Positions 1 through 64,000 of a stretch of 64,000 bases of DNA are shown one piece after another. A model generated the notes under the pieces. It saw only the letters and a program-made list of their open reading frames with translations, had not been told where the DNA came from and ran no database searches. Location: contig JAUIMI010000001.1 in the NCBI GenBank assembly GCA_030433255.1, positions 311,362 through 375,361 of the forward strand, written 5' to 3'. This stretch comes from a bacterium (GTDB lineage Bacteria > Patescibacteriota > Minisyncoccia > Phycocordibacterales > UBA1006). The position numbers and the translations under genes were made by a program. Numbering within the stretch: the stretch's first letter is position 1; each line of letters opens with the position of its first letter.

Positions 1-43
1 AAGTATTTCGTATGATAAATAAACTCATGATATAATCATATTT

Positions 44-1384
44 ATGAAAAGAATTTCATTAAAATTCTTTATACTTTTATTTATAACAATATTTTCAGGT
101 ATTGGTTTTTTATCATTTACTTATGCGCAAAGTGTTTCAGAGCTTGAACAACAAATAAAAGACCGTGAGCAGGAACGTGCTGAATTAGAAAAAGAAGCAG
201 AGCGTATACAACAAGAGCTCAGTACTACTCAAGGTGAAAAATCAGCACTAACAGCAGAACTTAATCGAATTAATGGTGAACGTAAAAGTCTAGAAAATAC
301 AATTAAAAAAACCGAAAATCAAATTGCAAGTTTAGATTTAAAAATTGATAAATCTCAAAAGGAAATTTCTCGTTATTCTTCAGAAATTCAAAGCCATGTG
401 GGGAAAATTGCTGGATTATTGCGAGGTATTGATAGGTACAACTCACTTTCTATATTAGAAGTATTAGCTTCTTCGGGTGATTTTTCTGATGTTTTTCTTG
501 CTCGTGATTCATATACTCGATTACAAAATCCTTTGGTTAGTCTTACTCATGAACTTGAACTTAAAAAAATAGATTTAAGAAAAGAAAATGAATTACTAGC
601 ATTGGAACAATCAGAATTAGAAGAGGAAAAAAATATTCTTGGGGATCAACGATCAATAATTAAAACAAAAGAAGAAGAGAAAAATAAGGTATTATCTGAA
701 ACAACAAAAAAGGAATCTTCATACCAACAATCTCTCTCTCAAACACTTGCAACAATTGATGCTCTCGATAAAGAAATTCGTGATTTTGAGTCAAAATTAG
801 AGTTTGCATTAAACCCAAATTCAATACCACAAAAGGGATCAGCAGTACTTGATTGGCCACTACAATCGGTTTTGATTACACAGCGTTTTGGAAAAACTGT
901 TTCCTCTGAACGTTTATATGTTTCAGGTTCACATAGTGGTATGGATTTTCGTGCAGCTGTTGGAACTCCGGTATATGCGGTAGCAGACGGTATTGTAAAA
1001 GGTGTTGGAGATACAGATACTATTTGCCCAAATGCGTCGTTTGGTAAGTGGGTATTTATTGAACATAATGTAGGATTATCGACCACATCAGGTCATTTAT
1101 CAAAATATATTGTAAAAGAAGGCCAGGCTGTAAAGAAAGGTGATGTTATTGCATACTCAGGAAATACTGGTCGTAGTACTGCTCCACACTTGCATTTAAC
1201 GGTTTATGCAACAAAAGGGGTCAATGGTGAAACAGGAGCTCGTGTTACTGATAGGCCAAGTGCAGCGTGTGCAGGTAAAACGTACCGTATGCCGTTGGCA
1301 CCTACGAGTGCATATTTAGATCCAATTGATTATTTACCAAAAACAGATACCTCTTATTTTAAACACCCATCATTGGTAATTTAA
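44..1384 (+). CDS. M23 family peptidoglycan metalloendopeptidase with a long N-terminal coiled coil (EnvC-like)
   Basis: The N-terminus is a signal/TM segment followed by about 250 aa of E/K/L-rich heptad sequence. The C-terminal domain carries the LytM/M23 motifs GSHSGMDF and APHLHL. A TATAAT at 31..36 sits only 7 nt upstream of the ATG. Confidence 0.8.
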   Translation: MKRISLKFFILLFITIFSGIGFLSFTYAQSVSELEQQIKDREQERAELEKEAERIQQELSTTQGEKSALTAELNRINGERKSLENTIKKTENQIASLDLKIDKSQKEISRYSSEIQSHVGKIAGLLRGIDRYNSLSILEVLASSGDFSDVFLARDSYTRLQNPLVSLTHELELKKIDLRKENELLALEQSELEEEKNILGDQRSIIKTKEEEKNKVLSETTKKESSYQQSLSQTLATIDALDKEIRDFESKLEFALNPNSIPQKGSAVLDWPLQSVLITQRFGKTVSSERLYVSGSHSGMDFRAAVGTPVYAVADGIVKGVGDTDTICPNASFGKWVFIEHNVGLSTTSGHLSKYIVKEGQAVKKGDVIAYSGNTGRSTAPHLHLTVYATKGVNGETGARVTDRPSAACAGKTYRMPLAPTSAYLDPIDYLPKTDTSYFKHPSLVI

Positions 1385-1392
1385 TTTATTTA

Positions 1393-1737
1393 TTGTATAG
1401 TTTTTTTATGATATATACTCAGAACATGGCGGGGAATAGAGGTTCTATAAAATGGATTATTCTTATTATTCTTGGAATTATTATTGCATCTTATTTTTTT
1501 GATTTTAGTGTACAAGATGCAGTAGAAGATGAACAGACTCAAGAAAATTTCTCATATATTAAATCCCATTTTCTCAATTTCTATAATCTTTATTTACAAA
1601 ATTTTACAGAGCCAATAATTAATTTTTTTAATGAATATATTTGGTCAGTGTTCATTGAAAATATGGAGAATGTTCAAAACGGAGAAACAACCGTGTTTGA
1701 TGAAGCTGCAGCAAACGTAACTATTAATTATAATTAA
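1393..1737 (+). CDS. hypothetical small membrane protein
   Basis: The ORF has a single hydrophobic helix (WIILIILGIIIASYFF) and no recognisable domain. The true start may be an internal Met. Confidence 0.35.
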   Translation: MYSFFMIYTQNMAGNRGSIKWIILIILGIIIASYFFDFSVQDAVEDEQTQENFSYIKSHFLNFYNLYLQNFTEPIINFFNEYIWSVFIENMENVQNGETTVFDEAAANVTINYN

Positions 1738-1799
1738 GGAACCTTATATGTTAGGTTTTTTAATTTACTTTTTAATTAAAGAACCTTAAGATACTAGTT

Positions 1800-2396
1800 A
1801 TGAACATACATTCGGCACAATTTATAAAAGGAGTAGTAGGTGAAGATGGAATTATGTACGACGGAACACCGCACGTTGCTTTTATCGGTAGATCTAATGT
1901 CGGAAAATCCAGTACACTTAATGCAATATTGGAACGAAAGAAATTAGTTAAAACTGGAAGAACTCCAGGGAAAACTCGAGAGATTAACTTCTTTAAGTTA
2001 ATTACAGATAAGCAACAGGTATCGTATTTTGTTGATTTACCAGGATATGGATATGCAAAGCTATCAAAAAAACAGCGTGAAGAGCTTGCAGATTTAATTA
2101 GATGGTATATTACTCATCCTGAGGCCGATACGGCTCTTATTTGCTTAATTATTGATTCAAAGGTAGGTTTATCGGCCATAGATAAGGAATTCATTCATTT
2201 AATGGATATCGCAGGTAAAGACTATATTATAGCCGCAAACAAAATCGATAAAATAAATCAAAAATCTCAAAATAAACTTAAAAAAGAATTATTAGCTGAA
2301 ATTAAACCAGGTACAAAGATTTTTTATTACTCGGCACATAAAGGCAAAAATATTAATCTACTGCGTGAATATTTATTTAGTGGTAGTAGAGAATAA
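1800..2396 (+). CDS. engB: ribosome biogenesis GTP-binding protein EngB/YihA
   Basis: The G1 motif GRSNVGKSS, a DLPGYG G3 motif and an NKIDK G4 motif are present. The size of about 198 aa is typical of EngB. Confidence 0.85.
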   Translation: MNIHSAQFIKGVVGEDGIMYDGTPHVAFIGRSNVGKSSTLNAILERKKLVKTGRTPGKTREINFFKLITDKQQVSYFVDLPGYGYAKLSKKQREELADLIRWYITHPEADTALICLIIDSKVGLSAIDKEFIHLMDIAGKDYIIAANKIDKINQKSQNKLKKELLAEIKPGTKIFYYSAHKGKNINLLREYLFSGSRE

Positions 2397-2402
2397 CCAG
2401 AA

Positions 2403-2437
2403 ATACCTTGAATTCTTTGAAACAAGGTATTTTTTAT
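2403..2437 (+). terminator. rho-independent terminator downstream of engB
   Basis: A 10-bp stem (AAATACCTTG ... CAAGGTATTT) is followed by a T-run. Confidence 0.6.
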
Positions 2438-2478
2438 TGATATACCTGTTATTATATAATATAACGTCGTAAAATATA

Positions 2479-2493
2479 TGTTGTGCGACGTTA
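2479..2493. repeat. left copy (attL-like) of a perfect 15-bp direct repeat TGTTGTGCGACGTTA
   Basis: The 15-mer is identical to the one at 19203..19217. It lies inside a short imperfect palindrome (TAACGTCG ... CGACGTTA) and sits 180 bp from an integrase pseudogene. Confidence 0.55.
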
Positions 2494-2675
2494 ATACAAG
2501 ATGTTTTTATGCCCTTTTAAGGGCATTTGACGTACATGCTTATTGAAACGGTGGTAACCTAAACATAAAGCATTATACTTTATAAAGATATTTCCGCTTT
2601 TGAGATATATTCATAGTTAAAAGTACATTTTGAATTATATCGCAATCCAACAAAAAAACAACCCTAAGGTCACTT

Positions 2676-3170
2676 TTACGAAGCCTGAAGTAGAACATCC
2701 CTCAATTTTAAGGCTTCCAATAATGAAGAGTCCAAGGTTAATGTTGGTTTGTTTTGGTTCAAATTGGATACTTCAGACTGTTGCCCTCCTTTTCTAGACA
2801 TATACTTTCCTGCCAATTCCTGATGACGGTTCGCACATAAATGTGTATAAGTAAATGAAGATTCAGGTTTTACATGTCTCAGAATCACCGAGACGTCTCT
2901 CATATTACCTCCCTGTTCTAAAATGCTATTCGCCTTGCCATGCCTAAAGCTGTGCGGTGTATAATTCTTGTCGATATTGGCATCTTCACACAGTAATTTC
3001 ATCCAACGTTGTACACTTCGCTGCGTGAATGGTTTCTTCGTTTTTGGATTAATCAAAAGTTCATCATGGTCAGTATCGAACCCTAGCCGTATCCCTAAAT
3101 AAATATTGAGCAAGAGAAGAGTAAATACAGCGATAGCTTCGAATTTGAAATAATTAAAGCCTATAACGAA
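2676..3170 (-). pseudogene. tyrosine recombinase / phage-type integrase, N-terminally disrupted
   Basis: The C-terminal catalytic region contains HSFRHG (the HxxR box) and a tyrosine in FTYTHL. A box I-like LNIYLGIRLG is present. The frame begins with TTG and an in-frame stop lies about 20 codons upstream. No core-binding domain can be recovered upstream. Confidence 0.6.
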
Positions 3171-3347
3171 TTATAGGCTAAACAATCAGTAGTGTTGGGA
3201 TATAGAATTCAACACCTTGTTTTTTGAATTAAGGTACTCGTACCCGTTTGGAGTTAGCTGATTAAGCTTTATTGTCTAACGTATTAAATATACTTGGTAA
3301 GCTTCTTCATTAGATCGTTTCATAACAGAACATTTAAAAAAGGAAAG

Positions 3348-3545
3348 TTATTTTACAAAAAGAAAATGAATAAAATAATTTGTCAAAAATTTCACTTCTT
3401 GTTTGGTCGGTCTTATAATACCAACATTGAATCCTATTTGGTTCAAGCGTGCTTGTAGAATTTTTACCTCAGTTGCCACATCTTTGGTATAGAAATGGTA
3501 ACGACCATCTCTGGCACCTGCTTTGACGTTTTGAGGCACTAACAT
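3348..3545 (-). pseudogene. orphan fragment of a peptidoglycan-binding (PG_binding_1-like) domain
   Basis: The segment TEVKILQARLNQIGF closely matches TEVKILQAHMNRLGF in the C-terminal PG-binding domain of the neighbouring 1020-aa protein. It is only 65 aa and has no signal peptide. Confidence 0.4.
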
Positions 3546-3679
3546 TGATCAGCGTAAGTATTACGTATTCGGACACTACCTTGAATTCTGCGAATACTAG
3601 TTTAAGTAATATAGGCTCTGTTTCAAAATGTTAACTTTCAATTTATATTAAAAAACACCATTTGGTGTTTTTTAAGTAA

Positions 3680-6600
3680 CTAATTCAATGATGTAACTCC
3701 ATCTAATGCCACTCCAGAAAGAGCATTTAAATGCCCTGCGGTTTCAGGTCCAATAATTCCATCAAGGATTAAGTTATTAGCTTGTTGGTATGAACGAATA
3801 CCTGCGTAGGTAAGCCCTCCGTAAATACCATCAAATGGTCCAATGGAATGGCCAAGTGAAGCAATACATTCTTGTGCTTGACGTATGTCATTTCCTGTCA
3901 TTCCTCGTTTGATTAATCGTCTGTAATTGATGAAACATTTGGCATCTTCTACAACAGGAGTTGATTCTACTTCTATTACTTCTTTCCCACAACTATTGTT
4001 AATCAATGATCTTGTAATTGGTCCAACATATCCGTCCTGAGTTGTACCTAGATATGCTTGCATACGTTTAATAGCTCCGTCAGTAATTGGTCCCAAGATC
4101 CCATCTACTTTCCCTGATGCAAACCCTAATCTATTCATATGTGCTTGAAGAATTTTAACTTCCGTTATGGTTTCATTTTCCCATGATGAGAAGCTTCCGT
4201 TGCGGTCTCCTACTTTCATGTTTTGATTTAGTATTTGAGATGATGGACATTGTTCCCCTTTTCCAAGCTCTTCAGAAACAGGAGTTCCAAAAATTTCTGC
4301 TAACTTTTCTTTTGATACACGCCTTGAACTTCCTTTTGAAGTTGAAGTCGTAGCATCATCATCCGTTAGCGTTACGATATGTGCTTGGTCAGCAACCGCA
4401 TCATACTCATCAGCACTTGCAGCAGCATTGATGCTAGCGGTGATACTTGCGGTGTCGGTTTGCACAAGGTCATCGTCAACACCTGTGACGGTAACCGTTT
4501 GAGGTGTATCCCAGTTTGCTGGTGTAAAGGTCAGTGAGCTTGGTGATACCGTTGCTTCGTTGGTGTCACTTGAACTCAGGTCGATGACAACATCTGAGGT
4601 TGGTTCAGCATCAAGCACAATGGTGTAGCTTGCTGTTCCTGCGTTTTCTGAAGCTGTTGATGTGTTTGATGATTGAGTGAAATCAGCCATATCATCATCA
4701 GTGATGATAATTGAAGCGGTTGCATCTGCTACCCCATCATAGGTATCATCAGAGGCAGCATCATTTACCGAAATCGTAAGTGTAGCTGAGTCATCACGGT
4801 CAAGATCATCGTTAACTGCTGTTACGGTGATGGTTTGGTTGACGTTCCAGTTACCTGTAGTAAAAGTCAGTGAACTTGGCGAGACGGTGGCTTCCCCAGT
4901 GTCACTTGAACTCAGGTCGATGACAACATCAGTAAGTGGCTGTGAACCCAACCGAACATTGAAACTCCCAGTTCCTGCATTTTCAAGAATGGTTAATCCA
5001 GTTGTGGTAATTCCACTTGGGTCGATGATAATAGAAGCGGCATCATCATCCGTTAGCGTTACGATATGTGCTTGGTCAGCAACCGCATCATACTCATCAG
5101 CACTTGCAGCAGCATTGATGCTAGCGGTGATACTTGCGGTGTCGGTTTGCACAAGGTCATCGTCAACACCTGTGACGGTAACCGTTTGAGGTGTATCCCA
5201 GTTTGCTGGTGTAAAGGTCAGTGAGCTTGGTGATACCGTTGCTTCGTTGGTGTCACTTGAACTCAGGTCGATGACAACATCTGAGGTTGGTTCAGCATCA
5301 AGCACAATGGTGTAGCTTGCTGTTCCTGCGTTTTCTGAAGCTGTTGATGTGTTTGATGATTGAGTGAAAGAAGTAACCACATTTACAATACGTGTTACTT
5401 CGATAGCATCATTTCCAGCCGCATCAGCTACATTATATGTGATAGTGTAACTACCAAGAGTGGATGTATCTACTGGATTTACAGTTACAATATTTACTGT
5501 GATATCTCCATCAAGATTATCTGTTGCAGCCGCTCCAGCATCTGAATATGGAGTATTTACAGGGACTGTTACAGGGTCACTCCCTGTAAGTGTTATAACA
5601 GGGGGTGTTGTATCTTGTAACCATAGTCTATTTTGAAAATCACCATTATCCCCATTGACTACGTAAACATCAATTTCCCCATCATTGTTTACGTCCCCAG
5701 TTGTAACCCCAAATGATTCCCCAGTATCTCCTGTAATGTTGTTTTGTGTAAAGTTTCCAGATCCATCATTTTCCCAAATAATATTCTGAAAACCAAAATA
5801 CATTGCAATAAGGATATCCAAATCACCATCACCATCAAAATCAACAATTTCTGAATCTTGAGCAGTACCTCCATAGTCATTAGCGATATTTTGAGAGGCA
5901 AATGTCCCATCATTATTATTTATCCAAAACCGATTTAGATTAACAGGTTGGTCATCATAGTATGAGGTTAGGTATAAATCAATATCATTATCACCATCTA
6001 TGTCACCGACAACTACTGAACGACCTGGGCAACCATTATTTTGATCCGTACATATATCACCAGTTATGTTACCACTTACAAAAGTTCCATCCCCATTTCC
6101 GAGCCATAATTTGTTCTGGTTATTATACGCTGCTCGTGAAGCGTAAATGTCTAGGTTTCCATCGTTATTAAAATCAGCCATTGCTACATCATCAGCAATA
6201 CCATCTCCTGAAATACTTCCATCAATGAAATTCCCAGTCCCATCATTTATCCAAAGAACATTGGTTCCGCCACTAAATGCTCCTACATAAATATCTAAAT
6301 CGCCATCATTATCAACATCGCCAATAACAACCGAACTAGACCGAGAAGTTGTTGAGTCAGCTGGAATATCGGCATTTGTAAATGTACCATCTCCATTTCC
6401 AAGCCATAGTTTATTTTTACTAAAACTATTGGTGACATAGATATCCAAATTCCCATCACCGTTAAGGTCTGCCATAGCTGCATCGGTAGTGTTTCCTTGG
6501 TCATCACCTAGAATATCAGAATTGGTAAAAGTTCCATCCCTATTTCCGATCCATAATTTATTTTGCTCTAATCGAGCACCTACATATATGTCTAAGTTTC

Positions 6601-6742
6601 CATCGTTGTTAACGTCACCCATTATGGCTGAACGTGAATTTCCTAAATCATTAGGAATATCTTGTGAAACGAATTCGGCATAAGCGCCTTGAGCACTAAA
6701 AGCAAGCGCAAGTAATAAAATAATCTTTGTATAATACTTCAT
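3680..6742 (-). CDS. large secreted FG-GAP/VCBS beta-propeller adhesin-like protein with Ig-like repeats and two C-terminal peptidoglycan-binding domains
   Basis: A signal peptide is present. There are seven or more D-x-N-x-D-G-x-L-D-I-Y-V calcium-binding FG-GAP repeats, a HYR/Ig-like segment, three beta-sandwich repeats of about 110 aa (two identical) and two PG_binding_1-like modules at the C-terminus. Confidence 0.8.
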   Translation of the reverse strand: MKYYTKIILLLALAFSAQGAYAEFVSQDIPNDLGNSRSAIMGDVNNDGNLDIYVGARLEQNKLWIGNRDGTFTNSDILGDDQGNTTDAAMADLNGDGNLDIYVTNSFSKNKLWLGNGDGTFTNADIPADSTTSRSSSVVIGDVDNDGDLDIYVGAFSGGTNVLWINDGTGNFIDGSISGDGIADDVAMADFNNDGNLDIYASRAAYNNQNKLWLGNGDGTFVSGNITGDICTDQNNGCPGRSVVVGDIDGDNDIDLYLTSYYDDQPVNLNRFWINNNDGTFASQNIANDYGGTAQDSEIVDFDGDGDLDILIAMYFGFQNIIWENDGSGNFTQNNITGDTGESFGVTTGDVNNDGEIDVYVVNGDNGDFQNRLWLQDTTPPVITLTGSDPVTVPVNTPYSDAGAAATDNLDGDITVNIVTVNPVDTSTLGSYTITYNVADAAGNDAIEVTRIVNVVTSFTQSSNTSTASENAGTASYTIVLDAEPTSDVVIDLSSSDTNEATVSPSSLTFTPANWDTPQTVTVTGVDDDLVQTDTASITASINAAASADEYDAVADQAHIVTLTDDDAASIIIDPSGITTTGLTILENAGTGSFNVRLGSQPLTDVVIDLSSSDTGEATVSPSSLTFTTGNWNVNQTITVTAVNDDLDRDDSATLTISVNDAASDDTYDGVADATASIIITDDDMADFTQSSNTSTASENAGTASYTIVLDAEPTSDVVIDLSSSDTNEATVSPSSLTFTPANWDTPQTVTVTGVDDDLVQTDTASITASINAAASADEYDAVADQAHIVTLTDDDATTSTSKGSSRRVSKEKLAEIFGTPVSEELGKGEQCPSSQILNQNMKVGDRNGSFSSWENETITEVKILQAHMNRLGFASGKVDGILGPITDGAIKRMQAYLGTTQDGYVGPITRSLINNSCGKEVIEVESTPVVEDAKCFINYRRLIKRGMTGNDIRQAQECIASLGHSIGPFDGIYGGLTYAGIRSYQQANNLILDGIIGPETAGHLNALSGVALDGVTSLN
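4354..4682. repeat. intragenic direct repeat, copy 1 (about 329 bp, identical to 5041..5369)
   Basis: Read by eye, the nucleotide sequence is identical to copy 2, offset by 687 bp (229 codons), inside the 3680..6742 CDS. Confidence 0.85.
5041..5369. repeat. intragenic direct repeat, copy 2 (about 329 bp, identical to 4354..4682)
   Basis: Same evidence as copy 1. The domain copy between the two (about 4700..5040) is diverged. Confidence 0.85.
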
Positions 6743-6857
6743 ATCAATTTAAATATTAACCTAAGTCATTATTATTTACAATATCCTTGAACGAAAATTT
6801 GACTTGCAAAAATTGCTTATTGAAGTATAGTTGTATTAAATTTTAAACAAGTAAATT

Positions 6858-7352
6858 ATGAAACAATTATTTCTTCTAGTATTGGTATTTTTCTCTATTA
6901 CAGTGCAAGCTCAAGTTGGGCTAGGTACCAACACCCCAGACCCTAATTCTATATTGGATTTAACAAGTAACAATAAGGGATTGCTTATCCCTCGAATGCT
7001 AACTAGTGATCGTTTAGCTATTACATCACCACCAAACGGGTTAATCGTATTTGATGTTGATACCAATGGCATATGCTATTTTTCCTCTACTTTGGATTGG
7101 GTTTGCATTGATGCAGAGTCTACTAATGGATGGGTGCAATCTGTTGATGGCACAACACCAGCAAGTGATGCAACTCAATCCATTGAGCGTTCTGGTGACC
7201 TAGAAATTTCAACCACAAGTTTTCAGATTAGTATCTCTGAGTCAGGTGGGATTACACTCAAAAACACCTCAAGTAATTCAAGTATAGAAATACAAAGCGA
7301 CGGTAAGATAAAGATGACCGGAGCAAGTGGAAGTTTTGTATACATTAATTAG
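6858..7352 (+). CDS. secreted hypothetical protein
   Basis: A signal peptide (MKQLFLLVLVFFSITVQAQ) is present. A conserved N-terminal block VGLGTNTPDPNSILDL..GLLIPRM..DRLAI..P.NGLIVFDVDTN resembles a motif I recall from Bacteroidetes surface proteins, but the family identity is uncertain. Confidence 0.5.
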   Translation: MKQLFLLVLVFFSITVQAQVGLGTNTPDPNSILDLTSNNKGLLIPRMLTSDRLAITSPPNGLIVFDVDTNGICYFSSTLDWVCIDAESTNGWVQSVDGTTPASDATQSIERSGDLEISTTSFQISISESGGITLKNTSSNSSIEIQSDGKIKMTGASGSFVYIN

Positions 7353-7450
7353 TTGAAAATTGAATTTAGAAAAGCCCTTACACTCGTATAGGCTTTTTTT
7401 TAAATTACTTAAAGGACATTTAATACAAGGATTACAATATCTAAAGGACA

Positions 7451-7490
7451 TTTAAAAACAGGCTATTTTTAAGTAGCCTGTTTGTTATTT
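7451..7490. terminator. bidirectional terminator between the convergent genes 6858..7352 and 7493..8863
   Basis: The hairpin ACAGGCTA-tttttaag-TAGCCTGT is flanked by an A-run and a T-rich run. A second, weaker hairpin lies at about 7371..7402. Confidence 0.5.
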
Positions 7491-7492
7491 AG

Positions 7493-8863
7493 TTAACGTA
7501 TAATTAATTTTTTAGATATTATCTTGTTGCTTGTAAGTATACTCACATGATACATTCCAGATGATAGATTAGGTAATTGTAAGCTTGTATTATCCGCCAA
7601 TAAACTACTATCATAATAAGCCATGGTTTTACCCAATGGATTATAGATAGTCACCTCTTGTATTGTAATAGCTTCGGGTAAGATAAAATGTATCTCTGTT
7701 GTTGCAGGATTTGGATATAAACGAATACTGTCAGTGGAGTCCTCAATATCTGAAACTCCCAAAGTAGCTTCATTTATGACATACATCTCAGTGATTAATT
7801 CATTTTCATATTGACCAACACCAATGTTGCCAGAAGTTAAGAGAACATTTGAAACTATCCCTTGATAAGGCATCTTTACAATAACGGATGAACCATATGC
7901 TCTATCAGCCGGAATAAAATTAGGATCTAGCGTCAAATTTGAGCCAGTATCGATGTAAATTCCTGCACTGGGATTCGGTTGTGATTGAAAACCAGCTACA
8001 TAATAGTCAAAACTTCCATCACTATTAAAATCATGTTCAAGAATATTAGCCTGTATATGATTAGGAATTACACTCGAACTTAACTCCGTAACACCATCTG
8101 AATCCACAAAATAAATATCAGATGTGTTGTTGTTAGTTTTAAGAATATACCTTCCAAATTCATTAAACACCAAAATGGTATCTGAACCCAATAAGCCTCT
8201 TGTACCTCTCAAGACATTATACGTGCCATTGTTGTTGCTAACCATAACATAACAATTATTATTCACATCATTGTTTGGTGTTGAGTTAAGAGAACTGGTA
8301 TCATCTACTATTTTTGTAAAGAATCCATTGGAATTTTCATAAATAATAGAACGTAAACGAAAACTTGCATCACGACCACTTGTTCGTAAATCAAGATCGC
8401 CATCATTATCAACATCGAAAAAATCAGCTATAACATCGTAAAGTCCAATGAGGTTTTGGGATACATTGTACCCTCCATTCCCGTCATCCATACGAATTTC
8501 TGCAAAAGGATTTGAATTGGGCAAATTAAGATTTGGCGTACCGATAATAAGAATATCTGGACCATACAGCCCATCAAGATCAGCCTGAAGTATTTTTCCA
8601 TACCCCACATCTGGCAATGTTCCCGTCTGAGCAAACATGTCATTTGTGTCATCAAAGTCGTAAATGCGAGTCCCAAGAATAGAATTATCCTCTATTCCAT
8701 ATCCGATTAATCGATTATGTAAACCATCTCCGTTAGTGTCGATAGGTAGAAATTCTCCTTTGACAGGAACGAGATTGTGCTGAATAGTTCCATAATTTAG
8801 TTGAGCACACACATTGAAAATAGGTGCAATTGCCATCATCAAAAACAAAATAATTTTTTTCAT
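7493..8863 (-). CDS. secreted FG-GAP-like repeat protein with a T9SS (Por) C-terminal sorting domain
   Basis: A signal peptide is present. Calcium-binding D-x-D-x-D-G repeats occur (FDVDNDGDLDL). The C-terminal 75 aa (LYPNPATTEIHF ... GMYHVSILTSNKIISKKLIIR) matches the type IX secretion CTD pattern. Confidence 0.7.
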   Translation of the reverse strand: MKKIILFLMMAIAPIFNVCAQLNYGTIQHNLVPVKGEFLPIDTNGDGLHNRLIGYGIEDNSILGTRIYDFDDTNDMFAQTGTLPDVGYGKILQADLDGLYGPDILIIGTPNLNLPNSNPFAEIRMDDGNGGYNVSQNLIGLYDVIADFFDVDNDGDLDLRTSGRDASFRLRSIIYENSNGFFTKIVDDTSSLNSTPNNDVNNNCYVMVSNNNGTYNVLRGTRGLLGSDTILVFNEFGRYILKTNNNTSDIYFVDSDGVTELSSSVIPNHIQANILEHDFNSDGSFDYYVAGFQSQPNPSAGIYIDTGSNLTLDPNFIPADRAYGSSVIVKMPYQGIVSNVLLTSGNIGVGQYENELITEMYVINEATLGVSDIEDSTDSIRLYPNPATTEIHFILPEAITIQEVTIYNPLGKTMAYYDSSLLADNTSLQLPNLSSGMYHVSILTSNKIISKKLIIR

Positions 8864-9037
8864 CTTTTTAAATTTTAAGGTTTATTTGATTTGATATTAC
8901 CATGAACTCTTTCTTTTTACTATAAACTGAAAAAGCCTAACACTATATGATTATATATTTACAGGATAACTGTATATTCCCTTGCTTTGTTCAAACACTT
9001 GTTTTAGTTTAGCTTTCATCCATAAAACAAAGAATAC

Positions 9038-10978
9038 ATGAAAAAGCGAGTTGGCGTGTGGATACGAGTTTCCACAAAATTACAGCAGAATTCAGATAGC
9101 CCTGAACATCATTTGCAAAAAGCAAAAATGTACGCAGAGCTAAAAGATTGGGATATTGTAGAAGAGTACCACTTAGAAGCTGTTAGCGGCAAAAGCGTGA
9201 TGGAACACCATGAAGCCCAGCGTATGATGCGAGATATTCAAAGTGGTCATATTGAAGGTTTGATCTTCTCGAAGATTGCCCGCTTTGCTCGTAACGTAAA
9301 AGAACTTTTGGAATTCTCAAAACACTTTCAAAAGTATAAGGGAGATATGATTTCCTTGAGTGAATCTATAGATACCAGTACACCTTCTGGTCGCTTTTTC
9401 TTCACCATGATTTCTGCTATGGGTCAGTGGGAACGTGAAAATATTGTTGAACGTATTAAATCATCTGTAGAAGTCAGAGCCAAAATGGGAAAAATAATGG
9501 GTGGTATTCCATTTGGGTATAAACGAGTAGGTAAAGATGATATGGCACTTGATGAACACGAAGCTCCAATTCGTAAAATGATGTTTGACTTGTTTTTGGA
9601 GCATGAACGGCATGCAACCGTAGCCAACATTCTTAACGAAAAAGGATATCGCACCAAACGAAAAAGTAAATTCACCGGTACTACGGTTAAACGACTATTA
9701 CAAGACCCAACTGCAAAAGGTATTAGACGTTCTCATTGCACTAAGATAGATGAAAATGGAAAAACCGTAATGAGGGATAAGTCGGAATGGTACATCCACG
9801 AAGCACCACGAATCGTATCAGACGAAGTATGGGACACCGTAAATGATATTATCCGTAAACAGGAAAAAGAAAAGGTACAACCATTAAATAAAAAGGTGCA
9901 TTTGTTTACAAGCTATTTATTTTGTGAATGCGGTGGCGGTATGTATGTGCCATCGTCAAACCCAAAATACACTTGTAAGAAGTGTAAACGCAAAATCCAT
10001 GTCGAAGATATTGAAGCGATCTTTAAAGAACAGCTCACCGAGTTCATCATTTCAGAAGAAGAAGTAAAACGTTACTTTAATGGCACACACACCATCATCA
10101 GAGAAAAGCAACAAGAGATTGAAAATGTGAAATCAGAAATACTAAAACTTGAAGATAAGATTGAAAAGCTATTTGAACTTCACGAAAAAGGGCAAATTGA
10201 GACTGATAGATTTAAAGATTTCTACGATAAACCAAACAACCAAGTGCAACAATTAAAACTCAGAATCCCACGAATTGAAGGCGAAATCTATGCCTTGAAA
10301 GACCAATTTAAATCAAGTGGATATATTATTGAAGAAGCTCGTTCGTTATATGAAAACTGGCATAAACTCACCAAAAGGCAAAAACGTAACATCATAGAAA
10401 TCATTACCGAAAAGATAGTGGTATCAGAGCAGGAAGTGAACATCACACTTAACTATATTCTTCCAAAGACACCATCTTTGAAAACGACTGCAAATGGTAC
10501 TCATGGACTATACTCAATGAGTACCATTTGCAGTTTTAAACTGAAACCAAAGTTACGCAAAATACCTAAAGCAAAACCCTTTACCCACTCACTTGGAGAG
10601 TACATCCGACACGAAAGGCTAAAAAAGCACATTTCACAAGAAGCATTAGCAAAACAGTTTGGTGTTAATGGAGTTGCTTTATCTATGTGGGAACTAAAAC
10701 GTAAGCCAGTACATCCAAAACGTTTTCAATCGGTGATTGATTTTCTTGATTACGTTCCTAAAAAGTCATCGAAGTTTGATAAGCTAGGAACACGCACTCA
10801 ATTATGGCGATTACAAAATGAGGTGAGCCTCCAAGAGTTTTCAGAATTGGTACATGTTCCCATAGAAGAAATTACACGAATAGAAACAGCTAGATATTGT
10901 AAAATTGACAGTAAGGTATCTGAAATCATCAACGCATTCATCAAACACTCTATTTCTTCCCACGAAGTGCTTTCATAA
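9038..10978 (+). CDS. large serine recombinase (resolvase/invertase N-terminal domain, recombinase domain and zinc ribbon) with a C-terminal HTH extension
   Basis: The N-terminal VGVWIRVSTKLQ carries the serine nucleophile context. A Cys4 zinc ribbon (CECGGG ... CKKCKRK) and coiled-coil segments follow. One or two XRE-like HTH motifs sit at the C-terminus (ISQEALAKQFGVNGVALSMWE). Confidence 0.85.
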   Translation: MKKRVGVWIRVSTKLQQNSDSPEHHLQKAKMYAELKDWDIVEEYHLEAVSGKSVMEHHEAQRMMRDIQSGHIEGLIFSKIARFARNVKELLEFSKHFQKYKGDMISLSESIDTSTPSGRFFFTMISAMGQWERENIVERIKSSVEVRAKMGKIMGGIPFGYKRVGKDDMALDEHEAPIRKMMFDLFLEHERHATVANILNEKGYRTKRKSKFTGTTVKRLLQDPTAKGIRRSHCTKIDENGKTVMRDKSEWYIHEAPRIVSDEVWDTVNDIIRKQEKEKVQPLNKKVHLFTSYLFCECGGGMYVPSSNPKYTCKKCKRKIHVEDIEAIFKEQLTEFIISEEEVKRYFNGTHTIIREKQQEIENVKSEILKLEDKIEKLFELHEKGQIETDRFKDFYDKPNNQVQQLKLRIPRIEGEIYALKDQFKSSGYIIEEARSLYENWHKLTKRQKRNIIEIITEKIVVSEQEVNITLNYILPKTPSLKTTANGTHGLYSMSTICSFKLKPKLRKIPKAKPFTHSLGEYIRHERLKKHISQEALAKQFGVNGVALSMWELKRKPVHPKRFQSVIDFLDYVPKKSSKFDKLGTRTQLWRLQNEVSLQEFSELVHVPIEEITRIETARYCKIDSKVSEIINAFIKHSISSHEVLS

Positions 10979-13900
10979 TAATATTAGTTATCGAAGCCTG
11001 CTTATTGGTGTCATTGTCTGTTTTGTAATCCACGTTTACACGGTAGCCACGTACACGCTTTACTTTGGTTTTTGGTTGAATTAAGGCATCAAGATACAGC
11101 AGTAATTCTTCAGATTTGAAGAAGTGGATTTTTAAGTGTTGTTTTTTAGAAATATTCTTTAAGGCTTGTTCCTTGATATTCTTAAGATGCTTTTCGTCCT
11201 CTGAAATCATATATACCAAAGAGTAGTTATCATCCAAGCACTTTTGAATATTTTGTACTTCATAATCTACTCTATTAGTTACTGAAATTTCAATGGCAAT
11301 ACGAATATCATCTTTTAACAGCGATACATCAACTTTGCCACCATTTAATGTTGAATCTTCAAGTGTTGCCTTAAACCCTCGCTGGAGAGCCATAGAACGA
11401 ATGTAATTTTGAATTGAACGATGCTGACGGACAATCTCCTGTTCTTCGGCTTGTTGTAAGTATTTTTCTTTACGAGCTTCTAAATCATCAGTCTTTTCTA
11501 AATTTTCAGTTTTTGGAGATGGTTTTGTTTCAGTAATGGGCTTTTCAACTTCACTTTTCTTATCTTCAACAATTACGGGTTCAACAGATTTTTCAATTTT
11601 GGGTTCTGTTGTTTTAGTTTTGAGTTTAGTCTTTTGGGGTGTTTGCTTAGGAAGCAAGGAAGCTAACAACTCATCAAGTTCTGCTTTAGATTTGCTGTAG
11701 CTTTTTCTTGTATGAGCAACAATACTATCTCTATTTACTTCGGCATTAGTTTCAGCTATAGACAATGGAAAGGTTGAAATATTAAAATCATCACTTGAAG
11801 AACCTACGCGCATAATGGCTTGTCCGATACCGAGACTCTGTAAATCATCTTGCTCAAAATATGAAAAACCAGACTCCAATCGTTTCGCATCGCTATCGCC
11901 TAGACGAAAACAAATCCGTGTTTTTGGATTTGATAAAACAGAGTTCAACAATTTTGCATCTTCAATTTGAGCCAATTCTTGATGAGCAATGGTAATACCT
12001 AAACCATATTTTCTAGCACCACTTAATATACGTTCAATACTTGGTGTGATGAAATTTTGGAACTCATCTAGGTATAACATAAAAGGTTTACGGCTATCCT
12101 TACCTTTAGATTGCCTTGCCAATGCCGATTGATTAAATTTTGCCAAGAACAATGAGCCTAATAAATAGGAATTCTGTTCTCCAATAAGGCCTTGCGATAA
12201 TTTCAGTAAAACAATTTTGTTGGTATTAAGGCAATTTGCTACATCAACACCTTTGTTTTGAGCTAACATATAGCGCACCAATTTTGGACGTAAAAATGTA
12301 TCTATACGAGTAAGTAGTGGTGCAATACCTTTTCGTACCAAAGGATATTCATTATTCCAATAGTAATGTAACGAAGGGTCGTTGACCGTTTTTAAGTATT
12401 GAACTCTATAAGGTTCTTCAAGTAGAAAACGCTTTAATTCAATAAGCGTTCCACCTTGAGTGCTCTCTAACATGGTATTTACAGCGTTTTGCAATACCGC
12501 AGTCATATTATCTCCCCAAGCAGTGGCATGACGTTTAAATGCCGAAACTAAATCTGATGAGAGTACAATTTTTTCAGCATCGGTATGCGCTTCTAATAGA
12601 TTGAATCCAATAGGGAAGTCAGCATCGGAAGGGTCTATTAAAACTACATCATTAATCCTGTTTTCTGGAATACGCTCTAAAATATCATCAATGATGTCGC
12701 CATGTGGATCGAACATAGCACAACCCATTCCATTTTCAATATCGGCAAGCATCATATTTGCCAGTAGAGTACTTTTACCAACGCCTGTGGCTCCTATTAC
12801 GTGTGTATGGGACAAACGTGTTTCATAGCTTAATTGAACAGGAATATCTTCTTGATTATGGGTATTGACTCCAATTAGGATGCCTTGATTGTCCTTTTGG
12901 TGTATACGTTTGGTTTTACCAACTTGCCATTGTAGTTTTTTAGAAACCACCGTTTTATTGGGATAGTGCAAAAAGGTATTCAGTTCCTTGGAATTCAATA
13001 CAAAGCCCAATCGGTTACTGAGGCGATGATGTAGATTGTATTTATGGAAATCATAATCATACCCTTCATTGGATAAAGGGATGAGTTTGTTATGCTGAGA
13101 GGTTGAAACTGCCGAAATACTTCGTGCTAACTCTTGTGCCAGATACTGACTCCTGTAATTGTCCTTGCCTTGAGTAGCTATACGCATCACCACTGAAAAT
13201 AGTGGATGTGCTATTTTTTCTTTGGCACACTGTGGCATTTCAGGAGCATCCGAAAAAAAAGAACCGCCAGCACCATCATTTACCGAATACATTGTATCCT
13301 TTGCTAAAGGAGAACTAATACCTTTAAACAGAATTTGAAAAACAGCAACATCATCATCCTGCAAAGCTTCCATAGTTGCGATGACTGAAGTTAATGGGTC
13401 TATGTTAAAAGAATCAGACGTAACTATGCTTCGCATATATTCACTATTAAGCCCAAAGTCTGCAATAGCGATATCATTTTTGTTTGAAAATCCAAAATCA
13501 TCAACTTCAATAGTTTTAATTATAACCATTGGAAAGTATGCCGATAATTGCGATTTCAATCTGCCTCTATCCTGTTTACTACATACCATTTGAATTTGGA
13601 TAGTATCTGAATTACCAATAATTTCAAAGGACAGTAAATGTTCTGTAAAGGATAGTAGATTGAGAAGTTCGATATTCCTGCTTGGATTGATTTCAGTCCC
13701 ATACGGAAAGGAAATTGAGAGACCAACAAGTTGAGGCTTTTCTGAAACTTCAAGAAAACGAGGTTTAACCTCTATTAAATCTTCTTCTGGTTCTTCTTCT
13801 TTAGGAGGAGCAAGTAATTTGGTTACTTGTTTGAATAATGAAGGTGCTCTACCATCATCTTGTATTGAAGGTCGGTTTTGGCTTACATGCTGAAAGGGAA

Positions 13901-14009
13901 CATAGGGAACCTCAATATCAATAGGAGTATCGAAATTGTAATACCCACGAAATCGATACTCCCAATTATAGAAATTAAGGGTTGCTTGTTCACTTCTTGT
14001 TAAACCCAT
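10950..14009 (-). CDS. FtsK/HerA/TrwB-superfamily P-loop ATPase (DUF87 or type IV coupling-protein-like) with an unknown 400-aa N-terminal domain, a K/E/P-rich linker and a C-terminal possible nuclease-like domain
   Basis: Walker A GATGVGKST is present, then FDPHGD, Walker B LYLDEFQNF and an AHQ motif. No TM helices are evident. The C-terminal roughly 120 aa show a D...E-I-S pattern weakly reminiscent of PD-(D/E)xK folds. Confidence 0.65.
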   Translation of the reverse strand: MGLTRSEQATLNFYNWEYRFRGYYNFDTPIDIEVPYVPFQHVSQNRPSIQDDGRAPSLFKQVTKLLAPPKEEEPEEDLIEVKPRFLEVSEKPQLVGLSISFPYGTEINPSRNIELLNLLSFTEHLLSFEIIGNSDTIQIQMVCSKQDRGRLKSQLSAYFPMVIIKTIEVDDFGFSNKNDIAIADFGLNSEYMRSIVTSDSFNIDPLTSVIATMEALQDDDVAVFQILFKGISSPLAKDTMYSVNDGAGGSFFSDAPEMPQCAKEKIAHPLFSVVMRIATQGKDNYRSQYLAQELARSISAVSTSQHNKLIPLSNEGYDYDFHKYNLHHRLSNRLGFVLNSKELNTFLHYPNKTVVSKKLQWQVGKTKRIHQKDNQGILIGVNTHNQEDIPVQLSYETRLSHTHVIGATGVGKSTLLANMMLADIENGMGCAMFDPHGDIIDDILERIPENRINDVVLIDPSDADFPIGFNLLEAHTDAEKIVLSSDLVSAFKRHATAWGDNMTAVLQNAVNTMLESTQGGTLIELKRFLLEEPYRVQYLKTVNDPSLHYYWNNEYPLVRKGIAPLLTRIDTFLRPKLVRYMLAQNKGVDVANCLNTNKIVLLKLSQGLIGEQNSYLLGSLFLAKFNQSALARQSKGKDSRKPFMLYLDEFQNFITPSIERILSGARKYGLGITIAHQELAQIEDAKLLNSVLSNPKTRICFRLGDSDAKRLESGFSYFEQDDLQSLGIGQAIMRVGSSSDDFNISTFPLSIAETNAEVNRDSIVAHTRKSYSKSKAELDELLASLLPKQTPQKTKLKTKTTEPKIEKSVEPVIVEDKKSEVEKPITETKPSPKTENLEKTDDLEARKEKYLQQAEEQEIVRQHRSIQNYIRSMALQRGFKATLEDSTLNGGKVDVSLLKDDIRIAIEISVTNRVDYEVQNIQKCLDDNYSLVYMISEDEKHLKNIKEQALKNISKKQHLKIHFFKSEELLLYLDALIQPKTKVKRVRGYRVNVDYKTDNDTNKQASITNIIMKALRGKK

Positions 14010-14014
14010 GTCAT

Positions 14015-14599
14015 CTATCTGATAAATACATCATTTAACATAGGCTTACGCTCTGCCTCACTGATAGAGCGGATTCCTTTATCGTTGGTAATGTCATCAA
14101 TGACTTTTAACACCGAAGATTGAGCGTAGCTCATAAACATACTGGCAGTATCTATCCTGTAATAGGTTACTGGATACAATTTTCTTGCAAGCCAACCACC
14201 TATAAATGGAATTTTAGCAACCAATATCTTGCCAATGGAATCTTTATACAATAACCACCAAGACACGAAAAAGCCATGACCAAACTTGGCTCCACAAATA
14301 TCATATTGGTAATCTTTCCATATAGCTCGTAAATAGATGCGAGAATGAGACATCGCTCCTCCTTCTTTAATGAATTTTTCTTTGATATTGATTTTTGTAA
14401 TGCCGTGAGATTCCAGTTCGGTTTTTAATAAGGCATAAAACTCTTTAGGTGAGTATTCAAAGTTATCAATAAGGGTACTCCACCGTGAGTGATAGTTTTT
14501 TCTGGTTTTACTGAAAATAAATCTTAAAACTAGAAAAGCAACAATTCCAGCTAGGACATACATCCCATATTTTGTTAGATAAAAAGTGAATTCATTCAT
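14015..14599 (-). CDS. hypothetical membrane-anchored protein
   Basis: It has a single N-terminal TM helix. It lies 5 bp upstream of the ATPase gene and 26 bp downstream of the AlaX-like gene on the same strand. Confidence 0.45.
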   Translation of the reverse strand: MNEFTFYLTKYGMYVLAGIVAFLVLRFIFSKTRKNYHSRWSTLIDNFEYSPKEFYALLKTELESHGITKINIKEKFIKEGGAMSHSRIYLRAIWKDYQYDICGAKFGHGFFVSWWLLYKDSIGKILVAKIPFIGGWLARKLYPVTYYRIDTASMFMSYAQSSVLKVIDDITNDKGIRSISEAERKPMLNDVFIR

Positions 14600-14625
14600 A
14601 GGGTTTCAAGTTTTAGTTGTTAGAC

Positions 14626-15534
14626 TTATATTAATTGTGTCTTTATTGATAAGGTTTTTTCCTCTTCATTATAGAAGCAGTCTACAGTAACTTTAGGTAA
14701 TTGGGACAAAGAGCTAACATGAGTTCCTCCACAAGGGATAGTAACAAATCTATCATTTATTTTTACTTTAAAATTTCGTTTAGCCCCTAATTGAATATTA
14801 TCTCCGAACATACTTACTTTAGAAGATTTATTGATATCTATAAGTTTGTTTAAACTACTCGACAACTCAATAGAAAACTTTTTAAAATCTAAGCTTTTGA
14901 ATTTAACTAAGTCAAACCCTTTCTTTGATAAACTTTTACCAATACGATATACATCAGTAGCATAATAAGTGTAGATTTTTGATTTCTGTATTGCTAAGGC
15001 ATCAAAATTTGGATTATTAAGATCATCTTTAAAATCCACCTCTTTTTTCCAAAATGAAGCTAGTTCTTCATTAAGAATTATTGACATCAAATGAACGGTA
15101 GTGTGTGTTTTAGAGAGATTTTCTCTAAATTTTTCGTCTACATATAACTCGCAATCTAAATCAATTAATGAGTTTTCATTTAATGAGTTTAAATCGTCAA
15201 TAATAAAATGCCCTATCATGGCAATATATATACCTTCTTGAAGCCCTTTATAAAAAGCACTTTTACTTTTGGGAAATACATTCTTTCTAGTATTTATGTC
15301 TATAATTATAATACGAGAGTCTTCAACCTTATATGTTTTTCCTTGAATGACTATTTTTCCTTTATCTCCTGGTTGATCTCCACCTAGATAATCTTCAGGG
15401 TGAAATGGACTCATGTCTGTACAAACATATAGACCCTCAGGAAAAGAAAAGACACCTTTTATTTTAGCTTTAGAATAGGTTGAATTTTCATAATATAATG
15501 CTTGGCTAGTTGTTGTTCTATTTGAGATTTTCAT
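14626..15534 (-). CDS. AlaX-M-type alanyl-tRNA synthetase-like trans-editing domain protein
   Basis: The N-domain signature is ALYYENS ... FSFPEGLYVCTDMSPFHPEDYLGGDQPGDKG, of the LYY ... FYP.GGGQP.D.G type. The editing-site zinc motifs HTTVHLM (HxxxH) and CGGTHV (CxxxH) are separated by about 115 aa, as in AlaRS/AlaX editing domains. Confidence 0.7.
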   Translation of the reverse strand: MKISNRTTTSQALYYENSTYSKAKIKGVFSFPEGLYVCTDMSPFHPEDYLGGDQPGDKGKIVIQGKTYKVEDSRIIIIDINTRKNVFPKSKSAFYKGLQEGIYIAMIGHFIIDDLNSLNENSLIDLDCELYVDEKFRENLSKTHTTVHLMSIILNEELASFWKKEVDFKDDLNNPNFDALAIQKSKIYTYYATDVYRIGKSLSKKGFDLVKFKSLDFKKFSIELSSSLNKLIDINKSSKVSMFGDNIQLGAKRNFKVKINDRFVTIPCGGTHVSSLSQLPKVTVDCFYNEEEKTLSIKTQLI

Positions 15535-16553
15535 AAGTTAATTATATAAGGATTAGTACTTTTTACAAACTGCATCTTCACTTTTGACCTAAGAGTCACT
15601 ATTCTTTGAAGCCAACGATCGTGTCCATCAAATTTTGCGGGGAACAATGATCTACCATGGACTGCTTTATCATTATCTATAATTAATAAATCGCCTGGTT
15701 TAAGAGCTATCTTTATAGCGCTTTCATGTATAAGTAATTTTAATTCTTTAAATGCTGTTTCTGCTTTTTTTGTTAAGAACTTGGTAGTATATAATGGATC
15801 ATACCTCAAGGTAAGTGTCTTTTTAAATTCTAATATTGACACCTTAACTTCTTTTTGAACACCATGGGCTTCGTCTGAAGAAATAATAAAATTGGGCATT
15901 AGTAATTGTTCAATTGTTTGTGGTTTTAACTTATAAAAGTCTATTTTAGAAATTAACGTATAAGCTTCTGGTGTTCCTCTTAAACATAATAATAGTATAT
16001 GATTGCACCTAAGGTTGTGAAATGCATCTTCTGTATGCCAATCTAAATAGACTCTCCCCGTTCCTAATTGTTTATTTTGGTCTTTTATTTTGGGAAAAAG
16101 ATTTTGTATTACAAGTCCTTTTCTTTGCGAAAAATAGCCATAAGGATATCCTATTAAATTAGCTATAGCAATAAGAATGATTTCACTGTAAGATGTCATT
16201 TTTAAATCTAAATTTCCAGTTGGCCCAAGATGTTGGTCTAGCAATAAATTTTCAATTAAAAAAGCACCTATAGTATTAGATTTATTTGCAAACTCAACAA
16301 TAGAATCTTCTAATTCATTAGGAAGCACATCTGAAACATCATCACTCGCCCTAGAAATATTGAAGTAATTTTTTTGATTAAACTTTTTTTCCGCTTTGAT
16401 GGAAACTTTATTTTTTATGAACTTATTTTCATCAGATGACAGTCTATAAAAAGATTCAAATTTTGTTAGCTGAATTTTTTCATGAATTTTTCTTAAGTCT
16501 TTCACTATATCTCTTTTTTTAGTAAAATTAGATTTATAACTATTTGTAACCAA
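15531..16553 (-). CDS. Fe(II)/2-oxoglutarate-dependent oxygenase of the TauD/TfdA/clavaminate-synthase-like family (putative amino-acid hydroxylase)
   Basis: WHTEDAFH (an HxE/D facial-triad motif) is followed by LLLCLR. The C-terminal GDLLIIDNDKAVHGRS ... RWLQR supplies the second His and an Arg, as in TauD/CAS-like enzymes. A 4-bp ATGA overlap links it to the downstream AlaX-like gene. Confidence 0.6.
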   Translation of the reverse strand: MVTNSYKSNFTKKRDIVKDLRKIHEKIQLTKFESFYRLSSDENKFIKNKVSIKAEKKFNQKNYFNISRASDDVSDVLPNELEDSIVEFANKSNTIGAFLIENLLLDQHLGPTGNLDLKMTSYSEIILIAIANLIGYPYGYFSQRKGLVIQNLFPKIKDQNKQLGTGRVYLDWHTEDAFHNLRCNHILLLCLRGTPEAYTLISKIDFYKLKPQTIEQLLMPNFIISSDEAHGVQKEVKVSILEFKKTLTLRYDPLYTTKFLTKKAETAFKELKLLIHESAIKIALKPGDLLIIDNDKAVHGRSLFPAKFDGHDRWLQRIVTLRSKVKMQFVKSTNPYIINL

Positions 16554-16630
16554 TACGGATTTTCCCTTAATTTTTAATGCTGATTATCTGAAAGACAATA
16601 ATTTCAAGTAGATTTACTTCATTATTCGAA

Positions 16631-17320
16631 ATGATGAACATCAGATTATTAATATTCGTAATCTTTCTTGCTCTTGGAATTGGATGCCATGCGGGCTCTT
16701 ATGCCTTCAATAATGAAAAACTTTTAGAACTATTATCGCAGGCTGAAAAACTGGAACAGAACAAGGAGTATTCAACCGCATTGAATGTATATAATGAGGC
16801 TCTGAAAATTGCATCCAAAGAAGAGCGTATTGAAGACGCCAGTTACATTTACAATAAAATAGGATTAGTCTATTACAGACAAAAGCAATACGAAACAGCA
16901 AAATCCAATTTTAAGACCAGCATCCTAAAATCCAATATTTCTAATAGTGCTGCAGATTCTTATTTCAATCTCTCGCTGATTTACAGAAAACAAAACTCAA
17001 AGGATAGCCTTCTATGGTCATTGAATAGGTCTTTGGAAATTTATGGTGGTTTGGAAGATAGCAACAGTAAATTTTCAACCTATTCCAAAGCTGGAATTCT
17101 CTATAAACAGCTGGGTATGTATGACAAAGCCATTGAATATTTGCTTTTGGCTTATGACGGATTAGATAATAAAGAAAATGAGTCCCAAAAAACTTCGGTT
17201 TGCTACACCATTGGTGAGACGCAACGCCTTTTGGGAAATTTAGACATTGCTAAAACTTATCTAAAAGAAAGCCTTCAGATTAGAAATAGACTTAATGATT
17301 CTCTTAAAACGTCTTCATAG
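16631..17320 (+). CDS. TPR-repeat lipoprotein
   Basis: A lipobox (LALGIGC) is present. Several 34-aa TPR-like repeats with an A/Y/L pattern follow. Confidence 0.6.
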   Translation: MMNIRLLIFVIFLALGIGCHAGSYAFNNEKLLELLSQAEKLEQNKEYSTALNVYNEALKIASKEERIEDASYIYNKIGLVYYRQKQYETAKSNFKTSILKSNISNSAADSYFNLSLIYRKQNSKDSLLWSLNRSLEIYGGLEDSNSKFSTYSKAGILYKQLGMYDKAIEYLLLAYDGLDNKENESQKTSVCYTIGETQRLLGNLDIAKTYLKESLQIRNRLNDSLKTSS

Positions 17321-17622
17321 TTAGCAGTGTTTTCGGCTATGGCTAATGCTTGACCACTATGAACTATATCATTATCCTTTACGAGAAGATTGCTAATTTC
17401 ACCACTCATTCTTGCATATTCCTTTTGAGGTGGAATTGTAGTAGTTATTATTACCTGTGACTGAATAATATCAGGATACTTAATATACCATGTTGCTAAA
17501 AACAATAAAAATATAACTACAAAAATTACCGTTATCCCCCATTTTAAAAAAACATTTGGTTGCTTTTCTAAAATTTCTCTAATTTGCTCACTGTGATTAT
17601 CGATTTCGTCAATTTTCATCAT
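17275..17622 (-). pseudogene. N-terminal fragment of an HlyD-family bacteriocin or peptide secretion accessory protein
   Basis: A TM helix is followed by IIQSQVIITTT-PPQKEYARMSGEISNLLVKDNDIVHSGQALA, typical of the first 110 aa of LcnD/ComB-type HlyD proteins. The ORF ends after 115 aa and overlaps the convergent TPR gene. Confidence 0.5.
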
Positions 17623-17876
17623 TAACTTCCTAATTCTAATTGATCTTTAACTAACTTATAATAGACTCCTTTATTATTTACTAACTTTTGATGATCACCT
17701 TCCTCAATTATTTCTCCTTTTTCTAAACAGCTCCCTAAATAATCTTTAATCTTAGCCCATGTACCATCACACCCATGACAATCAGACCAGTCACCTCCTT
17801 GAACTTTTTCAAGTACATCACTAGTGTTTACGTTTTCTGCTTTTGCTTTAAAAGCTTCAAGACTTAATCTCTTCAT
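17622..17876 (-). CDS. double-glycine-leader peptide-like ORF fused in frame to the C-terminal tail of a bacteriocin-type ABC exporter (remnant)
   Basis: The N-terminus MKRLSLEAFKAKAENVNTSDVLEKVQGG resembles a GG-type leader. The Cys-rich DWSDCHGCDGTWAKIKDYLGSC follows. The last 34 aa (LEKGEIIEEGDHQKLVNNKGVYYKLVKDQLELGS) match the conserved C-terminus of C39-peptidase ABC exporters. Confidence 0.45.
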   Translation of the reverse strand: MKRLSLEAFKAKAENVNTSDVLEKVQGGDWSDCHGCDGTWAKIKDYLGSCLEKGEIIEEGDHQKLVNNKGVYYKLVKDQLELGS

Positions 17877-17962
17877 AATAAAAAGTTTTATATAGTTTAC
17901 TTGCCTACTCTTTTAGCTTTTCGGCTCCCGCTATTATTATTTTCTAAATAAACGAAAAATAT

Positions 17963-17979
17963 TGGTCATTATTGACCAA
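17963..17979. promoter_or_regulatory. palindromic operator-like site TTGGTCA-tta-TTGACCAA overlapping a putative -35 element
   Basis: This is a near-perfect inverted repeat in the divergent intergenic region between the GG-leader ORF and the XRE regulator gene. TTGACC is followed about 15-17 nt later by TATATT. Confidence 0.4.
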
Positions 17980-18044
17980 ATAATTAAAAATTTATATTGT
18001 TAACTGTTTTTTGAGTTTCTCATAGAGTTTTTTCAGGTAATAAC

Positions 18045-18350
18045 ATGTTATGTTTTATCTTGCAATTGCTATTAATCATGTTTCCTATGAACTCATTACC
18101 CTTTGAGATTCTCTTTGAAGTTCTCGGCAATCGTATTCGTGATCTTCGACAATCAAAAAAGCTTTCACAAATTGAAGTAGCAGCAAGATGTGGACTGGAC
18201 GTTTCTAACTATAATAAAATTGAATTTAACAAAAGGCCACCATCACTACGTACGCTATTTAAAATTGCCATTGCTCTAGATGAACCTATCTCTAATTTCT
18301 TTAATGATGAAGTGTTTCTCTCATTTATCGAAGAACATGTGAAAGCTTAA
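18045..18350 (+). CDS. XRE-family helix-turn-helix transcriptional regulator
   Basis: HTH_3 signature LSQIEVAARCGLDVSNYNKIE is present. The likely true start is an internal Met at about 18087 (MNSLPFEIL). Confidence 0.7.
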   Translation: MLCFILQLLLIMFPMNSLPFEILFEVLGNRIRDLRQSKKLSQIEVAARCGLDVSNYNKIEFNKRPPSLRTLFKIAIALDEPISNFFNDEVFLSFIEEHVKA

Positions 18351-18572
18351 TAAAAATGTTGTTTTTAATAAATCAGTCTATCAAGTCTAAAGTTGTAATC
18401 TCATTAAATAGCTTTTAAATATGCTTGCTTTTTGGTTCTAGCAGTATTGTGTAGCAATGGCATTAAGTAAGTATTAGGCTAATGTCCACAGATATACTTT
18501 AAATTCTATTTTTTTAATTACGAAACCAAAAAAAAGCGTTAGCTTTTTAAAACAGCCAAACCAAAGAGATAG

Positions 18573-18899
18573 CTATAACCAGCTATCTCTTTGTAATTGC
18601 TTTCGTTCTTGTTCCTGTTTTATTTGTTCTATTCGGATATGGTCTGGAATGCGTTCATTTGCGTTGTACTTTGGTAAAGAAATTTCTTTTGTAGAACGCA
18701 TTTTTTGCGTTTCGAATTGTGAATGAGATATCCAGTCCCGTCGCTTAACCTTTCCAAACTCATCTCGCCATCCCAAAAGATTCCTCACAATCTTAAGATA
18801 CACACGCACCGCAGATCCACTCATACTTCCAATATGCTTATCAAAAAAAGCATTAGGCACTGGAGTCGTATTATTCAGTCGCATGAGCTTCAAAATCAA
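18573..18899 (-). CDS. truncated phage/plasmid replisome-organiser-like protein (N-terminal winged-helix domain only)
   Basis: VPNAFFDKHIGSMSGSAVRVYLKIVRNLLGW resembles Phage_rep_org_N/DnaD-like N-domains. It is only 108 aa. A 12-bp stem hairpin (AAAGAGATAGCT ... AGCTATCTCTTT) overlaps its 3' end. Confidence 0.35.
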   Translation of the reverse strand: MILKLMRLNNTTPVPNAFFDKHIGSMSGSAVRVYLKIVRNLLGWRDEFGKVKRRDWISHSQFETQKMRSTKEISLPKYNANERIPDHIRIEQIKQEQERKQLQRDSWL

Positions 18900-19197
18900 T
18901 TACTGGTAAATTATCATTATGATTTGGAAAGATCATAAAATTAGTATCTGGTTGATGATACAACTGTAAAAACCAACCGCCGTTGTTGGTTACTTTTACA
19001 ACACCTACTTTATGATAAATATGTTTGTCGTTATCAACCTTATTAACAGTTTTACGAGTAACAACGTTATAAAATTTAGTCATACTAAAATTCAATTTTA
19101 TGTACGTTTTAACCTTAGGGAAAACCCAATACAAATCAAAATCGAAAATATTTTGTTTCAATAGAAAGTCGCAAAACCCTTGACTTTTGTCGGACAA
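18871..19197 (-). CDS. hypothetical protein
   Basis: The ORF shows no similarity I can recognise. It is adjacent to the right-hand repeat. Confidence 0.3.
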   Translation of the reverse strand: MSDKSQGFCDFLLKQNIFDFDLYWVFPKVKTYIKLNFSMTKFYNVVTRKTVNKVDNDKHIYHKVGVVKVTNNGGWFLQLYHQPDTNFMIFPNHNDNLPVIDFEAHATE

Positions 19198-19202
19198 GTA
19201 GT

Positions 19203-19217
19203 GTTGTGCGACGTTAT
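19203..19217. repeat. right copy (attR-like) of the 15-bp direct repeat TGTTGTGCGACGTTA
   Basis: The 15-mer is identical to the one at 2479..2493. Confidence 0.55.
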
Positions 19218-19271
19218 ATTAAAATGACATATTTTATAAAAACCACCCTATTTACATACTTTTCCTAAAAT

Positions 19272-19305
19272 AAAAACCACCTAGTTTCTAAGGTGATGGT
19301 TTTTA
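19272..19305. terminator. bidirectional terminator downstream of rplI
   Basis: The hairpin AAACCACCT-agtttcta-AGGTGATGGTTT is flanked by A- and T-runs. Confidence 0.55.
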
Positions 19306-19435
19306 TCCCTCACAAGAAATACAAACATTCATTTCTTGTTCTTTTTGTTTACCTGCTACCTCTTCACTGGTAAATGGATCAATATAGGTATCTTTCATAA
19401 TTTTAATTATATTAAACGTGTATACAATAATTATA

Positions 19436-19879
19436 CTATTTTTTCTCTATTACTAAAAATAGCTGGCTCTTTGTGTTGTATGCTTCGAGGGTTAAGGTAT
19501 ACTTGCCTGCCTCTTTGAATGCGTACTTCTCTTTATATAAGGTGTTGGGTGTATTTAAGTGTAACTGCTCGTGTACAGCTCTTATAATTTCTTTTAAACC
19601 TAGCGCATGATATAGAGAACCTTTTTCATTTAATTTCTCTCTTATGGTTATGGTTTTACCATTAATCAGGGATAGTGTTGTTTCTATTTTTTCCTGTTCC
19701 TTTTCTGCCTTATTAAGAGCAGCTGTTTTTGCTTGTTTGATTTTATTTAATGCTGTATTGGTAGCAACCTTTGCCAAACCTTTCGGGATAAGAGAGTTTT
19801 GAGCGTATCCATCTGAAACTTCAACAACCTCTCCTTTTTTACCAATACCTTTTATATGCTGTGTTAAAATAATTTTCAT
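19436..19879 (-). CDS. rplI: 50S ribosomal protein L9
   Basis: MKIILTQHIKGIGKKGEVVEVSDGYAQNSLIPKGLA is the canonical L9 N-domain. The length of 147 aa fits. Confidence 0.85.
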   Translation of the reverse strand: MKIILTQHIKGIGKKGEVVEVSDGYAQNSLIPKGLAKVATNTALNKIKQAKTAALNKAEKEQEKIETTLSLINGKTITIREKLNEKGSLYHALGLKEIIRAVHEQLHLNTPNTLYKEKYAFKEAGKYTLTLEAYNTKSQLFLVIEKK

Positions 19880-19881
19880 AC

Positions 19882-21063
19882 TTACTTTTCTTTAAACATA
19901 GTAATTGCTTCTTGTAATTGAATATCTGTATCAAATGATTGATTTGATTCAATATATACATCAGGTTCAATGCCTATTTCTGATATGTGTTCTTTGTTTG
20001 GTGTTAACCAACGTGCCACTGTTACCTTTAGTGATGTTTTATTTGGTAAATTAATTAATTCTTGTACTGAACCCTTCCCGTAACTCGTCTCCCCTACTAT
20101 TGTTGCAACATTATTGTCTCTGAGTGCCCCAGCGACGATTTCTGATGCTGAAGCAGAGCCTTGGTTAATAAGGACTACAGTTTCATACTCGTGATCGTTT
20201 AATAAGTCATATCCAAAACTTCGATAGATAGTTTCTTCTTCTAAGTCTATACCAAATTGTTCACGTAAAACAACTGTTCCTTGCGGCAAGAAATAGCTTG
20301 CTAGTGTAACAGATGATGACAAGAATCCTCCTGGGTTATTTCTTAAATCAATAAGAAGTTTTGAGTAACCACCTTCTTTGAATTCAGTGAGTGCGTCTTT
20401 AAAACGATTATCTACTGTTTCATTAAAATTATATGAATGGATAATAAACACACCATCAATTACTTCCGTATCAAGTACTGGGATAGTGACAACATCTCTT
20501 GTTATATCTATATCCTGCGCTTCCGCTTCATCAAAACGAACAATCGTAAGAGTGACTTCTGTATTAATTTCACCTCTGATATAGCTAATAGCTTCATCAA
20601 GAGTTTTACCTGTTATATCTAGTCCATCAACGTGGGTAATAATATCGCCAGATTCTAATCCTGATAATTCTGCTGGAGAATCTTTGAGTGGGCTAATTAC
20701 GGTTAAATAGCCGTTACGTATTCCTATTTCAGCTCCGATACCTCCAAATTCACCTGAAATGGTTTCATCAAAGAATTGACTTGTAACAGGTGGAAGAAAT
20801 GCTGAGTAATCATCATGGTAAGAGTTTACGAGTCCTTCAATAGCTCCATAAATTTTTTCTTGATCTGTTGGTTCTTCAAAAGGATATTTTTTTTCTATTG
20901 TTGACCAAACCTCCCAAAATAAATCAAAATTCTCTTGGGAAGGTCGCTCATGTTTTATGGATTGAATATGGTTATATGAAAAATATCCAATTATAAAAAA
21001 AACAACTGCTAATAGAACATTATGAAAGGAAAATTTATTTTTTTGTGAATTATTATTATCCAT
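19882..21063 (-). CDS. S41 family C-terminal processing peptidase (CtpA-like) with a PDZ domain
   Basis: An N-terminal TM helix is present. The PDZ segment is GDIITHVDGLDITGK and the catalytic region reads NQGSASASEIVAGAL. Confidence 0.85.
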   Translation of the reverse strand: MDNNNSQKNKFSFHNVLLAVVFFIIGYFSYNHIQSIKHERPSQENFDLFWEVWSTIEKKYPFEEPTDQEKIYGAIEGLVNSYHDDYSAFLPPVTSQFFDETISGEFGGIGAEIGIRNGYLTVISPLKDSPAELSGLESGDIITHVDGLDITGKTLDEAISYIRGEINTEVTLTIVRFDEAEAQDIDITRDVVTIPVLDTEVIDGVFIIHSYNFNETVDNRFKDALTEFKEGGYSKLLIDLRNNPGGFLSSSVTLASYFLPQGTVVLREQFGIDLEEETIYRSFGYDLLNDHEYETVVLINQGSASASEIVAGALRDNNVATIVGETSYGKGSVQELINLPNKTSLKVTVARWLTPNKEHISEIGIEPDVYIESNQSFDTDIQLQEAITMFKEK

Positions 21064-21068
21064 AATTA

Positions 21069-22247
21069 TTATTTGTACGCCTCTTTAGTATACCTGTTTT
21101 TTGGATCCCATGACATATATGAGTCTAAACTAATATCGTAAGTAGCATTTATTTGAGCTTTAACTTCATTAATTCCATATGTAGGAGTACCAAGATTAAA
21201 ATCTTGAATCCATGTACGTAGTTTATCTGGATCTTCATCTATTGAATGAGCTTTATCTATAGCTCCCTGCATTGCTGCACGTACAACTTCGTATGGATGT
21301 GCATTTGGGTTAGTATATCCAAAGAATCCAGAGCTGTAATGTGATGGATATACCATAGGTGCAATAGCATCAAAGTGCGGATAGATATCTTCAAAAACCT
21401 GACCAATACCAATGTCATCTTGAGCTGTTGTAACGAGCCCAAAAATATCTGCTGAAATAGGTATTCCTTTTGAGCGTAAACGATTGTCTATGTATTCATA
21501 GAAAGATTTCATTGTTGTTGCCCTGCTCTCCCCTTCAGCAATTTCATAATTAATATTATGAATAGATCCATCAGATGGGTATCTGATATAGTCAAAATTA
21601 ATTTCATCAAATCCTATTGCGTATGAATATTCTGCAATATCAGCTATGTAATCCCACGCAGCCTCCTTGTTTGGGTTTATAAATGCAAGACCTTTTCTAT
21701 CAGTCCATACCTCGTTATTATCAATTCTTTTAAAAGACCAGTCAGGATTTTTCTTTGATAAAAGAGGATCTTGAAATGTTGTTAGTCTTCCTATGACGTA
21801 AATATTATTATCATGAAGTCTTTCTATAAGGCTATTGATGTCACGAATACGTGTCGAATCAGTAGAATACTTTTGGACCAAAGGGATATCAGTTGGGAAT
21901 GAAATTACTCCAGTTGAGTCCTTAATATCGATTACTACGGCATTAATATCTGACTCTGTTACAAAGTCAATTAACTTATTAATAAGTGATGGTGTTCCAG
22001 CAACCCAGCTTGAGATATAAATTGCTCGTACAGAGTCTGGTGTTGCTATGTGGCCTGCATTAGTACGTGTTCTGTATTCTTCTACTTTTTTAATAAAAGA
22101 ATAATTTCTATGTGTTGTTTCGAGAAAGGTGTTTTCATACGTATTAACTATATTGTATTGTTCTGCATTATACTCAACAAAAACAACTAGCGAAATGATA
22201 GTTGTCATAACAAAGAGTGGTGTTGTAAAATATGACCTTTTAGTCAT
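21069..22247 (-). CDS. putative TIM-barrel glycoside-hydrolase-like protein (GHL/DUF4015-like)
   Basis: An N-terminal TM helix is present. The soluble domain has motifs of the putative glycosyl hydrolase-like family (VVIDIKD ... GFDEINFDYIRYP). The family assignment is from memory. Confidence 0.4.
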   Translation of the reverse strand: MTKRSYFTTPLFVMTTIISLVVFVEYNAEQYNIVNTYENTFLETTHRNYSFIKKVEEYRTRTNAGHIATPDSVRAIYISSWVAGTPSLINKLIDFVTESDINAVVIDIKDSTGVISFPTDIPLVQKYSTDSTRIRDINSLIERLHDNNIYVIGRLTTFQDPLLSKKNPDWSFKRIDNNEVWTDRKGLAFINPNKEAAWDYIADIAEYSYAIGFDEINFDYIRYPSDGSIHNINYEIAEGESRATTMKSFYEYIDNRLRSKGIPISADIFGLVTTAQDDIGIGQVFEDIYPHFDAIAPMVYPSHYSSGFFGYTNPNAHPYEVVRAAMQGAIDKAHSIDEDPDKLRTWIQDFNLGTPTYGINEVKAQINATYDISLDSYMSWDPKNRYTKEAYK

Positions 22248-22533
22248 GATTATTTATGACCACATCAGAAATACGTGATTGTTTTGAGGATTCTTCTGTT
22301 TTATTTTGCTCTTTGAATCGTTCTTGTAGTTCTTTTACATAGTCTTGAAGAGATGTTTCCTCATCGACATCTTGAATGATCCCTGATTTGTGACGGAGAA
22401 AAAGTGTAGCGCTTCCAATAATGAATGCTAAAACGATTACATATAAATTCTCCCACAATTCAGGAAACCCTAAAAAGGGAAATATAAGTAGGAGTAAACT
22501 GGAAATAAGTATAATACGGGTATATTTTTTCAT
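22240..22533 (-). CDS. small membrane protein
   Basis: Two hydrophobic helices are present. It overlaps the upstream gene by 8 bp. Confidence 0.4.
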   Translation of the reverse strand: MKKYTRIILISSLLLLIFPFLGFPELWENLYVIVLAFIIGSATLFLRHKSGIIQDVDEETSLQDYVKELQERFKEQNKTEESSKQSRISDVVINNHD

Positions 22534-22585
22534 ACAAAGATTATATCAAAAAAGACAAAATGATTCATCTTGTCTTATATCTAAA

Positions 22586-23275
22586 TTATTTATCAATAAT
22601 AATTACACATTCACCACGAACATGTTCAGGATTTTCTTTAAAAAAAAGATATACCTCTTGTGCAGTACCTCGTACTGTTTCCTCAAATAGCTTTGTTAAT
22701 TCTCTTCCTACGGCAATATTTCTATTATCACCAAAACGATTATTCAGTTCTAATAGAGTTTTTAACAAACGATGTGGCGATTCATAAAATACACTCATTC
22801 TTGAAGATTGTTCAATTTCATTAAATATTTTATTCCGCCCTTTTTTATGAGGGAGGAAGCCATAAAAGGTAAATTGATTTCCGATAAACCCAGTTGTGGT
22901 AATTGCTGTGATGAGTGCAGATGCTCCAGGTATTGAAGTAATCTTTGTGCTAGGACATTCTTCCCATAAACGATGTATTAAACGAACACCAGGATCAGAG
23001 ATGGTTGGTGTCCCTGCATCAGAAACAAGTCCAAAAGTCATTCCGTTGTTAATACGTTCAATAATAGAGTTTTCTTTATTCTCGCTTGCTTGTGCGTGAT
23101 AGCTTTCCGTGGGTGTTGTAATCGAATAATGTTGCAAAAGTTTTCGGGTAACACGAGTATCTTCACATAAAATAGTATCTACTTCAGTAAGAATTTTCAG
23201 TGCTCTGTGAGTAATATCCTCTAGATTCCCTATTGGCGTTGCTATGATATAAAATTCGTTTTTGTGTTCTTTCAT
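22586..23275 (-). CDS. rsmI: 16S rRNA (cytidine1402-2'-O)-methyltransferase RsmI
   Basis: The tetrapyrrole-methylase fold begins YIIATPIGNLEDITHRALKIL, with DTRVT further on. Confidence 0.85.
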   Translation of the reverse strand: MKEHKNEFYIIATPIGNLEDITHRALKILTEVDTILCEDTRVTRKLLQHYSITTPTESYHAQASENKENSIIERINNGMTFGLVSDAGTPTISDPGVRLIHRLWEECPSTKITSIPGASALITAITTTGFIGNQFTFYGFLPHKKGRNKIFNEIEQSSRMSVFYESPHRLLKTLLELNNRFGDNRNIAVGRELTKLFEETVRGTAQEVYLFFKENPEHVRGECVIIIDK

Positions 23276-23280
23276 ATAAT

Positions 23281-23631
23281 CTATAATTCTCTTCCCTCAA
23301 CGTCTATCGTTGATGATGTATTGATACGATTTTTAACGGTATCAGTTATTTGCTTACTTAATTTTTCTGTTATTTTTTTTAAAAAACGAAAAAGAATAAT
23401 ATCAAAAACTAAAATTACAAGCAGTATAAACCCGAATATTTTAAAAAATAAGTACCCATAGTGAAAACCCACAAATAATGATCCACCCGAGAGAACACCT
23501 AAAGCAATGAAACTTATAACAAAAAAACCTTCAATAAAACCAAATGAGGTATCAGCAAGAAGTTCATCAGGAGCATTATACCCTTGTCGTGCTTTTAATG
23601 CGTAGTCAATATATTTAAAAAACCCAAACAT
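23281..23631 (-). CDS. hypothetical membrane protein
   Basis: Three hydrophobic helices are present and no recognisable domain. Confidence 0.35.
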   Translation of the reverse strand: MFGFFKYIDYALKARQGYNAPDELLADTSFGFIEGFFVISFIALGVLSGGSLFVGFHYGYLFFKIFGFILLVILVFDIILFRFLKKITEKLSKQITDTVKNRINTSSTIDVEGREL

Positions 23632-23689
23632 ACAAAAAGTATAACAAAGACTCTGTTTTTTTCATATTTTCATGTTATCATCTCTGTAT

Positions 23690-23771
23690 GCCCAGATGGT
23701 GGAATTGGTATACACACATGGTTGAGGGCCATGGCTCATTGAGCATGCGGGTTCGAGCCCCGCTTTGGGCA
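23690..23771 (+). tRNA. tRNA-Leu (anticodon GAG)
   Basis: The cloverleaf was folded by hand. The acceptor stem is GCCCAGA/TTTGGGC. The anticodon arm is CATGG-TTGAGGG-CCATG. A long variable arm (GCTCA-TT-TGAGC) is present. The T-arm is GCGGG-TTCGAGC-CCCGC and the discriminator is A. No CCA is encoded. Confidence 0.85.
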
Positions 23772-23778
23772 CAAAACA

Positions 23779-23808
23779 AAAAAGACATATTCGATATGTC
23801 TTTTTTTT
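23779..23808. terminator. bidirectional rho-independent terminator
   Basis: The hairpin AGACATAT-tcg-ATATGTCT is flanked by an A-run and a T-run. It lies between tRNA-Leu (+) and the Excalibur gene (-). Confidence 0.6.
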
Positions 23809-23810
23809 GC

Positions 23811-24251
23811 TTAAGCTTCTTGTGGTAGATGTTCACAAACAATACCATCTTTATCTCCATCTAATCTATTAACATCAGTTCCACACTGTTCGTATACTCG
23901 TTGTGCCTCTGGTTGAGTTGCAAAATCATCACAATTATAATCATAATAATCTGCATTCTGAGCATCACAAATCATTCCAATATTAATTAAATTTCCATCT
24001 TCATCACGTTCGAGAAGTGCTTCTTTTAATGATCCAGTTTTCCATAGTGTTTGAAGATCAAAATCCTTGTCGGCTACTTCTAGTCCAGTAGCTAAACCAG
24101 CGACACCTCCAACAACTGCTGCGCCAGTCTGAAGTGTTTTATTTTCAGTCTTATCTCCATGCCACCACATTACAGCAGCAATAGCGATAATAATTAATAA
24201 TACAATTAATCGAGTGTTTTTATTTCCTCGAGATTTTTGAAATTTACTCAT
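23811..24251 (-). CDS. membrane-anchored protein with a C-terminal Excalibur calcium-binding domain
   Basis: An N-terminal TM helix is present. The C-terminal segment [35 protein letters not shown] matches the Excalibur DxDxDGxxCE motif. Confidence 0.7.
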
Positions 24252-24307
24252 ACTTACCTATTATACAAATAATTTAATATTTTTGTCATTTGTTAAAGTA
24301 AAAATAT

Positions 24308-24718
24308 TTGGTAAAATTAATAAAAAAAATAAACACTATGACGTTAAAAATTGAATCTTCTGATCTTGATATTGGTACCTGTTATTGTGTGTTGCATAAG
24401 CTACTAAAACCTATTATTAAACCAAAAAATAAAGACATTTTTTTAAAAATTAATAGGGTTATTGATATTTCTGAGAGAAATCCAGAAACATTGAGAAAGT
24501 TTATATCTTATATTCTTGGTGGTTTTAATTACCAAACACAACCAAGAAAACCATTTGTTAATCATTTACTCAAACAAATAGAGGGGAATAAGGCGTTTAT
24601 TGCTGGAGGAACACACGAAGAGGGAATGTTTTTATTTTTGTATATTGAAAATAAAGATTACATAACCTGCAAAATATCAACTCCAGACCTTTTTTTAAAA
24701 AAATATCTAATTAATTAA
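24308..24718 (+). CDS. hypothetical protein
   Basis: The ORF has no recognisable domain. Confidence 0.3.
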   Translation: MVKLIKKINTMTLKIESSDLDIGTCYCVLHKLLKPIIKPKNKDIFLKINRVIDISERNPETLRKFISYILGGFNYQTQPRKPFVNHLLKQIEGNKAFIAGGTHEEGMFLFLYIENKDYITCKISTPDLFLKKYLIN

Positions 24719-24742
24719 CAAAAAGCACTCTTTCTGAGTGCT

Positions 24743-25321
24743 TTATTTTTTAAAGAAATTTGCTGCCATTCCAAGAATATCATCAACAACACTTCCGTCA
24801 TTATCTTTATCAAGAAGGGATGTGGCAATGTTTGATAGCATTCCTGAATCCTTAAGTGTTTGTTTTTCACTCTGGAGGAGGTCAAAAATACCACCTGCAT
24901 CTAGGTTAGATGAGCTTTTTTTAGAGCCAATTTGACCAAGAATAAGAGGAGCTGCCATTTCTAATAATTTAGAGGTGGAACCTGAATCAGTATTGTTATT
25001 CTTAGCTAAAACAGTTGTTAAATCTTCAGCACTTGAACCAAAGATGTGCCCGAGTATTTTACCACCCTTTGTATCTACTTCGGGGTTAACTAAATCATCA
25101 ATATTATCTAGAATTGAACCATCATGGCTATCAAGAGCTGTATTTAATGATGATAATCCTTCTTTCGATTTTGTATTATCTGCAATTTTAGTAAGAATAA
25201 TTGGACCAGCCTGAGAGAGGATTGATTGTGCAGTAGAGCTATCAACTCCTGCTGACTGTGCTATTTTTTCTATCCCTTGATCCCCAACTTTTGATAGTAT
25301 TCCTGTTAGTAATGATTCCAT
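24743..25321 (-). CDS. DUF937-like hypothetical protein
   Basis: The composition is low-complexity and Ser/Gly/Asp-rich. The C-terminal LLDKDNDGSVVDDILGMAANFF resembles DUF937-family proteins, recalled from memory. Confidence 0.4.
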   Translation of the reverse strand: MESLLTGILSKVGDQGIEKIAQSAGVDSSTAQSILSQAGPIILTKIADNTKSKEGLSSLNTALDSHDGSILDNIDDLVNPEVDTKGGKILGHIFGSSAEDLTTVLAKNNNTDSGSTSKLLEMAAPLILGQIGSKKSSSNLDAGGIFDLLQSEKQTLKDSGMLSNIATSLLDKDNDGSVVDDILGMAANFFKK

Positions 25322-25323
25322 AT

Positions 25324-26697
25324 TTATATTTGTTCGTTAATTTCTTTAATAATTTTTTGCGCTAATGAATCAGCCTTATCTTGAGAGGTTGCTTCTGTGT
25401 ATATTCTCATGATAGGTTCTGTGTTTGATTTACGCAAGTGGACCCATGATTCTTCAAAATCAATTTTAACCCCATCAATGTTTGAAATTTTTTCGGATTG
25501 ATAAGTGCTCAAAAAATGATCTAAAATATCATCAACGTTGATATTTGGACCTAATACAACTTTTTCTTTTGCCATAAAATAATCAACATAACGTGAACGT
25601 AATTCACTTGTTGATGTTTTTTCTTCACTCATGAATGTTAAAAACAAGGCTATTCCAACCAGTGCATCGCGCCCATAGTGAAGCGGAGGGTAAATAACAC
25701 CACCACTTCCCTCACCTCCAAATACTGCACTTACCTCTTTCATTTTTTCTACAACATTTTTTTCACCTACAGCTGAAGCAAAATATGGTTGATTATGTTT
25801 TTTTGCGATATCCGATAATGCTCGTGATGATGAAAGATTCGATACTGTTGGTCCTGGTGTTTTTGATAAAATATAATCAGCAATAGCAACGATAGTGTAC
25901 TCTTCTCCAAACATCTTCCCTTTTTCATCAACAAGAACAAGGCGATCAACATCAGGGTCGACAGCAATCCCTAAGTCTGATTCCGTTTGAAGTACCAGAG
26001 ACCTTAAATCACTTAGATTTTCTTTGAGTGGTTCTGGTGTATGTTTAAATTCTCCATTACATTCACAGTTAAGTCCGACTACTTCAACGCCAAGTTTTTC
26101 AAGAAGCATTGGAACAGCAATACCTCCTACTGAGTTAATAGCATCAACTGAAATTTTCAATTTTTGCGATTGAATTAATTCAACATTTACAAGATCAAGT
26201 GCACATATTTTTTCGATGTGTTCTTTAGTATGGTTGTAATACTTTGTTTCAGTACCCAGAGCATCAACACCAGCAAAGCTTATTTCTTTTGATTGTGAAA
26301 TAGTTAATATTGCCTCACCTTCTTCTGCTGATAAAAATTCACCATGTTCATTTAACATTTTTAAGCCATTATACTCTTTTGGATTATGACTTGCTGTGAT
26401 AATAATTGCTCCATCTGCCTTATGTTGAATAACCTGCATCTCGACGGTTGGTGTTGTTGCATAATCTAAATTAATAACGTTAACACCAAGCCCAATAAGT
26501 GTTTGAACCGTAATATCTAGTATCATTTTTCCTGATACCCTTCCGTCACGCCCAACTACAACAGTAGGGGTTGATTCTTTGTTTAATACCCATGTCCCGT
26601 AAGCTGACACAAAAGAAGTAATGTCGATAGGGGTTAGGTTTTCTTTTGGAATCCCGCCAATTGTTCCACGGATTCCTGAAATAGATGTAATTAACAT
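25324..26697 (-). CDS. glmM: phosphoglucosamine mutase / phosphohexomutase family
   Basis: The active-site loop reads TASHNPKEYNGLK. The metal-binding segment is DPDVDR. Four alpha-D-phosphohexomutase domains are present in about 457 aa. Confidence 0.8.
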   Translation of the reverse strand: MLITSISGIRGTIGGIPKENLTPIDITSFVSAYGTWVLNKESTPTVVVGRDGRVSGKMILDITVQTLIGLGVNVINLDYATTPTVEMQVIQHKADGAIIITASHNPKEYNGLKMLNEHGEFLSAEEGEAILTISQSKEISFAGVDALGTETKYYNHTKEHIEKICALDLVNVELIQSQKLKISVDAINSVGGIAVPMLLEKLGVEVVGLNCECNGEFKHTPEPLKENLSDLRSLVLQTESDLGIAVDPDVDRLVLVDEKGKMFGEEYTIVAIADYILSKTPGPTVSNLSSSRALSDIAKKHNQPYFASAVGEKNVVEKMKEVSAVFGGEGSGGVIYPPLHYGRDALVGIALFLTFMSEEKTSTSELRSRYVDYFMAKEKVVLGPNINVDDILDHFLSTYQSEKISNIDGVKIDFEESWVHLRKSNTEPIMRIYTEATSQDKADSLAQKIIKEINEQI

Positions 26698-26699
26698 AT

Positions 26700-26960
26700 T
26701 TATGTTCGCTTAAACCATCCGGTAATATTAATATTAAAATACTGAAGTACGGAAATAAATAATCCAGTCATAAGTGCTTCATCAATATTCCCTAAAAATG
26801 GGAGTGTGTCAGGCAAAATCTCAATGAAACCAAAGGTAAAATTAAGCAGGTAAACTATTGATACTATTCCTAATACAAGCATTCCGTAATCTTTTGGTTG
26901 AGTAAAGAAGTTTTTCTTTTTTTTATTAATTTTGATATCTGGTTGTTGTTGAGTATTCAT
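26700..26960 (-). CDS. small membrane protein (YkvA/DUF1232-like)
   Basis: Two TM helices are present. It is tightly coupled to glmM. Confidence 0.4.
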   Translation of the reverse strand: MNTQQQPDIKINKKKKNFFTQPKDYGMLVLGIVSIVYLLNFTFGFIEILPDTLPFLGNIDEALMTGLFISVLQYFNINITGWFKRT

Positions 26961-26977
26961 GATACTAAGTATACCAA

Positions 26978-27667
26978 TTATTTTCGTTCTGAAATACGTT
27001 TTGGAAGTGGTGGTAACTTAAATGATGCTTTTGGGTAAATTGCAGTAAGCTCATCGTGTACCTCTTTTGCGTGTGCTGGTGCGTAATAGCGTCCATAGAG
27101 TACGAGATAGTGGTTCATATTTCCCCATTCTGATTGAGGTACCAACTCCATTAAATCACGTTCAATTGAAACAGGTGTGTATGGTGCATCTACTAAATCA
27201 AATTTTCGTGCGATACGTATTGCATGGGTATCAATGGCAATACCTTCATGTATTCCATAGAGATTAGAAAGAACAACACAGGCAGTTTTATGACCTGCGC
27301 CAGGAATCATTTCTAATTCTCGTAATGTTCTTGGCAACTCTCCATCCCATTTTTCTAATACCATATTTGCAGCAGCAATGATATTTTTAGCCTTGTTTCT
27401 GTAAAAACCTGTAGAATAAATATCTTGTTCAAATTCTTTAATCTGCGCATCGGCATAGGATTGAATAGTTGGATATTTTTTAAATAATTTTCTTGTGACA
27501 ATATTTACTCGTTTGTCAGTGCATTGTGCAGATAAAATTACTGCAACAAGAAATTCAAAATCAGTTGTGTACTGTAAGTCGGAAACAGGATCAGGAAATT
27601 TTCTTCGAAAAATTTCAAGCATCTTATTCATTCGTTCTTTTCGTATTTTTTTCTTGTAAGGAGTCAT
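26978..27667 (-). CDS. nth: HhH-GPD superfamily DNA glycosylase, endonuclease III-like
   Basis: The HhH-GPD segment reads ELEMIPGAGHKTACVVL, with a catalytic Lys/Asp context. The C-terminal Cys4 Fe-S cluster motif is not evident. Confidence 0.7.
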   Translation of the reverse strand: MTPYKKKIRKERMNKMLEIFRRKFPDPVSDLQYTTDFEFLVAVILSAQCTDKRVNIVTRKLFKKYPTIQSYADAQIKEFEQDIYSTGFYRNKAKNIIAAANMVLEKWDGELPRTLRELEMIPGAGHKTACVVLSNLYGIHEGIAIDTHAIRIARKFDLVDAPYTPVSIERDLMELVPQSEWGNMNHYLVLYGRYYAPAHAKEVHDELTAIYPKASFKLPPLPKRISERK

Positions 27668-27735
27668 ACTACTAGTCTAGAATTGATTCAAAAAAGCGCA
27701 AGAAAAGAGTGCCTAAAAACACTCTTTTTGATTCA

Positions 27736-28263
27736 TTAATTTTGAATTGTAATTTCATCACCATCAAACAACAACGAATTTCCTATAGATTGAGTAAATA
27801 ATTCACTTCTTTCTTTTGAAATAATTTGAGAATTATATAAAAAATTTAAAAAATTTATTGCTTCATATTTATATTTAAACACATGACTCAGGGTAATATG
27901 CTCCCCTTCTTCTTCAAGAGTAAACGCATACTCTCGCGTTTTCTTTGAAAAAGCAAAGAAAATATTATTTTCATCCCTATCTTTATTAGATACGTTAATT
28001 TGTAAATCAGGTAATAAGCTGTAGATAGTAAAATATACGCTAAATATACCAGGTAATTTTGATATTAATTTAGGACTTGATAAAAAATATTGAACATGAA
28101 TCTGAACTTCTTCTAATGATATTAGATTATCATTATAAAATTCTGCAATTTGTTGAATAAACTTCTCAGCCAAGGTAAATGGTCCACAAGAAGCGCCCTC
28201 TCCAATTTTCATACATACCTGTAAATTGTCTTTAGAGTAAACAACAGTAAGTCTTTTGCTCAT
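27736..28263 (-). CDS. hypothetical protein
   Basis: The ORF has no recognisable domain. Confidence 0.35.
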   Translation of the reverse strand: MSKRLTVVYSKDNLQVCMKIGEGASCGPFTLAEKFIQQIAEFYNDNLISLEEVQIHVQYFLSSPKLISKLPGIFSVYFTIYSLLPDLQINVSNKDRDENNIFFAFSKKTREYAFTLEEEGEHITLSHVFKYKYEAINFLNFLYNSQIISKERSELFTQSIGNSLLFDGDEITIQN

Positions 28264-28356
28264 AATGTTTTTATTTTTTGTATTTATTTAATTAAAACAT
28301 AATTTTATTAAATAACAAAATTAAATAAAATAACTTCCATATTGGAAGTTATTTTA

Positions 28357-29034
28357 TTAAACTTTGTAATCATAGTTAGTTATTTTTCCATCTTCAAGAT
28401 AAATAATTCTATCACAGTATTTTGTATACTCTGGTTCGTGTGTCACCATTACAATAGTCTGACCTTTTTTATGTAATTCATGAAGTAATTCTATGACTTG
28501 TTTTGATGATGTTGAATCCAAGTTAGCAGTTGGTTCATCAGCAAATAAAATTTCTGGTTGTTGTACAATTGCACGAGCCACTGAAACTCGTTGTTGTTGG
28601 CCACCAGAAAGTTGGTTTGGCCTATTAGAATATTTCCCTTTCATGTCGATTGAATCAATTATGGTACGAGCTTTTTCTTTAGCTTTCTCATATGGTACAC
28701 CTTGCATAATTAATGGAATTGCAACATTTTCTTCTGCTGTTAATTCCGGAACAAGCGCGTAATCTTGAAAAATATATCCTAACTTACGTAAACGAAAATC
28801 TGTCCGTTCTGTTTCTGATAATTTTAAAATATCAATTTCATTAACGGCTATTGCACCAGTTGTTGGTTTATCTAATAAACTTATCTGATACAGTAACGTT
28901 GATTTCCCGGCTCCAGATTTACCCATAATAGCGATAAATTCTCCTGTATTAATTTCTAAATCAATACCCTTGAGTACTGGTGTTACTATTTCACCATTTA
29001 TATATGTTTTTGTGAGATTTTTTACAGTAATCAT
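28357..29034 (-). CDS. ABC transporter ATP-binding protein (MacB/LolD-like)
   Basis: Walker [10 protein letters not shown], the signature LSGGQQQRV and Walker B ILFADEPT are present. Confidence 0.85.
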
Positions 29035-29039
29035 AATGT

Positions 29040-30371
29040 TTATCGTTGAAGAATACTATCTAAGGTATTTTGCCTAACAATTATTCGTGCGGGTAGGAAT
29101 CCAGCAATCATAGTAACAAGTATTAATATAAAGGCTCGAATAAGAGTTGGCCCAACCTTAGCAACAAGTATTCCATCCGAAAATGGAAAATCTATTGGAT
29201 TTTGAATGAAAAACGGAACTAAAAATCCATAAAGAATAATTAATCCAAAACCAATCCCTAGTAATGCATAAAAAATTGATTGCATTACATAAGCAAATTC
29301 AATGGCACCTTCTGAAATCCCGATACCCTTAAGAATTCCAATGAATTTACGACGGGTAAGTGCATTAATATAAATAACAATAAAAATAGTAATTGATGAA
29401 ACGACTATACCGATAGCACCAATCATATTACCCAGCAAACCAAATGTCTCCTGAACATCAGAAAGAAATTTAGGAATAGCTTCAGTTGCTGTTTGGACTT
29501 TTGCATAAGTATCAAAACCATAAAAAAGTGCTAATTCCTTAAATTGTTCATCGGTAATAGTATCTGTGTGTTTAATTGCTATCTGTTGAGCTTGAAGACT
29601 TGTTTTTCGTGCTATACGTCTATAATCTTGCTCATTCATAAAAATTGCAGTTGATAATTCTCCAACCTTTGAATCAAGAATCCCCTTAACAATAAATTCA
29701 GAGGTTTGACCTGGTCTACTATCACCTTCTAAGAAGGCTTGATCTCGCTCAAGACCTTGAAGAGCATTACCTTGCAATGTTATACGAACAGGTTCCCCAA
29801 CTTCTACATTTTTCAATGGCTCAAATAAATCAGAGAATGCAGAATATTTTTCGAGAAGTGTCGCTCCGACGAGAACGTATCCTGATTCATTACTTTTTAA
29901 CATCTCACCCTCAACAATAAAATTTGAAATATTTGTAGTCTCTTCTTCTTGTTCTGGATGAATAGCATATGCAGAAATACTTAAATTCTCTGCATCTTTA
30001 GTAAAATCATCTCTTTTTATGTAACCAGCTTCAACGGTTGAACCTATTTGATAACGAACGGAGTAACTTTGAACCTCTGGTAGTGTATCTAGAACACGAA
30101 TAATATCCTGCGTATTGATAATACTTTCCTTATCACTTAGCGTTGTTAAATAGAGGTCACCAGTTAAGTGCTCTCTATTTTGTTCAAAGCTACCTTCTGT
30201 TAAACCAATCAGAATCCCAGGAATAACAACAAGAGAAAGAAATGTTAGGGTCATTATAGATATAATAAGAAGGTTAATCCAAATACTTCCATGTTTAATC
30301 TGACGTATCCCTAAAAAAGAACCTACTTTTGAAAAACGAAGATATTTTTTAATCAATGAAAGTGCTGCCAT
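29040..30371 (-). CDS. ABC transporter permease, FtsX/MacB-like
   Basis: An N-terminal TM helix is followed by a large periplasmic domain and three C-terminal TM helices, typical of MacB_PCD + FtsX. It is operonic with the ATPase. Confidence 0.8.
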   Translation of the reverse strand: MAALSLIKKYLRFSKVGSFLGIRQIKHGSIWINLLIISIMTLTFLSLVVIPGILIGLTEGSFEQNREHLTGDLYLTTLSDKESIINTQDIIRVLDTLPEVQSYSVRYQIGSTVEAGYIKRDDFTKDAENLSISAYAIHPEQEEETTNISNFIVEGEMLKSNESGYVLVGATLLEKYSAFSDLFEPLKNVEVGEPVRITLQGNALQGLERDQAFLEGDSRPGQTSEFIVKGILDSKVGELSTAIFMNEQDYRRIARKTSLQAQQIAIKHTDTITDEQFKELALFYGFDTYAKVQTATEAIPKFLSDVQETFGLLGNMIGAIGIVVSSITIFIVIYINALTRRKFIGILKGIGISEGAIEFAYVMQSIFYALLGIGFGLIILYGFLVPFFIQNPIDFPFSDGILVAKVGPTLIRAFILILVTMIAGFLPARIIVRQNTLDSILQR

Positions 30372-30372
30372 A

Positions 30373-31824
30373 TTAATTATTCTCTAATACAACAATATCA
30401 CCGGTTGTTAAACCATCTACAATTTCGACAAGCCCTTCATTCCCTTGTAATCCAATAGTTACCTTTCGTTTCTCAAATTTATATGGCGTATCGCTTGTCT
30501 TAATAAGAACTGAAGAACTATCTGATTCATTTGTAATATAGTGTACTGGAATAGCAAGAACATCATTTCGTTCTTCAGATATAATTTCTGCTTTAGCGTT
30601 CATTCCTACTCGTATTCGTGGGTCGTCCCCAGAAATTGTTATCTCAGTTTCATATACAGGGATACCATCGACTTCAGTATCTATAAAATCAATAAAAGAA
30701 ACTTCACCATCAAATATGATATCTTCATATGCATCAAGTGTTATTGAAACAGTATCACCAACTTGAATTTTATTAATATAAATTTCTGGAGTTTTTAGGT
30801 TTAATTCTTTGGTCTCGTCTTTAAACATAACAATCTGTGGTGTAAATGCACTAACAATTTCTCCTTGGATAAGTTCATTTTTTGCAATAATTCCATCAAA
30901 AGGAGCACGAATCTTCCCGTCTCCAAGTTGTGCAGCAACAGCATTTACTTGCGCACGAGCCTGAGCTTGCCGTGCCTCATCGCGTGTTACGAGGGTTTGA
31001 TTATCGGTTCCTGTTATTCGATCTACATTATTTTTTGCATCATTAATAAGACGTTCCCTAGTTGCAACAGCTGATTGATAGGCATTTTTACGTGTTGTGT
31101 ATGTTGTTGAACGTGTATTAGGTACTGGTACAATCCATTCTGTATTCGAGTATGAGGTATCAGGATCAATTTGAATATATAACCCTAGTTCACCTAATTT
31201 ACCTGCTTGAAACTCTTCAGCTGTATATGTTCCCGATTCTAAGCCAGACAGTTTAAATGAATATCCAGATGGTGCAGATGATTTATACATTTCAATAATA
31301 TATTCACCTTCTACTTCACCAAGGTATGAACCACTGATAGTTGGTGCGATTTTATTTGTTGGATTTTCATCTAAATCGTAGGCTTGCAAATCACCTGAAA
31401 GATATTGAGTGTATAGACCACTGACAATAGTGTTTTGTTCTTGGGTCAAAGTCTCAAGGCTTGTTTGTGCTGAAATTATATCAGAAGAAGTATCAACACG
31501 CGTAAGTGAATAATTAGCTTGAGCTTGTGAAAGATCTGCGGTTAATCTATTTTGTTCAATTTCAGCAATAATTTGACCTTCTTTTACATAATCGCCAACA
31601 TTATAATTAACATTTTTAACTCGGCCGGATGAAGCAAACCCGAGATCAACACGTTTTGTAGCATCAATAGTTCCAGCTAAAAGCAAGGTATCAGATACCG
31701 TAGTTTTTTTAACATAGTATTCTGTATAGTTATTATTATTTTTTTTTGCAAAAACAATTAATCCAAGAACAACGAGTAAAATAATTACCAAGATAATATA
31801 TCGTTTTTTTATTTTTTTTATCAT
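30373..31824 (-). CDS. HlyD/MacA-like periplasmic adaptor (efflux membrane fusion protein)
   Basis: An N-terminal TM helix is present. Coiled-coil segments (LTADLSQAQANYSL) and a C-terminal beta-barrel follow. It is the first gene of the three-gene efflux operon. Confidence 0.75.
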   Translation of the reverse strand: MIKKIKKRYIILVIILLVVLGLIVFAKKNNNNYTEYYVKKTTVSDTLLLAGTIDATKRVDLGFASSGRVKNVNYNVGDYVKEGQIIAEIEQNRLTADLSQAQANYSLTRVDTSSDIISAQTSLETLTQEQNTIVSGLYTQYLSGDLQAYDLDENPTNKIAPTISGSYLGEVEGEYIIEMYKSSAPSGYSFKLSGLESGTYTAEEFQAGKLGELGLYIQIDPDTSYSNTEWIVPVPNTRSTTYTTRKNAYQSAVATRERLINDAKNNVDRITGTDNQTLVTRDEARQAQARAQVNAVAAQLGDGKIRAPFDGIIAKNELIQGEIVSAFTPQIVMFKDETKELNLKTPEIYINKIQVGDTVSITLDAYEDIIFDGEVSFIDFIDTEVDGIPVYETEITISGDDPRIRVGMNAKAEIISEERNDVLAIPVHYITNESDSSSVLIKTSDTPYKFEKRKVTIGLQGNEGLVEIVDGLTTGDIVVLENN

Positions 31825-31829
31825 ATTTT

Positions 31830-32123
31830 TTAATTTAAATAGGTATTAAGACCAAGCCACGCAACTACAGTATTTAACCACTCTGCGTCTGATGTTTTTA
31901 TTAAATAACTAAACAATGCAATAAATACAGCGAAAATGATAGTTGCCCCAATAGTTCTTCCTAGTCCTGAGATAATACCATTCCAAAAAATTCGTATTTG
32001 TGAATTTTGTTTGTGAACCTCTTTGTTTAACTCCTCTACTTCATGACTTAACTCTTCAGCAAGTTCAACAGTATGTTCCATATTGAGTTTTTTAGAAATT
32101 TCTACATCCTTATCCATGTACAC
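31830..32123 (-). CDS. small membrane protein
   Basis: A coiled-coil N-terminus and a C-terminal TM helix are present. Confidence 0.35.
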   Translation of the reverse strand: MYMDKDVEISKKLNMEHTVELAEELSHEVEELNKEVHKQNSQIRIFWNGIISGLGRTIGATIIFAVFIALFSYLIKTSDAEWLNTVVAWLGLNTYLN

Positions 32124-32404
32124 TATTATATCAAAATTATTATTTTGTGGATAAATTATTAGACAATAGAGATTATTTAATTAATATAATACATAGATTA
32201 CTTCATAAAACGATGTCAGGTATGAAGTATCCTTCAATTTAATATTTTGTTAAGGCACCTTTTTCTGTAAGATTAAGTATTATTCAAATTATTTTTTAAG
32301 TGTTAGTAAGTTTAATTCGAAAACTTAGTTGGATACCAAAAAAGACCTTAACCTTATAAACCTCTTACTCTTTGTTCTAAAGAATAAGAGGTTTTTTCTT
32401 TATT

Positions 32405-32437
32405 ATAAAAAAACACCATAAGGTGTTTTTTTAATTG
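32405..32437. terminator. terminator overlapping the stop of 32431..33105
   Basis: The hairpin AAACACC-ataa-GGTGTTT is flanked by A/T runs. A second hairpin with a 12-14-bp stem lies at about 32359..32392. Confidence 0.5.
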
Positions 32438-33105
32438 AGAAGGTATCGTAATGTTGAAACAACTCGGATTTTTTTATACTCTGGTGAACCTGGGTCTTTG
32501 TCGGTAATACTAAACACGCCTTGGTTTGCTCGAGCAATATCACCAACACGAACCCCTGAATCATTTGCAAATTGCTCTGCTGAATCTCGAGCATTTGCAA
32601 TTGCCTCTGCTAACATTTCTGGTTTTATTGAATTTAAATCAGAGAATTCAAAATTGATATATGAACCGCTCATAACAATCCCTTTTTGAACTAGACTGAG
32701 GGTGTTTTGAGATGTTGTTCGTACTAAATCAACCTTATCGGTGTAAATAGACATAGAAACCCGAGCATTATATCGATACTGTGCTCCTTGGTAGGTGTCC
32801 TGGTAGGTATCAACTGGTGCTACAGAAATTTCTGAATCTTCAAATCCTGCCTCTTTCAGAAATTGCTCTACGTTATTAATATTTTTTTCAATTTGATTAA
32901 ATAAATCACTACTATCATTTGATTTAACTTCAAAATTAATTGGCCAAATAGCACGATCTGCCTTAACAATTCGTTCCGAGAGACCTTTTACCTCTACATA
33001 TTTTCCTTGATTTGAGAAACGTTTTGCCGAAATTGAGAATATCAAACTGGCAATGATAATTGCCCCTGCAATTATTCCTATAATTATTTTAGTATTTTTG
33101 TTCAT
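32431..33105 (-). CDS. SIMPL/DUF541-domain periplasmic protein
   Basis: An N-terminal TM/signal segment is present. The central beta-rich region (ISVAPVDTYQD ... ARVSMSIYTDKVDL) resembles SIMPL-family proteins. Confidence 0.5.
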   Translation of the reverse strand: MNKNTKIIIGIIAGAIIIASLIFSISAKRFSNQGKYVEVKGLSERIVKADRAIWPINFEVKSNDSSDLFNQIEKNINNVEQFLKEAGFEDSEISVAPVDTYQDTYQGAQYRYNARVSMSIYTDKVDLVRTTSQNTLSLVQKGIVMSGSYINFEFSDLNSIKPEMLAEAIANARDSAEQFANDSGVRVGDIARANQGVFSITDKDPGSPEYKKIRVVSTLRYLLN

Positions 33106-33157
33106 ATATCGTGATTATATCACTAGAAAAAACAAAAACCAGAAATAAATCTGATTT

Positions 33158-33583
33158 TTATCTTCGTTGATTTTTTTCGGTAAGCTTTACTCGATTTAAC
33201 TCCTTAGCAATATCGCGCTCTAGTTTATTATAATCAACGTTATCAACATCTGATGAATTGTTTTTAATATCCTCTGCACGTTTTAGAGCTTCTTTTGCAC
33301 GCTCGATATCAATTTCACTTGCGTTCTCACTTCTGTCAGAGAGAATAACAACCTTGTTATCGTGACGTACCTCTAGAATTCCTCCATCAATTGCATAGTA
33401 TACTTCATGACCATCATTTTTTACCATTACTTGACCTATTTCTAGTGTCGTAATTAATGGAATATGGTCAGGAAGAATAGTTAATTCACCAACTGATGTA
33501 GTGACCGTTAATTGATCAATATCGTTAGTGTAAACCGTTCTCAGTGGAGTTGTAATCGTAAGGTGTAGTTTTTTATCTGACAT
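33158..33583 (-). CDS. atpC: ATP synthase F1 epsilon subunit
   Basis: LHLTITTPLRTVYTNDIDQLTVTTSVGELTILPDHIPLITTL is the epsilon beta-sandwich. It sits directly downstream of atpD. Confidence 0.8.
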   Translation of the reverse strand: MSDKKLHLTITTPLRTVYTNDIDQLTVTTSVGELTILPDHIPLITTLEIGQVMVKNDGHEVYYAIDGGILEVRHDNKVVILSDRSENASEIDIERAKEALKRAEDIKNNSSDVDNVDYNKLERDIAKELNRVKLTEKNQRR

Positions 33584-33595
33584 ACTCCTCGTTGA

Positions 33596-35008
<1,413 letters not shown>

Positions 35009-35023
35009 TTAATGTTTCCGAGA

Positions 35024-35905
35024 TTATGACACTGCCGCAGATCCTCCAACAATTTCTGAGATTTCTTGGGTAATTGCAGCTTGTCGTGCTCGGTTATAGT
35101 TCAGTTTGAGTTCATCTAGCATTTCAACAGCATTATCTGAGGCATTTCTCATTGCCATAACACGAGAGCTATGCTCTGAGGCTAGTGACTCAAGTAGTAA
35201 TTGATAGATAACAGTCATAAGAACTGCAGGTACTGCCTTATTGAGTACTTCTTGTTCATTTGGTTCAAAACTATATAAAGCAAACTTTCGTTTTGCGTTT
35301 GTAGTATTTTCAATATGAGCTAATTTTTCTGCAGTATCAACATTAAGTGGAATAAATGGTGTTATCTGGGCTTCAAAAGCAAGCGATGATACAAATTTTG
35401 TATACGCAATAACAACCTCTCGATAATTATCATTATCATATTGTTGTGTTATGGAGTGAAGGAATGAACGTACTTCACTAGCAGTGTAATAATCAGAAAA
35501 TTCAGTAAAGCTTGCAACAATATTGATATTATTTCGTTTCGCTATTTTTTCTGATTGTTTACCTACCACAATTGCATCAATTGTTACTTCGCTATTTGTA
35601 TCGATAAAACGAGTAACTTGTTTTGATACGTTCATATTGTATCCACCACAGAGTCCTTTGTTTGAAGCAATAATTACCATTAATACCTTATTTCCATCTC
35701 GGGATTCGAGGTATGGATGTGATAACTTTTTATGAACATGTAAATTTTCAAGTAGTTCGAATGAACGTTCAGCAAACACATCAGATGCTAATCGTTTTTG
35801 AACTGATTTTTTCATTTTTGATACTGAAATCATTTCCATTGCTTTGGTAATTTTTCCAATGTTTTGAACTGATTTCATTTTTTGTTTAATCGTTTTTGTT
35901 TGCAT
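35024..35905 (-). CDS. atpG: ATP synthase F1 gamma subunit
   Basis: The N-terminal KTIKQKMKSVQNIGKITKAMEMISVSKMKK and the C-terminal EISEIVGGSAA are canonical gamma sequence. Confidence 0.9.
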   Translation of the reverse strand: MQTKTIKQKMKSVQNIGKITKAMEMISVSKMKKSVQKRLASDVFAERSFELLENLHVHKKLSHPYLESRDGNKVLMVIIASNKGLCGGYNMNVSKQVTRFIDTNSEVTIDAIVVGKQSEKIAKRNNINIVASFTEFSDYYTASEVRSFLHSITQQYDNDNYREVVIAYTKFVSSLAFEAQITPFIPLNVDTAEKLAHIENTTNAKRKFALYSFEPNEQEVLNKAVPAVLMTVIYQLLLESLASEHSSRVMAMRNASDNAVEMLDELKLNYNRARQAAITQEISEIVGGSAAVS

Positions 35906-35930
35906 AGCCTTGTATTATGGCGTAAGCCGA

Positions 35931-37427
35931 TTAAGCATTAAATGTATCGTTAAATTCCTTGATTGCTTGCTGTAATTCTGATTGAACGTCATCCGTCCAA
36001 CCTGAAGCAATTCCATCAAGTAGTGATGATTTTGATGCGTCTAAAAATGAATAAAATCCTTCTTCCCACTTTTGAACTTCTTCTTTTTTAACAGAATCCA
36101 ATAACCCATTATTAAGTGCATAAATTGATGCTACTTGCTTTGACATAATGATTGGACTGTATTGTTTTTGCTTCAGTAGTTCTACAGATTTTGCTCCATG
36201 ATCAAGAGTTTTCTTGGTTTGTGGATCAAGATCAGAACCAAATTGAGCAAATGACTCTAATTCTCGATATTGAGCAAGTCCTAGCTTCATTGGACCAGCT
36301 GTTTTTTTCATTGCTTTAGCTTGGGCAGAACCTCCAACACGAGATACTGATAATCCTACATTAATCGCAGGTCGAATACCTTTGTTAAATAGTCCAGCTT
36401 CCAAGAAAATTTGACCGTCAGTAATAGAAATCACATTGGTTGGAATATAAGCTGAAACATCTCCTCCTTGTGTCTCAATAACTGGTAATGCAGTAATTGA
36501 ACCACCTCCATTTTCGTTATTTAAACGACATGCTCGTTCTAGTAAACGTGAGTGAAGATAGAAAACATCTCCCGGGTATGCTTCACGCCCTGGTGGACGT
36601 CGTAATAATAGTGAAATTTCACGATATGCTGCAGCGTGTTTGGTTAAATCATCATAAATAACCAATACATCTTCTCCTTTGTCTAAAAAGTATTCTGCAA
36701 TAGCAACTCCTGCGTATGGTGCAATATACTGTAACGATGACGGATCAGAAGCTCCAGCTAACACTACCGTGGTGTAGTCCATTGCTCCAGCCTCTTCAAG
36801 CTTTTGAACAACACGCATTACTTTTGATTTCTTTTGACCAATAGCAACATATACACATTTCATATTTTGCCCTTTTTGATTGATAATTGTATCAATTGCA
36901 AGTGCAGTTTTACCAGTTTGACGATCTCCAATGATTAATTCACGTTGACCTCTCCCAACTGGAACCAATGCGTCAATTACCTTGATACCTGTTTGCATAG
37001 GAACTGAAACTGGTTCACGTGTCATAACTCCTGGCGCAACACGTTCAATCAATTGCTCCGTATCAGTAGCAATGTCACCTTTTCCATCGATAGCTTTTGC
37101 TAGTGGGTTAACCACACGACCAATAATTGCATCTCCTACTGGAATTGAAAGGATTTTTCCTGTTCGTTTTGCTGTATCACCTTCTTTCACTGAAAGATAA
37201 TCACCAAGAACAATAATACCAACCGTATCTTCTTCCAGGTTCAGAGCAACACCTATTGTTCCATTCTGAAACTCAATCATTTCCGAAGCCTTACATTGTG
37301 AAAGCCCTGATACACGCGCAATACCATCTCCGATAGCTTGTACGATACCGTATTCCGTAACATCAACATCAGGTTGAAAATTTGAGATTTCTTTTTCTAG
37401 TTTTTTTACAAGTGTTTCTGTATTCAT
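35931..37427 (-). CDS. atpA: ATP synthase F1 alpha subunit
   Basis: Walker A is GDRQTGKTA. Conserved alpha-subunit blocks are present. The length is 498 aa. Confidence 0.95.
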
Positions 37428-37433
37428 AATAAA

Positions 37434-37811
37434 TTATTTTGTTAACACATTTTTAAATTGAGTTAATTGATTGTCTAAACTACCATCATAAAGAAATCCT
37501 TTATAAGTTGCAGAAAAACCTCCAATAACTGATTCATCAATGTGTTGCTCTATGTGTGCAGATTCTGCACCTGTTAGAGTTTGAATATGCTGTATATCAG
37601 CTTCTGATAGTTCAAATTTACTACGAATTCGTAATACGTTTGATTCAGCTGATTGTTTAGTTATTCGCTCTACATGAGCAATAACTTGTGGTAAGAGACC
37701 TCGTAAATTGTTTTTTTCAAGGTACTCTATAAATTTTTTGATGCGCTCATCTGCATCTGGCTTGGTAGCAAGCTCAAGCACAGTACGTGCAAGGGTTCGT
37801 GAATCTACCAT
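37434..37811 (-). CDS. atpH: ATP synthase F1 delta (OSCP) subunit
   Basis: Position (between atpF and atpA) and size support the call. It is a short 125-aa form. Confidence 0.7.
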   Translation of the reverse strand: MVDSRTLARTVLELATKPDADERIKKFIEYLEKNNLRGLLPQVIAHVERITKQSAESNVLRIRSKFELSEADIQHIQTLTGAESAHIEQHIDESVIGGFSATYKGFLYDGSLDNQLTQFKNVLTK

Positions 37812-37814
37812 AGA

Positions 37815-38318
37815 TTATTTTTGATTAAGTAAATCAAGTGCTCGTTTTGATAATTCAGCGTTCTTTGATTCAGTAACATCTTCACCAAGAATCTTTTGAA
37901 CACCAAGAGCAACTAAACCAGCTGTTTTCTCAAACAACTCTTTTTCCATAGCTGTTTTATTTTTATCAATTTGTGCTTGAGCCTTATCTAAAATAGCTTG
38001 TGCTTCATTGGTAGCTGTATCTTGTGCATGGGCTACCTGATCATCAGCTGTTTCTTTGGCTTTCGCTACAATTTGATTTGCTTCGTTTCGTGCTGATTTA
38101 ATTAATTCTTCTGCTTTTTGTTTTGCAACAAGAAGCTCTGTTTCTGATTGTTGTGCTTGATCGATTCCAGCTTGGATTTTTTCTGTTCGAGCTGCAATAG
38201 TTTTACGTACTGGCCCAAATACCCACTTTTTGAGAATCCAAAAAATAATCAGAAAATTAATAAAATTTACAAGCGCAATTTGCCAATCAAAACCAATATT
38301 ATTTAATACTTCCATCAT
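37815..38318 (-). CDS. atpF: ATP synthase Fo subunit b
   Basis: An N-terminal TM helix is followed by a long Ala/Glu/Lys-rich helix. Confidence 0.8.
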   Translation of the reverse strand: MMEVLNNIGFDWQIALVNFINFLIIFWILKKWVFGPVRKTIAARTEKIQAGIDQAQQSETELLVAKQKAEELIKSARNEANQIVAKAKETADDQVAHAQDTATNEAQAILDKAQAQIDKNKTAMEKELFEKTAGLVALGVQKILGEDVTESKNAELSKRALDLLNQK

Positions 38319-38350
38319 AGTGGTTTAGTTTGTTATGCGTGTAATTATCC

Positions 38351-38566
38351 CTAGATAAGGAAGAATGCTACTAATGCGTAAATAGCTGCTGACTCAACAA
38401 GAGCTACTCCAACAATCATTTTAGTAAAGATATCTCCAGCTGCTTCTGGGTTTCGACCCATTGCTTCTAATGCTTTTCCTACTAAGTACCCTTCCCCAAT
38501 CGCTGAACCAAACATTGATAATGTTGCCATTCCTTTTGCGATGTATTTTGCTGCTTCTGCTTCCAT
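38351..38566 (-). CDS. atpE: ATP synthase Fo subunit c
   Basis: It is a 71-aa hairpin with the conserved carboxylate in VALVESAAIYALV. Confidence 0.85.
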   Translation of the reverse strand: MEAEAAKYIAKGMATLSMFGSAIGEGYLVGKALEAMGRNPEAAGDIFTKMIVGVALVESAAIYALVAFFLI

Positions 38567-38647
38567 AATATGTTTTAAAAAATAAATTAAATAAATTAAA
38601 TAAATGTTATTTGTTATTCAAATTAATATACGATTTTGAATAACAAA

Positions 38648-39448
38648 TTAATTGTTTTTTTTGCTTAACTCTTCTATTGGTTTTAAAGAAAGAGTGTAGT
38701 ATACCGCTACCAGCGATGCAAACACCATTCCTTGAAGAATTCCTGTAAAGCCACTCATAATTGTCCATACTGCAGGTAATACATATGCAAATGAACCAAT
38801 GATGATAATAGCGAGTACCTGACCTGCATAGACATTACCAAATAAACGAAATGATAATGAAACAATCTTTGCTAATTCTCCAATGATATCCAAAAGTCCA
38901 ACAAAAAATTTAATAAAACCAACAAACCCTTCCATTAATCCTTGCTTAAACCCTTTAATAATTTCTTTAAAATTAAAGAAATTACCTAGGTACCCAAGGA
39001 AACCATACTCTTGCAAAGAAATATAGTTCAATGCAATAACTGATGCCAATGAAACACCAAGAGCTGTATTAAAATCAGATGTTGGTGTTCTAAAGATAGC
39101 AATACCATTATATGTAATATCAGTAAGACCAGGTATAATAGCAATTACATTTGCAACTGCAAAATATACAAGTATGGTCGCTATAACAGGAAAAATCCTT
39201 TCTGCGTGATAGCGGTTACCGGTAATTTGTTCAACAAGACCAACGATTGATTCATATATCATTTCAATAATTGATTGAAATGATCCAGGAATAAGGGTAA
39301 ATTTACGTACAACAAATATTCCAAGTGCTAAAAATAATAAAGCAATAAAAATAATCATTAAGGTTGAATTTGCAATTCCGAAATTACCAATAGAAAATAC
39401 AATGTCAGGTTGGATTGGAGTTAATGCTCTTTCAAATCCTAAACTCAT
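38648..39448 (-). CDS. atpB: ATP synthase Fo subunit a
   Basis: There are five or six TM helices. The conserved Arg context reads LSFRLFGNVYAGQ. Confidence 0.85.
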   Translation of the reverse strand: MSLGFERALTPIQPDIVFSIGNFGIANSTLMIIFIALLFLALGIFVVRKFTLIPGSFQSIIEMIYESIVGLVEQITGNRYHAERIFPVIATILVYFAVANVIAIIPGLTDITYNGIAIFRTPTSDFNTALGVSLASVIALNYISLQEYGFLGYLGNFFNFKEIIKGFKQGLMEGFVGFIKFFVGLLDIIGELAKIVSLSFRLFGNVYAGQVLAIIIIGSFAYVLPAVWTIMSGFTGILQGMVFASLVAVYYTLSLKPIEELSKKNN

Positions 39449-39454
39449 AAATAA

Positions 39455-39769
39455 CTATTTGTTTTCAAGGAGGCTATTGCTCTCCTCTGATTTACTTTCT
39501 TGTTCACGTAGCTCTTTAATCTTGTTATCAAGCTCACGTACCTCTTTTGAAATTTTTCTATAAAGAATAATAACGCCAGTCCAAGAAATAATAAAAGCCA
39601 GAGGAAATAAATAAAAATACGATATGTCTAGATACCAGTGTATTACTATAGCTAACACTATTGGTACGAGAAATATAGCTGCTATTTGTATACCTAAATG
39701 TAAAATTTTACCAGCATACGCATCACGTTTTTTTATAAGTTTCTCTAGCTCCATAATAAAATATGACAT
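39455..39769 (-). CDS. AtpI/AtpZ-like small membrane protein upstream of atpB
   Basis: Two TM helices are present. Its position at the head of the atp operon supports the call. Confidence 0.5.
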   Translation of the reverse strand: MSYFIMELEKLIKKRDAYAGKILHLGIQIAAIFLVPIVLAIVIHWYLDISYFYLFPLAFIISWTGVIILYRKISKEVRELDNKIKELREQESKSEESNSLLENK

Positions 39770-39840
39770 CGCGTCTAAACAATGTCGCGCTCAGTATAGC
39801 ATGAGAGTTGATATGGGCAAGAAAAAACCCATATATTAAA

Positions 39841-40218
39841 TTAATATGGGTTCTCATTTGGTTTTAATGAAATTGGTTCAAAAATTAATGATACATTTTG
39901 TTCATAATGAACTTGTTGTTTGTTTTTAAAAGATATAAAACTATCTTTTAAATCTAAAAATTTAACTTTTTTAACCTCAACCAGATAAATCTTATTATAA
40001 ATTACATAACCAAAAATTTTTCTCTGAATTTTGCGTTTTTTATAAATAGATTTAAACCTTCTTAATACCTCTGTCTTGGTAATTTCACGCATTGGTGAAC
40101 CTTCTCTTACAAGACATTCATCATCCACATCAACATACACATATGCAGTGGATTCATCTAGTAACTCATCTTGTTCTTTTCCAAAAACAAAATAAAAGAA
40201 TTTCAAAAATCTGTTCAT
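39841..40218 (-). CDS. hypothetical protein
   Basis: The ORF has no recognisable domain. Confidence 0.3.
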   Translation of the reverse strand: MNRFLKFFYFVFGKEQDELLDESTAYVYVDVDDECLVREGSPMREITKTEVLRRFKSIYKKRKIQRKIFGYVIYNKIYLVEVKKVKFLDLKDSFISFKNKQQVHYEQNVSLIFEPISLKPNENPY

Positions 40219-40271
40219 ATTATTTAATTTTAGGGAGTAAAAATTATTTATCTAAATTATAACAAACAAAA

Positions 40272-40300
40272 AACAACATAACAAAATTATGTTGTTTTTT
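40272..40300. terminator. hairpin terminator adjacent to tRNA-Ile
   Basis: A 10-bp stem AACAACATAA-caaaat-TTATGTTGTT is followed by a T-run on the plus strand and TTTGTTTGTT on the minus strand. Confidence 0.45.
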
Positions 40301-40302
40301 TG

Positions 40303-40376
40303 TGCGCATGCTAGGACTTGAACCTAGGACCTCGTCATTATCAGTGACGCGCTCTAACCACCTGAGCTACACGCGC
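40303..40376 (-). tRNA. tRNA-Ile (anticodon GAU)
   Basis: The reverse complement folds as acceptor GCGCGTG/CATGCGC and D-arm GCTC-AGGTGGTTA-GAGC. The anticodon arm is CGTCA-CTGATAA-TGACG and the T-arm CTAGG-TTCAAGT-CCTAG. No CCA is encoded. Confidence 0.85.
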
Positions 40377-40454
40377 AAATTCAATTAACTGAAACCTCAG
40401 TCGATTGAAATAGTATATCAAAAATATGATTTTTGCAAATACAAAATATTATGA

Positions 40455-41069
40455 CTATTTGGTAATATTCTCAAATAATTCTGGAAACGTTTCATCAAGA
40501 AAATGAAAACGATTACTAAATACATGTAATTGTGATTTTGGTAAATGTTCGTGATATTTTTTAGACTCCGAAAAAGGAACAATGGTGTCGTCTGTGGAAT
40601 GGTAAATATGAATATTTTCAATATTATTCTCAAAAAAATTTTTTGGAAATTCTTGTATTTTAAAATCAGCTAATTGCTCTATGTCATCTTCATAATCATA
40701 GACTGCCGCAACTAGATGTAATTGTTTAATATTAATAGGTAATTTGTTTTCAGATAAATATTTTCCTAAAAAGGTACCACCCAAAGAGTGGCCAATCAAA
40801 ATTACATTTTCATTAAGAAATGGGATTAATTTTTCAAACCATATTTTCCATTCTATATATTTAGCATTATTTTTACTTGGCATTATTGGTGCATAGACTT
40901 CATATAAATTAGTATCTAAATACCGATAGTAATTTTTACTCCAGCGACTTTGATCTTGGGGATGCTCAAAAGAAATATCAAGTTCATTTTTTAAAATAGA
41001 CAAATATCTTTCATACGAATTAAAGGCCATTCCACCATGTATATGTACTATCTGTTGTTTTTGACTCAT
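40455..41069 (-). CDS. alpha/beta hydrolase fold protein (lipase/esterase-like)
   Basis: The nucleophile elbow is LIGHSLGG. Its size of about 200 aa fits. Confidence 0.6.
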   Translation of the reverse strand: MSQKQQIVHIHGGMAFNSYERYLSILKNELDISFEHPQDQSRWSKNYYRYLDTNLYEVYAPIMPSKNNAKYIEWKIWFEKLIPFLNENVILIGHSLGGTFLGKYLSENKLPINIKQLHLVAAVYDYEDDIEQLADFKIQEFPKNFFENNIENIHIYHSTDDTIVPFSESKKYHEHLPKSQLHVFSNRFHFLDETFPELFENITK

Positions 41070-41098
41070 TGAATTAAGTATAACAAAAAAAACAAAGA

Positions 41099-42100
41099 TT
41101 ACTCTTCGTTTTCTAATTCATCTTGTTTTTCTAAGATAACGTCTATAACCTTTGCTAACGAACCTGTCATAATACCATTGATATTTGACCATGATTCTTT
41201 AATCCGATGGTCGGTAATGCGATCTTGTGGAAAATTATACGTTCGAATTTTTTCAGACCTATCTCCTGTTCCAATTTGTTTACGTCTCATTCCATCTTGT
41301 TTTGCTCGGTCTTCTTCATCTTTGATGGCTTGTAATTTAGATTTTAAAATTGAAAGCGCAGCTTCTTTGTTTTTTAACTGTGTTCTATGTGCTGTTGATC
41401 GAACATCTAAACCAGATGGTTTATGGATAACCCGTACTGCTGTTTCTACCTTATTAACGTTTTGTCCACCAGCTCCACCTGAACGCGAAGTTTCAAATTC
41501 CAAATCTCCTGGGTTAAGTTCAATAGTGGTTCTTTTAAACAATGGCATAACCGCAACAGAAACAGTTGAGGTGTGAATGCGGCCTTGTTTTTCAGTTGCC
41601 GGAATACGTTGTACTCGATGCACTCCTGTTTCCCATTGTAGGTATTTATAGACATCTTCACCTTTAATTTCAAATGAGGCTTCTTTGTATCCACCTAATT
41701 CATTCAAGGATGTATCAATGAGTGACCATGACCACGGCATTGTTTCTGCATACCGTTCATACATTTCTGCTATTTCTTTTGCAAACAATGATGCCTCATC
41801 GCCACCAGCTCCAGCACGAATTTCCAAAATAATTTCACGTGGAGATTCTTTATCTGCTTCTTCTTCTTTTGCGATGATGTCATTGGCCTGAGTAATAAAT
41901 CCATTAATTTGTTTAACAAGCGTATTAATTTCTTCCTTAACAAGGTCTTCCATTCCTGGTTCTTTTGCCATGTTTTTTGTTTCGTCTAATTTCCAACCAA
42001 GTTCTATAATTTGAGTTGCAAAATAATTTGTACTTGGACTAGATTTAATTTTTTCAATATCGTGTTCAATAATTTCCATAGATACCATACAGCATAGCAA
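41099..42100 (-). CDS. prfA: peptide chain release factor 1
   Basis: The GGQ motif (RSGGAGGQNVNKVETAVR) is present. The tripeptide anticodon PAT (PxT) is of the RF1 type. The true start may be the internal Met at MEIIEHD. Confidence 0.85.
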   Translation of the reverse strand: MLCCMVSMEIIEHDIEKIKSSPSTNYFATQIIELGWKLDETKNMAKEPGMEDLVKEEINTLVKQINGFITQANDIIAKEEEADKESPREIILEIRAGAGGDEASLFAKEIAEMYERYAETMPWSWSLIDTSLNELGGYKEASFEIKGEDVYKYLQWETGVHRVQRIPATEKQGRIHTSTVSVAVMPLFKRTTIELNPGDLEFETSRSGGAGGQNVNKVETAVRVIHKPSGLDVRSTAHRTQLKNKEAALSILKSKLQAIKDEEDRAKQDGMRRKQIGTGDRSEKIRTYNFPQDRITDHRIKESWSNINGIMTGSLAKVIDVILEKQDELENEE

Positions 42101-42151
42101 AAATAGGCAAATAAAAAACCCAATACCTGGTAGGTATTGGGTTTTTTCTAA

Positions 42152-42655
42152 TTAGATTTTCTTAGAAACAAGTTCTTTATTATTTTTTGATTTTTCTTTT
42201 TTAATTTCCTTAGCTAAAAGTAAAAAGTTTCTGATTTTTTTCTCATACAAGTTTAACTGCTCAAGATACTCGATTTTATACTTAATTTCTCCTGTTCCAA
42301 AATCAGGTAACAACATACCAGATTGAATGAATCCATAATATTCCTTAACAAAAACACCTTTATCTTCTATTGATATTTCTCTTAAATTATAATAATCATA
42401 ACGATCCAAGGAATTTTCAAAAAATAGTAGAGTTGTTTCTGATTTTTTTTGAACACCTATAATAAATAGATTGTTATTATAATCACGCGCACTCACAAAC
42501 ATCATTTTCTCATCGCCAAGAAAATCAAAAACAGTATCAAAACTGTTTTCAAAACCTGCTTTTAAATATTGTTCCGATACTTTTGTTTGTGAAAAAGCAA
42601 ATATCGGAAAGTATAAGATCAAAAGAAATAATTTAAGAATGATTATTTTTTTCAT
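42152..42655 (-). CDS. secreted hypothetical protein
   Basis: A signal peptide is present and no recognisable domain. Confidence 0.35.
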   Translation of the reverse strand: MKKIIILKLFLLILYFPIFAFSQTKVSEQYLKAGFENSFDTVFDFLGDEKMMFVSARDYNNNLFIIGVQKKSETTLLFFENSLDRYDYYNLREISIEDKGVFVKEYYGFIQSGMLLPDFGTGEIKYKIEYLEQLNLYEKKIRNFLLLAKEIKKEKSKNNKELVSKKI

Positions 42656-42708
42656 AACATCTCATTGTTAAGACTTTATTTGATTAAATCATATAAATAA
42701 AAAACCAC

Positions 42709-43038
42709 CTAGTCTTTTTTCTGGTAGTTTTCTAGAAGAACTTCAAAATTAGGAATTTCAATCTCAGCATCATAATTATCTTGAACATGTTTTGCAGCGT
42801 GCACAACACGACGTTTACATTGTTCAACATCAAATGACAATTGATTGTGAAGTTCGAAATCATATTTATCACTCTTAAAATTTTTATGCTCAACCTGTTC
42901 TAAATATTGATCATATAAGTCATACATTCTGTGCACTTCTTCAACAACAATTTCACGATAATTTTCAACAGCTTGTTCTTTTTCTCTATTACTGTATTGA
43001 TGATCTGTTTTTTTAGATTTTTTAATATCTACACTCAT
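42709..43038 (-). CDS. hypothetical protein
   Basis: The protein is charged and helical with no recognisable domain. Confidence 0.35.
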   Translation of the reverse strand: MSVDIKKSKKTDHQYSNREKEQAVENYREIVVEEVHRMYDLYDQYLEQVEHKNFKSDKYDFELHNQLSFDVEQCKRRVVHAAKHVQDNYDAEIEIPNFEVLLENYQKKD

Positions 43039-43110
43039 TACGTACGTTATTATATCATTTTATAAAAAATAAAAAAATCAAACCATACAAATATATGGTT
43101 TGATTTTTTA

Positions 43111-43374
43111 TTATTTTTTTGATGCTTCCATTCGTTTTCGGAATTTCTCTGCTCGTCCTGCAGTATCAAGACGTTTTTCTGTTCCTGTATAAAAAGGATG
43201 AGAAGCAGAAGAAATTTCAACTTTTACTAATGGGTACTCATTTCCATCTTCCCATTTTACCATCTCTTCAGATGGCATTGTTGATGAGATAAGAAATTGT
43301 TCTCCACTTGCATTATCATGGAATACTACCTTTCGGTAATCTTGTGGGTGAATATCATTCTTCATAATGCCCAA
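43111..43374 (-). CDS. rpmE: 50S ribosomal protein L31 (type B, non-zinc form)
   Basis: [15 protein letters not shown] ... HPFYTG ... RFRKR is the L31 pattern. The Cys-x-x-Cys pairs are absent. Confidence 0.8.
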
Positions 43375-43412
43375 ATACTATCATATTGTTTGAATTATAC
43401 AAGTAATTAATA

Positions 43413-44774
43413 TTATTTGATTAAATCAATATTAGATTGGATTTTAATGGCACGATTCATTACCCCATTTCCGTAAAATGCATTTTGAACACTTGGATCA
43501 GAACAACTTCTTCCTGAATAATATTTACATGCAGCGTCTTTCTCAGCACTGTATGTCTGTGCTCCTGCACCTAAATCAGCCACATAAAGTGCTGTTGCAT
43601 GGATTGCGTGACGTGCATTCCATGGATCTGCAGTTGTTGCACCAACAGAACGAGCAATTCTACTTTCATAGCTTGTCCATGTTGCTGGAATAAATTGCGA
43701 AGGTCCCATGGCTCCACCCCAACCTGAATAACTACCATTGATTTTAATAGGACATGACAGTGGTGTCCCAATAAGTGGTCTACCTAATTTTTTCATAAGT
43801 GCCTTATAAATAGTTTGGTCATCTCGCCACGAACCACTATTAGGACCAGGCATTATGTCGCTCCAAATTGGTTCACTCGTATTTCGGTTACAGGTTCCTA
43901 CATTTTTTCCAAGGTTTGATTCTTGCTCTAGAATTGCCAAAATAAATGCTGGACGTACACCTGTTTTATCACCTGCTTCTTTTGCATATTGATACGCAGT
44001 ACCAAATTCAATTCCACCACCAGCAAGATCTCTCAATTCAAATAATTTACTTGCAATCTCAGCAGCCTCTGCTTCTCGAAGTTTTTGTAGTTCAGCTAAG
44101 GATGCTTCTTTTTGCTCACTAACAGCAAGTGCTTGGTCACGTTGTTTTTTTTGATCTTCAATTTTTTTCTGTTCTACCTGCAAACTATACTTTGCTGCTG
44201 CTTCATCTTCTCGTTTTTGTTCAAGTGCAGATTTTTGTCCGTAAATATCAACCTTAAGTTGATCAATAATCTGAAATGAGTCTGAAAGCGAGCTTTGCAC
44301 GTATGAAAAAGCTGGAGCGTCTTCATAAAAATCAGAAACCTGTTCTGAACTTAAAATAAGCTCAAAGAGTGTTGCGTCATCTAATTCATAACGTTTCCTT
44401 AGAATCTTTTCAAGTGATTCTTTTTCTCGCCGTAATTTAGCATTTAAATCGTCTAGACTTTTTTCTTTGTCGACAATATCGTCCTTGATATTGTTAATAA
44501 GGCTATTTTTTTTATTAATTTCTGAAGAAGTTTTTTGTATTTCCCCTGTTAATTTATTGATTTCTGTTCCAAGTTCTTGCTGGATTTCAACTTCTACCTG
44601 TTTACCTGCTTGAATAATAACGATTTCCTTACTAATTTCTTGAATACGTTTTCGACAATCTTCTTCATTTTCTTCTTGATTACATTTACTTGTATCAAAC
44701 TGTGCATCTACCGGTAAGGTAGATAACAAAGCAAAAAAAAGCAGTACGCTCAGTATTTGATAATATTTGTTCAT
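43413..44774 (-). CDS. secreted coiled-coil protein with a C-terminal MltB-like lytic transglycosylase (SLT_2) domain
   Basis: A signal peptide and about 250 aa of coiled coil are present. The C-terminal domain has LAILEQESNLG (catalytic Glu-Ser) and GWGGAMGPSQFIPATW. Confidence 0.65.
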   Translation of the reverse strand: MNKYYQILSVLLFFALLSTLPVDAQFDTSKCNQEENEEDCRKRIQEISKEIVIIQAGKQVEVEIQQELGTEINKLTGEIQKTSSEINKKNSLINNIKDDIVDKEKSLDDLNAKLRREKESLEKILRKRYELDDATLFELILSSEQVSDFYEDAPAFSYVQSSLSDSFQIIDQLKVDIYGQKSALEQKREDEAAAKYSLQVEQKKIEDQKKQRDQALAVSEQKEASLAELQKLREAEAAEIASKLFELRDLAGGGIEFGTAYQYAKEAGDKTGVRPAFILAILEQESNLGKNVGTCNRNTSEPIWSDIMPGPNSGSWRDDQTIYKALMKKLGRPLIGTPLSCPIKINGSYSGWGGAMGPSQFIPATWTSYESRIARSVGATTADPWNARHAIHATALYVADLGAGAQTYSAEKDAACKYYSGRSCSDPSVQNAFYGNGVMNRAIKIQSNIDLIK

Positions 44775-44819
44775 AGCAATATTATATCAAAAATAAAAAA
44801 CATACCTACTTGGTATGTT

Positions 44820-45098
44820 TTATGCTTGTACTAAAAAATCAATATGTAATATTTTTCCTGAAACAACATGAACTTGCATGTCTTTCATGATAACTGTTTT
44901 TGTAGTACCTTCGATATTTAACGTAAATGGTTCTGTATCGCGAACGTCTCGCCAAACTGAACGAACTTCATTTTCCATAACTGATACTGGAATATTTTCA
45001 ATCCCTTTTCCGTATACAATTGCTGGAACTGCACCTTCTGATCGAATTGCATCTAATGATACGCTTACATCTCGTTTTTTTGCTTCCAAAGTTTTCAT
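44820..45098 (-). CDS. rplY: 50S ribosomal protein L25 (short form)
   Basis: LEAKKRDVSVSLDAIRSEGAVPAIVYGKG is the L25/Ctc N-domain pattern. The length is 92 aa. Confidence 0.7.
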   Translation of the reverse strand: MKTLEAKKRDVSVSLDAIRSEGAVPAIVYGKGIENIPVSVMENEVRSVWRDVRDTEPFTLNIEGTTKTVIMKDMQVHVVSGKILHIDFLVQA

Positions 45099-45156
45099 AT
45101 GCTGAGCATTATAGATAGATTGTCATAAATTGCAAGAATAAATCATTCTAAAGATT

Positions 45157-47076
45157 TTATCTTATTTCTGCACCAATTTTTTCTAATTCAGAAATAACAT
45201 TATTCATATCATTATCAACCTCATCATCCGTAAGTGTTTTTTCGTTTGATTGAAATACAAGTGAAAATGCAAATGAAGTCTTTCCTTCCTTTTCAAAGGT
45301 GTCAAATAAGAATACTTTTTGCAAGAAATTTGTCTTTGTACTTAATATAAGAGATTGTAACCCTTCTTCTGAATATCCTTCGGGAGACCAAAATGAAACA
45401 TCACGCGTAATAAAAGGATAGATTGATATACTGTGGAACACATCTGATTCGGTGTAACTTTTATTATTAAATAGTTCATCATATTCATCAGGAGTAGTTA
45501 ATTTCTCTGCAACCTCTGAAAGATTAATATTTAAGGTATTTCCATGAAATTCAGTAATTACATCAAAAGCAAATAGTTCTTTAATTTCCTTCAGTAATAT
45601 CTCTAACTGAACATGTTCTAATCCGTATTTTTTATTGGCTGATTTTCCATTATTTTGAATACCAATACTACATATAGCTTGCTCTTCCTCCTTTGTATAC
45701 ACTCGTCCAATTTCAAAAATTTTAATTTGGTTGGTACCAAAATAATCGACATTACGTATATTTTTTTCTAGAGACTCGTTTATCTGTTTATGTAGTGTTT
45801 TACGTAACGATTTTTTATCGCTTGCTATTGGATTAAACATTTCGATATCACCTTTTTTAACAAAAGAATAGGTCATAACATCAGAAAAACCTTTCTGAAT
45901 TAAAAAATTACGTAATTGCTGTTCAACAAAAATATTTTTATTAATTTTTGGGGTAAATATATAATTATCTAGTGATTTCGCTTTAATATTATGATATCCA
46001 TAAATACGACCAATTTCTTCGATAATATCTTCAGTAATAGTTATATCCAAACGATTATACGGAACATGTACTGTATATACTCCATCATGGTAATGATTTT
46101 GATAATTTAAACGCTCTAAAATAGCATCAACATCTGATTGATTAATTGAAACACCAAGTAGTGATTGAATTTGAGTTAGACTAACCATTACAGTCGTTTG
46201 TGGCTCTTGCTTAGGATAGATATCATTTAGTTCACCTAATACTAACTCATCAGTATGCGCACAATCAGAAACAAGACGAGACACTGATTCCATAGCAATA
46301 GGAGCTAATTCTGAACTTATCCCATTCTCAAAACGCTTTGATGCATCAGTTAATATTTTCACACGTCGTGCTGTTGTTCTGGTCGTTGTTGGATTAAAGT
46401 TAGCCACCTCAAGAACAATGTTTTTTGTATTTTCGTCCACTTCTGCTTTTGTTCCACCTTTTACCCCAGCAAGTGCCAAAATACCTTCATCATCAGCAAC
46501 AACCAAATCAGTCTCTAACAACTCAATAGTTTCCCCCGACAAGGTATCCATAGTTTCTCCTGCGTGAGCATTTCGAATAGTAATGTCTCCAGTAACTTTA
46601 TCAGCATCAAAAGCATGCATTGGGTTTCCAGTATCGAACATTACATAATTAGTTGCATCAACAATATTATTAATAGAACGTTGACCTATTGATGCTATGC
46701 GTTCCTGTAACCACCTTGGTGAATCATGGACTGATATATTATTGATAGTCCGTGCAATATATCTATAACACTGTTCAGTGTTTGTAATGGTTACCGAAAT
46801 ACTATCATGAGCGTGCGAAACAGAATTATGATAATGATAACGCTCTTTTTTTAGTTCATACCCGGTAAGAGCCTTGTACTCATGTGCTATCCCGGAATAC
46901 GACAAACAATCATGTGCACGATTTGGAAGTACATCAATGTCAATAACTGCATCATTATCAGTATATTCAATTCCCTCTATCTCAAAAGAATGCAGCATTA
47001 AGGTATCTGCAATAGATTGTGCGTCAGGTAATTCAGTTTCAAAATAGCTTTGCAGCCAGTTTCGTGAAATAAGCAT
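45157..47076 (-). CDS. pheT: phenylalanine--tRNA ligase beta subunit (short form lacking the N-terminal tRNA-binding domain)
   Basis: The B3/B4 and B5 domains are present. The C-terminal FDX-ACB domain reads FLFDTFEKEGKTSFAFSLVFQS. The length is 639 aa against a typical figure of about 800. It is tightly coupled to pheS. Confidence 0.9.
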   Translation of the reverse strand: MLISRNWLQSYFETELPDAQSIADTLMLHSFEIEGIEYTDNDAVIDIDVLPNRAHDCLSYSGIAHEYKALTGYELKKERYHYHNSVSHAHDSISVTITNTEQCYRYIARTINNISVHDSPRWLQERIASIGQRSINNIVDATNYVMFDTGNPMHAFDADKVTGDITIRNAHAGETMDTLSGETIELLETDLVVADDEGILALAGVKGGTKAEVDENTKNIVLEVANFNPTTTRTTARRVKILTDASKRFENGISSELAPIAMESVSRLVSDCAHTDELVLGELNDIYPKQEPQTTVMVSLTQIQSLLGVSINQSDVDAILERLNYQNHYHDGVYTVHVPYNRLDITITEDIIEEIGRIYGYHNIKAKSLDNYIFTPKINKNIFVEQQLRNFLIQKGFSDVMTYSFVKKGDIEMFNPIASDKKSLRKTLHKQINESLEKNIRNVDYFGTNQIKIFEIGRVYTKEEEQAICSIGIQNNGKSANKKYGLEHVQLEILLKEIKELFAFDVITEFHGNTLNINLSEVAEKLTTPDEYDELFNNKSYTESDVFHSISIYPFITRDVSFWSPEGYSEEGLQSLILSTKTNFLQKVFLFDTFEKEGKTSFAFSLVFQSNEKTLTDDEVDNDMNNVISELEKIGAEIR

Positions 47077-47077
47077 A

Positions 47078-47806
47078 TTATTTATTATCGTTTACATCTG
47101 AGTAAATAGCATCATGAAGTTTTAAATCTCCTTGGTACATAAGTCGAATATCTTCTACATTATATTTCATCATGGTTAATCTATCGATGCCAACACCAAA
47201 AGCGAAACCAGAATATTTTTCAGGATCGATACCAACATTACGTAATACATTCGGGTGTACCATTCCTGCCCCTAAGACCTCCATCCAGGTATCACCAAAT
47301 TTCAAATCAATCTCAATACCTGGCTCAACAAAAGGAAAATATCCTGGCCTGAAACGAAATTCAATAGGTCGACCATAGTAATTATGCAAAAACGTCTCTA
47401 GTGTGCCTTTCAGGTGAGCCAACGAGATTCCTTCCCCCACAACGAGACCTTCAACTTGATAAAATTGCACTTCATGTGTTTTATCAGTCGCTTCTTGTCT
47501 AAAAACTTTCCCAGGAGCAATAATTTTTAAAGGAAGTTCTCGTCCTGACTTAATAAATTCTTCCATAAAACGAATTTGTACAGAAGATGTATGCGTACGC
47601 AAAACTTTTTTTTCTTTACCTCGAACAAAAAATGTATCCTGCATATCACGTGCTGGGTGATTTTTTGGAACGTTGAGTGCGTCAAAATTATGCCACTCAT
47701 CTTCAATATGTGGACCGTCCGCAATCTCAAACCCCATATCAACAAAAATATTGCTAATAGTTCTAATTGTTTGTGAAAGTGGATGTAATTTTCCTGTATT
47801 TTTCAT
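47078..47806 (-). CDS. pheS: phenylalanine--tRNA ligase alpha subunit (catalytic core only)
   Basis: Class II motifs are present (FRPGYFPFVEPGIEIDL, GAGMVHP, GFAFGVGIDRL). The length is 242 aa, so the usual N-terminal extension is absent. Confidence 0.9.
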   Translation of the reverse strand: MKNTGKLHPLSQTIRTISNIFVDMGFEIADGPHIEDEWHNFDALNVPKNHPARDMQDTFFVRGKEKKVLRTHTSSVQIRFMEEFIKSGRELPLKIIAPGKVFRQEATDKTHEVQFYQVEGLVVGEGISLAHLKGTLETFLHNYYGRPIEFRFRPGYFPFVEPGIEIDLKFGDTWMEVLGAGMVHPNVLRNVGIDPEKYSGFAFGVGIDRLTMMKYNVEDIRLMYQGDLKLHDAIYSDVNDNK

Positions 47807-47902
47807 ACTATCGAGTGTACCTGAAATAGAACTATTTATAAATATATTGACATAAATATTTATACGTGATATAAAATTAAAAACACATTAAAATTAACCA
47901 TT

Positions 47903-48178
47903 ATGAAAAAATCTGATTTTATAACAATAGGACATTGTTTTTTTATGCTTATTCTTCTTTTGTGGTTTGTAACAGGTGCGAGTGCTGTAGTTAGCACAGA
48001 TCCAAACAATTGGAGTGCTGAAATATATTTAGGCACATGCCTTCTTACAATTTATATTTATAAAAAAATATTTAATAAAAAAATAAAAAAAATATTTAAT
48101 GCCATAGAGCGAGCAGGAGACAAATTCGATGAAGACATAGAAACAATTACTAATTTTTTTGAGACAAAAAACAAATAA
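47903..48178 (+). CDS. hypothetical small membrane protein
   Basis: Two hydrophobic helices are present. Confidence 0.3.
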   Translation: MKKSDFITIGHCFFMLILLLWFVTGASAVVSTDPNNWSAEIYLGTCLLTIYIYKKIFNKKIKKIFNAIERAGDKFDEDIETITNFFETKNK

Positions 48179-48225
48179 GAAGATTAAATTCACAATAAAA
48201 ACCCTTAGAGATTCTTAAGGGTTTT

Positions 48226-49662
48226 TTATTTCAATAATTCAGTAAATAGTTCGGTAAGAATTTTAGGATTTCCTGCCCCTTTTGTTTCCTTCATTCCCAT
48301 TCCTACAAAGAATTTCATTAAGGTCTCCTTTCCTGCTTTATAATCTGCAACTTGATTAGGATTTGATTCAATAATCGATTGTACAACAGCTTTTAATACC
48401 TCAGGATCATTATCTTGAATAAGCCCTTTTTCGTTTGCAATAGTTTCTGGATCTCCACCGTCTTTAATTAAGATGGCCAAAATATCTTTACCACCACGGG
48501 AATTCAAATCCCCACCGTCAACCATAGTGATAAGTTTTGCGAACATTTTAGAATCTAATGTTTTCCATATATTCTTATTGAAATCCTTGAAATCATCTGA
48601 TTTTAAAATCCCAATAATATCAGACGTAATGTAGTTTGAAGCAGTCTTAATTAATTCTTTATCTTCATTAAAGTGAGATACAACTGACTCAAAGAACTGT
48701 GCCATCTCTTCATTTTGAATATACGATTCGATATCTTCTGCCTTAATTCTATATTCATTTTCATATCGAATACGTTTTGCTGGTGCTAATTCAGGTAATT
48801 CTGATTTCATTTTTTCTAAATCAAAAATTTCATGAAGATACAATTTTGGTAAATCTGGCTCTGGAAAATAACGATAATCTTTGGCGTTTTCTTTTGATCG
48901 TTGAGAGAAGGTAATTTGTTTTTGGTCATCCCACCCACGTGTTTCTTGAACTAACTCTTCTCCGTTTTCTAGTGCTTCAATCTGACGTCTAATTTCAAAT
49001 TCCGTTGCTTTACCAGCAGAGGCAATTGAACCAATATTCTTAACTTCAACTTTTGTTCCCAGTGTATCTGTTTTTGAAACAGATAAATTTACCTCAATAC
49101 GCATCTCCCCTTTTTCAATATTTGCATCTCCAGCATCAAGGTATCGTAATAGTAACTGTAATTCACGAGCAAAATTCATTACGTCATCACTGGTATGTAG
49201 TACTGGTTCAGTAACTAATTCCATTAGTGGCGCTCCTGCACGATTAAAATCAACCAATGAATAATCATCAAAGTGTTTTGAGGTTGCGGTATCTTCTTCT
49301 AGATGAATACGAGTTAACTCAAACCCAGCCAAGGAACCTCCAGAAACAATAGGATATTTATACTGTGATATTTGATACCCTTTTGGTATATCTGGATAAA
49401 AATAATTTTTTCTATCAAATTCAGTAAAGTTTGCAATAGTTCCATCAACAGCCAACCCAATACGGACCATATGTTCAACAGCCTTTTTATTAATAGTTGG
49501 TAGTGTTCCTGGGTGAGCTAGGTCAACAGGAGATATATTTTGATTTGGCCCTGCATGATGTGGATCATTTAATGACATTGAAAACATTTTTGTTTTTGTT
49601 TTTAAATGAGCGTGGATTTCTAATCCAATAGTTGCAGTATAACCTTTCATTTCTATATTCAT
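48226..49662 (-). CDS. gatB: Asp/Glu-tRNA amidotransferase subunit B
   Basis: The N-terminal GLEIHAHLKTKTKMF and the C-terminal GatB_YqeY domain are present. The length is 478 aa. Confidence 0.9.
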   Translation of the reverse strand: MNIEMKGYTATIGLEIHAHLKTKTKMFSMSLNDPHHAGPNQNISPVDLAHPGTLPTINKKAVEHMVRIGLAVDGTIANFTEFDRKNYFYPDIPKGYQISQYKYPIVSGGSLAGFELTRIHLEEDTATSKHFDDYSLVDFNRAGAPLMELVTEPVLHTSDDVMNFARELQLLLRYLDAGDANIEKGEMRIEVNLSVSKTDTLGTKVEVKNIGSIASAGKATEFEIRRQIEALENGEELVQETRGWDDQKQITFSQRSKENAKDYRYFPEPDLPKLYLHEIFDLEKMKSELPELAPAKRIRYENEYRIKAEDIESYIQNEEMAQFFESVVSHFNEDKELIKTASNYITSDIIGILKSDDFKDFNKNIWKTLDSKMFAKLITMVDGGDLNSRGGKDILAILIKDGGDPETIANEKGLIQDNDPEVLKAVVQSIIESNPNQVADYKAGKETLMKFFVGMGMKETKGAGNPKILTELFTELLK

Positions 49663-49754
49663 GTTTTCTATTCTAAAGGATGAGTAAGAAAATACAATGT
49701 TATTTGATTTTAATAAAAAAAGTGGTATTTTGAGTAAAAAATAAATAAATAATT

Positions 49755-50129
49755 ATGATATTGTATGCACCACAAGATTGGAAGAAAAAAAATACTCACT
49801 TTCCTATTTTGATTACCTATGAAACAGGGATACTTATAGAGAGAGAAGTGGCTAAGCAACTGCTTGAAATGTATCCTGACATTAATGACCTTTCGCAATT
49901 ACACAAAGAAAAAATTTCTGCTGATCGTTATCAAATAAATCTCAGATTTGATAAGTTAGATGTAATAGCTGGTTTTTCAACTAATATCTTCATTGTTAAA
50001 AATAGTATAACCAAAGAAAAATTATATGAATTTCTTAATTGGGATATATGTCAGAAAGAAAAAAATAAACGAATACGAAAAAAACTTTCTGGAAACATAT
50101 TCTTAAAACTGTTACGTACTTCCGCCTAA
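49755..50129 (+). CDS. hypothetical protein
   Basis: The ORF has no recognisable domain. Confidence 0.3.
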   Translation: MILYAPQDWKKKNTHFPILITYETGILIEREVAKQLLEMYPDINDLSQLHKEKISADRYQINLRFDKLDVIAGFSTNIFIVKNSITKEKLYEFLNWDICQKEKNKRIRKKLSGNIFLKLLRTSA

Positions 50130-50159
50130 AGAAAAACCCAACGAGAGTTGGGTTTTAAA

Positions 50160-51137
50160 TTATTTATTATCTAGGTATTGAGTCAGTATTGATTTAAATT
50201 CTTTTATTGAATCATCATCATATGCGGTCATAGTGTAAATATGATTGTGTCCAGTAGTCTTTTTAAAATCATCTATTATTTTTTCAAGATCATTTTTTTC
50301 AACAAGATCATTTTTGGATAACAAGATAATTTCATCTTTCTGGGTAAGAGATAGATCGTAATCTTCAAGTTCTTTTCGAATTGTCGTGTAATCATCCAGT
50401 GGGTTTTCAGAATCAAGTCCTACAACATGTACCAAAGCTTTTGTTCGCTTAATATGTCGTAAAAATTTATAACCAAGCCCTTTTCCTTCTGAAGCTCCTT
50501 TAATAATACCAGGAATATCAGCAAGAATATAACCATGCATATCACCAAGATGTGGATCAAGTGTTGTAAAATGGTACGCTGCAACTTTTGATTTTGCATT
50601 AGTGAGGGCGTTTAATAACGTTGATTTTCCGGCACTTGGCAAACCAACAAAACCAATATCAGCAAACAATCGGAGTTCTACGTTAAAATTACCTTCTTGT
50701 CCTGGTGTTCCGGGTGTCCATTCATAAGGTGTTGTGTTTGTTGAAGATTTAAAGTGAGTATTTCCTAAACCTCCACGTCCACCCTCTAAGATGAGAACCT
50801 TCTCTCCAATTTCAGCAACTTCAAATTCTTGTCCTGTTTCAGTATTAGTGAGAACCGTTCCTCGTGGAAATTTCAAAGTTAAATCATCACCATTTCGACC
50901 TTCTTTTTCATTATTACCTCCAGGTACACCATCTTCTGCTGCAAAATGTTTTTTATGAAGATAGTAGTCAAGGTAACCTAAATCAGGAACGGCTTCTATG
51001 TAAACATTTCCACCAGCACCACCATTTCCTCCTCCTGGACCTCCTTTTGGACGAAATTTTTCTTGTTTCCAGCGAACAACACCATCACCTCCATCGCCAG
51101 CTTTAATATCTAATTGTACTTCATCTATAAAAGCCAT
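50160..51137 (-). CDS. obg: GTPase Obg (short form lacking the C-terminal OCT domain)
   Basis: The N-terminal glycine-rich Obg fold begins MAFIDEVQLDIKAGDGGDGVV. G1 is GLPSAGKST and G4 is NKID. The protein ends at 325 aa, immediately after the G domain. Confidence 0.9.
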   Translation of the reverse strand: MAFIDEVQLDIKAGDGGDGVVRWKQEKFRPKGGPGGGNGGAGGNVYIEAVPDLGYLDYYLHKKHFAAEDGVPGGNNEKEGRNGDDLTLKFPRGTVLTNTETGQEFEVAEIGEKVLILEGGRGGLGNTHFKSSTNTTPYEWTPGTPGQEGNFNVELRLFADIGFVGLPSAGKSTLLNALTNAKSKVAAYHFTTLDPHLGDMHGYILADIPGIIKGASEGKGLGYKFLRHIKRTKALVHVVGLDSENPLDDYTTIRKELEDYDLSLTQKDEIILLSKNDLVEKNDLEKIIDDFKKTTGHNHIYTMTAYDDDSIKEFKSILTQYLDNK

Positions 51138-51358
51138 ATCTACACATATAGTATTGTTTTAAGAGTATTTTGCAAGATATCTAAAATAATGTATAACTAT
51201 CCTAAATATTACGTTTAATTAATTACATATGTTTTCTTATTTTAATTACCGAAACCAAACTCCAGAATTTTCTTATGCGGAAATTGAAGCCATAGATATG
51301 GCATTTAAAAATTTAACAAACTCTTAAAAACAAAAAACTCTCATCATAATGAGAGTTT

Positions 51359-52282
51359 TTATTTTTCAGCAAGTGCAAGTTCTGCAAGTTTCCAAGCACC
51401 TTCCTTCGATTCTGCAACTGCCATCCATACAGCATTGTGACAAAAAAGTGCATCTGAAACACCAGTAATTTCAGCAAGTTCTTCTCCTCTTTTTCCAGCC
51501 CATGCATCCGGAAGCGACTTCCTGTTTTCAAATGAACAAGCTTCTTTTCTCATGGCAAGAGCTTTCCAATTTTTATTACTCCTACATACAATAAACATAA
51601 CTTCTTTATGTTTATGGAGAACCTGAATAAGCGCGCTCACTGTTACATGGTATGGGATTTCTAGAATTACTTTATTTTCTGCAGTGTCATAGATTTCTTG
51701 GATGGTATCAATCATCTCAAGACGATGAAAAGATCTATCTATCTCGCGAGATAATAATTGTTTGAAAAAGTTAACTAAATACAGAAAATTTGATAACTGC
51801 ATTGAATCTTCACCGGCTTCTTTCCATGTGTTTTGATAAGCACCAATGATTCCATACATACCATAATCACACAAACCAGTATCTGATGGTTCTGTGATGC
51901 TAATACCGTTATCAATAGCATCAATTGGTTGAACAATACGTCTATCGATATCTTCAATTATGGTTTCATTATTACACAATAATGGACCATATTTTTCCCA
52001 AATAAGTCCAAATGATGCATATGGAATTCCATTAGTACGTTTTCCTGCACCACCTGGTTGATGATGATCATAACGCTCTAAATCAGAGTCGTACACACCA
52101 CCCACATCAATAACATAATCTGCTGATGAAATAATTTCTTCATCTCGCGTTCGGATAATTGTATACGGTTGTTTTTTTCTGTCTAAATACAAACTTAATG
52201 TAGCACATGCAAAAATATCATCAGCATGAAATGAACCATTATGGGTTACAATAGTTTTTTTATTTTTTAAAAATCGAAACAT
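51359..52282 (-). CDS. MYG1/UPF0160 family metal-dependent hydrolase
   Basis: THNGSFHADDIFA ... DVGG ... YDHHQ are hallmark MYG1 motifs. Confidence 0.75.
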   Translation of the reverse strand: MFRFLKNKKTIVTHNGSFHADDIFACATLSLYLDRKKQPYTIIRTRDEEIISSADYVIDVGGVYDSDLERYDHHQPGGAGKRTNGIPYASFGLIWEKYGPLLCNNETIIEDIDRRIVQPIDAIDNGISITEPSDTGLCDYGMYGIIGAYQNTWKEAGEDSMQLSNFLYLVNFFKQLLSREIDRSFHRLEMIDTIQEIYDTAENKVILEIPYHVTVSALIQVLHKHKEVMFIVCRSNKNWKALAMRKEACSFENRKSLPDAWAGKRGEELAEITGVSDALFCHNAVWMAVAESKEGAWKLAELALAEK

Positions 52283-52325
52283 ACTTATAGTATATAGGAA
52301 AAAACACTAAATAAAAAAACAAGTA

Positions 52326-52667
52326 TTAACTTGTTAATTTATCAAGAAGCCAATTTGCCACCGTTAGAGCTAATGCTCCCCAGAATGCAGCTATAAATGT
52401 AGATACGGTAAATCCTGTAATAAGAGATGCTACAAACCAAAACAAGAGTACATTAACCAATAAACCAAACAATCCAAAAGATAAAATGTTTAATGGTAAG
52501 GTGATAATTTTTAAAATTGGTTTAACAGCAAAATTAATTACAGCAAAGAGTACTGCTGCAATAATTGCTGCTTGTGGTTCACTAATACTAATACCCGTAA
52601 TAATAGATGGGAGTACGTAATACACCACTAATCCAAGCCCAATAACTTGTAAAATAAATTTTTTCAT
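52326..52667 (-). CDS. small four-helix membrane protein (phage holin 4_2 / YvlD-like)
   Basis: Its size and TM pattern fit. Similarity to the family is recalled from memory. Confidence 0.45.
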   Translation of the reverse strand: MKKFILQVIGLGLVVYYVLPSIITGISISEPQAAIIAAVLFAVINFAVKPILKIITLPLNILSFGLFGLLVNVLLFWFVASLITGFTVSTFIAAFWGALALTVANWLLDKLTS

Positions 52668-52727
52668 ACTTTTTAATTGTAAGACTATTAAAATTCTATT
52701 GCAAGTTTAAAATAAAAAACTTGCAAA

Positions 52728-53213
52728 TTATGCAAGTAATTCATCAACAATAGTTTTTACATCGTTTCCATCAGCCTTTCCTTTTAATTCACCCATTAAC
52801 ATACCCATTACTTGCCCCTTATTTACATCTGCTCCAAGCTCTGCAATCTTTGTAGATACCATAGATCGGATTTCATCTAAGGACATCATTTCTGGTAGAA
52901 ATGATTCAATAATAGCAAGCTCTGTCTTCTCGTCTTCTGCTAACTCAGGACGTCCAGCATCTTCGTATTGTTTAATTGAATCTTTTCGTTTTTTTGATTC
53001 TTTTGTTAAAACATCCATTGCCATAGTATCATCTACTGGTGTATCAGGAGATTTCCCAGCCGCAACAACAGCATTTGTCATAGCTGACATGAGTCCACGA
53101 TAGGTCGTAACTGCCGCCATGTTTCGTTCTTTCATAGCTGCTTTCATATTTTCTTTCATTTGTTCTTGTAGTGTCATATGTTTCAAGTATAGATGAAATA
53201 GTTTTAGATTCAA
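52728..53213 (-). CDS. GatB/YqeY domain-containing protein
   Basis: LKEQMKENMKAAMKERN ... E.EL.IIESFLPEMMS is the YqeY pattern. Confidence 0.75.
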   Translation of the reverse strand: MNLKLFHLYLKHMTLQEQMKENMKAAMKERNMAAVTTYRGLMSAMTNAVVAAGKSPDTPVDDTMAMDVLTKESKKRKDSIKQYEDAGRPELAEDEKTELAIIESFLPEMMSLDEIRSMVSTKIAELGADVNKGQVMGMLMGELKGKADGNDVKTIVDELLA

Positions 53214-53857
53214 GCTTATTTCGCTATAATGAAATCATGATGCATTCAAAACTACATATCAATCAATTTTATAGACAAACAAAGCGTGGTCATGTTTTAC
53301 GTGCACTCGCTCTTGATGATGTTTCGTTCTGGGGGGCAGATCGATTAATTAGTGTAATTTTTGCCCTCTTTATTGTTTCCAATATTACTGGAGGATCAGC
53401 AACACATGTTGGAATTGCCTTAATGATACGACAACTCGTAATTGCTTTTTTGAGTGTACCTGTTGGGCGGTTGCTAGATAAACATAAGGGATACATAGAT
53501 GAGGTTTATTTTTTAGCACTTTCTGGAATCCTCGCTGGAGTTGCCTATATATTCCTTGGATTCTCTACTCAGCTGTGGCAAGTATATATATTAATGGCAT
53601 GTATTGGTGTTGCTCATACCTTCAACCTAGATACATGGCGAGTACTATTTTATGGACTTATTAAAAAAGGAGAGCAAGGAGAAACAACAGGGATCTACCA
53701 AACAATTATGTCAGTCACAGGTGCTCTTATTTTAGTTATTGGAGGTATCGTAGCTGATAAATACGGATATTCAACAATTATGTGGATTGGTGCAGTGATG
53801 ACAATTATTGCAGGTATCATCCCATTATCTATTAAACATCTAGTCCCGAAAAAGTAA
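53171..53857 (+). CDS. six-helix membrane protein resembling the C-terminal half of an MFS transporter
   Basis: Six predicted TM helices follow a QTKRGH cytoplasmic-loop-like N-terminus. The annotated start overlaps the divergent YqeY gene, so the real start is probably an internal Met (about 53237 or later). The N-terminal half is absent. Confidence 0.45.
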   Translation: MSYVSSIDEIVLDSSLFRYNEIMMHSKLHINQFYRQTKRGHVLRALALDDVSFWGADRLISVIFALFIVSNITGGSATHVGIALMIRQLVIAFLSVPVGRLLDKHKGYIDEVYFLALSGILAGVAYIFLGFSTQLWQVYILMACIGVAHTFNLDTWRVLFYGLIKKGEQGETTGIYQTIMSVTGALILVIGGIVADKYGYSTIMWIGAVMTIIAGIIPLSIKHLVPKK

Positions 53858-53858
53858 C

Positions 53859-54581
53859 ATGAAACATACTCTTATTTTTATAGATACCGAAACCACAGGA
53901 ACAGGCTCTAACGATAGGCTGATTCAGGTAGGATATCGTACAACTGATGGAAATGATGTGAATGAATTTTATAGCACTAATAAGAAGATTGAAATTGGAG
54001 CTATGGCAACACATCATATCACCGAGAAAATGATTGCTAATAAGCCAAAATTTAAAGATAGTCCGATCTATTTCGAATTAAAAGAACGATTCAAAAAAAA
54101 CCATGTATTTGTTGCTCATAATGCAAAATTTGATGTTGCAATGATTGAACGTGAAGGATTACATGTTGGCCCTGTTATTGATACCTTAAAAATTGCACGT
54201 ATTCTTGATCCAAATGAAAAGATTGAATCATACGCACTACAATATCTACGTTATTTATTAGGAATTGAAGTTGAAGCGGTTGCGCATGACGCATGGGGAG
54301 ATATTCTTGTTTTGGAACAATTATTCTATCGACTATTAAAAAAAATAATGGACGAAAAAAATATTTCACAAGATGAAGCTATTGATTGGATGATAGATGA
54401 ATCAAAAAAACCAACATTATTCCGAAGTATTCGTTTTGGTAAACATGCAGGTAAAAAGTTTACAGATATAGCAAATGAAGATCCTGGGTACCTACGTTGG
54501 TTATTAGGACAAAAGGAACAAGAAGAAGAAATTGATGAGGATTGGGTATACACTTTGAAACATTATTTGCATCTCAATTAA
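53859..54581 (+). CDS. DnaQ-like 3'-5' exonuclease (DEDDh) with a C-terminal DUF3820-like domain
   Basis: Exo I is IFIDTETTG and Exo III is HDAWGD. The C-terminal FGKHAGKKFTDIANEDPGYLRWLL resembles DUF3820. Confidence 0.75.
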   Translation: MKHTLIFIDTETTGTGSNDRLIQVGYRTTDGNDVNEFYSTNKKIEIGAMATHHITEKMIANKPKFKDSPIYFELKERFKKNHVFVAHNAKFDVAMIEREGLHVGPVIDTLKIARILDPNEKIESYALQYLRYLLGIEVEAVAHDAWGDILVLEQLFYRLLKKIMDEKNISQDEAIDWMIDESKKPTLFRSIRFGKHAGKKFTDIANEDPGYLRWLLGQKEQEEEIDEDWVYTLKHYLHLN

Positions 54582-54645
54582 AATTTAATATACCTGTCAT
54601 TGTGAGACACGAAGCAATCTTTATAAATAAACCTTATGTAGGTTT

Positions 54646-54680
54646 GGAAAAGGACGGTCACGAAGCGACTGTCCTTTTCC
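54646..54680 (+). terminator. hairpin downstream of the exonuclease gene
   Basis: A 14-bp stem GGAAAAGGACGGTC-acgaagc-GACTGTCCTTTTCC has one mismatch. The trailing T-run is weak. Confidence 0.4.
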
Positions 54681-54701
54681 ATTTAAACTTCATTTAAAAA
54701 C

Positions 54702-54730
54702 TTGACAATGTAATAATAATTTGCTATTAT
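54702..54730 (+). promoter_or_regulatory. sigma70-type promoter (TTGACA-17-TATTAT)
   Basis: A consensus -35 TTGACA is followed by an exact 17-nt spacer and the -10 TATTAT. It lies about 75 nt upstream of the 54808 start. Confidence 0.5.
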
Positions 54731-54743
54731 ATATTCAAATCTG

Positions 54744-54797
54744 TTTTTAAGGTTAGTTTTGTTTAGAATTTTTTATAAATAAAACTAACCTTAAAAA
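54744..54797 (+). promoter_or_regulatory. 5'-UTR stem-loop with a perfect 17-bp inverted repeat
   Basis: TTTTTAAGGTTAGTTTT (54744..54760) and AAAACTAACCTTAAAAA (54781..54797) are separated by a 20-nt loop. The structure ends 10 nt before the ATG at 54808. Confidence 0.45.
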
Positions 54798-54807
54798 CAA
54801 TCAAAAA

Positions 54808-55146
54808 ATGAAAAATTTAATAAAATTAGTACTTGCTTGTATTTTTATCTCTTTTATTTCTTGTAAAGAAAAACCTGGACATAATCCGAATTCTGGAATA
54901 GAACCACAAACAATTTATATTTATGGTTTAGGTGAAGACGGTGAAATCACTATATTTAAACATGGTTGGAATGATAGTATTTGTAAAAAAAACGCGGATT
55001 TACTTTTTAATGAAATTTTAAAAAATTATCAAGAAAAAGAATTTAATCATAATCCACCAAGTGATTCAATAATTAAGGTTGATATTGATGGTGATAGTGA
55101 TTTAGATATTATTGAAATAGGAATATCTCATAACCTACAGGATTAA
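54808..55146 (+). CDS. hypothetical lipoprotein
   Basis: A lipobox (FISFISC) is present. An Asp-rich calcium-binding-like segment (VDIDGDSDLDI) occurs near the C-terminus. Confidence 0.4.
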   Translation: MKNLIKLVLACIFISFISCKEKPGHNPNSGIEPQTIYIYGLGEDGEITIFKHGWNDSICKKNADLLFNEILKNYQEKEFNHNPPSDSIIKVDIDGDSDLDIIEIGISHNLQD

Positions 55147-55226
55147 TAGTAAAAAACTAAATAGATTGCCTTGAATATTTATTCAAGGTTTTTCTTTTAC
55201 AAAAATCTCCATGTTATAATAACTTC

Positions 55227-56309
55227 ATGACAACTATGTTACTTATTTTAGGGATTGCTATTGTTGGTTTGTTGATTTTTCTTATTATCGAAACACGAAA
55301 AAATCGCAAACCAACAGAAGATTCAAACGCAATGCAAATGTTATTACAGCAGATGAATGATTTACGTTCAAATATGGATGAAAAAATTTCTGGATCAAAC
55401 CGTGATATGTCACGTGCGGTACAAAATCAATTTTCAGAGTCACAAAAACTCATTCAAAATATCAACAAACAAATGTCTGAAAATTTATTACATGTAGCGC
55501 GCGAAATAACCGAGACCAAGGAAACAAACAAACAAGTTTTTGAATTAGCAGGTCAATTGTCTGATTTGGAAAAAGTTCTTAAAAATCAAAAAACACGCGG
55601 TAATCTAGGCGAAATGGGATTAGAACTGATTCTTTCAAACATTCTAGCACCAACAAATTACCAGATGCAATATCTCTTTGCTGATGGGAAACAAGTCGAT
55701 GCAATTATTAAAACTGAGCAAGATAAGTTTATTCCTGTTGATGCTAAATTCTCGCTAGATAATTATCGTAGACTCGTTGACGAAACTGATGATGAAAAAC
55801 GTACTGAATTAGAAAAAGCATTCAAAACAGACTTGAAAAAACGTATTGATGAAACGGCTCAATACATTCGCCCTGATGAAGGAACACTTCCCTTTGCATT
55901 TATGTTTATTCCTGCGGAAGGAATCTATTATGATTTGTTAGTAAACGAAGTTGGGGCAGTCAAGGCAAATACGCGAAACCTTATTGATTACGCCTACCAC
56001 GATAAAAAAGTTATTATTGTTTCACCAACAACTTTTTCTGCATATTTACAGTCAGTACTCTATGGATTCAAGGCATTCCAGATTGAAAAATCTGCAGTAG
56101 AAATTCAAAAGAATGTCCAAAAATTAGGACGGCATTTATCTGCATACAACGAAGTATTCAACAAAATAGGAAACACCCTCGGAACAACGGTTAATCATTA
56201 CAACCGAGCAACCAAAGAATTAGGAAAAATTGATAAAGATATAACTAAAATAACAGGAGAATCTCCAGAACTAGAAACAAACCTATTAGACAAACCAAGT
56301 AAAGAATAG
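55227..56309 (+). CDS. rmuC: DNA recombination protein RmuC
   Basis: An N-terminal TM helix and a long coiled coil are followed by the RmuC C-terminal nuclease-like domain (FAFMFIPAEGIYYD ... IIVSPTTFSAYLQ). Confidence 0.8.
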   Translation: MTTMLLILGIAIVGLLIFLIIETRKNRKPTEDSNAMQMLLQQMNDLRSNMDEKISGSNRDMSRAVQNQFSESQKLIQNINKQMSENLLHVAREITETKETNKQVFELAGQLSDLEKVLKNQKTRGNLGEMGLELILSNILAPTNYQMQYLFADGKQVDAIIKTEQDKFIPVDAKFSLDNYRRLVDETDDEKRTELEKAFKTDLKKRIDETAQYIRPDEGTLPFAFMFIPAEGIYYDLLVNEVGAVKANTRNLIDYAYHDKKVIIVSPTTFSAYLQSVLYGFKAFQIEKSAVEIQKNVQKLGRHLSAYNEVFNKIGNTLGTTVNHYNRATKELGKIDKDITKITGESPELETNLLDKPSKE

Positions 56310-56401
56310 AAAACACCTCATTAAAGGTGTTTTTGACTTATTAAATAAAAAATGTTACTATAATCATTAAGTAACATATAACAATTTAAAAACTAACCTT
56401 T

Positions 56402-56698
56402 ATGATGACAACAACAGTATCCCTTGTCGCTCTTTTTATTATTTTATCTCTTCCTGTGTCTATTTTAATTAGAAAAAAAATTCAGCTGAAAAATGAAAAA
56501 TATCTGGAAAAACTTCCAGACTTACGAGATATTCGACACACCATTGATGGTGAATGGGATTTAATTAAGGAAAAAAAGATTAATGGTTGGCATGTTTATA
56601 CAATAGAAATAGACTTGCAAAAACCTGGCTCATTAATCGTTTCTGAAACAAAAACATTTAAAACAAAACAAAGGCTCATACCAGAAGTTTTGTACTAA
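56402..56698 (+). CDS. hypothetical small membrane protein
   Basis: An N-terminal TM helix is present. Confidence 0.3.
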   Translation: MMTTTVSLVALFIILSLPVSILIRKKIQLKNEKYLEKLPDLRDIRHTIDGEWDLIKEKKINGWHVYTIEIDLQKPGSLIVSETKTFKTKQRLIPEVLY

Positions 56699-56732
56699 CA
56701 TTAAAAACCACTCCATAAAGGAGTGGCATTTT

Positions 56733-58244
56733 TTATATATTAAGTAATTGTTCAAGGTAATCACGTTTATTTGATAATCGTGGAACCTTATGTTGTCCAC
56801 CTAATTTACCTCTTTGCTCCATCCATTTTATAAATGTTCCTTTTGGTACAAAATTCAGTTTTAATTCCTGTAGCGCAATATCTCCTTGTCGTTTTGCTGC
56901 GTAATCAGAATTTATTGTTTGTAACTCCTTATCAAGAGCAGCTGTAAAACTTACTATATCAATGGGCTCTTTACCAAATTCAACAACCCATTCATGTCCT
57001 CCCTTCCCTTTATCGTTCATGAATATTGGTCCAGCTGTATAGTGATCAATAATACAATCAAATGTATTTGAAACTTTAGCTATGGCTTCGTCCGTATTTC
57101 CCACCATAAGCTCTTCTCCAAAAACATTAATGAAATGTTTTGTTCTTCCGGAAATTTTAATACGATAGGGATCAACACTCGTGAATTGAATAGTATCTCC
57201 AATATCATACCGCCACAATCCTGCATTTGTTGTGATTATCATCGCATAATCAATACCTACAGTAACATCTTTTAGAGTTATGGCTTGTGCGTTATTTTTT
57301 CCGTATTCATCCATTGGAATAAATTCATAGAAAATCCCATGATCAGTTAATAACACCATTTCTCCTTTTTTATGCATATCGTCTTGAATAGCAAAAAAAC
57401 CTTCTGATGCATTGTATACTTCTAAATATTTCATATCAGAAAAAGGTAATAATTTTTTAAAGATAGCCTGATACGGACCAAAAGCGACAGCTCCATGGAT
57501 AAATAATTCTATATTCGGCCAGATATCTCGTAGAGTAGTATAAGGATGTTGTTTTTGCATTTCATCAAAAAGACTTACAAACCACGTTGGAACACCAGAT
57601 AAATGTGTTATGTTTTTCCCAATAGTATCTTGTATCATTGCTGGTATTTTATGTTTCCATTCTGACATAAGAGCAACATCTATTGATGGTTCACGATATT
57701 TTTCAGCCCACGAAGGTAATTCAGATGTAATAATAGCTGAAATATCTCCAATTTTTGAACCGTATTCATTTTTTATAAAACTCCCAGAAAGAGAAAAAAC
57801 AGCACCATTATTTTTAAATAAATCACTTTCAGGATAATTATCAAAAAAAATAGTATAAATATCTCTTCCTGCCTTATAATTCCCTTTGTATAAAGAATCA
57901 TGAGATACAGGAATGTATTTACTAGTATCACCTGTAGTTCCTGATGATTTTGAAAAAGAAGAGATAACTCCTGGCCATAAAACATCAGGCTTTCCTTCTA
58001 TCATTTCTTGAATGTATTTCTTAATATCATTGTATTCAAATATTGGAACCATATTTTGATAATCTTCAAAAGAATTAATAGCAGAAAAATTATACATGCT
58101 ACCAAATTTTGTATGTTGAGCCTTATTAAGTAAGTCAAAAAAAATAAATTCTTGCGAGGCACAAGCATTTTTTTTCCAAGAATCAACCTTATATTTTCTA
58201 ATTTGAAAATATTTTTTCATTGATGTTTCAATGATAGTATTCAT
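56733..58244 (-). CDS. GH3 family (acyl-acid amido synthetase-like) protein
   Basis: FSKSSGTTGDTSKYIPV is the GH3/ANL adenylation P-loop analogue. The 503-aa length is typical of bacterial GH3 proteins. Confidence 0.75.
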   Translation of the reverse strand: MNTIIETSMKKYFQIRKYKVDSWKKNACASQEFIFFDLLNKAQHTKFGSMYNFSAINSFEDYQNMVPIFEYNDIKKYIQEMIEGKPDVLWPGVISSFSKSSGTTGDTSKYIPVSHDSLYKGNYKAGRDIYTIFFDNYPESDLFKNNGAVFSLSGSFIKNEYGSKIGDISAIITSELPSWAEKYREPSIDVALMSEWKHKIPAMIQDTIGKNITHLSGVPTWFVSLFDEMQKQHPYTTLRDIWPNIELFIHGAVAFGPYQAIFKKLLPFSDMKYLEVYNASEGFFAIQDDMHKKGEMVLLTDHGIFYEFIPMDEYGKNNAQAITLKDVTVGIDYAMIITTNAGLWRYDIGDTIQFTSVDPYRIKISGRTKHFINVFGEELMVGNTDEAIAKVSNTFDCIIDHYTAGPIFMNDKGKGGHEWVVEFGKEPIDIVSFTAALDKELQTINSDYAAKRQGDIALQELKLNFVPKGTFIKWMEQRGKLGGQHKVPRLSNKRDYLEQLLNI

Positions 58245-58339
58245 AGTTCTATCCTATCATGTAGTTATTCATACTCAAGATACTTGATTTATTTTAAAAA
58301 TATGTGAAAATAAATACAAATCAATAAATCTTAAAGATT

Positions 58340-58873
58340 ATGAAAAAATTAATATTACTATTATTTTCTTTCTTGTTTCTTGTCTCTTGTGGTAGAAATA
58401 CCTATGAAGTAATCAATAGAACAAGTGCTGTTTTAGACGCTACGACATATGCCTTAAATGGTAACAGATACTATACTGGATACTACAGAACAAGCGGATA
58501 TTATAGACCTACGATACAGAGGAGATATCCATACAATCAATATTACAATAGAGTGCCTCAACATGTTAGGTATACGTCACTACATGATGGGAATGTCTAT
58601 TGCAGGTCGTACTGTCCAGGTATCACTGCTCATTTTTTTGAACCAGTACAGATACACCAAGAACAAAACTTTTTTGTAGAGTATGTTTATAATAATCGAT
58701 CTTATTTCTACCCAACATATTGGGATGGTCATACGTATAAAACAAATTTTTCAAGAATAGCTAGAATAGAAAATAGAAGCCAAGTGAGTGTTCAAGCAAC
58801 CCACTACCACAAACCATTCTTCTATAGAAGAAGTAGACAGATACAGAACTCCTGTAATCACTACTGTAGATAA
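58340..58873 (+). CDS. Tyr/Arg-rich hypothetical lipoprotein
   Basis: A lipobox (LFLVSC) is present. The mature part is strongly biased, rich in Tyr, Arg and Asn, with YY and RR runs and four Cys. Confidence 0.45.
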   Translation: MKKLILLLFSFLFLVSCGRNTYEVINRTSAVLDATTYALNGNRYYTGYYRTSGYYRPTIQRRYPYNQYYNRVPQHVRYTSLHDGNVYCRSYCPGITAHFFEPVQIHQEQNFFVEYVYNNRSYFYPTYWDGHTYKTNFSRIARIENRSQVSVQATHYHKPFFYRRSRQIQNSCNHYCR

Positions 58874-58905
58874 TAATAAAAACGACTTAATAAACTTAAG
58901 TCGTT

Positions 58906-60699
58906 TTATTTTTTCATCATTTTTAAAAATACATCATGAGAAATATTAACTTTCCCCATAGCTGCCATTTTCTTTTTTCCCTTCTTTTGTTTTTCTCGTA
59001 ATTTCATTTTTCGTGTGATATCTCCACCATATAATTTTGCTGTTACATCTTTTTTCATAGCCGAGAGTTTACGCGAAGCAACAATTTTCCCGAGAACTTT
59101 TGCTTGAATTTTTACCACAAACATTTGACGTGGCAGTGCCTTATAGAGTTTTTCTACTGTTTCATCTGCTTCTTGATCAGCCCGTCTTGTTGAAACAATA
59201 CGAGAGAATGCAGCTACTGGTTCTTCGGCAACAAGCACATCTAACCGTGTAACATCAGCGCTGCGCATTTCATTTATTTCGTAGGAAATAGATGCATAAC
59301 CAGATGATACTGATTTAAGTGCATCAAAAAAATTCCGCATAAGTTCTCGGAGTGGCATATGGACAATAATTTGCGTTCGACCATCTCCAAAAGTGATAGT
59401 CTCTCCTGTTTCTCCTTCATGTTCATAGAGTAACTGCATAATATTACCTAAATATTCTGAAGGAGAAATAATTTTCATTTCAACCCATGGTTCTTCTATC
59501 ATTGCCACGTCACCATGATCTGGAAATAGTGCAGCAGAATAAACAGTAACCATATCTCCATTTTTCTTCATCACTTCATAAGTAACTGATGGAGACGTAA
59601 CGATGAGATCTAAGTTAAATTCCCTACGCAACCTTTCTGAAATAATTTCTAAATGGAGCATACCAAGACACCCAACACGAAAACCACGACCTAGTGTCCC
59701 AGACACCTCTTCTTCAAAAGATAAAGATGAATCAGATAATTGCAATCTACCAAGTGCTGTTTTTAATAGTTCAAAATCATCAGTCGATTCTGGGTATACT
59801 GAAGCCCACACGACAGGTGTTGGTTCCATGTACCCAGACAGTGTTTCCAGTTGATTTTTAAAGAGTGTTACCGTATCACCAACCTGTGCCACTTTTGCCT
59901 CTTTGATTCCGGTAACAACATACCCAATTTCTCCAGCAGAAATACAATCGGTTGACTGTGCGTCAGGTTTAAATACCCCAACATCGAGTGCAAAGAATTT
60001 CTTTTTTGAGGTTCCAAAAATCATCTGATCGCCTTTTTTTATTTGACCATCCATGAGACGTACATAGATAATGACACCCTTGTGGTTTGAATATTCAAAA
60101 TCAAACACGAGACCACGAGAACTTGTTGTGTCTGCAATAATCTCTGTTGGCGGTTCAACTTGCTCTATAATCCTTTCGATAAGTTCTGGAACACCTTCAC
60201 CTGTTTTACCTGAAACGAGCAGTATGTCATCAGGATCAATATCAAGTAAGTTCATTACTTCTTCTTTAATTTCTTCAACGCGAGCAAGTGGAGAATCAAC
60301 CTTTGAAAGAGCTGGAATAATTTTTAATCCAGCTTTTTTTGCCATTTCTAAGGTTGTAAATGTTTGTGCTTGCACTCCTTGAGTTGCATCAACAAGAAGA
60401 ATTGAGCCTTCTACCGCTTTGAGTGCACGAGAAACTTCATATGAAAAATCAATATGACCAGGAGTATCAATAAGGTTAAGAATATAGTTTTGATTATTAT
60501 ACCCATATTCCATACGGACTGGTTGCATTTTAATGGTGATACCGCGCTCTTGTTCTAATTCCATCGTATCAAGCATTTGATCACGCATTTTACGTTCTGG
60601 AATTGTATGAGTCACTTCCAACATGCGATCAGCAAGTGTTGATTTACCATGATCAATATGAGCAATAATAGAAAAATTTCTAATGTGAGATAAATTCAT
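58906..60699 (-). CDS. lepA: translation elongation factor 4 (LepA)
   Basis: NFSIIAHIDHGKSTLADR is the G1 motif. DTPGHIDF and NKVD are present. The LepA-specific C-terminal domain is present. The length is 597 aa. Confidence 0.95.
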   Translation of the reverse strand: MNLSHIRNFSIIAHIDHGKSTLADRMLEVTHTIPERKMRDQMLDTMELEQERGITIKMQPVRMEYGYNNQNYILNLIDTPGHIDFSYEVSRALKAVEGSILLVDATQGVQAQTFTTLEMAKKAGLKIIPALSKVDSPLARVEEIKEEVMNLLDIDPDDILLVSGKTGEGVPELIERIIEQVEPPTEIIADTTSSRGLVFDFEYSNHKGVIIYVRLMDGQIKKGDQMIFGTSKKKFFALDVGVFKPDAQSTDCISAGEIGYVVTGIKEAKVAQVGDTVTLFKNQLETLSGYMEPTPVVWASVYPESTDDFELLKTALGRLQLSDSSLSFEEEVSGTLGRGFRVGCLGMLHLEIISERLRREFNLDLIVTSPSVTYEVMKKNGDMVTVYSAALFPDHGDVAMIEEPWVEMKIISPSEYLGNIMQLLYEHEGETGETITFGDGRTQIIVHMPLRELMRNFFDALKSVSSGYASISYEINEMRSADVTRLDVLVAEEPVAAFSRIVSTRRADQEADETVEKLYKALPRQMFVVKIQAKVLGKIVASRKLSAMKKDVTAKLYGGDITRKMKLREKQKKGKKKMAAMGKVNISHDVFLKMMKK

Positions 60700-60752
60700 G
60701 ATTTGTATTCTAACAGAAAGGTAAAAAGTATAAAGAAAATATATAAAATATA

Positions 60753-60776
60753 AAACGTCGAATATTCGACGTTTTA
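60753..60776. terminator. perfect palindrome / bidirectional terminator
   Basis: AAAACGTCGAATATTCGACGTTTT lies between a 45-codon ORF (60786..60923, minus) and the lepA start. Confidence 0.45.
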
Positions 60777-61028
60777 TTTCTTATCCTAAAATAGGACAAT
60801 TCTTAAATTTTTCATCAACCTCTAAACTAATAAGATTACCAATTGCTTGTAAAACTTGTTTTTGTTCAAATCCAGAAGTATTCTCTAAAATTTCTGAAAT
60901 TTCTTTTTGAGTGTAGTTCATACTTTATAAAATTTTATTTGTAAAATATTTTAATACAAAGTAAACAAAATGCAATTTTCTAAATAGATAACTTTACAAT
61001 TTTATTAAAATCAGTATATTAAAATAAT

Positions 61029-61604
61029 ATGAAATGGTTTACTGAAACAATTATTACACTTACACCACTATCACTTGCAATACTTCTGGTAGCAGCAATG
61101 TGTTTAGGTTGGGTGATTTATGGACTACGAGGTTATAAATATTGGTGGCGACGATTCCATCGATACAAAACAGTTCCATCACGTAAGCAATTAAAACGAA
61201 ATTATGGATATGTAGAGTATGTTCCTGAAGTAATAAATCATGTAGTACCTGTTGCACCACAACCAGTAAAACGTGCACCACAGATTATTACAAAACAACC
61301 AGTTACGTATAATACTGAACAAGTACCAATGGAGAAACCATCAACATATTCAACAAAAGATGATTTACAAGTCATTGAAGGAATTGGTCCTAAAATTGAA
61401 GATATTCTTAATATGAATGGAATCTATACATGGCAAGAATTATCACAAACACCAGTTGATAATATAAAGGTTATGCTAGAGCGTTCAGGGAAACAATTTC
61501 AAATGCACGAACCAAAAACGTGGCCAGAGCAAGCACATATGGCATATACCGGACAATGGGATGAACTAAAGGCTTATCAAGACTTTCTTCATAAGGGAAA
61601 ATAA
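61029..61604 (+). CDS. membrane-anchored protein with a C-terminal helix-hairpin-helix (DUF4332-like) domain
   Basis: An N-terminal TM helix is present. The C-terminal DLQVIEGIGPKIEDILNMNGIYTWQEL is an HhH motif. Confidence 0.45.
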   Translation: MKWFTETIITLTPLSLAILLVAAMCLGWVIYGLRGYKYWWRRFHRYKTVPSRKQLKRNYGYVEYVPEVINHVVPVAPQPVKRAPQIITKQPVTYNTEQVPMEKPSTYSTKDDLQVIEGIGPKIEDILNMNGIYTWQELSQTPVDNIKVMLERSGKQFQMHEPKTWPEQAHMAYTGQWDELKAYQDFLHKGK

Positions 61605-61628
61605 AAACAGCATTATTGCTGTTTTTTA
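61603..61628. terminator. bidirectional terminator between 61029..61604 (+) and murJ (-)
   Basis: AAAAACAGCA-ttat-TGCTGTTTTTT is a hairpin flanked by A- and T-runs. Confidence 0.55.
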
Positions 61629-63338
61629 CATATCTTCATATGAACTAATTGATGTCTTCCATATTTTTTTACGAAGTGCACGAATTAACAGTCGTATTTC
61701 TTCATTCCTTATAAAATAAAGAACAAAAAAACCAATAATAAGGGCAACACAACCCGATACAAATCCATGACCAAATACTCCAAACACTGTCTCTTGGCTA
61801 AAGAGTGGATCGGTTAACTGTAACATACTATAGGCAATGACACCCATTAATATGGATGTAGAAAAAGATTGCCAAAAAGATTTTTTAATTCCATATCCAC
61901 CAACATATTTGAAGTCTTTTTTGAAAACAAATAGTAGAAGTCCTAAGTTAATAAACATACCAACAGAATACGCCAGAGAGAGCATAATCACATTTGAACC
62001 AGAAACACCCTTAATTCTCAAAAGACTTTCAAAGAAATCTTGTATTCCAGGAATATCAGCATACAAATATATAAACAAATACGCACAACCTATAGTTACA
62101 GCTGATGAACCTAATGTAATCCAAAGAGGTTTCCACGTCCTTCCTGAAGCATAATATGCACGGATAAGTAGTAGAATAATACTTTGAGCTATTACGGAAA
62201 TAATAAATAGAGCAAGTGAAGCAGCTGTCAAACGAGTATCTGACCAATCAAAGTTTCCTGTACCGAGAATAACACGAACAATTTGTGCTCTTAATACAAC
62301 AAAAAGTGAAATAACTGGTAGTGACCAAAATACAATCTGACGAATAGGGACCATAACATGTGCCATAAACTCTTCAAAATTTTCTTTATTAAAATACTCA
62401 ACAAGTACGGGAAAAGCAGCAACTGAATATGATACCCCTATGATAGCTAAGGGTACAGATTGTAAGTTGTAAGAGAGATTAAATACAGAGATAGTTCCCG
62501 AAGCTAAGGTAGAGGCAATTGATACAAAAACAAGGAATACAATTTTAGACATTGAAAGTGTTATTGTTCGTGGTAATGAATGACCAACAACAACCCCAAC
62601 ATGAGACCAATCAATATTTCTTGTCAAAGAAGGTCGTAACCCTTGGCCTATTACAACAGGTAGTTGAATACCCATGTGCATCAATGCCCCTAGAATAACA
62701 CCATACCCTAACCCTTCAATTCCAAATATAGGATATAAAACCACGATACCTAAAATAATTCCAATATTATAAAAAACAGGTGCAATTGCATATACAAAAA
62801 ATTTCTTAAATGACTGAGTGATAGTTGCAAAAAGATTCGAAACTCCAAGAATAATTGGAGACAACAACATAATACGAGAAAGTATAATAGTCTGATCTAA
62901 TTCTTCTGAAGAAAAACCAGAAAAAAGCTGTACAACGATATGAGGCATCAATATCCATGCAAGTAACGCAAGTATACTAATACTCAAAAAAAAGACAGTA
63001 AATATTTCGTTCAAAAAACGCTTTCCTTCTTTGTGGGATTTTCCTAGTTGCGTTTTTAAAAAAGGCATAAGTATTGATACTGATACCAAAGCCGCTCCAA
63101 AGGTAAATAAAAGATCGGGAATACGAAACGCAGCATAATAAATATCAAGCGTTGTTCCAGCACCAATATGTCCAGCTAAAAATCTATCACGAAAAATACC
63201 CAAAACCTGTGAAAGTAAGGTAAAAAAACCAAGCACCAAAGCGGCTTCAGAAATTTTAGAAAATTCCCGATTAAAGAGTTTCATAATACGTTCCATATAA
63301 ACTGTACCTAGTGTACACGAAGCTTGTTCGTAAATCAA
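61626..63338 (-). CDS. murJ: lipid II flippase MurJ
   Basis: There are 14 predicted TM helices. The MurJ N-terminal pattern is EAALVLGFFTLLSQVLGIFRDRFLAGHIG. The real start is probably the internal Met (MKLFNRE, about 63284). Confidence 0.85.
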   Translation of the reverse strand: MIYEQASCTLGTVYMERIMKLFNREFSKISEAALVLGFFTLLSQVLGIFRDRFLAGHIGAGTTLDIYYAAFRIPDLLFTFGAALVSVSILMPFLKTQLGKSHKEGKRFLNEIFTVFFLSISILALLAWILMPHIVVQLFSGFSSEELDQTIILSRIMLLSPIILGVSNLFATITQSFKKFFVYAIAPVFYNIGIILGIVVLYPIFGIEGLGYGVILGALMHMGIQLPVVIGQGLRPSLTRNIDWSHVGVVVGHSLPRTITLSMSKIVFLVFVSIASTLASGTISVFNLSYNLQSVPLAIIGVSYSVAAFPVLVEYFNKENFEEFMAHVMVPIRQIVFWSLPVISLFVVLRAQIVRVILGTGNFDWSDTRLTAASLALFIISVIAQSIILLLIRAYYASGRTWKPLWITLGSSAVTIGCAYLFIYLYADIPGIQDFFESLLRIKGVSGSNVIMLSLAYSVGMFINLGLLLFVFKKDFKYVGGYGIKKSFWQSFSTSILMGVIAYSMLQLTDPLFSQETVFGVFGHGFVSGCVALIIGFFVLYFIRNEEIRLLIRALRKKIWKTSISSYEDM

Positions 63339-63368
63339 AAAAACCAGAAATTTCTGGTTTTTAGCATA

Positions 63369-63995
63369 CTATTGGTAGTATGTTTGTGTTATTGGATGTG
63401 GTTTATCAATACCGAATTCACCAACACCAAGAATAAATACTGCTGAGAGTATACCAAAGAGTGTTACGTGTGATGTAACATCTTCCCCAAAATAGAAAAA
63501 TGACATTGAGAGAATAAAGAGCGCTACAACTGAAGCTAAACGTGTTTTCCAACCGAGAATAAGTACGATACCGACAATCAATTCAATAATACCAGCTGAG
63601 AAAGCCCACATCATAGAAGAAACAGGAATCACATTAACGAGCCCAGTATTTTCAGCAACGAGAGCAGCAAGTTCAGGAGTGAGTATTTTTTCTACTATTG
63701 CTAAGTATGCCATCCCAATTCCAATTCCAACACGCAAAATAGTTGGTAAATACTTTCGCAACTTTTTGATATGAATGTGAAGAATATTAGGAATACCCAC
63801 AATATCATCAACTCCTGGTCTTCTACTGTCTAGTACAAAAATTGATAAGATGAGTGCCAAAATATCAAATGAACCAATGAGGTAAATATCTTGAGTAAGT
63901 GCAAAAATAAACAACAAGAGTGCAACCAGTGCAGAAAGACTTGTTAAGAATCCAGCCATTAAAAAGAAACCAATAACAAGCTGAAGAAGATTCAT
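63369..63995 (-). CDS. DoxX-family membrane protein
   Basis: A four-helix DoxX-like topology is present. The gene ends near the window edge. Confidence 0.55.
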   Translation of the reverse strand: MNLLQLVIGFFLMAGFLTSLSALVALLLFIFALTQDIYLIGSFDILALILSIFVLDSRRPGVDDIVGIPNILHIHIKKLRKYLPTILRVGIGIGMAYLAIVEKILTPELAALVAENTGLVNVIPVSSMMWAFSAGIIELIVGIVLILGWKTRLASVVALFILSMSFFYFGEDVTSHVTLFGILSAVFILGVGEFGIDKPHPITQTYYQ

Positions 63996-64000
63996 CCATT

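Follow-up and report, generated by a model that had tools for sequence, protein, structure and literature searches.

On the minus strand of a 64,000-nt stretch of bacterial DNA (the window) we found a translationally coupled gene pair which encodes a predicted clavaminate-synthase-like Fe(II)/2-oxoglutarate (2OG) amino-acid oxygenase and a divergent AlaX-fold protein, a putative aminoacyl-tRNA deacylase. Its place is the variable cargo slot of a small Flavobacteriaceae serine-recombinase integrative element. On balance we favour the reading that the pair is a minimal cassette which produces a non-canonical amino acid and shields the producing cell from it. Such a combination of producer and self-protection was first demonstrated experimentally in 2026: AlaX-family deacylases encoded beside Fe/2OG amino-acid β-hydroxylases keep the producer from building its own hydroxy-amino acid into proteins by mistranslation (Millar et al., Nat Chem 2026; PMC13149037). 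While the deacylase/hydroxylase pairing is already known, the apparent arginine-type oxygenase subgroup, the missing exporter and the location in a cargo slot are new.

Coupling and active sites of the two predicted enzymes

The oxygenase gene (15531..16553, minus strand; 340 aa), recognized from its ORF and from Pfam, NCBIfam and PDB matches, begins with a TTG codon, and the first in-frame ATG does not occur before residue 118. The AlaX-like gene (14626..15534, minus strand; 302 aa), assigned by profile, structural model and Foldseek, encodes an N-terminal barrel and a zinc editing domain. Stop codon of the former and start codon of the latter overlap in an ATGA (15531..15534, minus strand), read directly from the sequence as ...AAC TTA TGA with the AlaX-like ATG at 15534-15532; both ORFs and their coupling are as the initial annotation had described them. 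The identical 4-nt overlap is present in a Flavobacteriaceae MAG locus (L001, genes at 7024-8004 and 8001-8906), whose proteins are 47-51% identical to those of the window. The gaps from the oxygenase gene via the AlaX-like gene and a 194-aa gene to an ATPase gene measure -4, 26 and 5 nt, and operon boundaries were inferred from these gaps. A scan of positions 8800-18600 yielded fewer promoter-like sites than shuffled sequence and terminator-like sites at the shuffled level, with no terminator found between the AlaX-like gene and the downstream 194-aa/ATPase genes.

The oxygenase passed the Pfam model TauD (PF02668) with 32.4 bits against a cut-off of 27 bits. It also matched the NCBIfam models GntD (1.9e-53; 181.9 bits, equivalog cut-off 345), VioC (1.7e-39; 135.8 bits, cut-off 418.6) and CS1 (2.7e-30), remaining below the equivalog cut-off in each case. 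Matches in the PDB included OrfP (4m23, 6.5e-30), 6daw (7.7e-29), VioC (2e-22), AsnO, CmnC, lysine hydroxylases and clavaminate synthase, with E-values from 6.5e-30 to 1e-16 and with the iron triad and the arginines aligned. We take 6daw to be the arginine desaturase NapI. All oxygenase motifs claimed before were found, namely W172-HTED (H173, E175), GD..DN..AVH299GR and R313-WLQ-R317. The H173-T-E175 codons (16029..16037, minus strand), which supply the HxE of the 2-His-1-Glu iron triad, align to the WHTED of OrfP, 6daw and VioC (H168/E170 in VioC numbering), and the distal iron ligand H299 (AVHGR) together with the 2OG-/carboxylate-binding arginines of R313-WLQ-R317 (15603..15659, minus strand) aligns to H316 and RWLKR (R330, R334) of VioC. 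The triad H173/E175/H299 aligns to the triad of VioC, OrfP and CmnC; furthermore, T199, R313 and R317 correspond to Thr174, Arg309 and Arg313 of CmnC, of which the two arginines bind 2-oxoglutarate and the substrate carboxylate (PMC9513391). A word-indexed homologue search with the oxygenase returned only 10 proteins, too small a set for a phylogeny, and oxygenases from AlaX-anchored loci were used for comparison instead: the HxE of WHTED is conserved in all AlaX-linked oxygenases compared, and so are H299 and the R313-WLQ-R317 element. With triad, T199, R313 and R317 all aligned, the enzyme should be catalytically competent.

The alignments place the oxygenase in the OrfP/VioC/GntD (arginine-type) subgroup, which is new for this kind of pairing. 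With OrfP, VioC, CmnC and the GntD/MppO-type arginine/enduracididine hydroxylases it shares the HxE...H triad, the 2OG-binding Thr and Arg and the RWLxR element, and Q162 and G164 equal Gln142 and Gly144 of OrfP at the positions of VioC L156/S158, which makes it OrfP type at this site. It differs from them by an identity of only ~30%, by scores under every equivalog cut-off and by a shorter lid loop; those enzymes belong to NRPS or alkaloid pathways, and neither PMC13149037 nor PMC9513391 describes an AlaX-like partner for them. As the closest NCBIfam and PDB matches (GntD, OrfP, VioC) act on arginine or enduracididine, we regard arginine or a related basic/guanidino amino acid as the probable substrate. 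Q143 and D252 are equivalent to Q137 and D268 of VioC. However, the arginine assignment is weak, because CAS, AsnO and lysine hydroxylase also have the Asp equivalent to D268 and because the position of VioC D270/OrfP Tyr257 is occupied by Leu.

The AlaX motifs named in the initial annotation were likewise all recovered (L13-Y-Y, F44-H-P, G51-GDQPGDKG, H144-TTV-H148 and C268-GGT-H272). The N-domain motif F44-HPEDYLGGDQPGDKG-59 (15358..15405, minus strand) aligns to FYPTGGGQPHDRG of AlaX-M, and the two halves of the zinc site, H144-TTV-H148 (15091..15105, minus strand) and C268-GGT-H272 (14719..14733, minus strand), align to its HTGLH and IPCGGTH. No variation was seen across 62 homologues at H45, D53, Q54, D57, H109, H144, H148, C268, G269, G270 and H272. 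The family profile matched AlaX-M (PDB 2e1b) with E = 2.4e-14, spanning all three motif regions. An AlphaFold2 model (pLDDT 96.3, pTM 0.92) was compared with the PDB by Foldseek; only AlaRS editing regions, AlaX-M and AlaX-S occurred among the 20 best matches, and the target-normalised TM to AlaX-M (2e1b, 9iuw) was 0.79-0.83. Because of this invariance, the AlaX-M profile match, the AlaX-fold model and the oxygenase PDB alignments, we regard the motifs quoted for both proteins as genuine rather than as chance matches: every named metal or cofactor ligand, including the zinc ligands and the 2OG-binding Arg, is present and conserved.

Profile and model argue that the AlaX-like protein is a member of the AlaRS-editing/AlaX superfamily at the level of the fold. 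Both family assignments made earlier were right at this fold or superfamily level, but the label 'AlaX-M-type' holds architecturally only: the NCBIfam model AlaXM (NF040865) was matched over residues 11-73 only and with 32.9 bits, about one tenth of its equivalog cut-off of 300 bits, and Pfam tRNA_SAD scored 16.4 bits against a gathering score of 24 bits. We also correct the name of the reference protein, as PH0574 is AlaX-S and AlaX-M the 216-aa protein of PDB 2e1b. AlaX-M of Pyrococcus horikoshii (2e1b) and P. furiosus (9iuw) shares with the window protein the barrel with GGxQPxDxG and the HxxxH/CxxxH zinc domain, both being without a C-Ala domain. However, the identity is 18-19%, and insertions make the window protein ~85 residues longer. 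Profile positions 156 to 199 are without counterpart in 2e1b, and the insertion absent from AlaX-M carries the family-specific motif D194-VYRIGKSLSKKG-F207 (14914..14955, minus strand), in which D194, Y196, R197, G199, K200, S201 and G206 are invariant in the 62-sequence alignment (D194-x-Y-R-x-G-K-S). The two also differ in context, AlaX-M being found with housekeeping genes and the window gene on a mobile element.

Occurrence of the pairing and comparison with known systems

Clustering with housekeeping AlaX proteins would have spoken against a link to the oxygenase. The comparisons instead assign the window protein to a separate family of ~290 aa, although most members are without an oxygenase neighbour (Microbacteriaceae, Aeromonas, Paracoccaceae) and the basal function of the family may therefore be something else. 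At least 545 loci encoding family members were found in a genome scan. When 80 genome loci and 80 metagenome loci were compared, the family member had a clavaminate-synthase-like oxygenase at a distance of no more than ~1.5 kb in 9 and 6 of them, respectively, which gives 15 further loci besides the window. These loci come from Flavobacteriaceae, Hyphomicrobiales, a gammaproteobacterial MAG, Chlamydiales, Streptomyces, Microbispora, Streptosporangium and Sphaerisporangium. The adjacency recurs in Alpha- and Gammaproteobacteria, Chlamydiota and Actinomycetota, the pairing being counted in at least five phyla, and this oxygenase is the only neighbour family found common to different phyla. Together with the overlapping pair of L001, this recurrence bears out the functional linkage proposed in the initial annotation. 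A neighbour-joining tree without support values shows the oxygenase-linked members in two or more separate parts of the family.

Oxygenase-linked family members are often accompanied by an EamA, MFS or carrier-type transporter. The gene order oxygenase-EamA-AlaX-like is found in L042, L136 and L148, L039 contains an MFS transporter and an ATP-grasp enzyme, and L079 a carrier protein; a transporter and/or regulator is present in L039, L042, L064, L079, L136 and L148. Such companion genes are common in clusters of this type without being obligatory, and the cassettes of the window and L001 encode neither transporter nor regulator. The Microbispora locus L064 comprises EamA, oxygenase, AlaX-like gene, lysine N-monooxygenase and a MetRS-like gene, a content that marks it as a Fuz-type cluster, and it was used as a proxy for M. 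fusca FuzB in the FuzB-family test: its AlaX-like protein and that of the window are 30% identical over ~290 residues (E = 5e-40).

BesG and AlfB are AlaX-family deacylases selective for tRNA charged with the amino acid of their own cluster, and AlfC and FuzA are Fe/2OG β-hydroxylases of free Met and Arg, respectively (PMC13149037). In the fuscazine cluster of Microbispora fusca (FuzA/FuzB, with L064 as proxy), as in the window, a stand-alone AlaX-fold protein of the ~290-aa family adjoins a clavaminate-synthase-like Fe/2OG hydroxylase. FuzA hydroxylates free arginine at C-β to a translatable product, (3R)-hydroxyarginine was translated in vitro, and FuzB is a proposed deacylase (PMC13149037). 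However, the oxygenase in the FuzA position is of the CAS/AsnO/lysine-hydroxylase-like subgroup and 29% identical to the OrfP/VioC/GntD-type enzyme of the window. The window also lacks the hydrazine cassette, the ATP-grasp ligase, the EamA exporter and the GIFT-like N-terminal region, its host is not an actinomycete, and its pair resides on a mobile element. The four-gene AlfB/AlfC cluster of Alcaligenes faecalis shares the minimal logic, in which an Fe/2OG dioxygenase produces a β-hydroxy amino acid and an AlaX-family deacylase clears the tRNA, as shown in vitro for AlfB with hydroxymethionine and tRNA(Met) (PMC13149037). The comparison with the window is one of logic. The Alf cluster has a regulator and a transporter, which the window has not, and acts on methionine, whereas the window substrate is more likely a basic amino acid.

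The reaction we propose for the oxygenase is the Fe(II)-, 2-oxoglutarate- and O2-dependent hydroxylation of a free L-amino acid, most probably at C-β. The hydroxy-amino acid would resemble its parent, so that the cognate aminoacyl-tRNA synthetase would charge tRNA with it. The AlaX-like zinc enzyme, made in fixed proportion to the oxygenase via the ATGA overlap, would hydrolyse the hydroxy-aminoacyl-tRNA and spare correctly charged tRNA, and the producer would thereby avoid mistranslation. Clearing of tRNA mischarged with a hydroxylated amino acid had been the second of two mechanisms offered in the initial annotation, and it appears to be the best reading, because published AlaX-family deacylases beside Fe/2OG β-hydroxylases protect their producers (PMC13149037). 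It matches the AlfB/AlfC demonstration and the FuzB/FuzA proposal, and the window protein is homologous to the Fuz-type AlaX-like protein; substrate, deacylase activity and ecological role are what we infer here. The product may serve as a diffusible antimetabolite or as a building block for a compound made elsewhere in the genome. Counting against this explanation, the subfamily with the DxYRxGKS insert consists of predicted deacylases; in PMC13149037 FuzB is a proposed deacylase, and the assayed enzymes are BesG and AlfB. Furthermore, most family members are without an oxygenase neighbour, the window and L001 differ from the Alf cluster and most related loci in having neither transporter nor regulator, and the window oxygenase is not a FuzA orthologue (29% identical, with different best PDB matches).

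The cargo slot of the integrative element

The pair lies upstream of a conserved backbone of 194-aa protein, ATPase and serine recombinase. The 194-aa protein (14015..14599, minus strand), whose hydrophobic N-terminal stretch by eye resembles one membrane helix, is assigned to the backbone and not to the pair by its position in relatives: an ORF of 194 aa is found directly upstream of the ATPase in L001, L173, L175, L176 and L177, beside unrelated cargo, the comparison by homology covering L001 only. The 1019-aa TrwB/VirD4/DUF87-type P-loop ATPase (10950..14009, minus strand; Pfam TrwB_AAD_bind 6e-11, TraG-D_C, DUF87), also part of the backbone, matched over 960 homologues, and those that carry a name come almost exclusively from marine Flavobacteriaceae. 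Read by eye, its C-terminal region is PD-(D/E)xK-like and nuclease-like. The large serine recombinase (9038..10978, plus strand; Resolvase 1e-28, Recombinase 2e-18) continues in frame into two HTH domains (HTH_3 at residues 523-571); over residues 5-487 its identity to the L001 recombinase is 41%, and homology to relatives stops near 10500. A TPR protein (16631..17320, plus strand; Pfam TPR families) is encoded divergently from the oxygenase, and TPR genes of 435-533 aa adjoin the cargo in L001, L173 and L177. Direct repeats of att type were sought on both sides of the element, and only short ones at chance level were found. In a PADLOC scan of the pair and its neighbours the ATPase alone matched a defence-associated model (mad8); the pair was not filed as a known defence system, because neither of its proteins matched any model.

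Cargo slots were compared in five sampled relatives. In L177 the slot contains an Rhs/YD toxin that has a T9SS tail and is followed by a small ORF, in L175 (Tenacibaculum) a protein whose N-terminal domain is that of the anti-phage protein GAPS4b (GAPS4b_N), and in L174 and L176 a methyltransferase and RadC. The two cargo proteins of L173 (Xanthomarina), the closest backbone relative, were considered as divergent copies of the pair and rejected, as they show no similarity to it; they matched nothing in Pfam or PADLOC. A mobile-element-borne pair is known from two independent elements only (window and L001). The GAPS4b domain in L175 provides a likeness to Gamma-Mobile-Trio (GMT) islands (10.1101/2023.03.28.534373). 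However, these islands are not homologous to the window element: they are characterized by two tyrosine recombinases and GmtX and occur in Gammaproteobacteria, whereas the window element has a large serine recombinase, the TrwB/DUF87 ATPase and the 194-aa protein, with named relatives almost all in Flavobacteriaceae.

A weapon-plus-immunity reading fits this context of Rhs/YD toxin and GAPS4b_N, which we count in favour of the cassette explanation given above. In its furthest-reaching form we can offer it tentatively, as a possibility: the pair would be a metabolic toxin-immunity module of mainly Flavobacteriaceae serine-recombinase elements, in which the toxin is a translation-poisoning hydroxy-amino acid instead of a protein and immunity a tRNA deacylase, moving horizontally as a two-gene unit without dedicated exporter. 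A related and rather unlikely reading shares the biochemistry of the favoured explanation and differs in biological purpose alone. Here the pair would serve the mobile element primarily as a conflict or addiction module, and the hydroxy-amino acid would be a translation poison, not a biosynthetic intermediate. It could stabilise the element (its loss being the loss of the deacylase), harm deacylase-free neighbours or be deployed upon phage infection. This is consistent with the slot upstream of the backbone and the cargo of the relatives, with the oxygenase-linked cassettes of L136 and L163, which adjoin tyrosine integrases and a Fic gene, and with family members paired with a GIFT-TIR protein and a radical SAM enzyme (L025, L004, L113); GMT islands are a precedent for stockpiled offensive and defensive cargo (10.1101/2023.03.28.534373). 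However, PADLOC matched neither protein, no exporter or route of delivery is encoded in the window or in L001, an amino-acid analogue that diffuses freely lends itself poorly to post-segregational killing, and the cargo slots are those of five relatives only.

Further readings and significance

With a similarly low probability the AlaX-like protein acts off tRNA, as a zinc hydrolase or binding protein for a small-molecule ester or amide of the hydroxy-amino acid, and the pair would then be an ordinary two-step metabolic module, catabolic or biosynthetic. Scores below the tRNA_SAD and AlaXM cut-offs, the large insertion with its invariant residues and the putative nature of the subfamily's deacylase role point in this direction, as do the unrelated contexts of most members (after Nramp in Aeromonas, after GcpE in Microbacterium) and the NCBI name 'metal-dependent hydrolase', the only one given to many of them. 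However, in its fold and full zinc site the protein agrees with AlaRS editing domains and AlaX, with no other fold class among the significant structural matches, and the N-terminal barrel is kept with the GGxQPxDxG motif, as beside the editing domain in AlaX-M and AlaRS. To our knowledge, the characterised stand-alone AlaX-fold enzymes are all aminoacyl-tRNA deacylases. Those described in PMC13149037 agree with this.

The first mechanism of the initial annotation, in which the oxygenase hydroxylates a tRNA-esterified amino acid and the AlaX-like enzyme then releases the product, found no support beyond the fact that a tRNA-related fold is tightly coupled to an oxygenase, and we consider it very improbable. 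Characterised relatives (VioC, OrfP, CmnC, GntD, AsnO, lysine hydroxylases, AlfC and FuzA) all hydroxylate free amino acids or small molecules; the carboxylate-binding R317 (VioC R334, CmnC R313) is kept, which would contact a free α-carboxylate, the group that is esterified on tRNA; and the oxygenase has no extra nucleic-acid-binding domain. That a housekeeping Ser/Gly-tRNA(Ala) editing factor lies beside an unrelated oxygenase by chance of position is hardly credible, for although its zinc motifs are those of housekeeping AlaX, the AlaXM score is about a tenth of the cut-off, the gene is on a mobile element and not among translation genes, the adjacency recurs across five phyla and the 4-nt overlap is kept at ~50% protein identity.

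The favoured explanation, a hydroxy-amino-acid producer with its own tRNA proofreading, has a practical side, as the small and easily expressed enzyme pair could be used for finding a new hydroxy-amino acid together with a matching orthogonal proofreading enzyme. If this model is right, the window provides a Bacteroidota-type, mobile-element-borne case of the principle put forward in 2026 that a tRNA deacylase marks a non-canonical-amino-acid locus. The principle would gain the OrfP/VioC/GntD-type oxygenase subgroup, a stripped-down two-gene form without exporter or regulator, and horizontal mobility in a slot that elsewhere carries Rhs toxin or anti-phage genes. In that case, the slot context would hint at hydroxy-amino acids as diffusible antimetabolite weapons in marine communities.

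Architecture and active sites of the gene pair

The two ORFs lie on the minus strand where the initial annotation had placed them. The oxygenase gene (15531-16553) encodes 340 aa from a TTG start, with the first in-frame ATG not before residue 118, and the AlaX-like gene (14626-15534) encodes 302 aa. The TGA stop of the former and the ATG start of the latter share the tetranucleotide ATGA at 15534-15531, which confirms the proposed overlap, and all motifs quoted in that annotation were found in the two proteins.

The AlaX-like protein stays below the Pfam tRNA_SAD cut-off (16.4 versus 24 bits). We found ~90 homologues of 260-350 aa, which, where named, are called 'metal-dependent hydrolase', 'alanyl-tRNA editing protein' or 'alanyl-tRNA synthetase'; all of them lack a precomputed Pfam domain. 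Conservation was judged from two alignments, of 17 and of 62 homologues, and in both the N-domain residues H45, D53, Q54 and D57, H109, the zinc ligands H144, H148, C268 and H272 and a family-specific block (D194-x-Y-R-x-G-K-S) are invariant. The family profile matched AlaX-M from Pyrococcus horikoshii (PDB 2e1b; E = 2.4e-14) in the N-domain motif and in both HxxxH and IPCGGTH; the region of the family between the matched motifs has no counterpart in 2e1b. An AlphaFold2 model was very confident (pLDDT 96.3, pTM 0.92); its best 20 PDB matches were exclusively AlaRS editing regions, AlaX-M and AlaX-S, with target-normalised TM values of 0.79-0.83 to AlaX-M. The protein has an AlaX-M-like architecture with ~85 extra residues. 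The designation 'AlaX-M-type' holds for architecture, fold and zinc site, but not in the sense of a housekeeping AlaX-M; the NCBIfam AlaXM score is 32.9 against a cut-off of 300, the match being confined to the N-terminal 60 residues.

The oxygenase scores above the Pfam TauD cut-off. Among NCBIfam models GntD (enduracididine beta-hydroxylase, 1.9e-53) ranked before VioC (1.7e-39) and clavaminate synthase (2.7e-30), all far under the equivalog cut-offs; among solved structures the order was OrfP, 6daw, AsnO, VioC, CmnC, lysine 3-hydroxylase and clavaminate synthase. The facial triad proposed earlier stood up to comparison with VioC and related structures: H173/E175 align with the VioC HxE (H168/E170) and H299 with the distal His, while T199, R313 and R317 correspond to the CmnC/VioC Thr and Arg residues that bind 2-oxoglutarate and carboxylate. 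Because family match, triad and cofactor- and carboxylate-binding residues agree, the enzyme is, judged by its sequence, very probably an active amino-acid hydroxylase. At the three positions that separate VioC/CmnC from OrfP (PMC9513391) it carries OrfP residues at two (Q162, G164) and Leu at the third. D252 is the equivalent of VioC D268, an Asp also present in enzymes with other substrates. An arginine-type substrate is a reasonable but weak guess. We are highly confident that the two folds and active sites of the pair are correctly assigned.

Recurrence of the pairing across lineages

For the AlaX-like protein a single close relative was found (51% identity), encoded in a marine Flavobacteriaceae MAG (L001), where an oxygenase 47% identical to that of the window overlaps the AlaX-like gene by 4 nt, followed by a 194-aa protein, a ~1000-aa ATPase and a large serine recombinase. 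Species-representative genomes and metagenomes were scanned with the family alignments, and the ORFs of each locus were searched with the window oxygenase. In 9 genome and 6 metagenome loci among the 160 examined from the matches listed, the AlaX-like gene has a clavaminate-synthase-like oxygenase at a distance of about 1.5 kb or less. The linkage noted in the window thus recurs in 15 further loci from several phyla, with hosts comprising Hyphomicrobiales, a gammaproteobacterial MAG, Chlamydiales, Streptomyces, Microbispora (two species), Streptosporangium, Sphaerisporangium and several unbinned metagenome contigs. In all-against-all neighbour clustering the oxygenase was the sole partner found across phyla, other conserved neighbours reflecting lineage-specific synteny. 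In most of the AlaX-like family, however, including members from Microbacteriaceae, Aeromonas and Paracoccaceae, no oxygenase gene lies next to the AlaX-like gene. A VioC/OrfP/GntD-like oxygenase subtype occurs in the window, L001, L042, L136 and L148, and a CAS/AsnO/lysine-hydroxylase-like subtype in L039, L079, the actinomycete loci, L108 and L163. On a rough neighbour-joining tree, AlaX-like proteins linked to an oxygenase occupy two separate regions. This suggests a modular pairing that probably came together on more than one occasion.

In the Hyphomicrobiales MAG (L002/L014) the oxygenase frame is broken into two overlapping ORFs (238 + 150 aa; 6883-7990 in L002) adjoining an intact AlaX-like gene; the break probably reflects either a pseudogene created by frameshift or an error in the sequence. 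Oxygenase-free members have stable lineage-specific neighbours directly upstream on the same strand: an Nramp metal transporter in Aeromonas (L032, L070 and others) and GcpE (IspG) in Microbacterium (L044, L088 and others). Five further oxygenase-free loci (L025 5959-8841, L004 5790-8912, L094, L113 and L013) combine the AlaX-like gene with a radical SAM enzyme and a third protein, either GIFT/DUF4350-TIR or a 370-aa protein with a weak match to CAP12/Pycsar-type TIR; this recurring trio has the flavour of a defence system. A GIFT/DUF4350-like domain (~300 residues), homologous to that fused with TIR in L025, is continuous with the oxygenase frame at its N-terminus in L064 (4027-5940), L053, L046, L049 and L108 (945-2726). 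The fusion is likely real in L108, a metagenome contig, but might be an ORF-calling artefact in the high-GC actinomycete loci, which are of the Fuz type described below.

Carriage in an integrative element

Downstream of the pair, also on the minus strand, follow a 194-aa protein with a hydrophobic N-terminal stretch resembling one membrane helix (26-nt gap after the AlaX-like gene) and, after 5 nt, a 1019-aa TrwB/VirD4/DUF87 ATPase. A large serine recombinase gene is convergent with these two, and a divergent TPR gene lies upstream of the pair. The ATPase has >960 homologues; those with names are nearly all from marine Flavobacteriaceae (Xanthomarina, Bizionia, Tenacibaculum, Polaribacter, Flavivirga and others; identity up to 76%), and one close homologue is labelled 'Candidatus Pacebacteria'. 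As the pair has a single close relative, we regard the ATPase as backbone and the pair as rare cargo. In five sampled relatives an ORF directly upstream of the ATPase was always present (194 aa in four, 238 aa in L174), and a serine recombinase follows downstream in four, the L174 contig stopping before that position. The TPR gene is a usual further member of the backbone (window 9038-17320, L001, L173, L175, L176 and L177). The 194-aa protein, the ~1000-aa TrwB/DUF87 ATPase and the large serine recombinase define an integrative element family, of which we found no published description in the literature searched.

The cargo slot holds two unknown proteins unrelated to the pair in Xanthomarina (L173), a GAPS4b_N-domain and an NA37-domain protein in Tenacibaculum (L175), a methyltransferase and RadC in L174 and L176, and a 1314-aa Rhs/YD-repeat toxin in L177, where a small ORF and a T9SS-tail fragment accompany it. 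This variability resembles, by analogy only, the 'armoury' islands of the Gamma-Mobile-Trio. A weapon-plus-immunity unit, in which the pair would supply a translation-poisoning hydroxy-amino acid and its antidote, fits such a context, five sampled slots being too few for proof. An exporter gene is absent from the window locus and from its relative L001.

The window recombinase gene is inverted relative to L001, L173, L175, L176 and L177. Homology to these relatives stops at residue ~487, exactly at a 48-bp near-perfect palindrome without spacer (10487-10534, arms 92% complementary), and beyond this point the ORF stays in frame and adds 159 residues that span two HTH domains; a recombination site, an inversion junction and a gene fusion are all possible explanations. 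At the edge of the element (17275-17876, minus strand), a bacteriocin-type leader (MKRLSLEAF...VLEKVQGG) and a Cys-rich peptide are fused, within one 84-aa ORF, to the final ~30 residues of an ABC-transporter ATPase. Next comes a 115-aa fragment similar to the N-terminus of HlyD/EmrA-type adaptors that stops where the TPR gene starts, and the whole looks like a decayed peptide-bacteriocin export locus. The region 2676-8863 contains a tyrosine-integrase C-terminal fragment (2676-3113), a 1020-aa protein with FG-GAP-like repeats, as seen by eye, and internal duplications of ~300 residues, and beyond it proteins of 164 and 456 aa, the latter ending, again by eye, in a T9SS sorting-type C-terminus. 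Positions 4001-8000 have a higher GC content (0.39) and atypical tetranucleotide usage (r = 0.77 versus 0.96-0.98 elsewhere). Foreign DNA may have accreted over the whole stretch between about 2.6 and 18.5 kb. As to the host, the element backbone and the T9SS-type tail speak for Bacteroidota/Flavobacteriaceae. On the other side stand, besides the 'Candidatus Pacebacteria' label of one ATPase homologue, two genes within 19400-64000: GlmM passes the archaeal-type equivalog model (508.6 bits, cut-off 439) and PheT, as called, lacks its first ~150 residues.

Producer self-protection as the probable role, and its alternatives

Several oxygenase-linked loci carry companion genes: an EamA transporter (L042, L136, L148) or a carrier-family transporter (L079) between oxygenase and AlaX-like gene, a downstream ATP-grasp ligase and MFS transporter (L039), and in Microbispora (L064) EamA, oxygenase, AlaX-like protein, lysine N6-monooxygenase and a MetRS-like protein. 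These are hallmarks of small amino-acid-derived biosynthetic clusters with export. In April 2026 Millar et al. (Nat Chem 2026, PMC13149037) showed cluster-borne stand-alone AlaX-family proteins to be tRNA deacylases specific for the non-canonical amino acid of their own host. BesG hydrolyses beta-ethynylserine-tRNA(Thr). AlfC, an Fe/2OG dioxygenase, produces (2S,3R)-hydroxymethionine, which AlfB strips from tRNA(Met). The fuscazine (Fuz) cluster of Microbispora fusca encodes FuzA, an arginine (3R)-beta-hydroxylase with a translatable product, and FuzB, the proposed cognate deacylase (all PMC13149037). In gene content L064 corresponds to the Fuz cluster, and its AlaX-like protein is a full-length homologue of that of the window (30% identity, E = 5e-40); the window pair therefore belongs to the kind of system described there. 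The oxygenases are not orthologues: the FuzA-position enzyme, 29% identical to that of the window, is closest to clavaminate synthase, whereas the window enzyme is closest to OrfP. The initial suggestion that tRNA mischarged with a hydroxylated analogue is cleared anticipated this system, to which the pair is linked by homology through L064.

We consider producer self-protection the rather probable role of the pair: the oxygenase would beta-hydroxylate a free amino acid (arginine is one possibility), the product would be mischarged onto tRNA by the cognate synthetase, and the translationally coupled AlaX-like zinc hydrolase would clear that tRNA. One main uncertainty is the large share of family members without an oxygenase. 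Two alternatives appear improbable to an equal degree, namely that the AlaX-like protein, for all its structural likeness to editing domains, is a non-tRNA hydrolase, and that the pair, with unchanged chemistry, serves primarily as a conflict or addiction module. Hydroxylation of the amino acid on the tRNA is very improbable, and we give still less credence to a coincidental housekeeping AlaX, an identity at odds with the AlaXM score.

That a deacylase protects the producer is already known (published April 2026, PMC13149037). New in the window pair are the OrfP/VioC-type oxygenase partner, the two-gene form without exporter and the position as cargo on an integrative element that occurs mostly in Flavobacteriaceae. 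The pair may, as a more doubtful proposal, constitute a horizontally mobile metabolic toxin-immunity cassette.

What the first reader, a model, noticed from the sequence alone, without database searches (positions are those of the whole stretch)
17275..18044. Decayed double-glycine-leader peptide export locus: leader-like ORF fused to an ABC-exporter C-terminus, followed by an HlyD N-terminal fragment
ORF 17622..17876 begins with a plausible GG-type leader (MKRLSLEAFKAKAENVNTSDVLEKVQGG). A Cys-rich segment follows that also resembles the start of a C39 peptidase domain (..DC.G ... AKIKDYLG). The ORF ends with a 34-aa stretch that closely matches the conserved C-terminus of bacteriocin ABC exporters (GEIIEEGDHQKLVNNKGVYYKLV). 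The next ORF is only the first 115 aa of an HlyD/LcnD-type accessory protein. The simplest reading is an AB-type peptide-export operon that suffered a large in-frame internal deletion. It is also possible that the surviving 84-aa product is still secreted or active.
Basis: partly seen in the sequence, partly recalled or inferred. Interest (0 to 1): 0.55.

Follow-up and report, generated by a model that had tools for sequence, protein, structure and literature searches.

The report
Deletion-wrecked peptide (RiPP) export locus
This is the dead remnant of a six-gene bacterial operon for making and exporting a modified peptide: two deletions left a peptide gene fused to the last 34 codons of its exporter plus a stub of the exporter's partner, which is ordinary gene decay.

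Summary
ORF 17622..17876(-) is a chimera. Residues 1-47 are the double-glycine leader and conserved core start of a Bacteroidota precursor-peptide family. Residues 51-84 are the last 34 residues of a C39-peptidase ABC exporter. ORF 17275..17622(-) holds the first 105 residues of the cognate HlyD adaptor.

In nine intact relatives the order is always precursor, 393-aa protein, 146-aa protein, TPR protein, C39-ABC, HlyD. A deletion of about 4.7 kb therefore removed three genes and about 700 ABC codons. A second breakpoint joins HlyD codon ~105 head-on to a truncated, unrelated TPR gene, with 9-13 nt that either parent could have contributed.

The "C39-like" Cys-rich segment is precursor core, not peptidase. 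The remnants carry no internal stops, and their dN/dS (~0.12) is no higher than between intact relatives, so the decay is recent. An independent assembly reproduces both junctions.

Side findings:
- The Rfam DUF805b RNA motif lies 25 nt upstream of the chimeric ORF, and 22-27 nt upstream of the precursor gene in eight related loci.
- The lost 393-aa gene has the alpha-KG-HExxH oxygenase fold with an HQxxH motif. The parent system is probably an uncharacterised RiPP cluster.

The locus itself is an ordinary relic.

The parts
18087..18350 (+). Divergent XRE-family HTH regulator gene. The mechanical ORF runs 18045..18350. The 87-aa gene call starts at 18087.
   Evidence: Pfam HTH_3 at E 3e-14. 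The gene call in the Logan contig L004 converts to 18087..18350. A divergent HTH gene occupies the same position in intact loci L005 and L014. Those HTH proteins are 26-35% identical to the window's.
17962..17979 (.). Perfect palindrome TTGGTCA-ATAA-TGACCAA between the HTH gene and the precursor gene. It is a candidate operator and was not tested.
   Evidence: Read directly from the sequence. No function was tested.
17902..17934 (-). DUF805b RNA motif (Rfam RF02914), 25 nt upstream of the chimeric ORF's ATG.
   Evidence: cmscan gives 45.4 bits against a gathering score of 35.6, E 2e-12 to 2e-9 depending on search size, covering model positions 1-35 of 35. The same motif lies 22-27 nt upstream of the precursor gene in eight related loci.
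17622..17876 (-). Chimeric 84-aa ORF: precursor-peptide 5' part fused in frame to the 3' end of the C39-ABC exporter gene.
   Evidence: Its exact-sequence cluster has a single member, and no other sequence in the 5.8-billion-protein database covers both halves.
17793..17876 (-). Double-glycine leader, residues 1-28: MKRLSLEAFKAKAENVNTSDVLEKVQGG.
   Evidence: Q26, G27 and G28 are invariant in 15 of 15 family members. A profile search finds 155 cluster representatives at E <= 1e-3.
17736..17792 (-). Conserved start of the core peptide, residues 29-47: DWSDCHGCDGTWAKIKDYL. It includes the family's invariant Cys-His.
   Evidence: Nucleotide homology to the L001 precursor block runs to 17735.
17727..17735 (-). 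Junction 1. Nine nucleotides, GGGAGCTGT (Gly-Ser-Cys), of uncertain parentage between the precursor block and the ABC block. About 4.7 kb is missing here.
   Evidence: The precursor block ends at 17735 and the ABC block starts at 17726-17729. In L001 the two blocks are 4,694 bp apart, at 10142 and 14837.
17625..17726 (-). Last 34 codons of the C39-peptidase ABC exporter: LEKGEIIEEGDHQKLVNNKGVYYKLVKDQLELGS. The stop codon follows at 17622-17624.
   Evidence: 85% amino-acid identity to the tails in L013 and L022, and 76% to L001. 81% nucleotide identity to L013. NCBIfam ABC models align at their C-terminal ends.
17305..17622 (-). First ~105 codons of the HlyD-family adaptor: cytoplasmic N-terminus, transmembrane helix and the start of the lipoyl domain.
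   Evidence: tblastn at E 2.5e-46 to L001 HlyD residues 1-105. 67-76% identity to eight intact HlyD genes. Pfam Biotin_lipoyl_2 at 1.6e-4.
17302..17314 (.). Junction 2. Both the HlyD frame (minus strand) and the TPR frame (plus strand) are still recognisable across 9-13 nt, AGACGTTTTAAGA on the minus strand. This is possible microhomology.
   Evidence: HlyD homology runs to 17305/17306, or to 17302 when compared with L005. TPR homology runs to 17314.
17275..17304 (-). Non-native tail of the HlyD ORF: the codons from R107 to I115 plus the stop, read from the antisense of the TPR gene.
   Evidence: The alignment with intact HlyD proteins ends here.
16631..17320 (+). Truncated, unrelated TPR gene convergent with the HlyD stub. 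About 228 native codons remain, and the stop codon comes from HlyD-derived sequence.
   Evidence: The closest relative, P0022, is 310 aa and is followed by histidine-kinase and response-regulator genes in L012. Homology covers P0022 residues 3-227, mapping to 16643..17314. No histidine-kinase or response-regulator homologue is present in the window. The gene is not homologous to the cassette's own TPR gene.

Best explanation
The locus is the non-functional relic of a six-gene Bacteroidota peptide cassette. The ancestral order was: DUF805b 5' element, double-glycine-leader precursor, 393-aa HExxH-fold (HQxxH) oxygenase-like enzyme, 146-aa protein, TPR protein, C39-peptidase ABC exporter (PCAT), HlyD adaptor. 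Some relatives also carry a divergent XRE regulator.

One deletion of about 4.7 kb ran from about codon 48-50 of the precursor gene to about codon 700 of the ABC gene. By chance it joined the two frames and created a unique 84-aa chimeric ORF. A second breakpoint joined HlyD codon ~105 to codon ~228 of a convergent, unrelated TPR (sensor-kinase-type) gene. It removed the rest of both genes and whatever lay between them, probably through 9-13 nt of microhomology.

Shown here: the homologies, the collinear architecture of intact relatives, the breakpoint positions, and the absence of the missing genes from the 64-kb window.

Inferred: that the events were deletions rather than other rearrangements, that they are recent, and that the remnants have no function. 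The upstream region is intact, so the remnants may still be transcribed. Even so, the peptide would lack its modifying enzyme, leader peptidase/exporter and adaptor.
For: - Chimera. The only database hits to the 84-aa ORF are short double-glycine-leader peptides matching residues 1-~50, or ABC C-terminal fragments matching residues ~51-84. None spans both halves.
- Mapping to the Gaetbulibacter sp. M240 cassette. Precursor residues 1-52 map to 17876..17721, ABC residues 700-734 to 17729..17625, and HlyD residues 1-105 to 17619..17305.
- Conserved architecture. The order precursor, 393, 146, TPR, C39-ABC, HlyD is collinear in L001, L005/L017, L011, L018, L019, L021, L022, L024 and L026. The full-length ABC matches TIGR03796 and TIGR01193 and contains Pfam Peptidase_C39. 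The full-length HlyD matches TIGR01843.
- Junction 1. Nucleotide BLAST shows two homology blocks abutting at 17735/17729 in the window. The same blocks are 4,694 bp apart in L001.
- Missing genes. There are no 393-aa, 146-aa, cassette-TPR, C39/TMD or distal HlyD homologues anywhere in the window.
- Junction 2. The TPR relatives continue beyond the junction, and in L012 they are followed by histidine-kinase and response-regulator genes. Those genes are absent from the window.
- Recency. The remnants have no stops or frameshifts. Their dN/dS against intact relatives is 0.11-0.13, compared with 0.21 between two intact relatives.
- Independent assembly. A Logan contig from run ERR3428547 is 100% identical to the window across both junctions and was seen in two samples.
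Against: - No direct ancestor or sister genome with an intact cassette at this position was found. The closest relatives are about 77-84% identical in nucleotides, so the breakpoints are known only to within a few bases.
- The rest of the source genome could not be searched. The missing segments could lie elsewhere, through inversion or transposition, instead of being deleted. A second PCAT or modifying enzyme could also exist in trans.
- One relative, L002, naturally lacks an adjacent ABC/HlyD pair. Trans export is therefore possible in this family.
- The promoter region, the DUF805b motif and the ORF are intact, so expression is not excluded.
Confidence: 0.85

Rival explanations
1. The chimeric ORF is a functional new gene. 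It would be transcribed from the retained promoter and DUF805b leader. Its double-glycine leader would be recognised by a C39-ABC exporter encoded elsewhere in the genome, and a peptide with a new C-terminal half derived from the ABC tail would be secreted.
For: - The upstream region, including DUF805b, is 84% identical in nucleotides to L001, and the ORF is open.
- The leader and the conserved Cys-His core are intact.
- One relative, L002, has the precursor and enzyme genes without an adjacent ABC/HlyD pair, so trans export may occur in this family.
Against: - The fusion is unique, in a one-member cluster.
- An in-frame join is expected by chance in one deletion out of three.
- The cognate modifying enzyme, the 146-aa protein, the TPR protein, the PCAT and the HlyD adaptor are absent from the window.
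- The family's hypervariable C-terminal tail is replaced by a cytoplasmic nucleotide-binding-domain helix.
- dN/dS cannot separate selection from recency here.
Confidence: 0.06
2. One or both junctions are assembly artefacts, that is, chimeric joins in a metagenome-assembled contig. The real genome would carry an intact cassette.
For: - The relatives come largely from MAGs and metagenomes.
- No read-level data could be inspected.
Against: - The Logan assembly of run ERR3428547 gives a 6-kb contig identical to the window through both junctions, recorded in two samples.
- The joined sequences share at most 9-13 nt, whereas assemblers mis-join at long repeats.
- Junction 1 preserves the reading frame, and the flanks on both sides are collinear with the cassette ends.
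Confidence: 0.04
3. The breakpoints arise from inversion, transposition or mobile-element recombination rather than simple deletion. The missing pieces would survive elsewhere in the genome, still broken.
For: - The locus lies in an island-like region with a large serine recombinase (9038..10978) and a TrwB/TraG-like ATPase (10950..14009).
- Junction 2 joins two convergent, unrelated genes.
Against: - No reciprocal fragments occur within 17 kb to the left or 46 kb to the right.
- Deletion is the simpler explanation for both junctions.
- Either way, the cassette is inactivated.
Confidence: 0.08

Closest known systems
Peptidase-containing ABC transporter (PCAT) plus HlyD-type accessory protein systems for double-glycine-leader peptides (ComA/ComB, LagD, LcnC/LcnD; NCBIfam TIGR01193 and TIGR03796 with TIGR03794/TIGR01843)
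   Same: - Intact relatives encode a C39-ABC that matches TIGR03796 at 7e-129 and TIGR01193 at 1e-118.
- They also encode a HlyD adaptor that matches TIGR01843 at 1e-30. It lies directly downstream of a short peptide gene whose leader ends in an invariant QGG.
- The window keeps the tail of the ABC gene and the head of the HlyD gene in the native order, with near-abutting stop and start codons.
   Different: - In the window the C39 domain, the transmembrane domain and essentially the whole nucleotide-binding domain are deleted.
- Three quarters of the HlyD gene is also gone.
- The precursors match no curated double-glycine-leader HMM.
Alpha-ketoglutarate-dependent HExxH enzymes in RiPP clusters (ChlBH, PDB 8s5f; SjiH, PDB 22ob; BpmH; PflC/PosC; NCBIfam TIGR04267, InterPro IPR026337)
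   Same: - The 393-aa gene that follows the precursor in every intact relative gives a confident AF2 model (pLDDT 92.6).
- The only significant PDB matches of that model are SjiH and the ChlBH HExxH domain, at Foldseek probability 1.0 and E 6e-8 to 7e-7.
- Four of 31 family members weakly match TIGR04267.
- These enzymes act on leader-bearing precursor peptides (PMC12636437).
   Different: - Sequence identity is only 9-13%.
- The invariant motif is HQxxH, not HExxH.
- Pfam and NCBIfam give no hit for P0025.
- The chemistry is unknown.
- The gene is absent from the window.
DUF805b RNA motif (Rfam RF02914, clan CL00115), a candidate cis-regulatory RNA
   Same: The window hit scores 45.4 bits against a gathering score of 35.6, across the full model, immediately 5' of the ORF.
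   Different: - Here and in eight related loci the downstream gene is a short double-glycine-leader precursor.
- No DUF805-domain gene was seen in these loci.
- The motif's function is unknown.
Pseudogene remnants and chimeric ORFs made by intra-operon deletion, which is general bacterial gene decay
   Same: - Two breakpoints lie inside coding sequences.
- The remnants have lost defining domains.
- The fusion ORF has no homologue of the same architecture.
   Different: - The remnants carry no further stops or frameshifts.
- Their dN/dS is as low as that of functional relatives, which indicates very recent decay.

Membership tests
Double-glycine-leader precursor peptide (PCAT substrate) | An N-terminal leader of about 15-30 aa ending in Gly-Gly (or GA/GS) directly before the core peptide. 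| tested here: met
   Residues 1-28 end in VQGG. Q26, G27 and G28 are invariant in 15 of 15 homologues and recur across family representatives.
Double-glycine-leader precursor peptide (PCAT substrate) | Conserved hydrophobic positions at -4, -7, -12 and -15 relative to the cleavage site. | tested here: inconclusive
   Read from the sequence: V at -4 and L at -7 fit the pattern, N at -12 and E at -15 do not, and V is at -13. The consensus itself is recalled from the literature and was not checked with a tool.
Double-glycine-leader precursor peptide (PCAT substrate) | Genetic linkage to a C39-peptidase ABC exporter. | tested here: met
   The feature is met in nine intact relatives. In the window only the last 34 codons of that exporter remain.
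Double-glycine-leader precursor peptide (PCAT substrate) | A match to a curated double-glycine-leader or bacteriocin-leader HMM (for example TIGR01847 or TIGR04149). | tested here: not met
   The window peptide gives no NCBIfam or Pfam hit to such a model at E <= 1-10. The only related signal is a weak XyeA triceptide hit at E 0.01 in 5 of 15 members.
Peptidase-containing ABC transporter (TIGR01193 / TIGR03796) | An N-terminal C39 cysteine-peptidase domain. | tested here: not met
   The domain is absent from the window. The Cys-rich segment of the ORF is not C39-like (hhalign probability 0.08%).
Peptidase-containing ABC transporter (TIGR01193 / TIGR03796) | A six-helix ABC transmembrane domain and a nucleotide-binding domain. 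| tested here: not met
   Only residues equivalent to 700-734 of 734 are present. This is a fragment, not a transporter.
HlyD / membrane-fusion adaptor (TIGR01843) | An N-terminal transmembrane anchor plus lipoyl, coiled-coil hairpin and beta-barrel domains. | tested here: not met
   Only residues 1-105 of about 427 remain, covering the anchor and the start of the lipoyl domain. The HlyD_3 barrel region, residues 287-385 in L001, is missing.
DUF805b RNA (Rfam RF02914) | A covariance-model score at or above Rfam's gathering threshold over the full model. | tested here: met
   The hit scores 45.4 bits against 35.6, covering model positions 1-35 of 35 at 17902..17934(-).
Alpha-KG-HExxH RiPP biosynthetic cluster | An HExxH-fold oxygenase gene next to the precursor gene. 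| tested here: not met
   The gene is deleted from the window. It is present in all relatives long enough to show it, with an HQxxH motif and a Foldseek match at probability 1.0.
Alpha-KG-HExxH RiPP biosynthetic cluster | Fe(II)/alpha-KG-dependent modification of the precursor peptide. | not testable with these tools
   This needs biochemistry on an intact cassette, for example the one in Gaetbulibacter sp. M240.

The most novel reading that the evidence does not exclude
The relic points to an undescribed Bacteroidota RiPP class with three features:
- Double-glycine-leader precursors carry an invariant Cys-His 4-6 residues after the cleavage site and a hypervariable tail.
- They are processed by an HQxxH variant of the alpha-KG-HExxH oxygenase fold, with a 146-aa protein and a TPR protein as partners.
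- They are preceded by the orphan DUF805b RNA motif, 22-27 nt upstream of the start codon.

On this reading DUF805b would be the 5'-UTR control element of these unannotated peptide genes. The window's chimeric ORF still carries the motif and may still be expressed.
Probability: 0.45. Interest if true: 0.55.

Novelty: new member of a known kind. Interest (0 to 1): 0.3.

Why it matters
The locus itself matters little. It is a clean, well-dated example of how a peptide-production operon dies: two deletions, one of which created an in-frame chimeric ORF that an annotator would call a hypothetical protein.

Its value is as a pointer:
- It led to a conserved but unannotated cassette in marine and soil Bacteroidota. 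The key enzyme of that cassette is a remote HQxxH relative of the recently discovered alpha-KG-HExxH RiPP oxygenases.
- It gives the orphan Rfam motif DUF805b a consistent genetic context, directly upstream of short double-glycine-leader peptide genes.

Both leads can be tested in cultured strains such as Gaetbulibacter sp. M240.

Tried and rejected
- C39 origin of the Cys-rich segment. hhalign of the precursor alignment against the N-terminal 150 aa of the C39-ABC gave probability 0.08%. Rejected.
- The window's TPR gene as an inverted copy of the cassette's TPR gene. tblastn gave no similarity, and its relatives belong to a different family linked to a histidine kinase and response regulator. 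Rejected.
- Relocated copies of the missing genes in the window. None were found.
- The source organism and a closer intact relative. The genome-contig scan found only 4 loci and not the source genome. Exact-sequence cluster look-ups carried no names. The metagenome scan gave 10 more loci, none above about 84% nucleotide identity.
- Bacteroidetes -7 promoter box (TAnnTTTG) upstream of the ORF. There was no exact match in the window. Inconclusive.
- Inverted-repeat scan of the upstream regions. No element was shared between loci at the tool's thresholds.
- Literature. No paper was found on SjiH or on this precursor family. DUF805b is not mentioned in the held main text of Weinberg et al. 2017, and no supplements are held.
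- Relaxed-selection test. dN/dS of the remnants is not elevated. This dates the decay as recent but cannot show function.
Full report
**1. What is in the sequence**

The two ORFs exist as described: 17622..17876(-), 84 aa, and 17275..17622(-), 115 aa, sharing one base in a TAATG overlap. A plus-strand TPR ORF (16631..17320) overlaps the 3' end of the second ORF. A divergent XRE-type HTH gene lies upstream, at 18045/18087..18350.

**2. The 84-aa ORF is a chimera of two genes**

A search of 5.8 billion proteins returned only two kinds of hit besides the ORF itself.

- P0002-P0014 and P0018 are peptides of 54-68 aa. They share the leader M..RLSLEAFKAKAENV.T.EVLEKVQGG and the following DWSDCHGC.GTWAKIK.Y, then diverge completely. 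They cover query residues 1 to about 50.
- P0015-P0017, P0019 and P0020 are contig-edge fragments of ABC transporters ending ...IIVLEKGKIIEEG.H.ELV.NKGVYYKLVKDQLELGS/N. They cover residues about 51-84.

No sequence spans both halves, and the exact-sequence cluster has one member. NCBIfam ABC exporter models (MsbA, HlyB, bacteriocin_ABC, NHLM ABC1/2) all align to residues 50-80 at the extreme C-terminal end of each model.

The stretch is the conserved core of the peptide family. A profile comparison with the N-terminus of the cognate C39-ABC gives probability 0.08%.

**3. The ancestral operon**

The contig of Gaetbulibacter sp. M240 (L001) encodes, in order:

| Gene | Length | Evidence |
|---|---|---|
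| Precursor | 63 aa | |
| Unknown protein | 393 aa | no Pfam or NCBIfam hit |
| Unknown protein | 146 aa | no Pfam or NCBIfam hit |
| TPR protein | 281 aa | |
| C39-ABC | 734 aa | Peptidase_C39 + ABC_membrane + ABC_tran; TIGR03796 at 7e-129, TIGR01193 at 1e-118 |
| HlyD | 427 aa | TIGR01843 at 1e-30 |

The same collinear six-gene order is found in L005/L017, L011, L018, L019, L021, L022, L024 and L026. L005 and L014 also have a divergent HTH gene, as the window does. L002 has the first four genes but no adjacent ABC/HlyD pair.

Mapping the Gaetbulibacter proteins onto the window gives three matches:

| Query | Window coordinates | Identity | E-value |
|---|---|---|---|
| Precursor 1-52 | 17876..17721 | 79% | 7e-27 |
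| ABC 700-734 | 17729..17625 | 74% | 7e-12 |
| HlyD 1-105 | 17619..17305 | 69.5% | 2.5e-46 |

The 393-aa protein, the 146-aa protein, the cassette TPR protein, the rest of the ABC exporter and the rest of HlyD have no match anywhere in the 64 kb.

**4. Junction 1**

At nucleotide level the upstream-plus-precursor block aligns to L001 up to window 17735. The ABC-tail-plus-HlyD block starts at 17726-17729, depending on the relative. In L001 the same two blocks are 4,694 bp apart (codon views).

Nine nucleotides (GGGAGCTGT, Gly-Ser-Cys) cannot be assigned. They most likely belong to the hypervariable tail of the original precursor. The join is in frame, which one deletion in three would be by chance.

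**5. Junction 2**

HlyD homology ends at V105-L106, at 17305-17310. Compared with L005 (DILR against DVLR) it may run to 17302. The remaining codons of that ORF are read from the antisense of the TPR gene.

The TPR gene is itself truncated. Its closest relative, P0022 (60% identity), is 310 aa. It continues ...LKTSYAYNNLANLYK... where the window reads ...LKTSS-stop. In L012 it is followed by histidine-kinase and response-regulator genes. Homology covers P0022 residues 3-227, mapping to 16643..17314, and no kinase or regulator homologue is in the window.

The two homologies therefore overlap by 9-13 nt (AGACGTTTTAAGA on the minus strand). This fits microhomology-mediated joining, but that is an inference from relatives that are only 55-75% identical.

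**6. Age and reality of the lesions**

The remnants (34 + 105 codons) have no stops or frameshifts. Nei-Gojobori dN/dS of the window's HlyD stub against intact L013 and L001 is 0.11-0.12. For the ABC tail against L001 it is 0.13. Between the two intact HlyD genes it is 0.21. Almost all divergence therefore accrued under purifying selection, which means the deletions are recent.

A Logan contig assembled independently from run ERR3428547 is identical to the window over 3,977 bp. It includes both junctions and was recorded in two samples. This argues against an assembly artefact. Read-level confirmation was not possible.

**7. Functional reading**

The window keeps the regulator gene, the upstream region and an open chimeric ORF. 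It has lost the putative modifying enzyme, two accessory proteins, the leader peptidase/exporter and most of the adaptor.

The HlyD stub would at most yield a 115-aa membrane-anchored fragment, since the transmembrane helix WGITVIFVVIFLLFLATWYI is retained. I conclude the locus is a recent, non-functional relic (confidence 0.85).

Three residual possibilities remain:
- Export of the chimeric peptide in trans by another PCAT, about 6%.
- Rearrangement rather than deletion, about 8%. The locus lies next to a large serine recombinase and a TrwB/TraG-like ATPase.
- Mis-assembly, about 4%.

**8. What the parent system is**

The precursor family is sizeable. A profile search of 1.84 billion representatives finds 155 clusters at E <= 1e-3 and 41 at E <= 1e-10. 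Almost all are 40-70 aa, with the leader and an invariant Cys-His (usually CHG) 4-6 residues after GG. No curated leader HMM recognises them.

The adjacent 393-aa protein belongs to a family widespread in Bacteroidota, including Pedobacter, Tenacibaculum, Chryseobacterium, Sphingobacterium, Aquimarina, Maribacter, Zobellia and Flavobacterium. Its invariant residues are H236-Q237-x-x-H240, H283, E311 and R315.

Four of 31 members weakly match TIGR04267, the alpha-KG-HExxH peptide beta-hydroxylase model. An AlphaFold model with pLDDT 92.6 matches only SjiH (22ob) and the ChlBH HExxH domain (8s5f) in the PDB. These matches have probability 1.0 and E 6e-8 to 7e-7.

Alpha-KG-HExxH enzymes are a recently recognised class of RiPP-tailoring oxygenases (PMC12636437). 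The parent cassette is therefore most likely a RiPP cluster with an HQxxH variant of that enzyme. Its chemistry is unknown, and I found no paper describing it.

**9. An RNA motif noticed on the way**

The sequence 17902..17934(-), 25 nt upstream of the chimeric ORF, is a full-length match to Rfam RF02914, DUF805b. It scores 45.4 bits against a gathering score of 35.6, and it is the only such hit in the window.

The motif also lies 22-27 nt upstream of the precursor start codon in L001, L002, L010, L018 (once before each of two precursor copies), L019, L021, L024 and L025. Every DUF805b hit in about 250 kb of fetched loci is in that position. No DUF805-domain gene was seen there.

L005/L017 has a recognisable but sub-threshold copy with a compensatory change in the outer stem pair (A-U to G-C). 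The other precursor-bearing loci (L011, L014-L016, L020, L022, L023 and L026) have no hit at the gathering threshold. The motif's function is unknown, and whether it acts as RNA or as a DNA site was not tested.

**10. Verdict**

- The breakpoint lies in the precursor gene, and three further genes were lost.
- There is no C39 remnant.
- A second breakpoint truncates a convergent TPR gene.

As a feature of this window it is ordinary gene decay, so interest is 0.3. The uncharacterised parent cassette and its DUF805b leader are the parts worth following up.

Noticed in passing
window 17902..17934 (-). Also L001 9946-9978, L002 9946-9978, L010 3682-3714, L018 7936-7971 and 9577-9609, L019 86-121, L021 3338-3373, L024 7939-7970, L025 552-583.: The Rfam DUF805b RNA motif (RF02914) lies 22-27 nt upstream of the start codon of double-glycine-leader precursor genes, in the window and in eight related loci. 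No DUF805-domain gene is nearby. This may redefine the genetic context of an orphan cis-regulatory motif.
   Followed up: partly
L001 10277-11458 (P0025), and the equivalent gene in L002, L005, L011, L018, L019, L021, L022, L024 and L026.: A 393-aa protein family with no Pfam or NCBIfam assignment is widespread in Bacteroidota and has an invariant HQxxH motif. Its AF2 model (pLDDT 92.6) matches only the alpha-KG-HExxH oxygenases SjiH and ChlBH in the PDB. It is always encoded next to precursors that carry an invariant Cys-His motif. This looks like an uncharacterised RiPP class.
   Followed up: partly
window 17962..17979: A perfect palindrome, TTGGTCA-ATAA-TGACCAA, lies in the 210-nt intergenic region between the divergent HTH regulator gene and the precursor gene. 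It is a candidate operator.
   Followed up: no
window 14626..16553 (-): A gene pair lies beside the relic on the same strand. One gene (340 aa) encodes a VioC/GntD/clavaminate-synthase-like Fe(II)/alpha-KG amino-acid beta-hydroxylase homologue (NCBIfam GntD at 2e-53). The other (302 aa) encodes a protein with weak AlaX/AlaRS editing-domain similarity. They may form a small amino-acid-modification module.
   Followed up: no
window 9038..14599: Island-like context. It contains a large serine recombinase with a C-terminal HTH (646 aa, 9038..10978 +). Its 3' end overlaps a 1019-aa TrwB/TraG/HerA-like P-loop ATPase gene (10950..14009 -). A 194-aa protein of unknown function (14015..14599 -) follows. 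This may be relevant to how the rearrangements arose.
   Followed up: partly
window 16631..17320 (+) and L012 4065-6758: The TPR ORF is the N-terminal 228 residues of a protein family that, in a relative, is followed by histidine-kinase and LuxR-type response-regulator genes. A second system, probably a TPR sensor-kinase two-component system, was destroyed by the same breakpoint.
   Followed up: partly
L018 8001-8123 and 9640-9735: One related locus carries two precursor genes, each with its own DUF805b motif. The second lies between the 393-aa and 146-aa genes.
   Followed up: no
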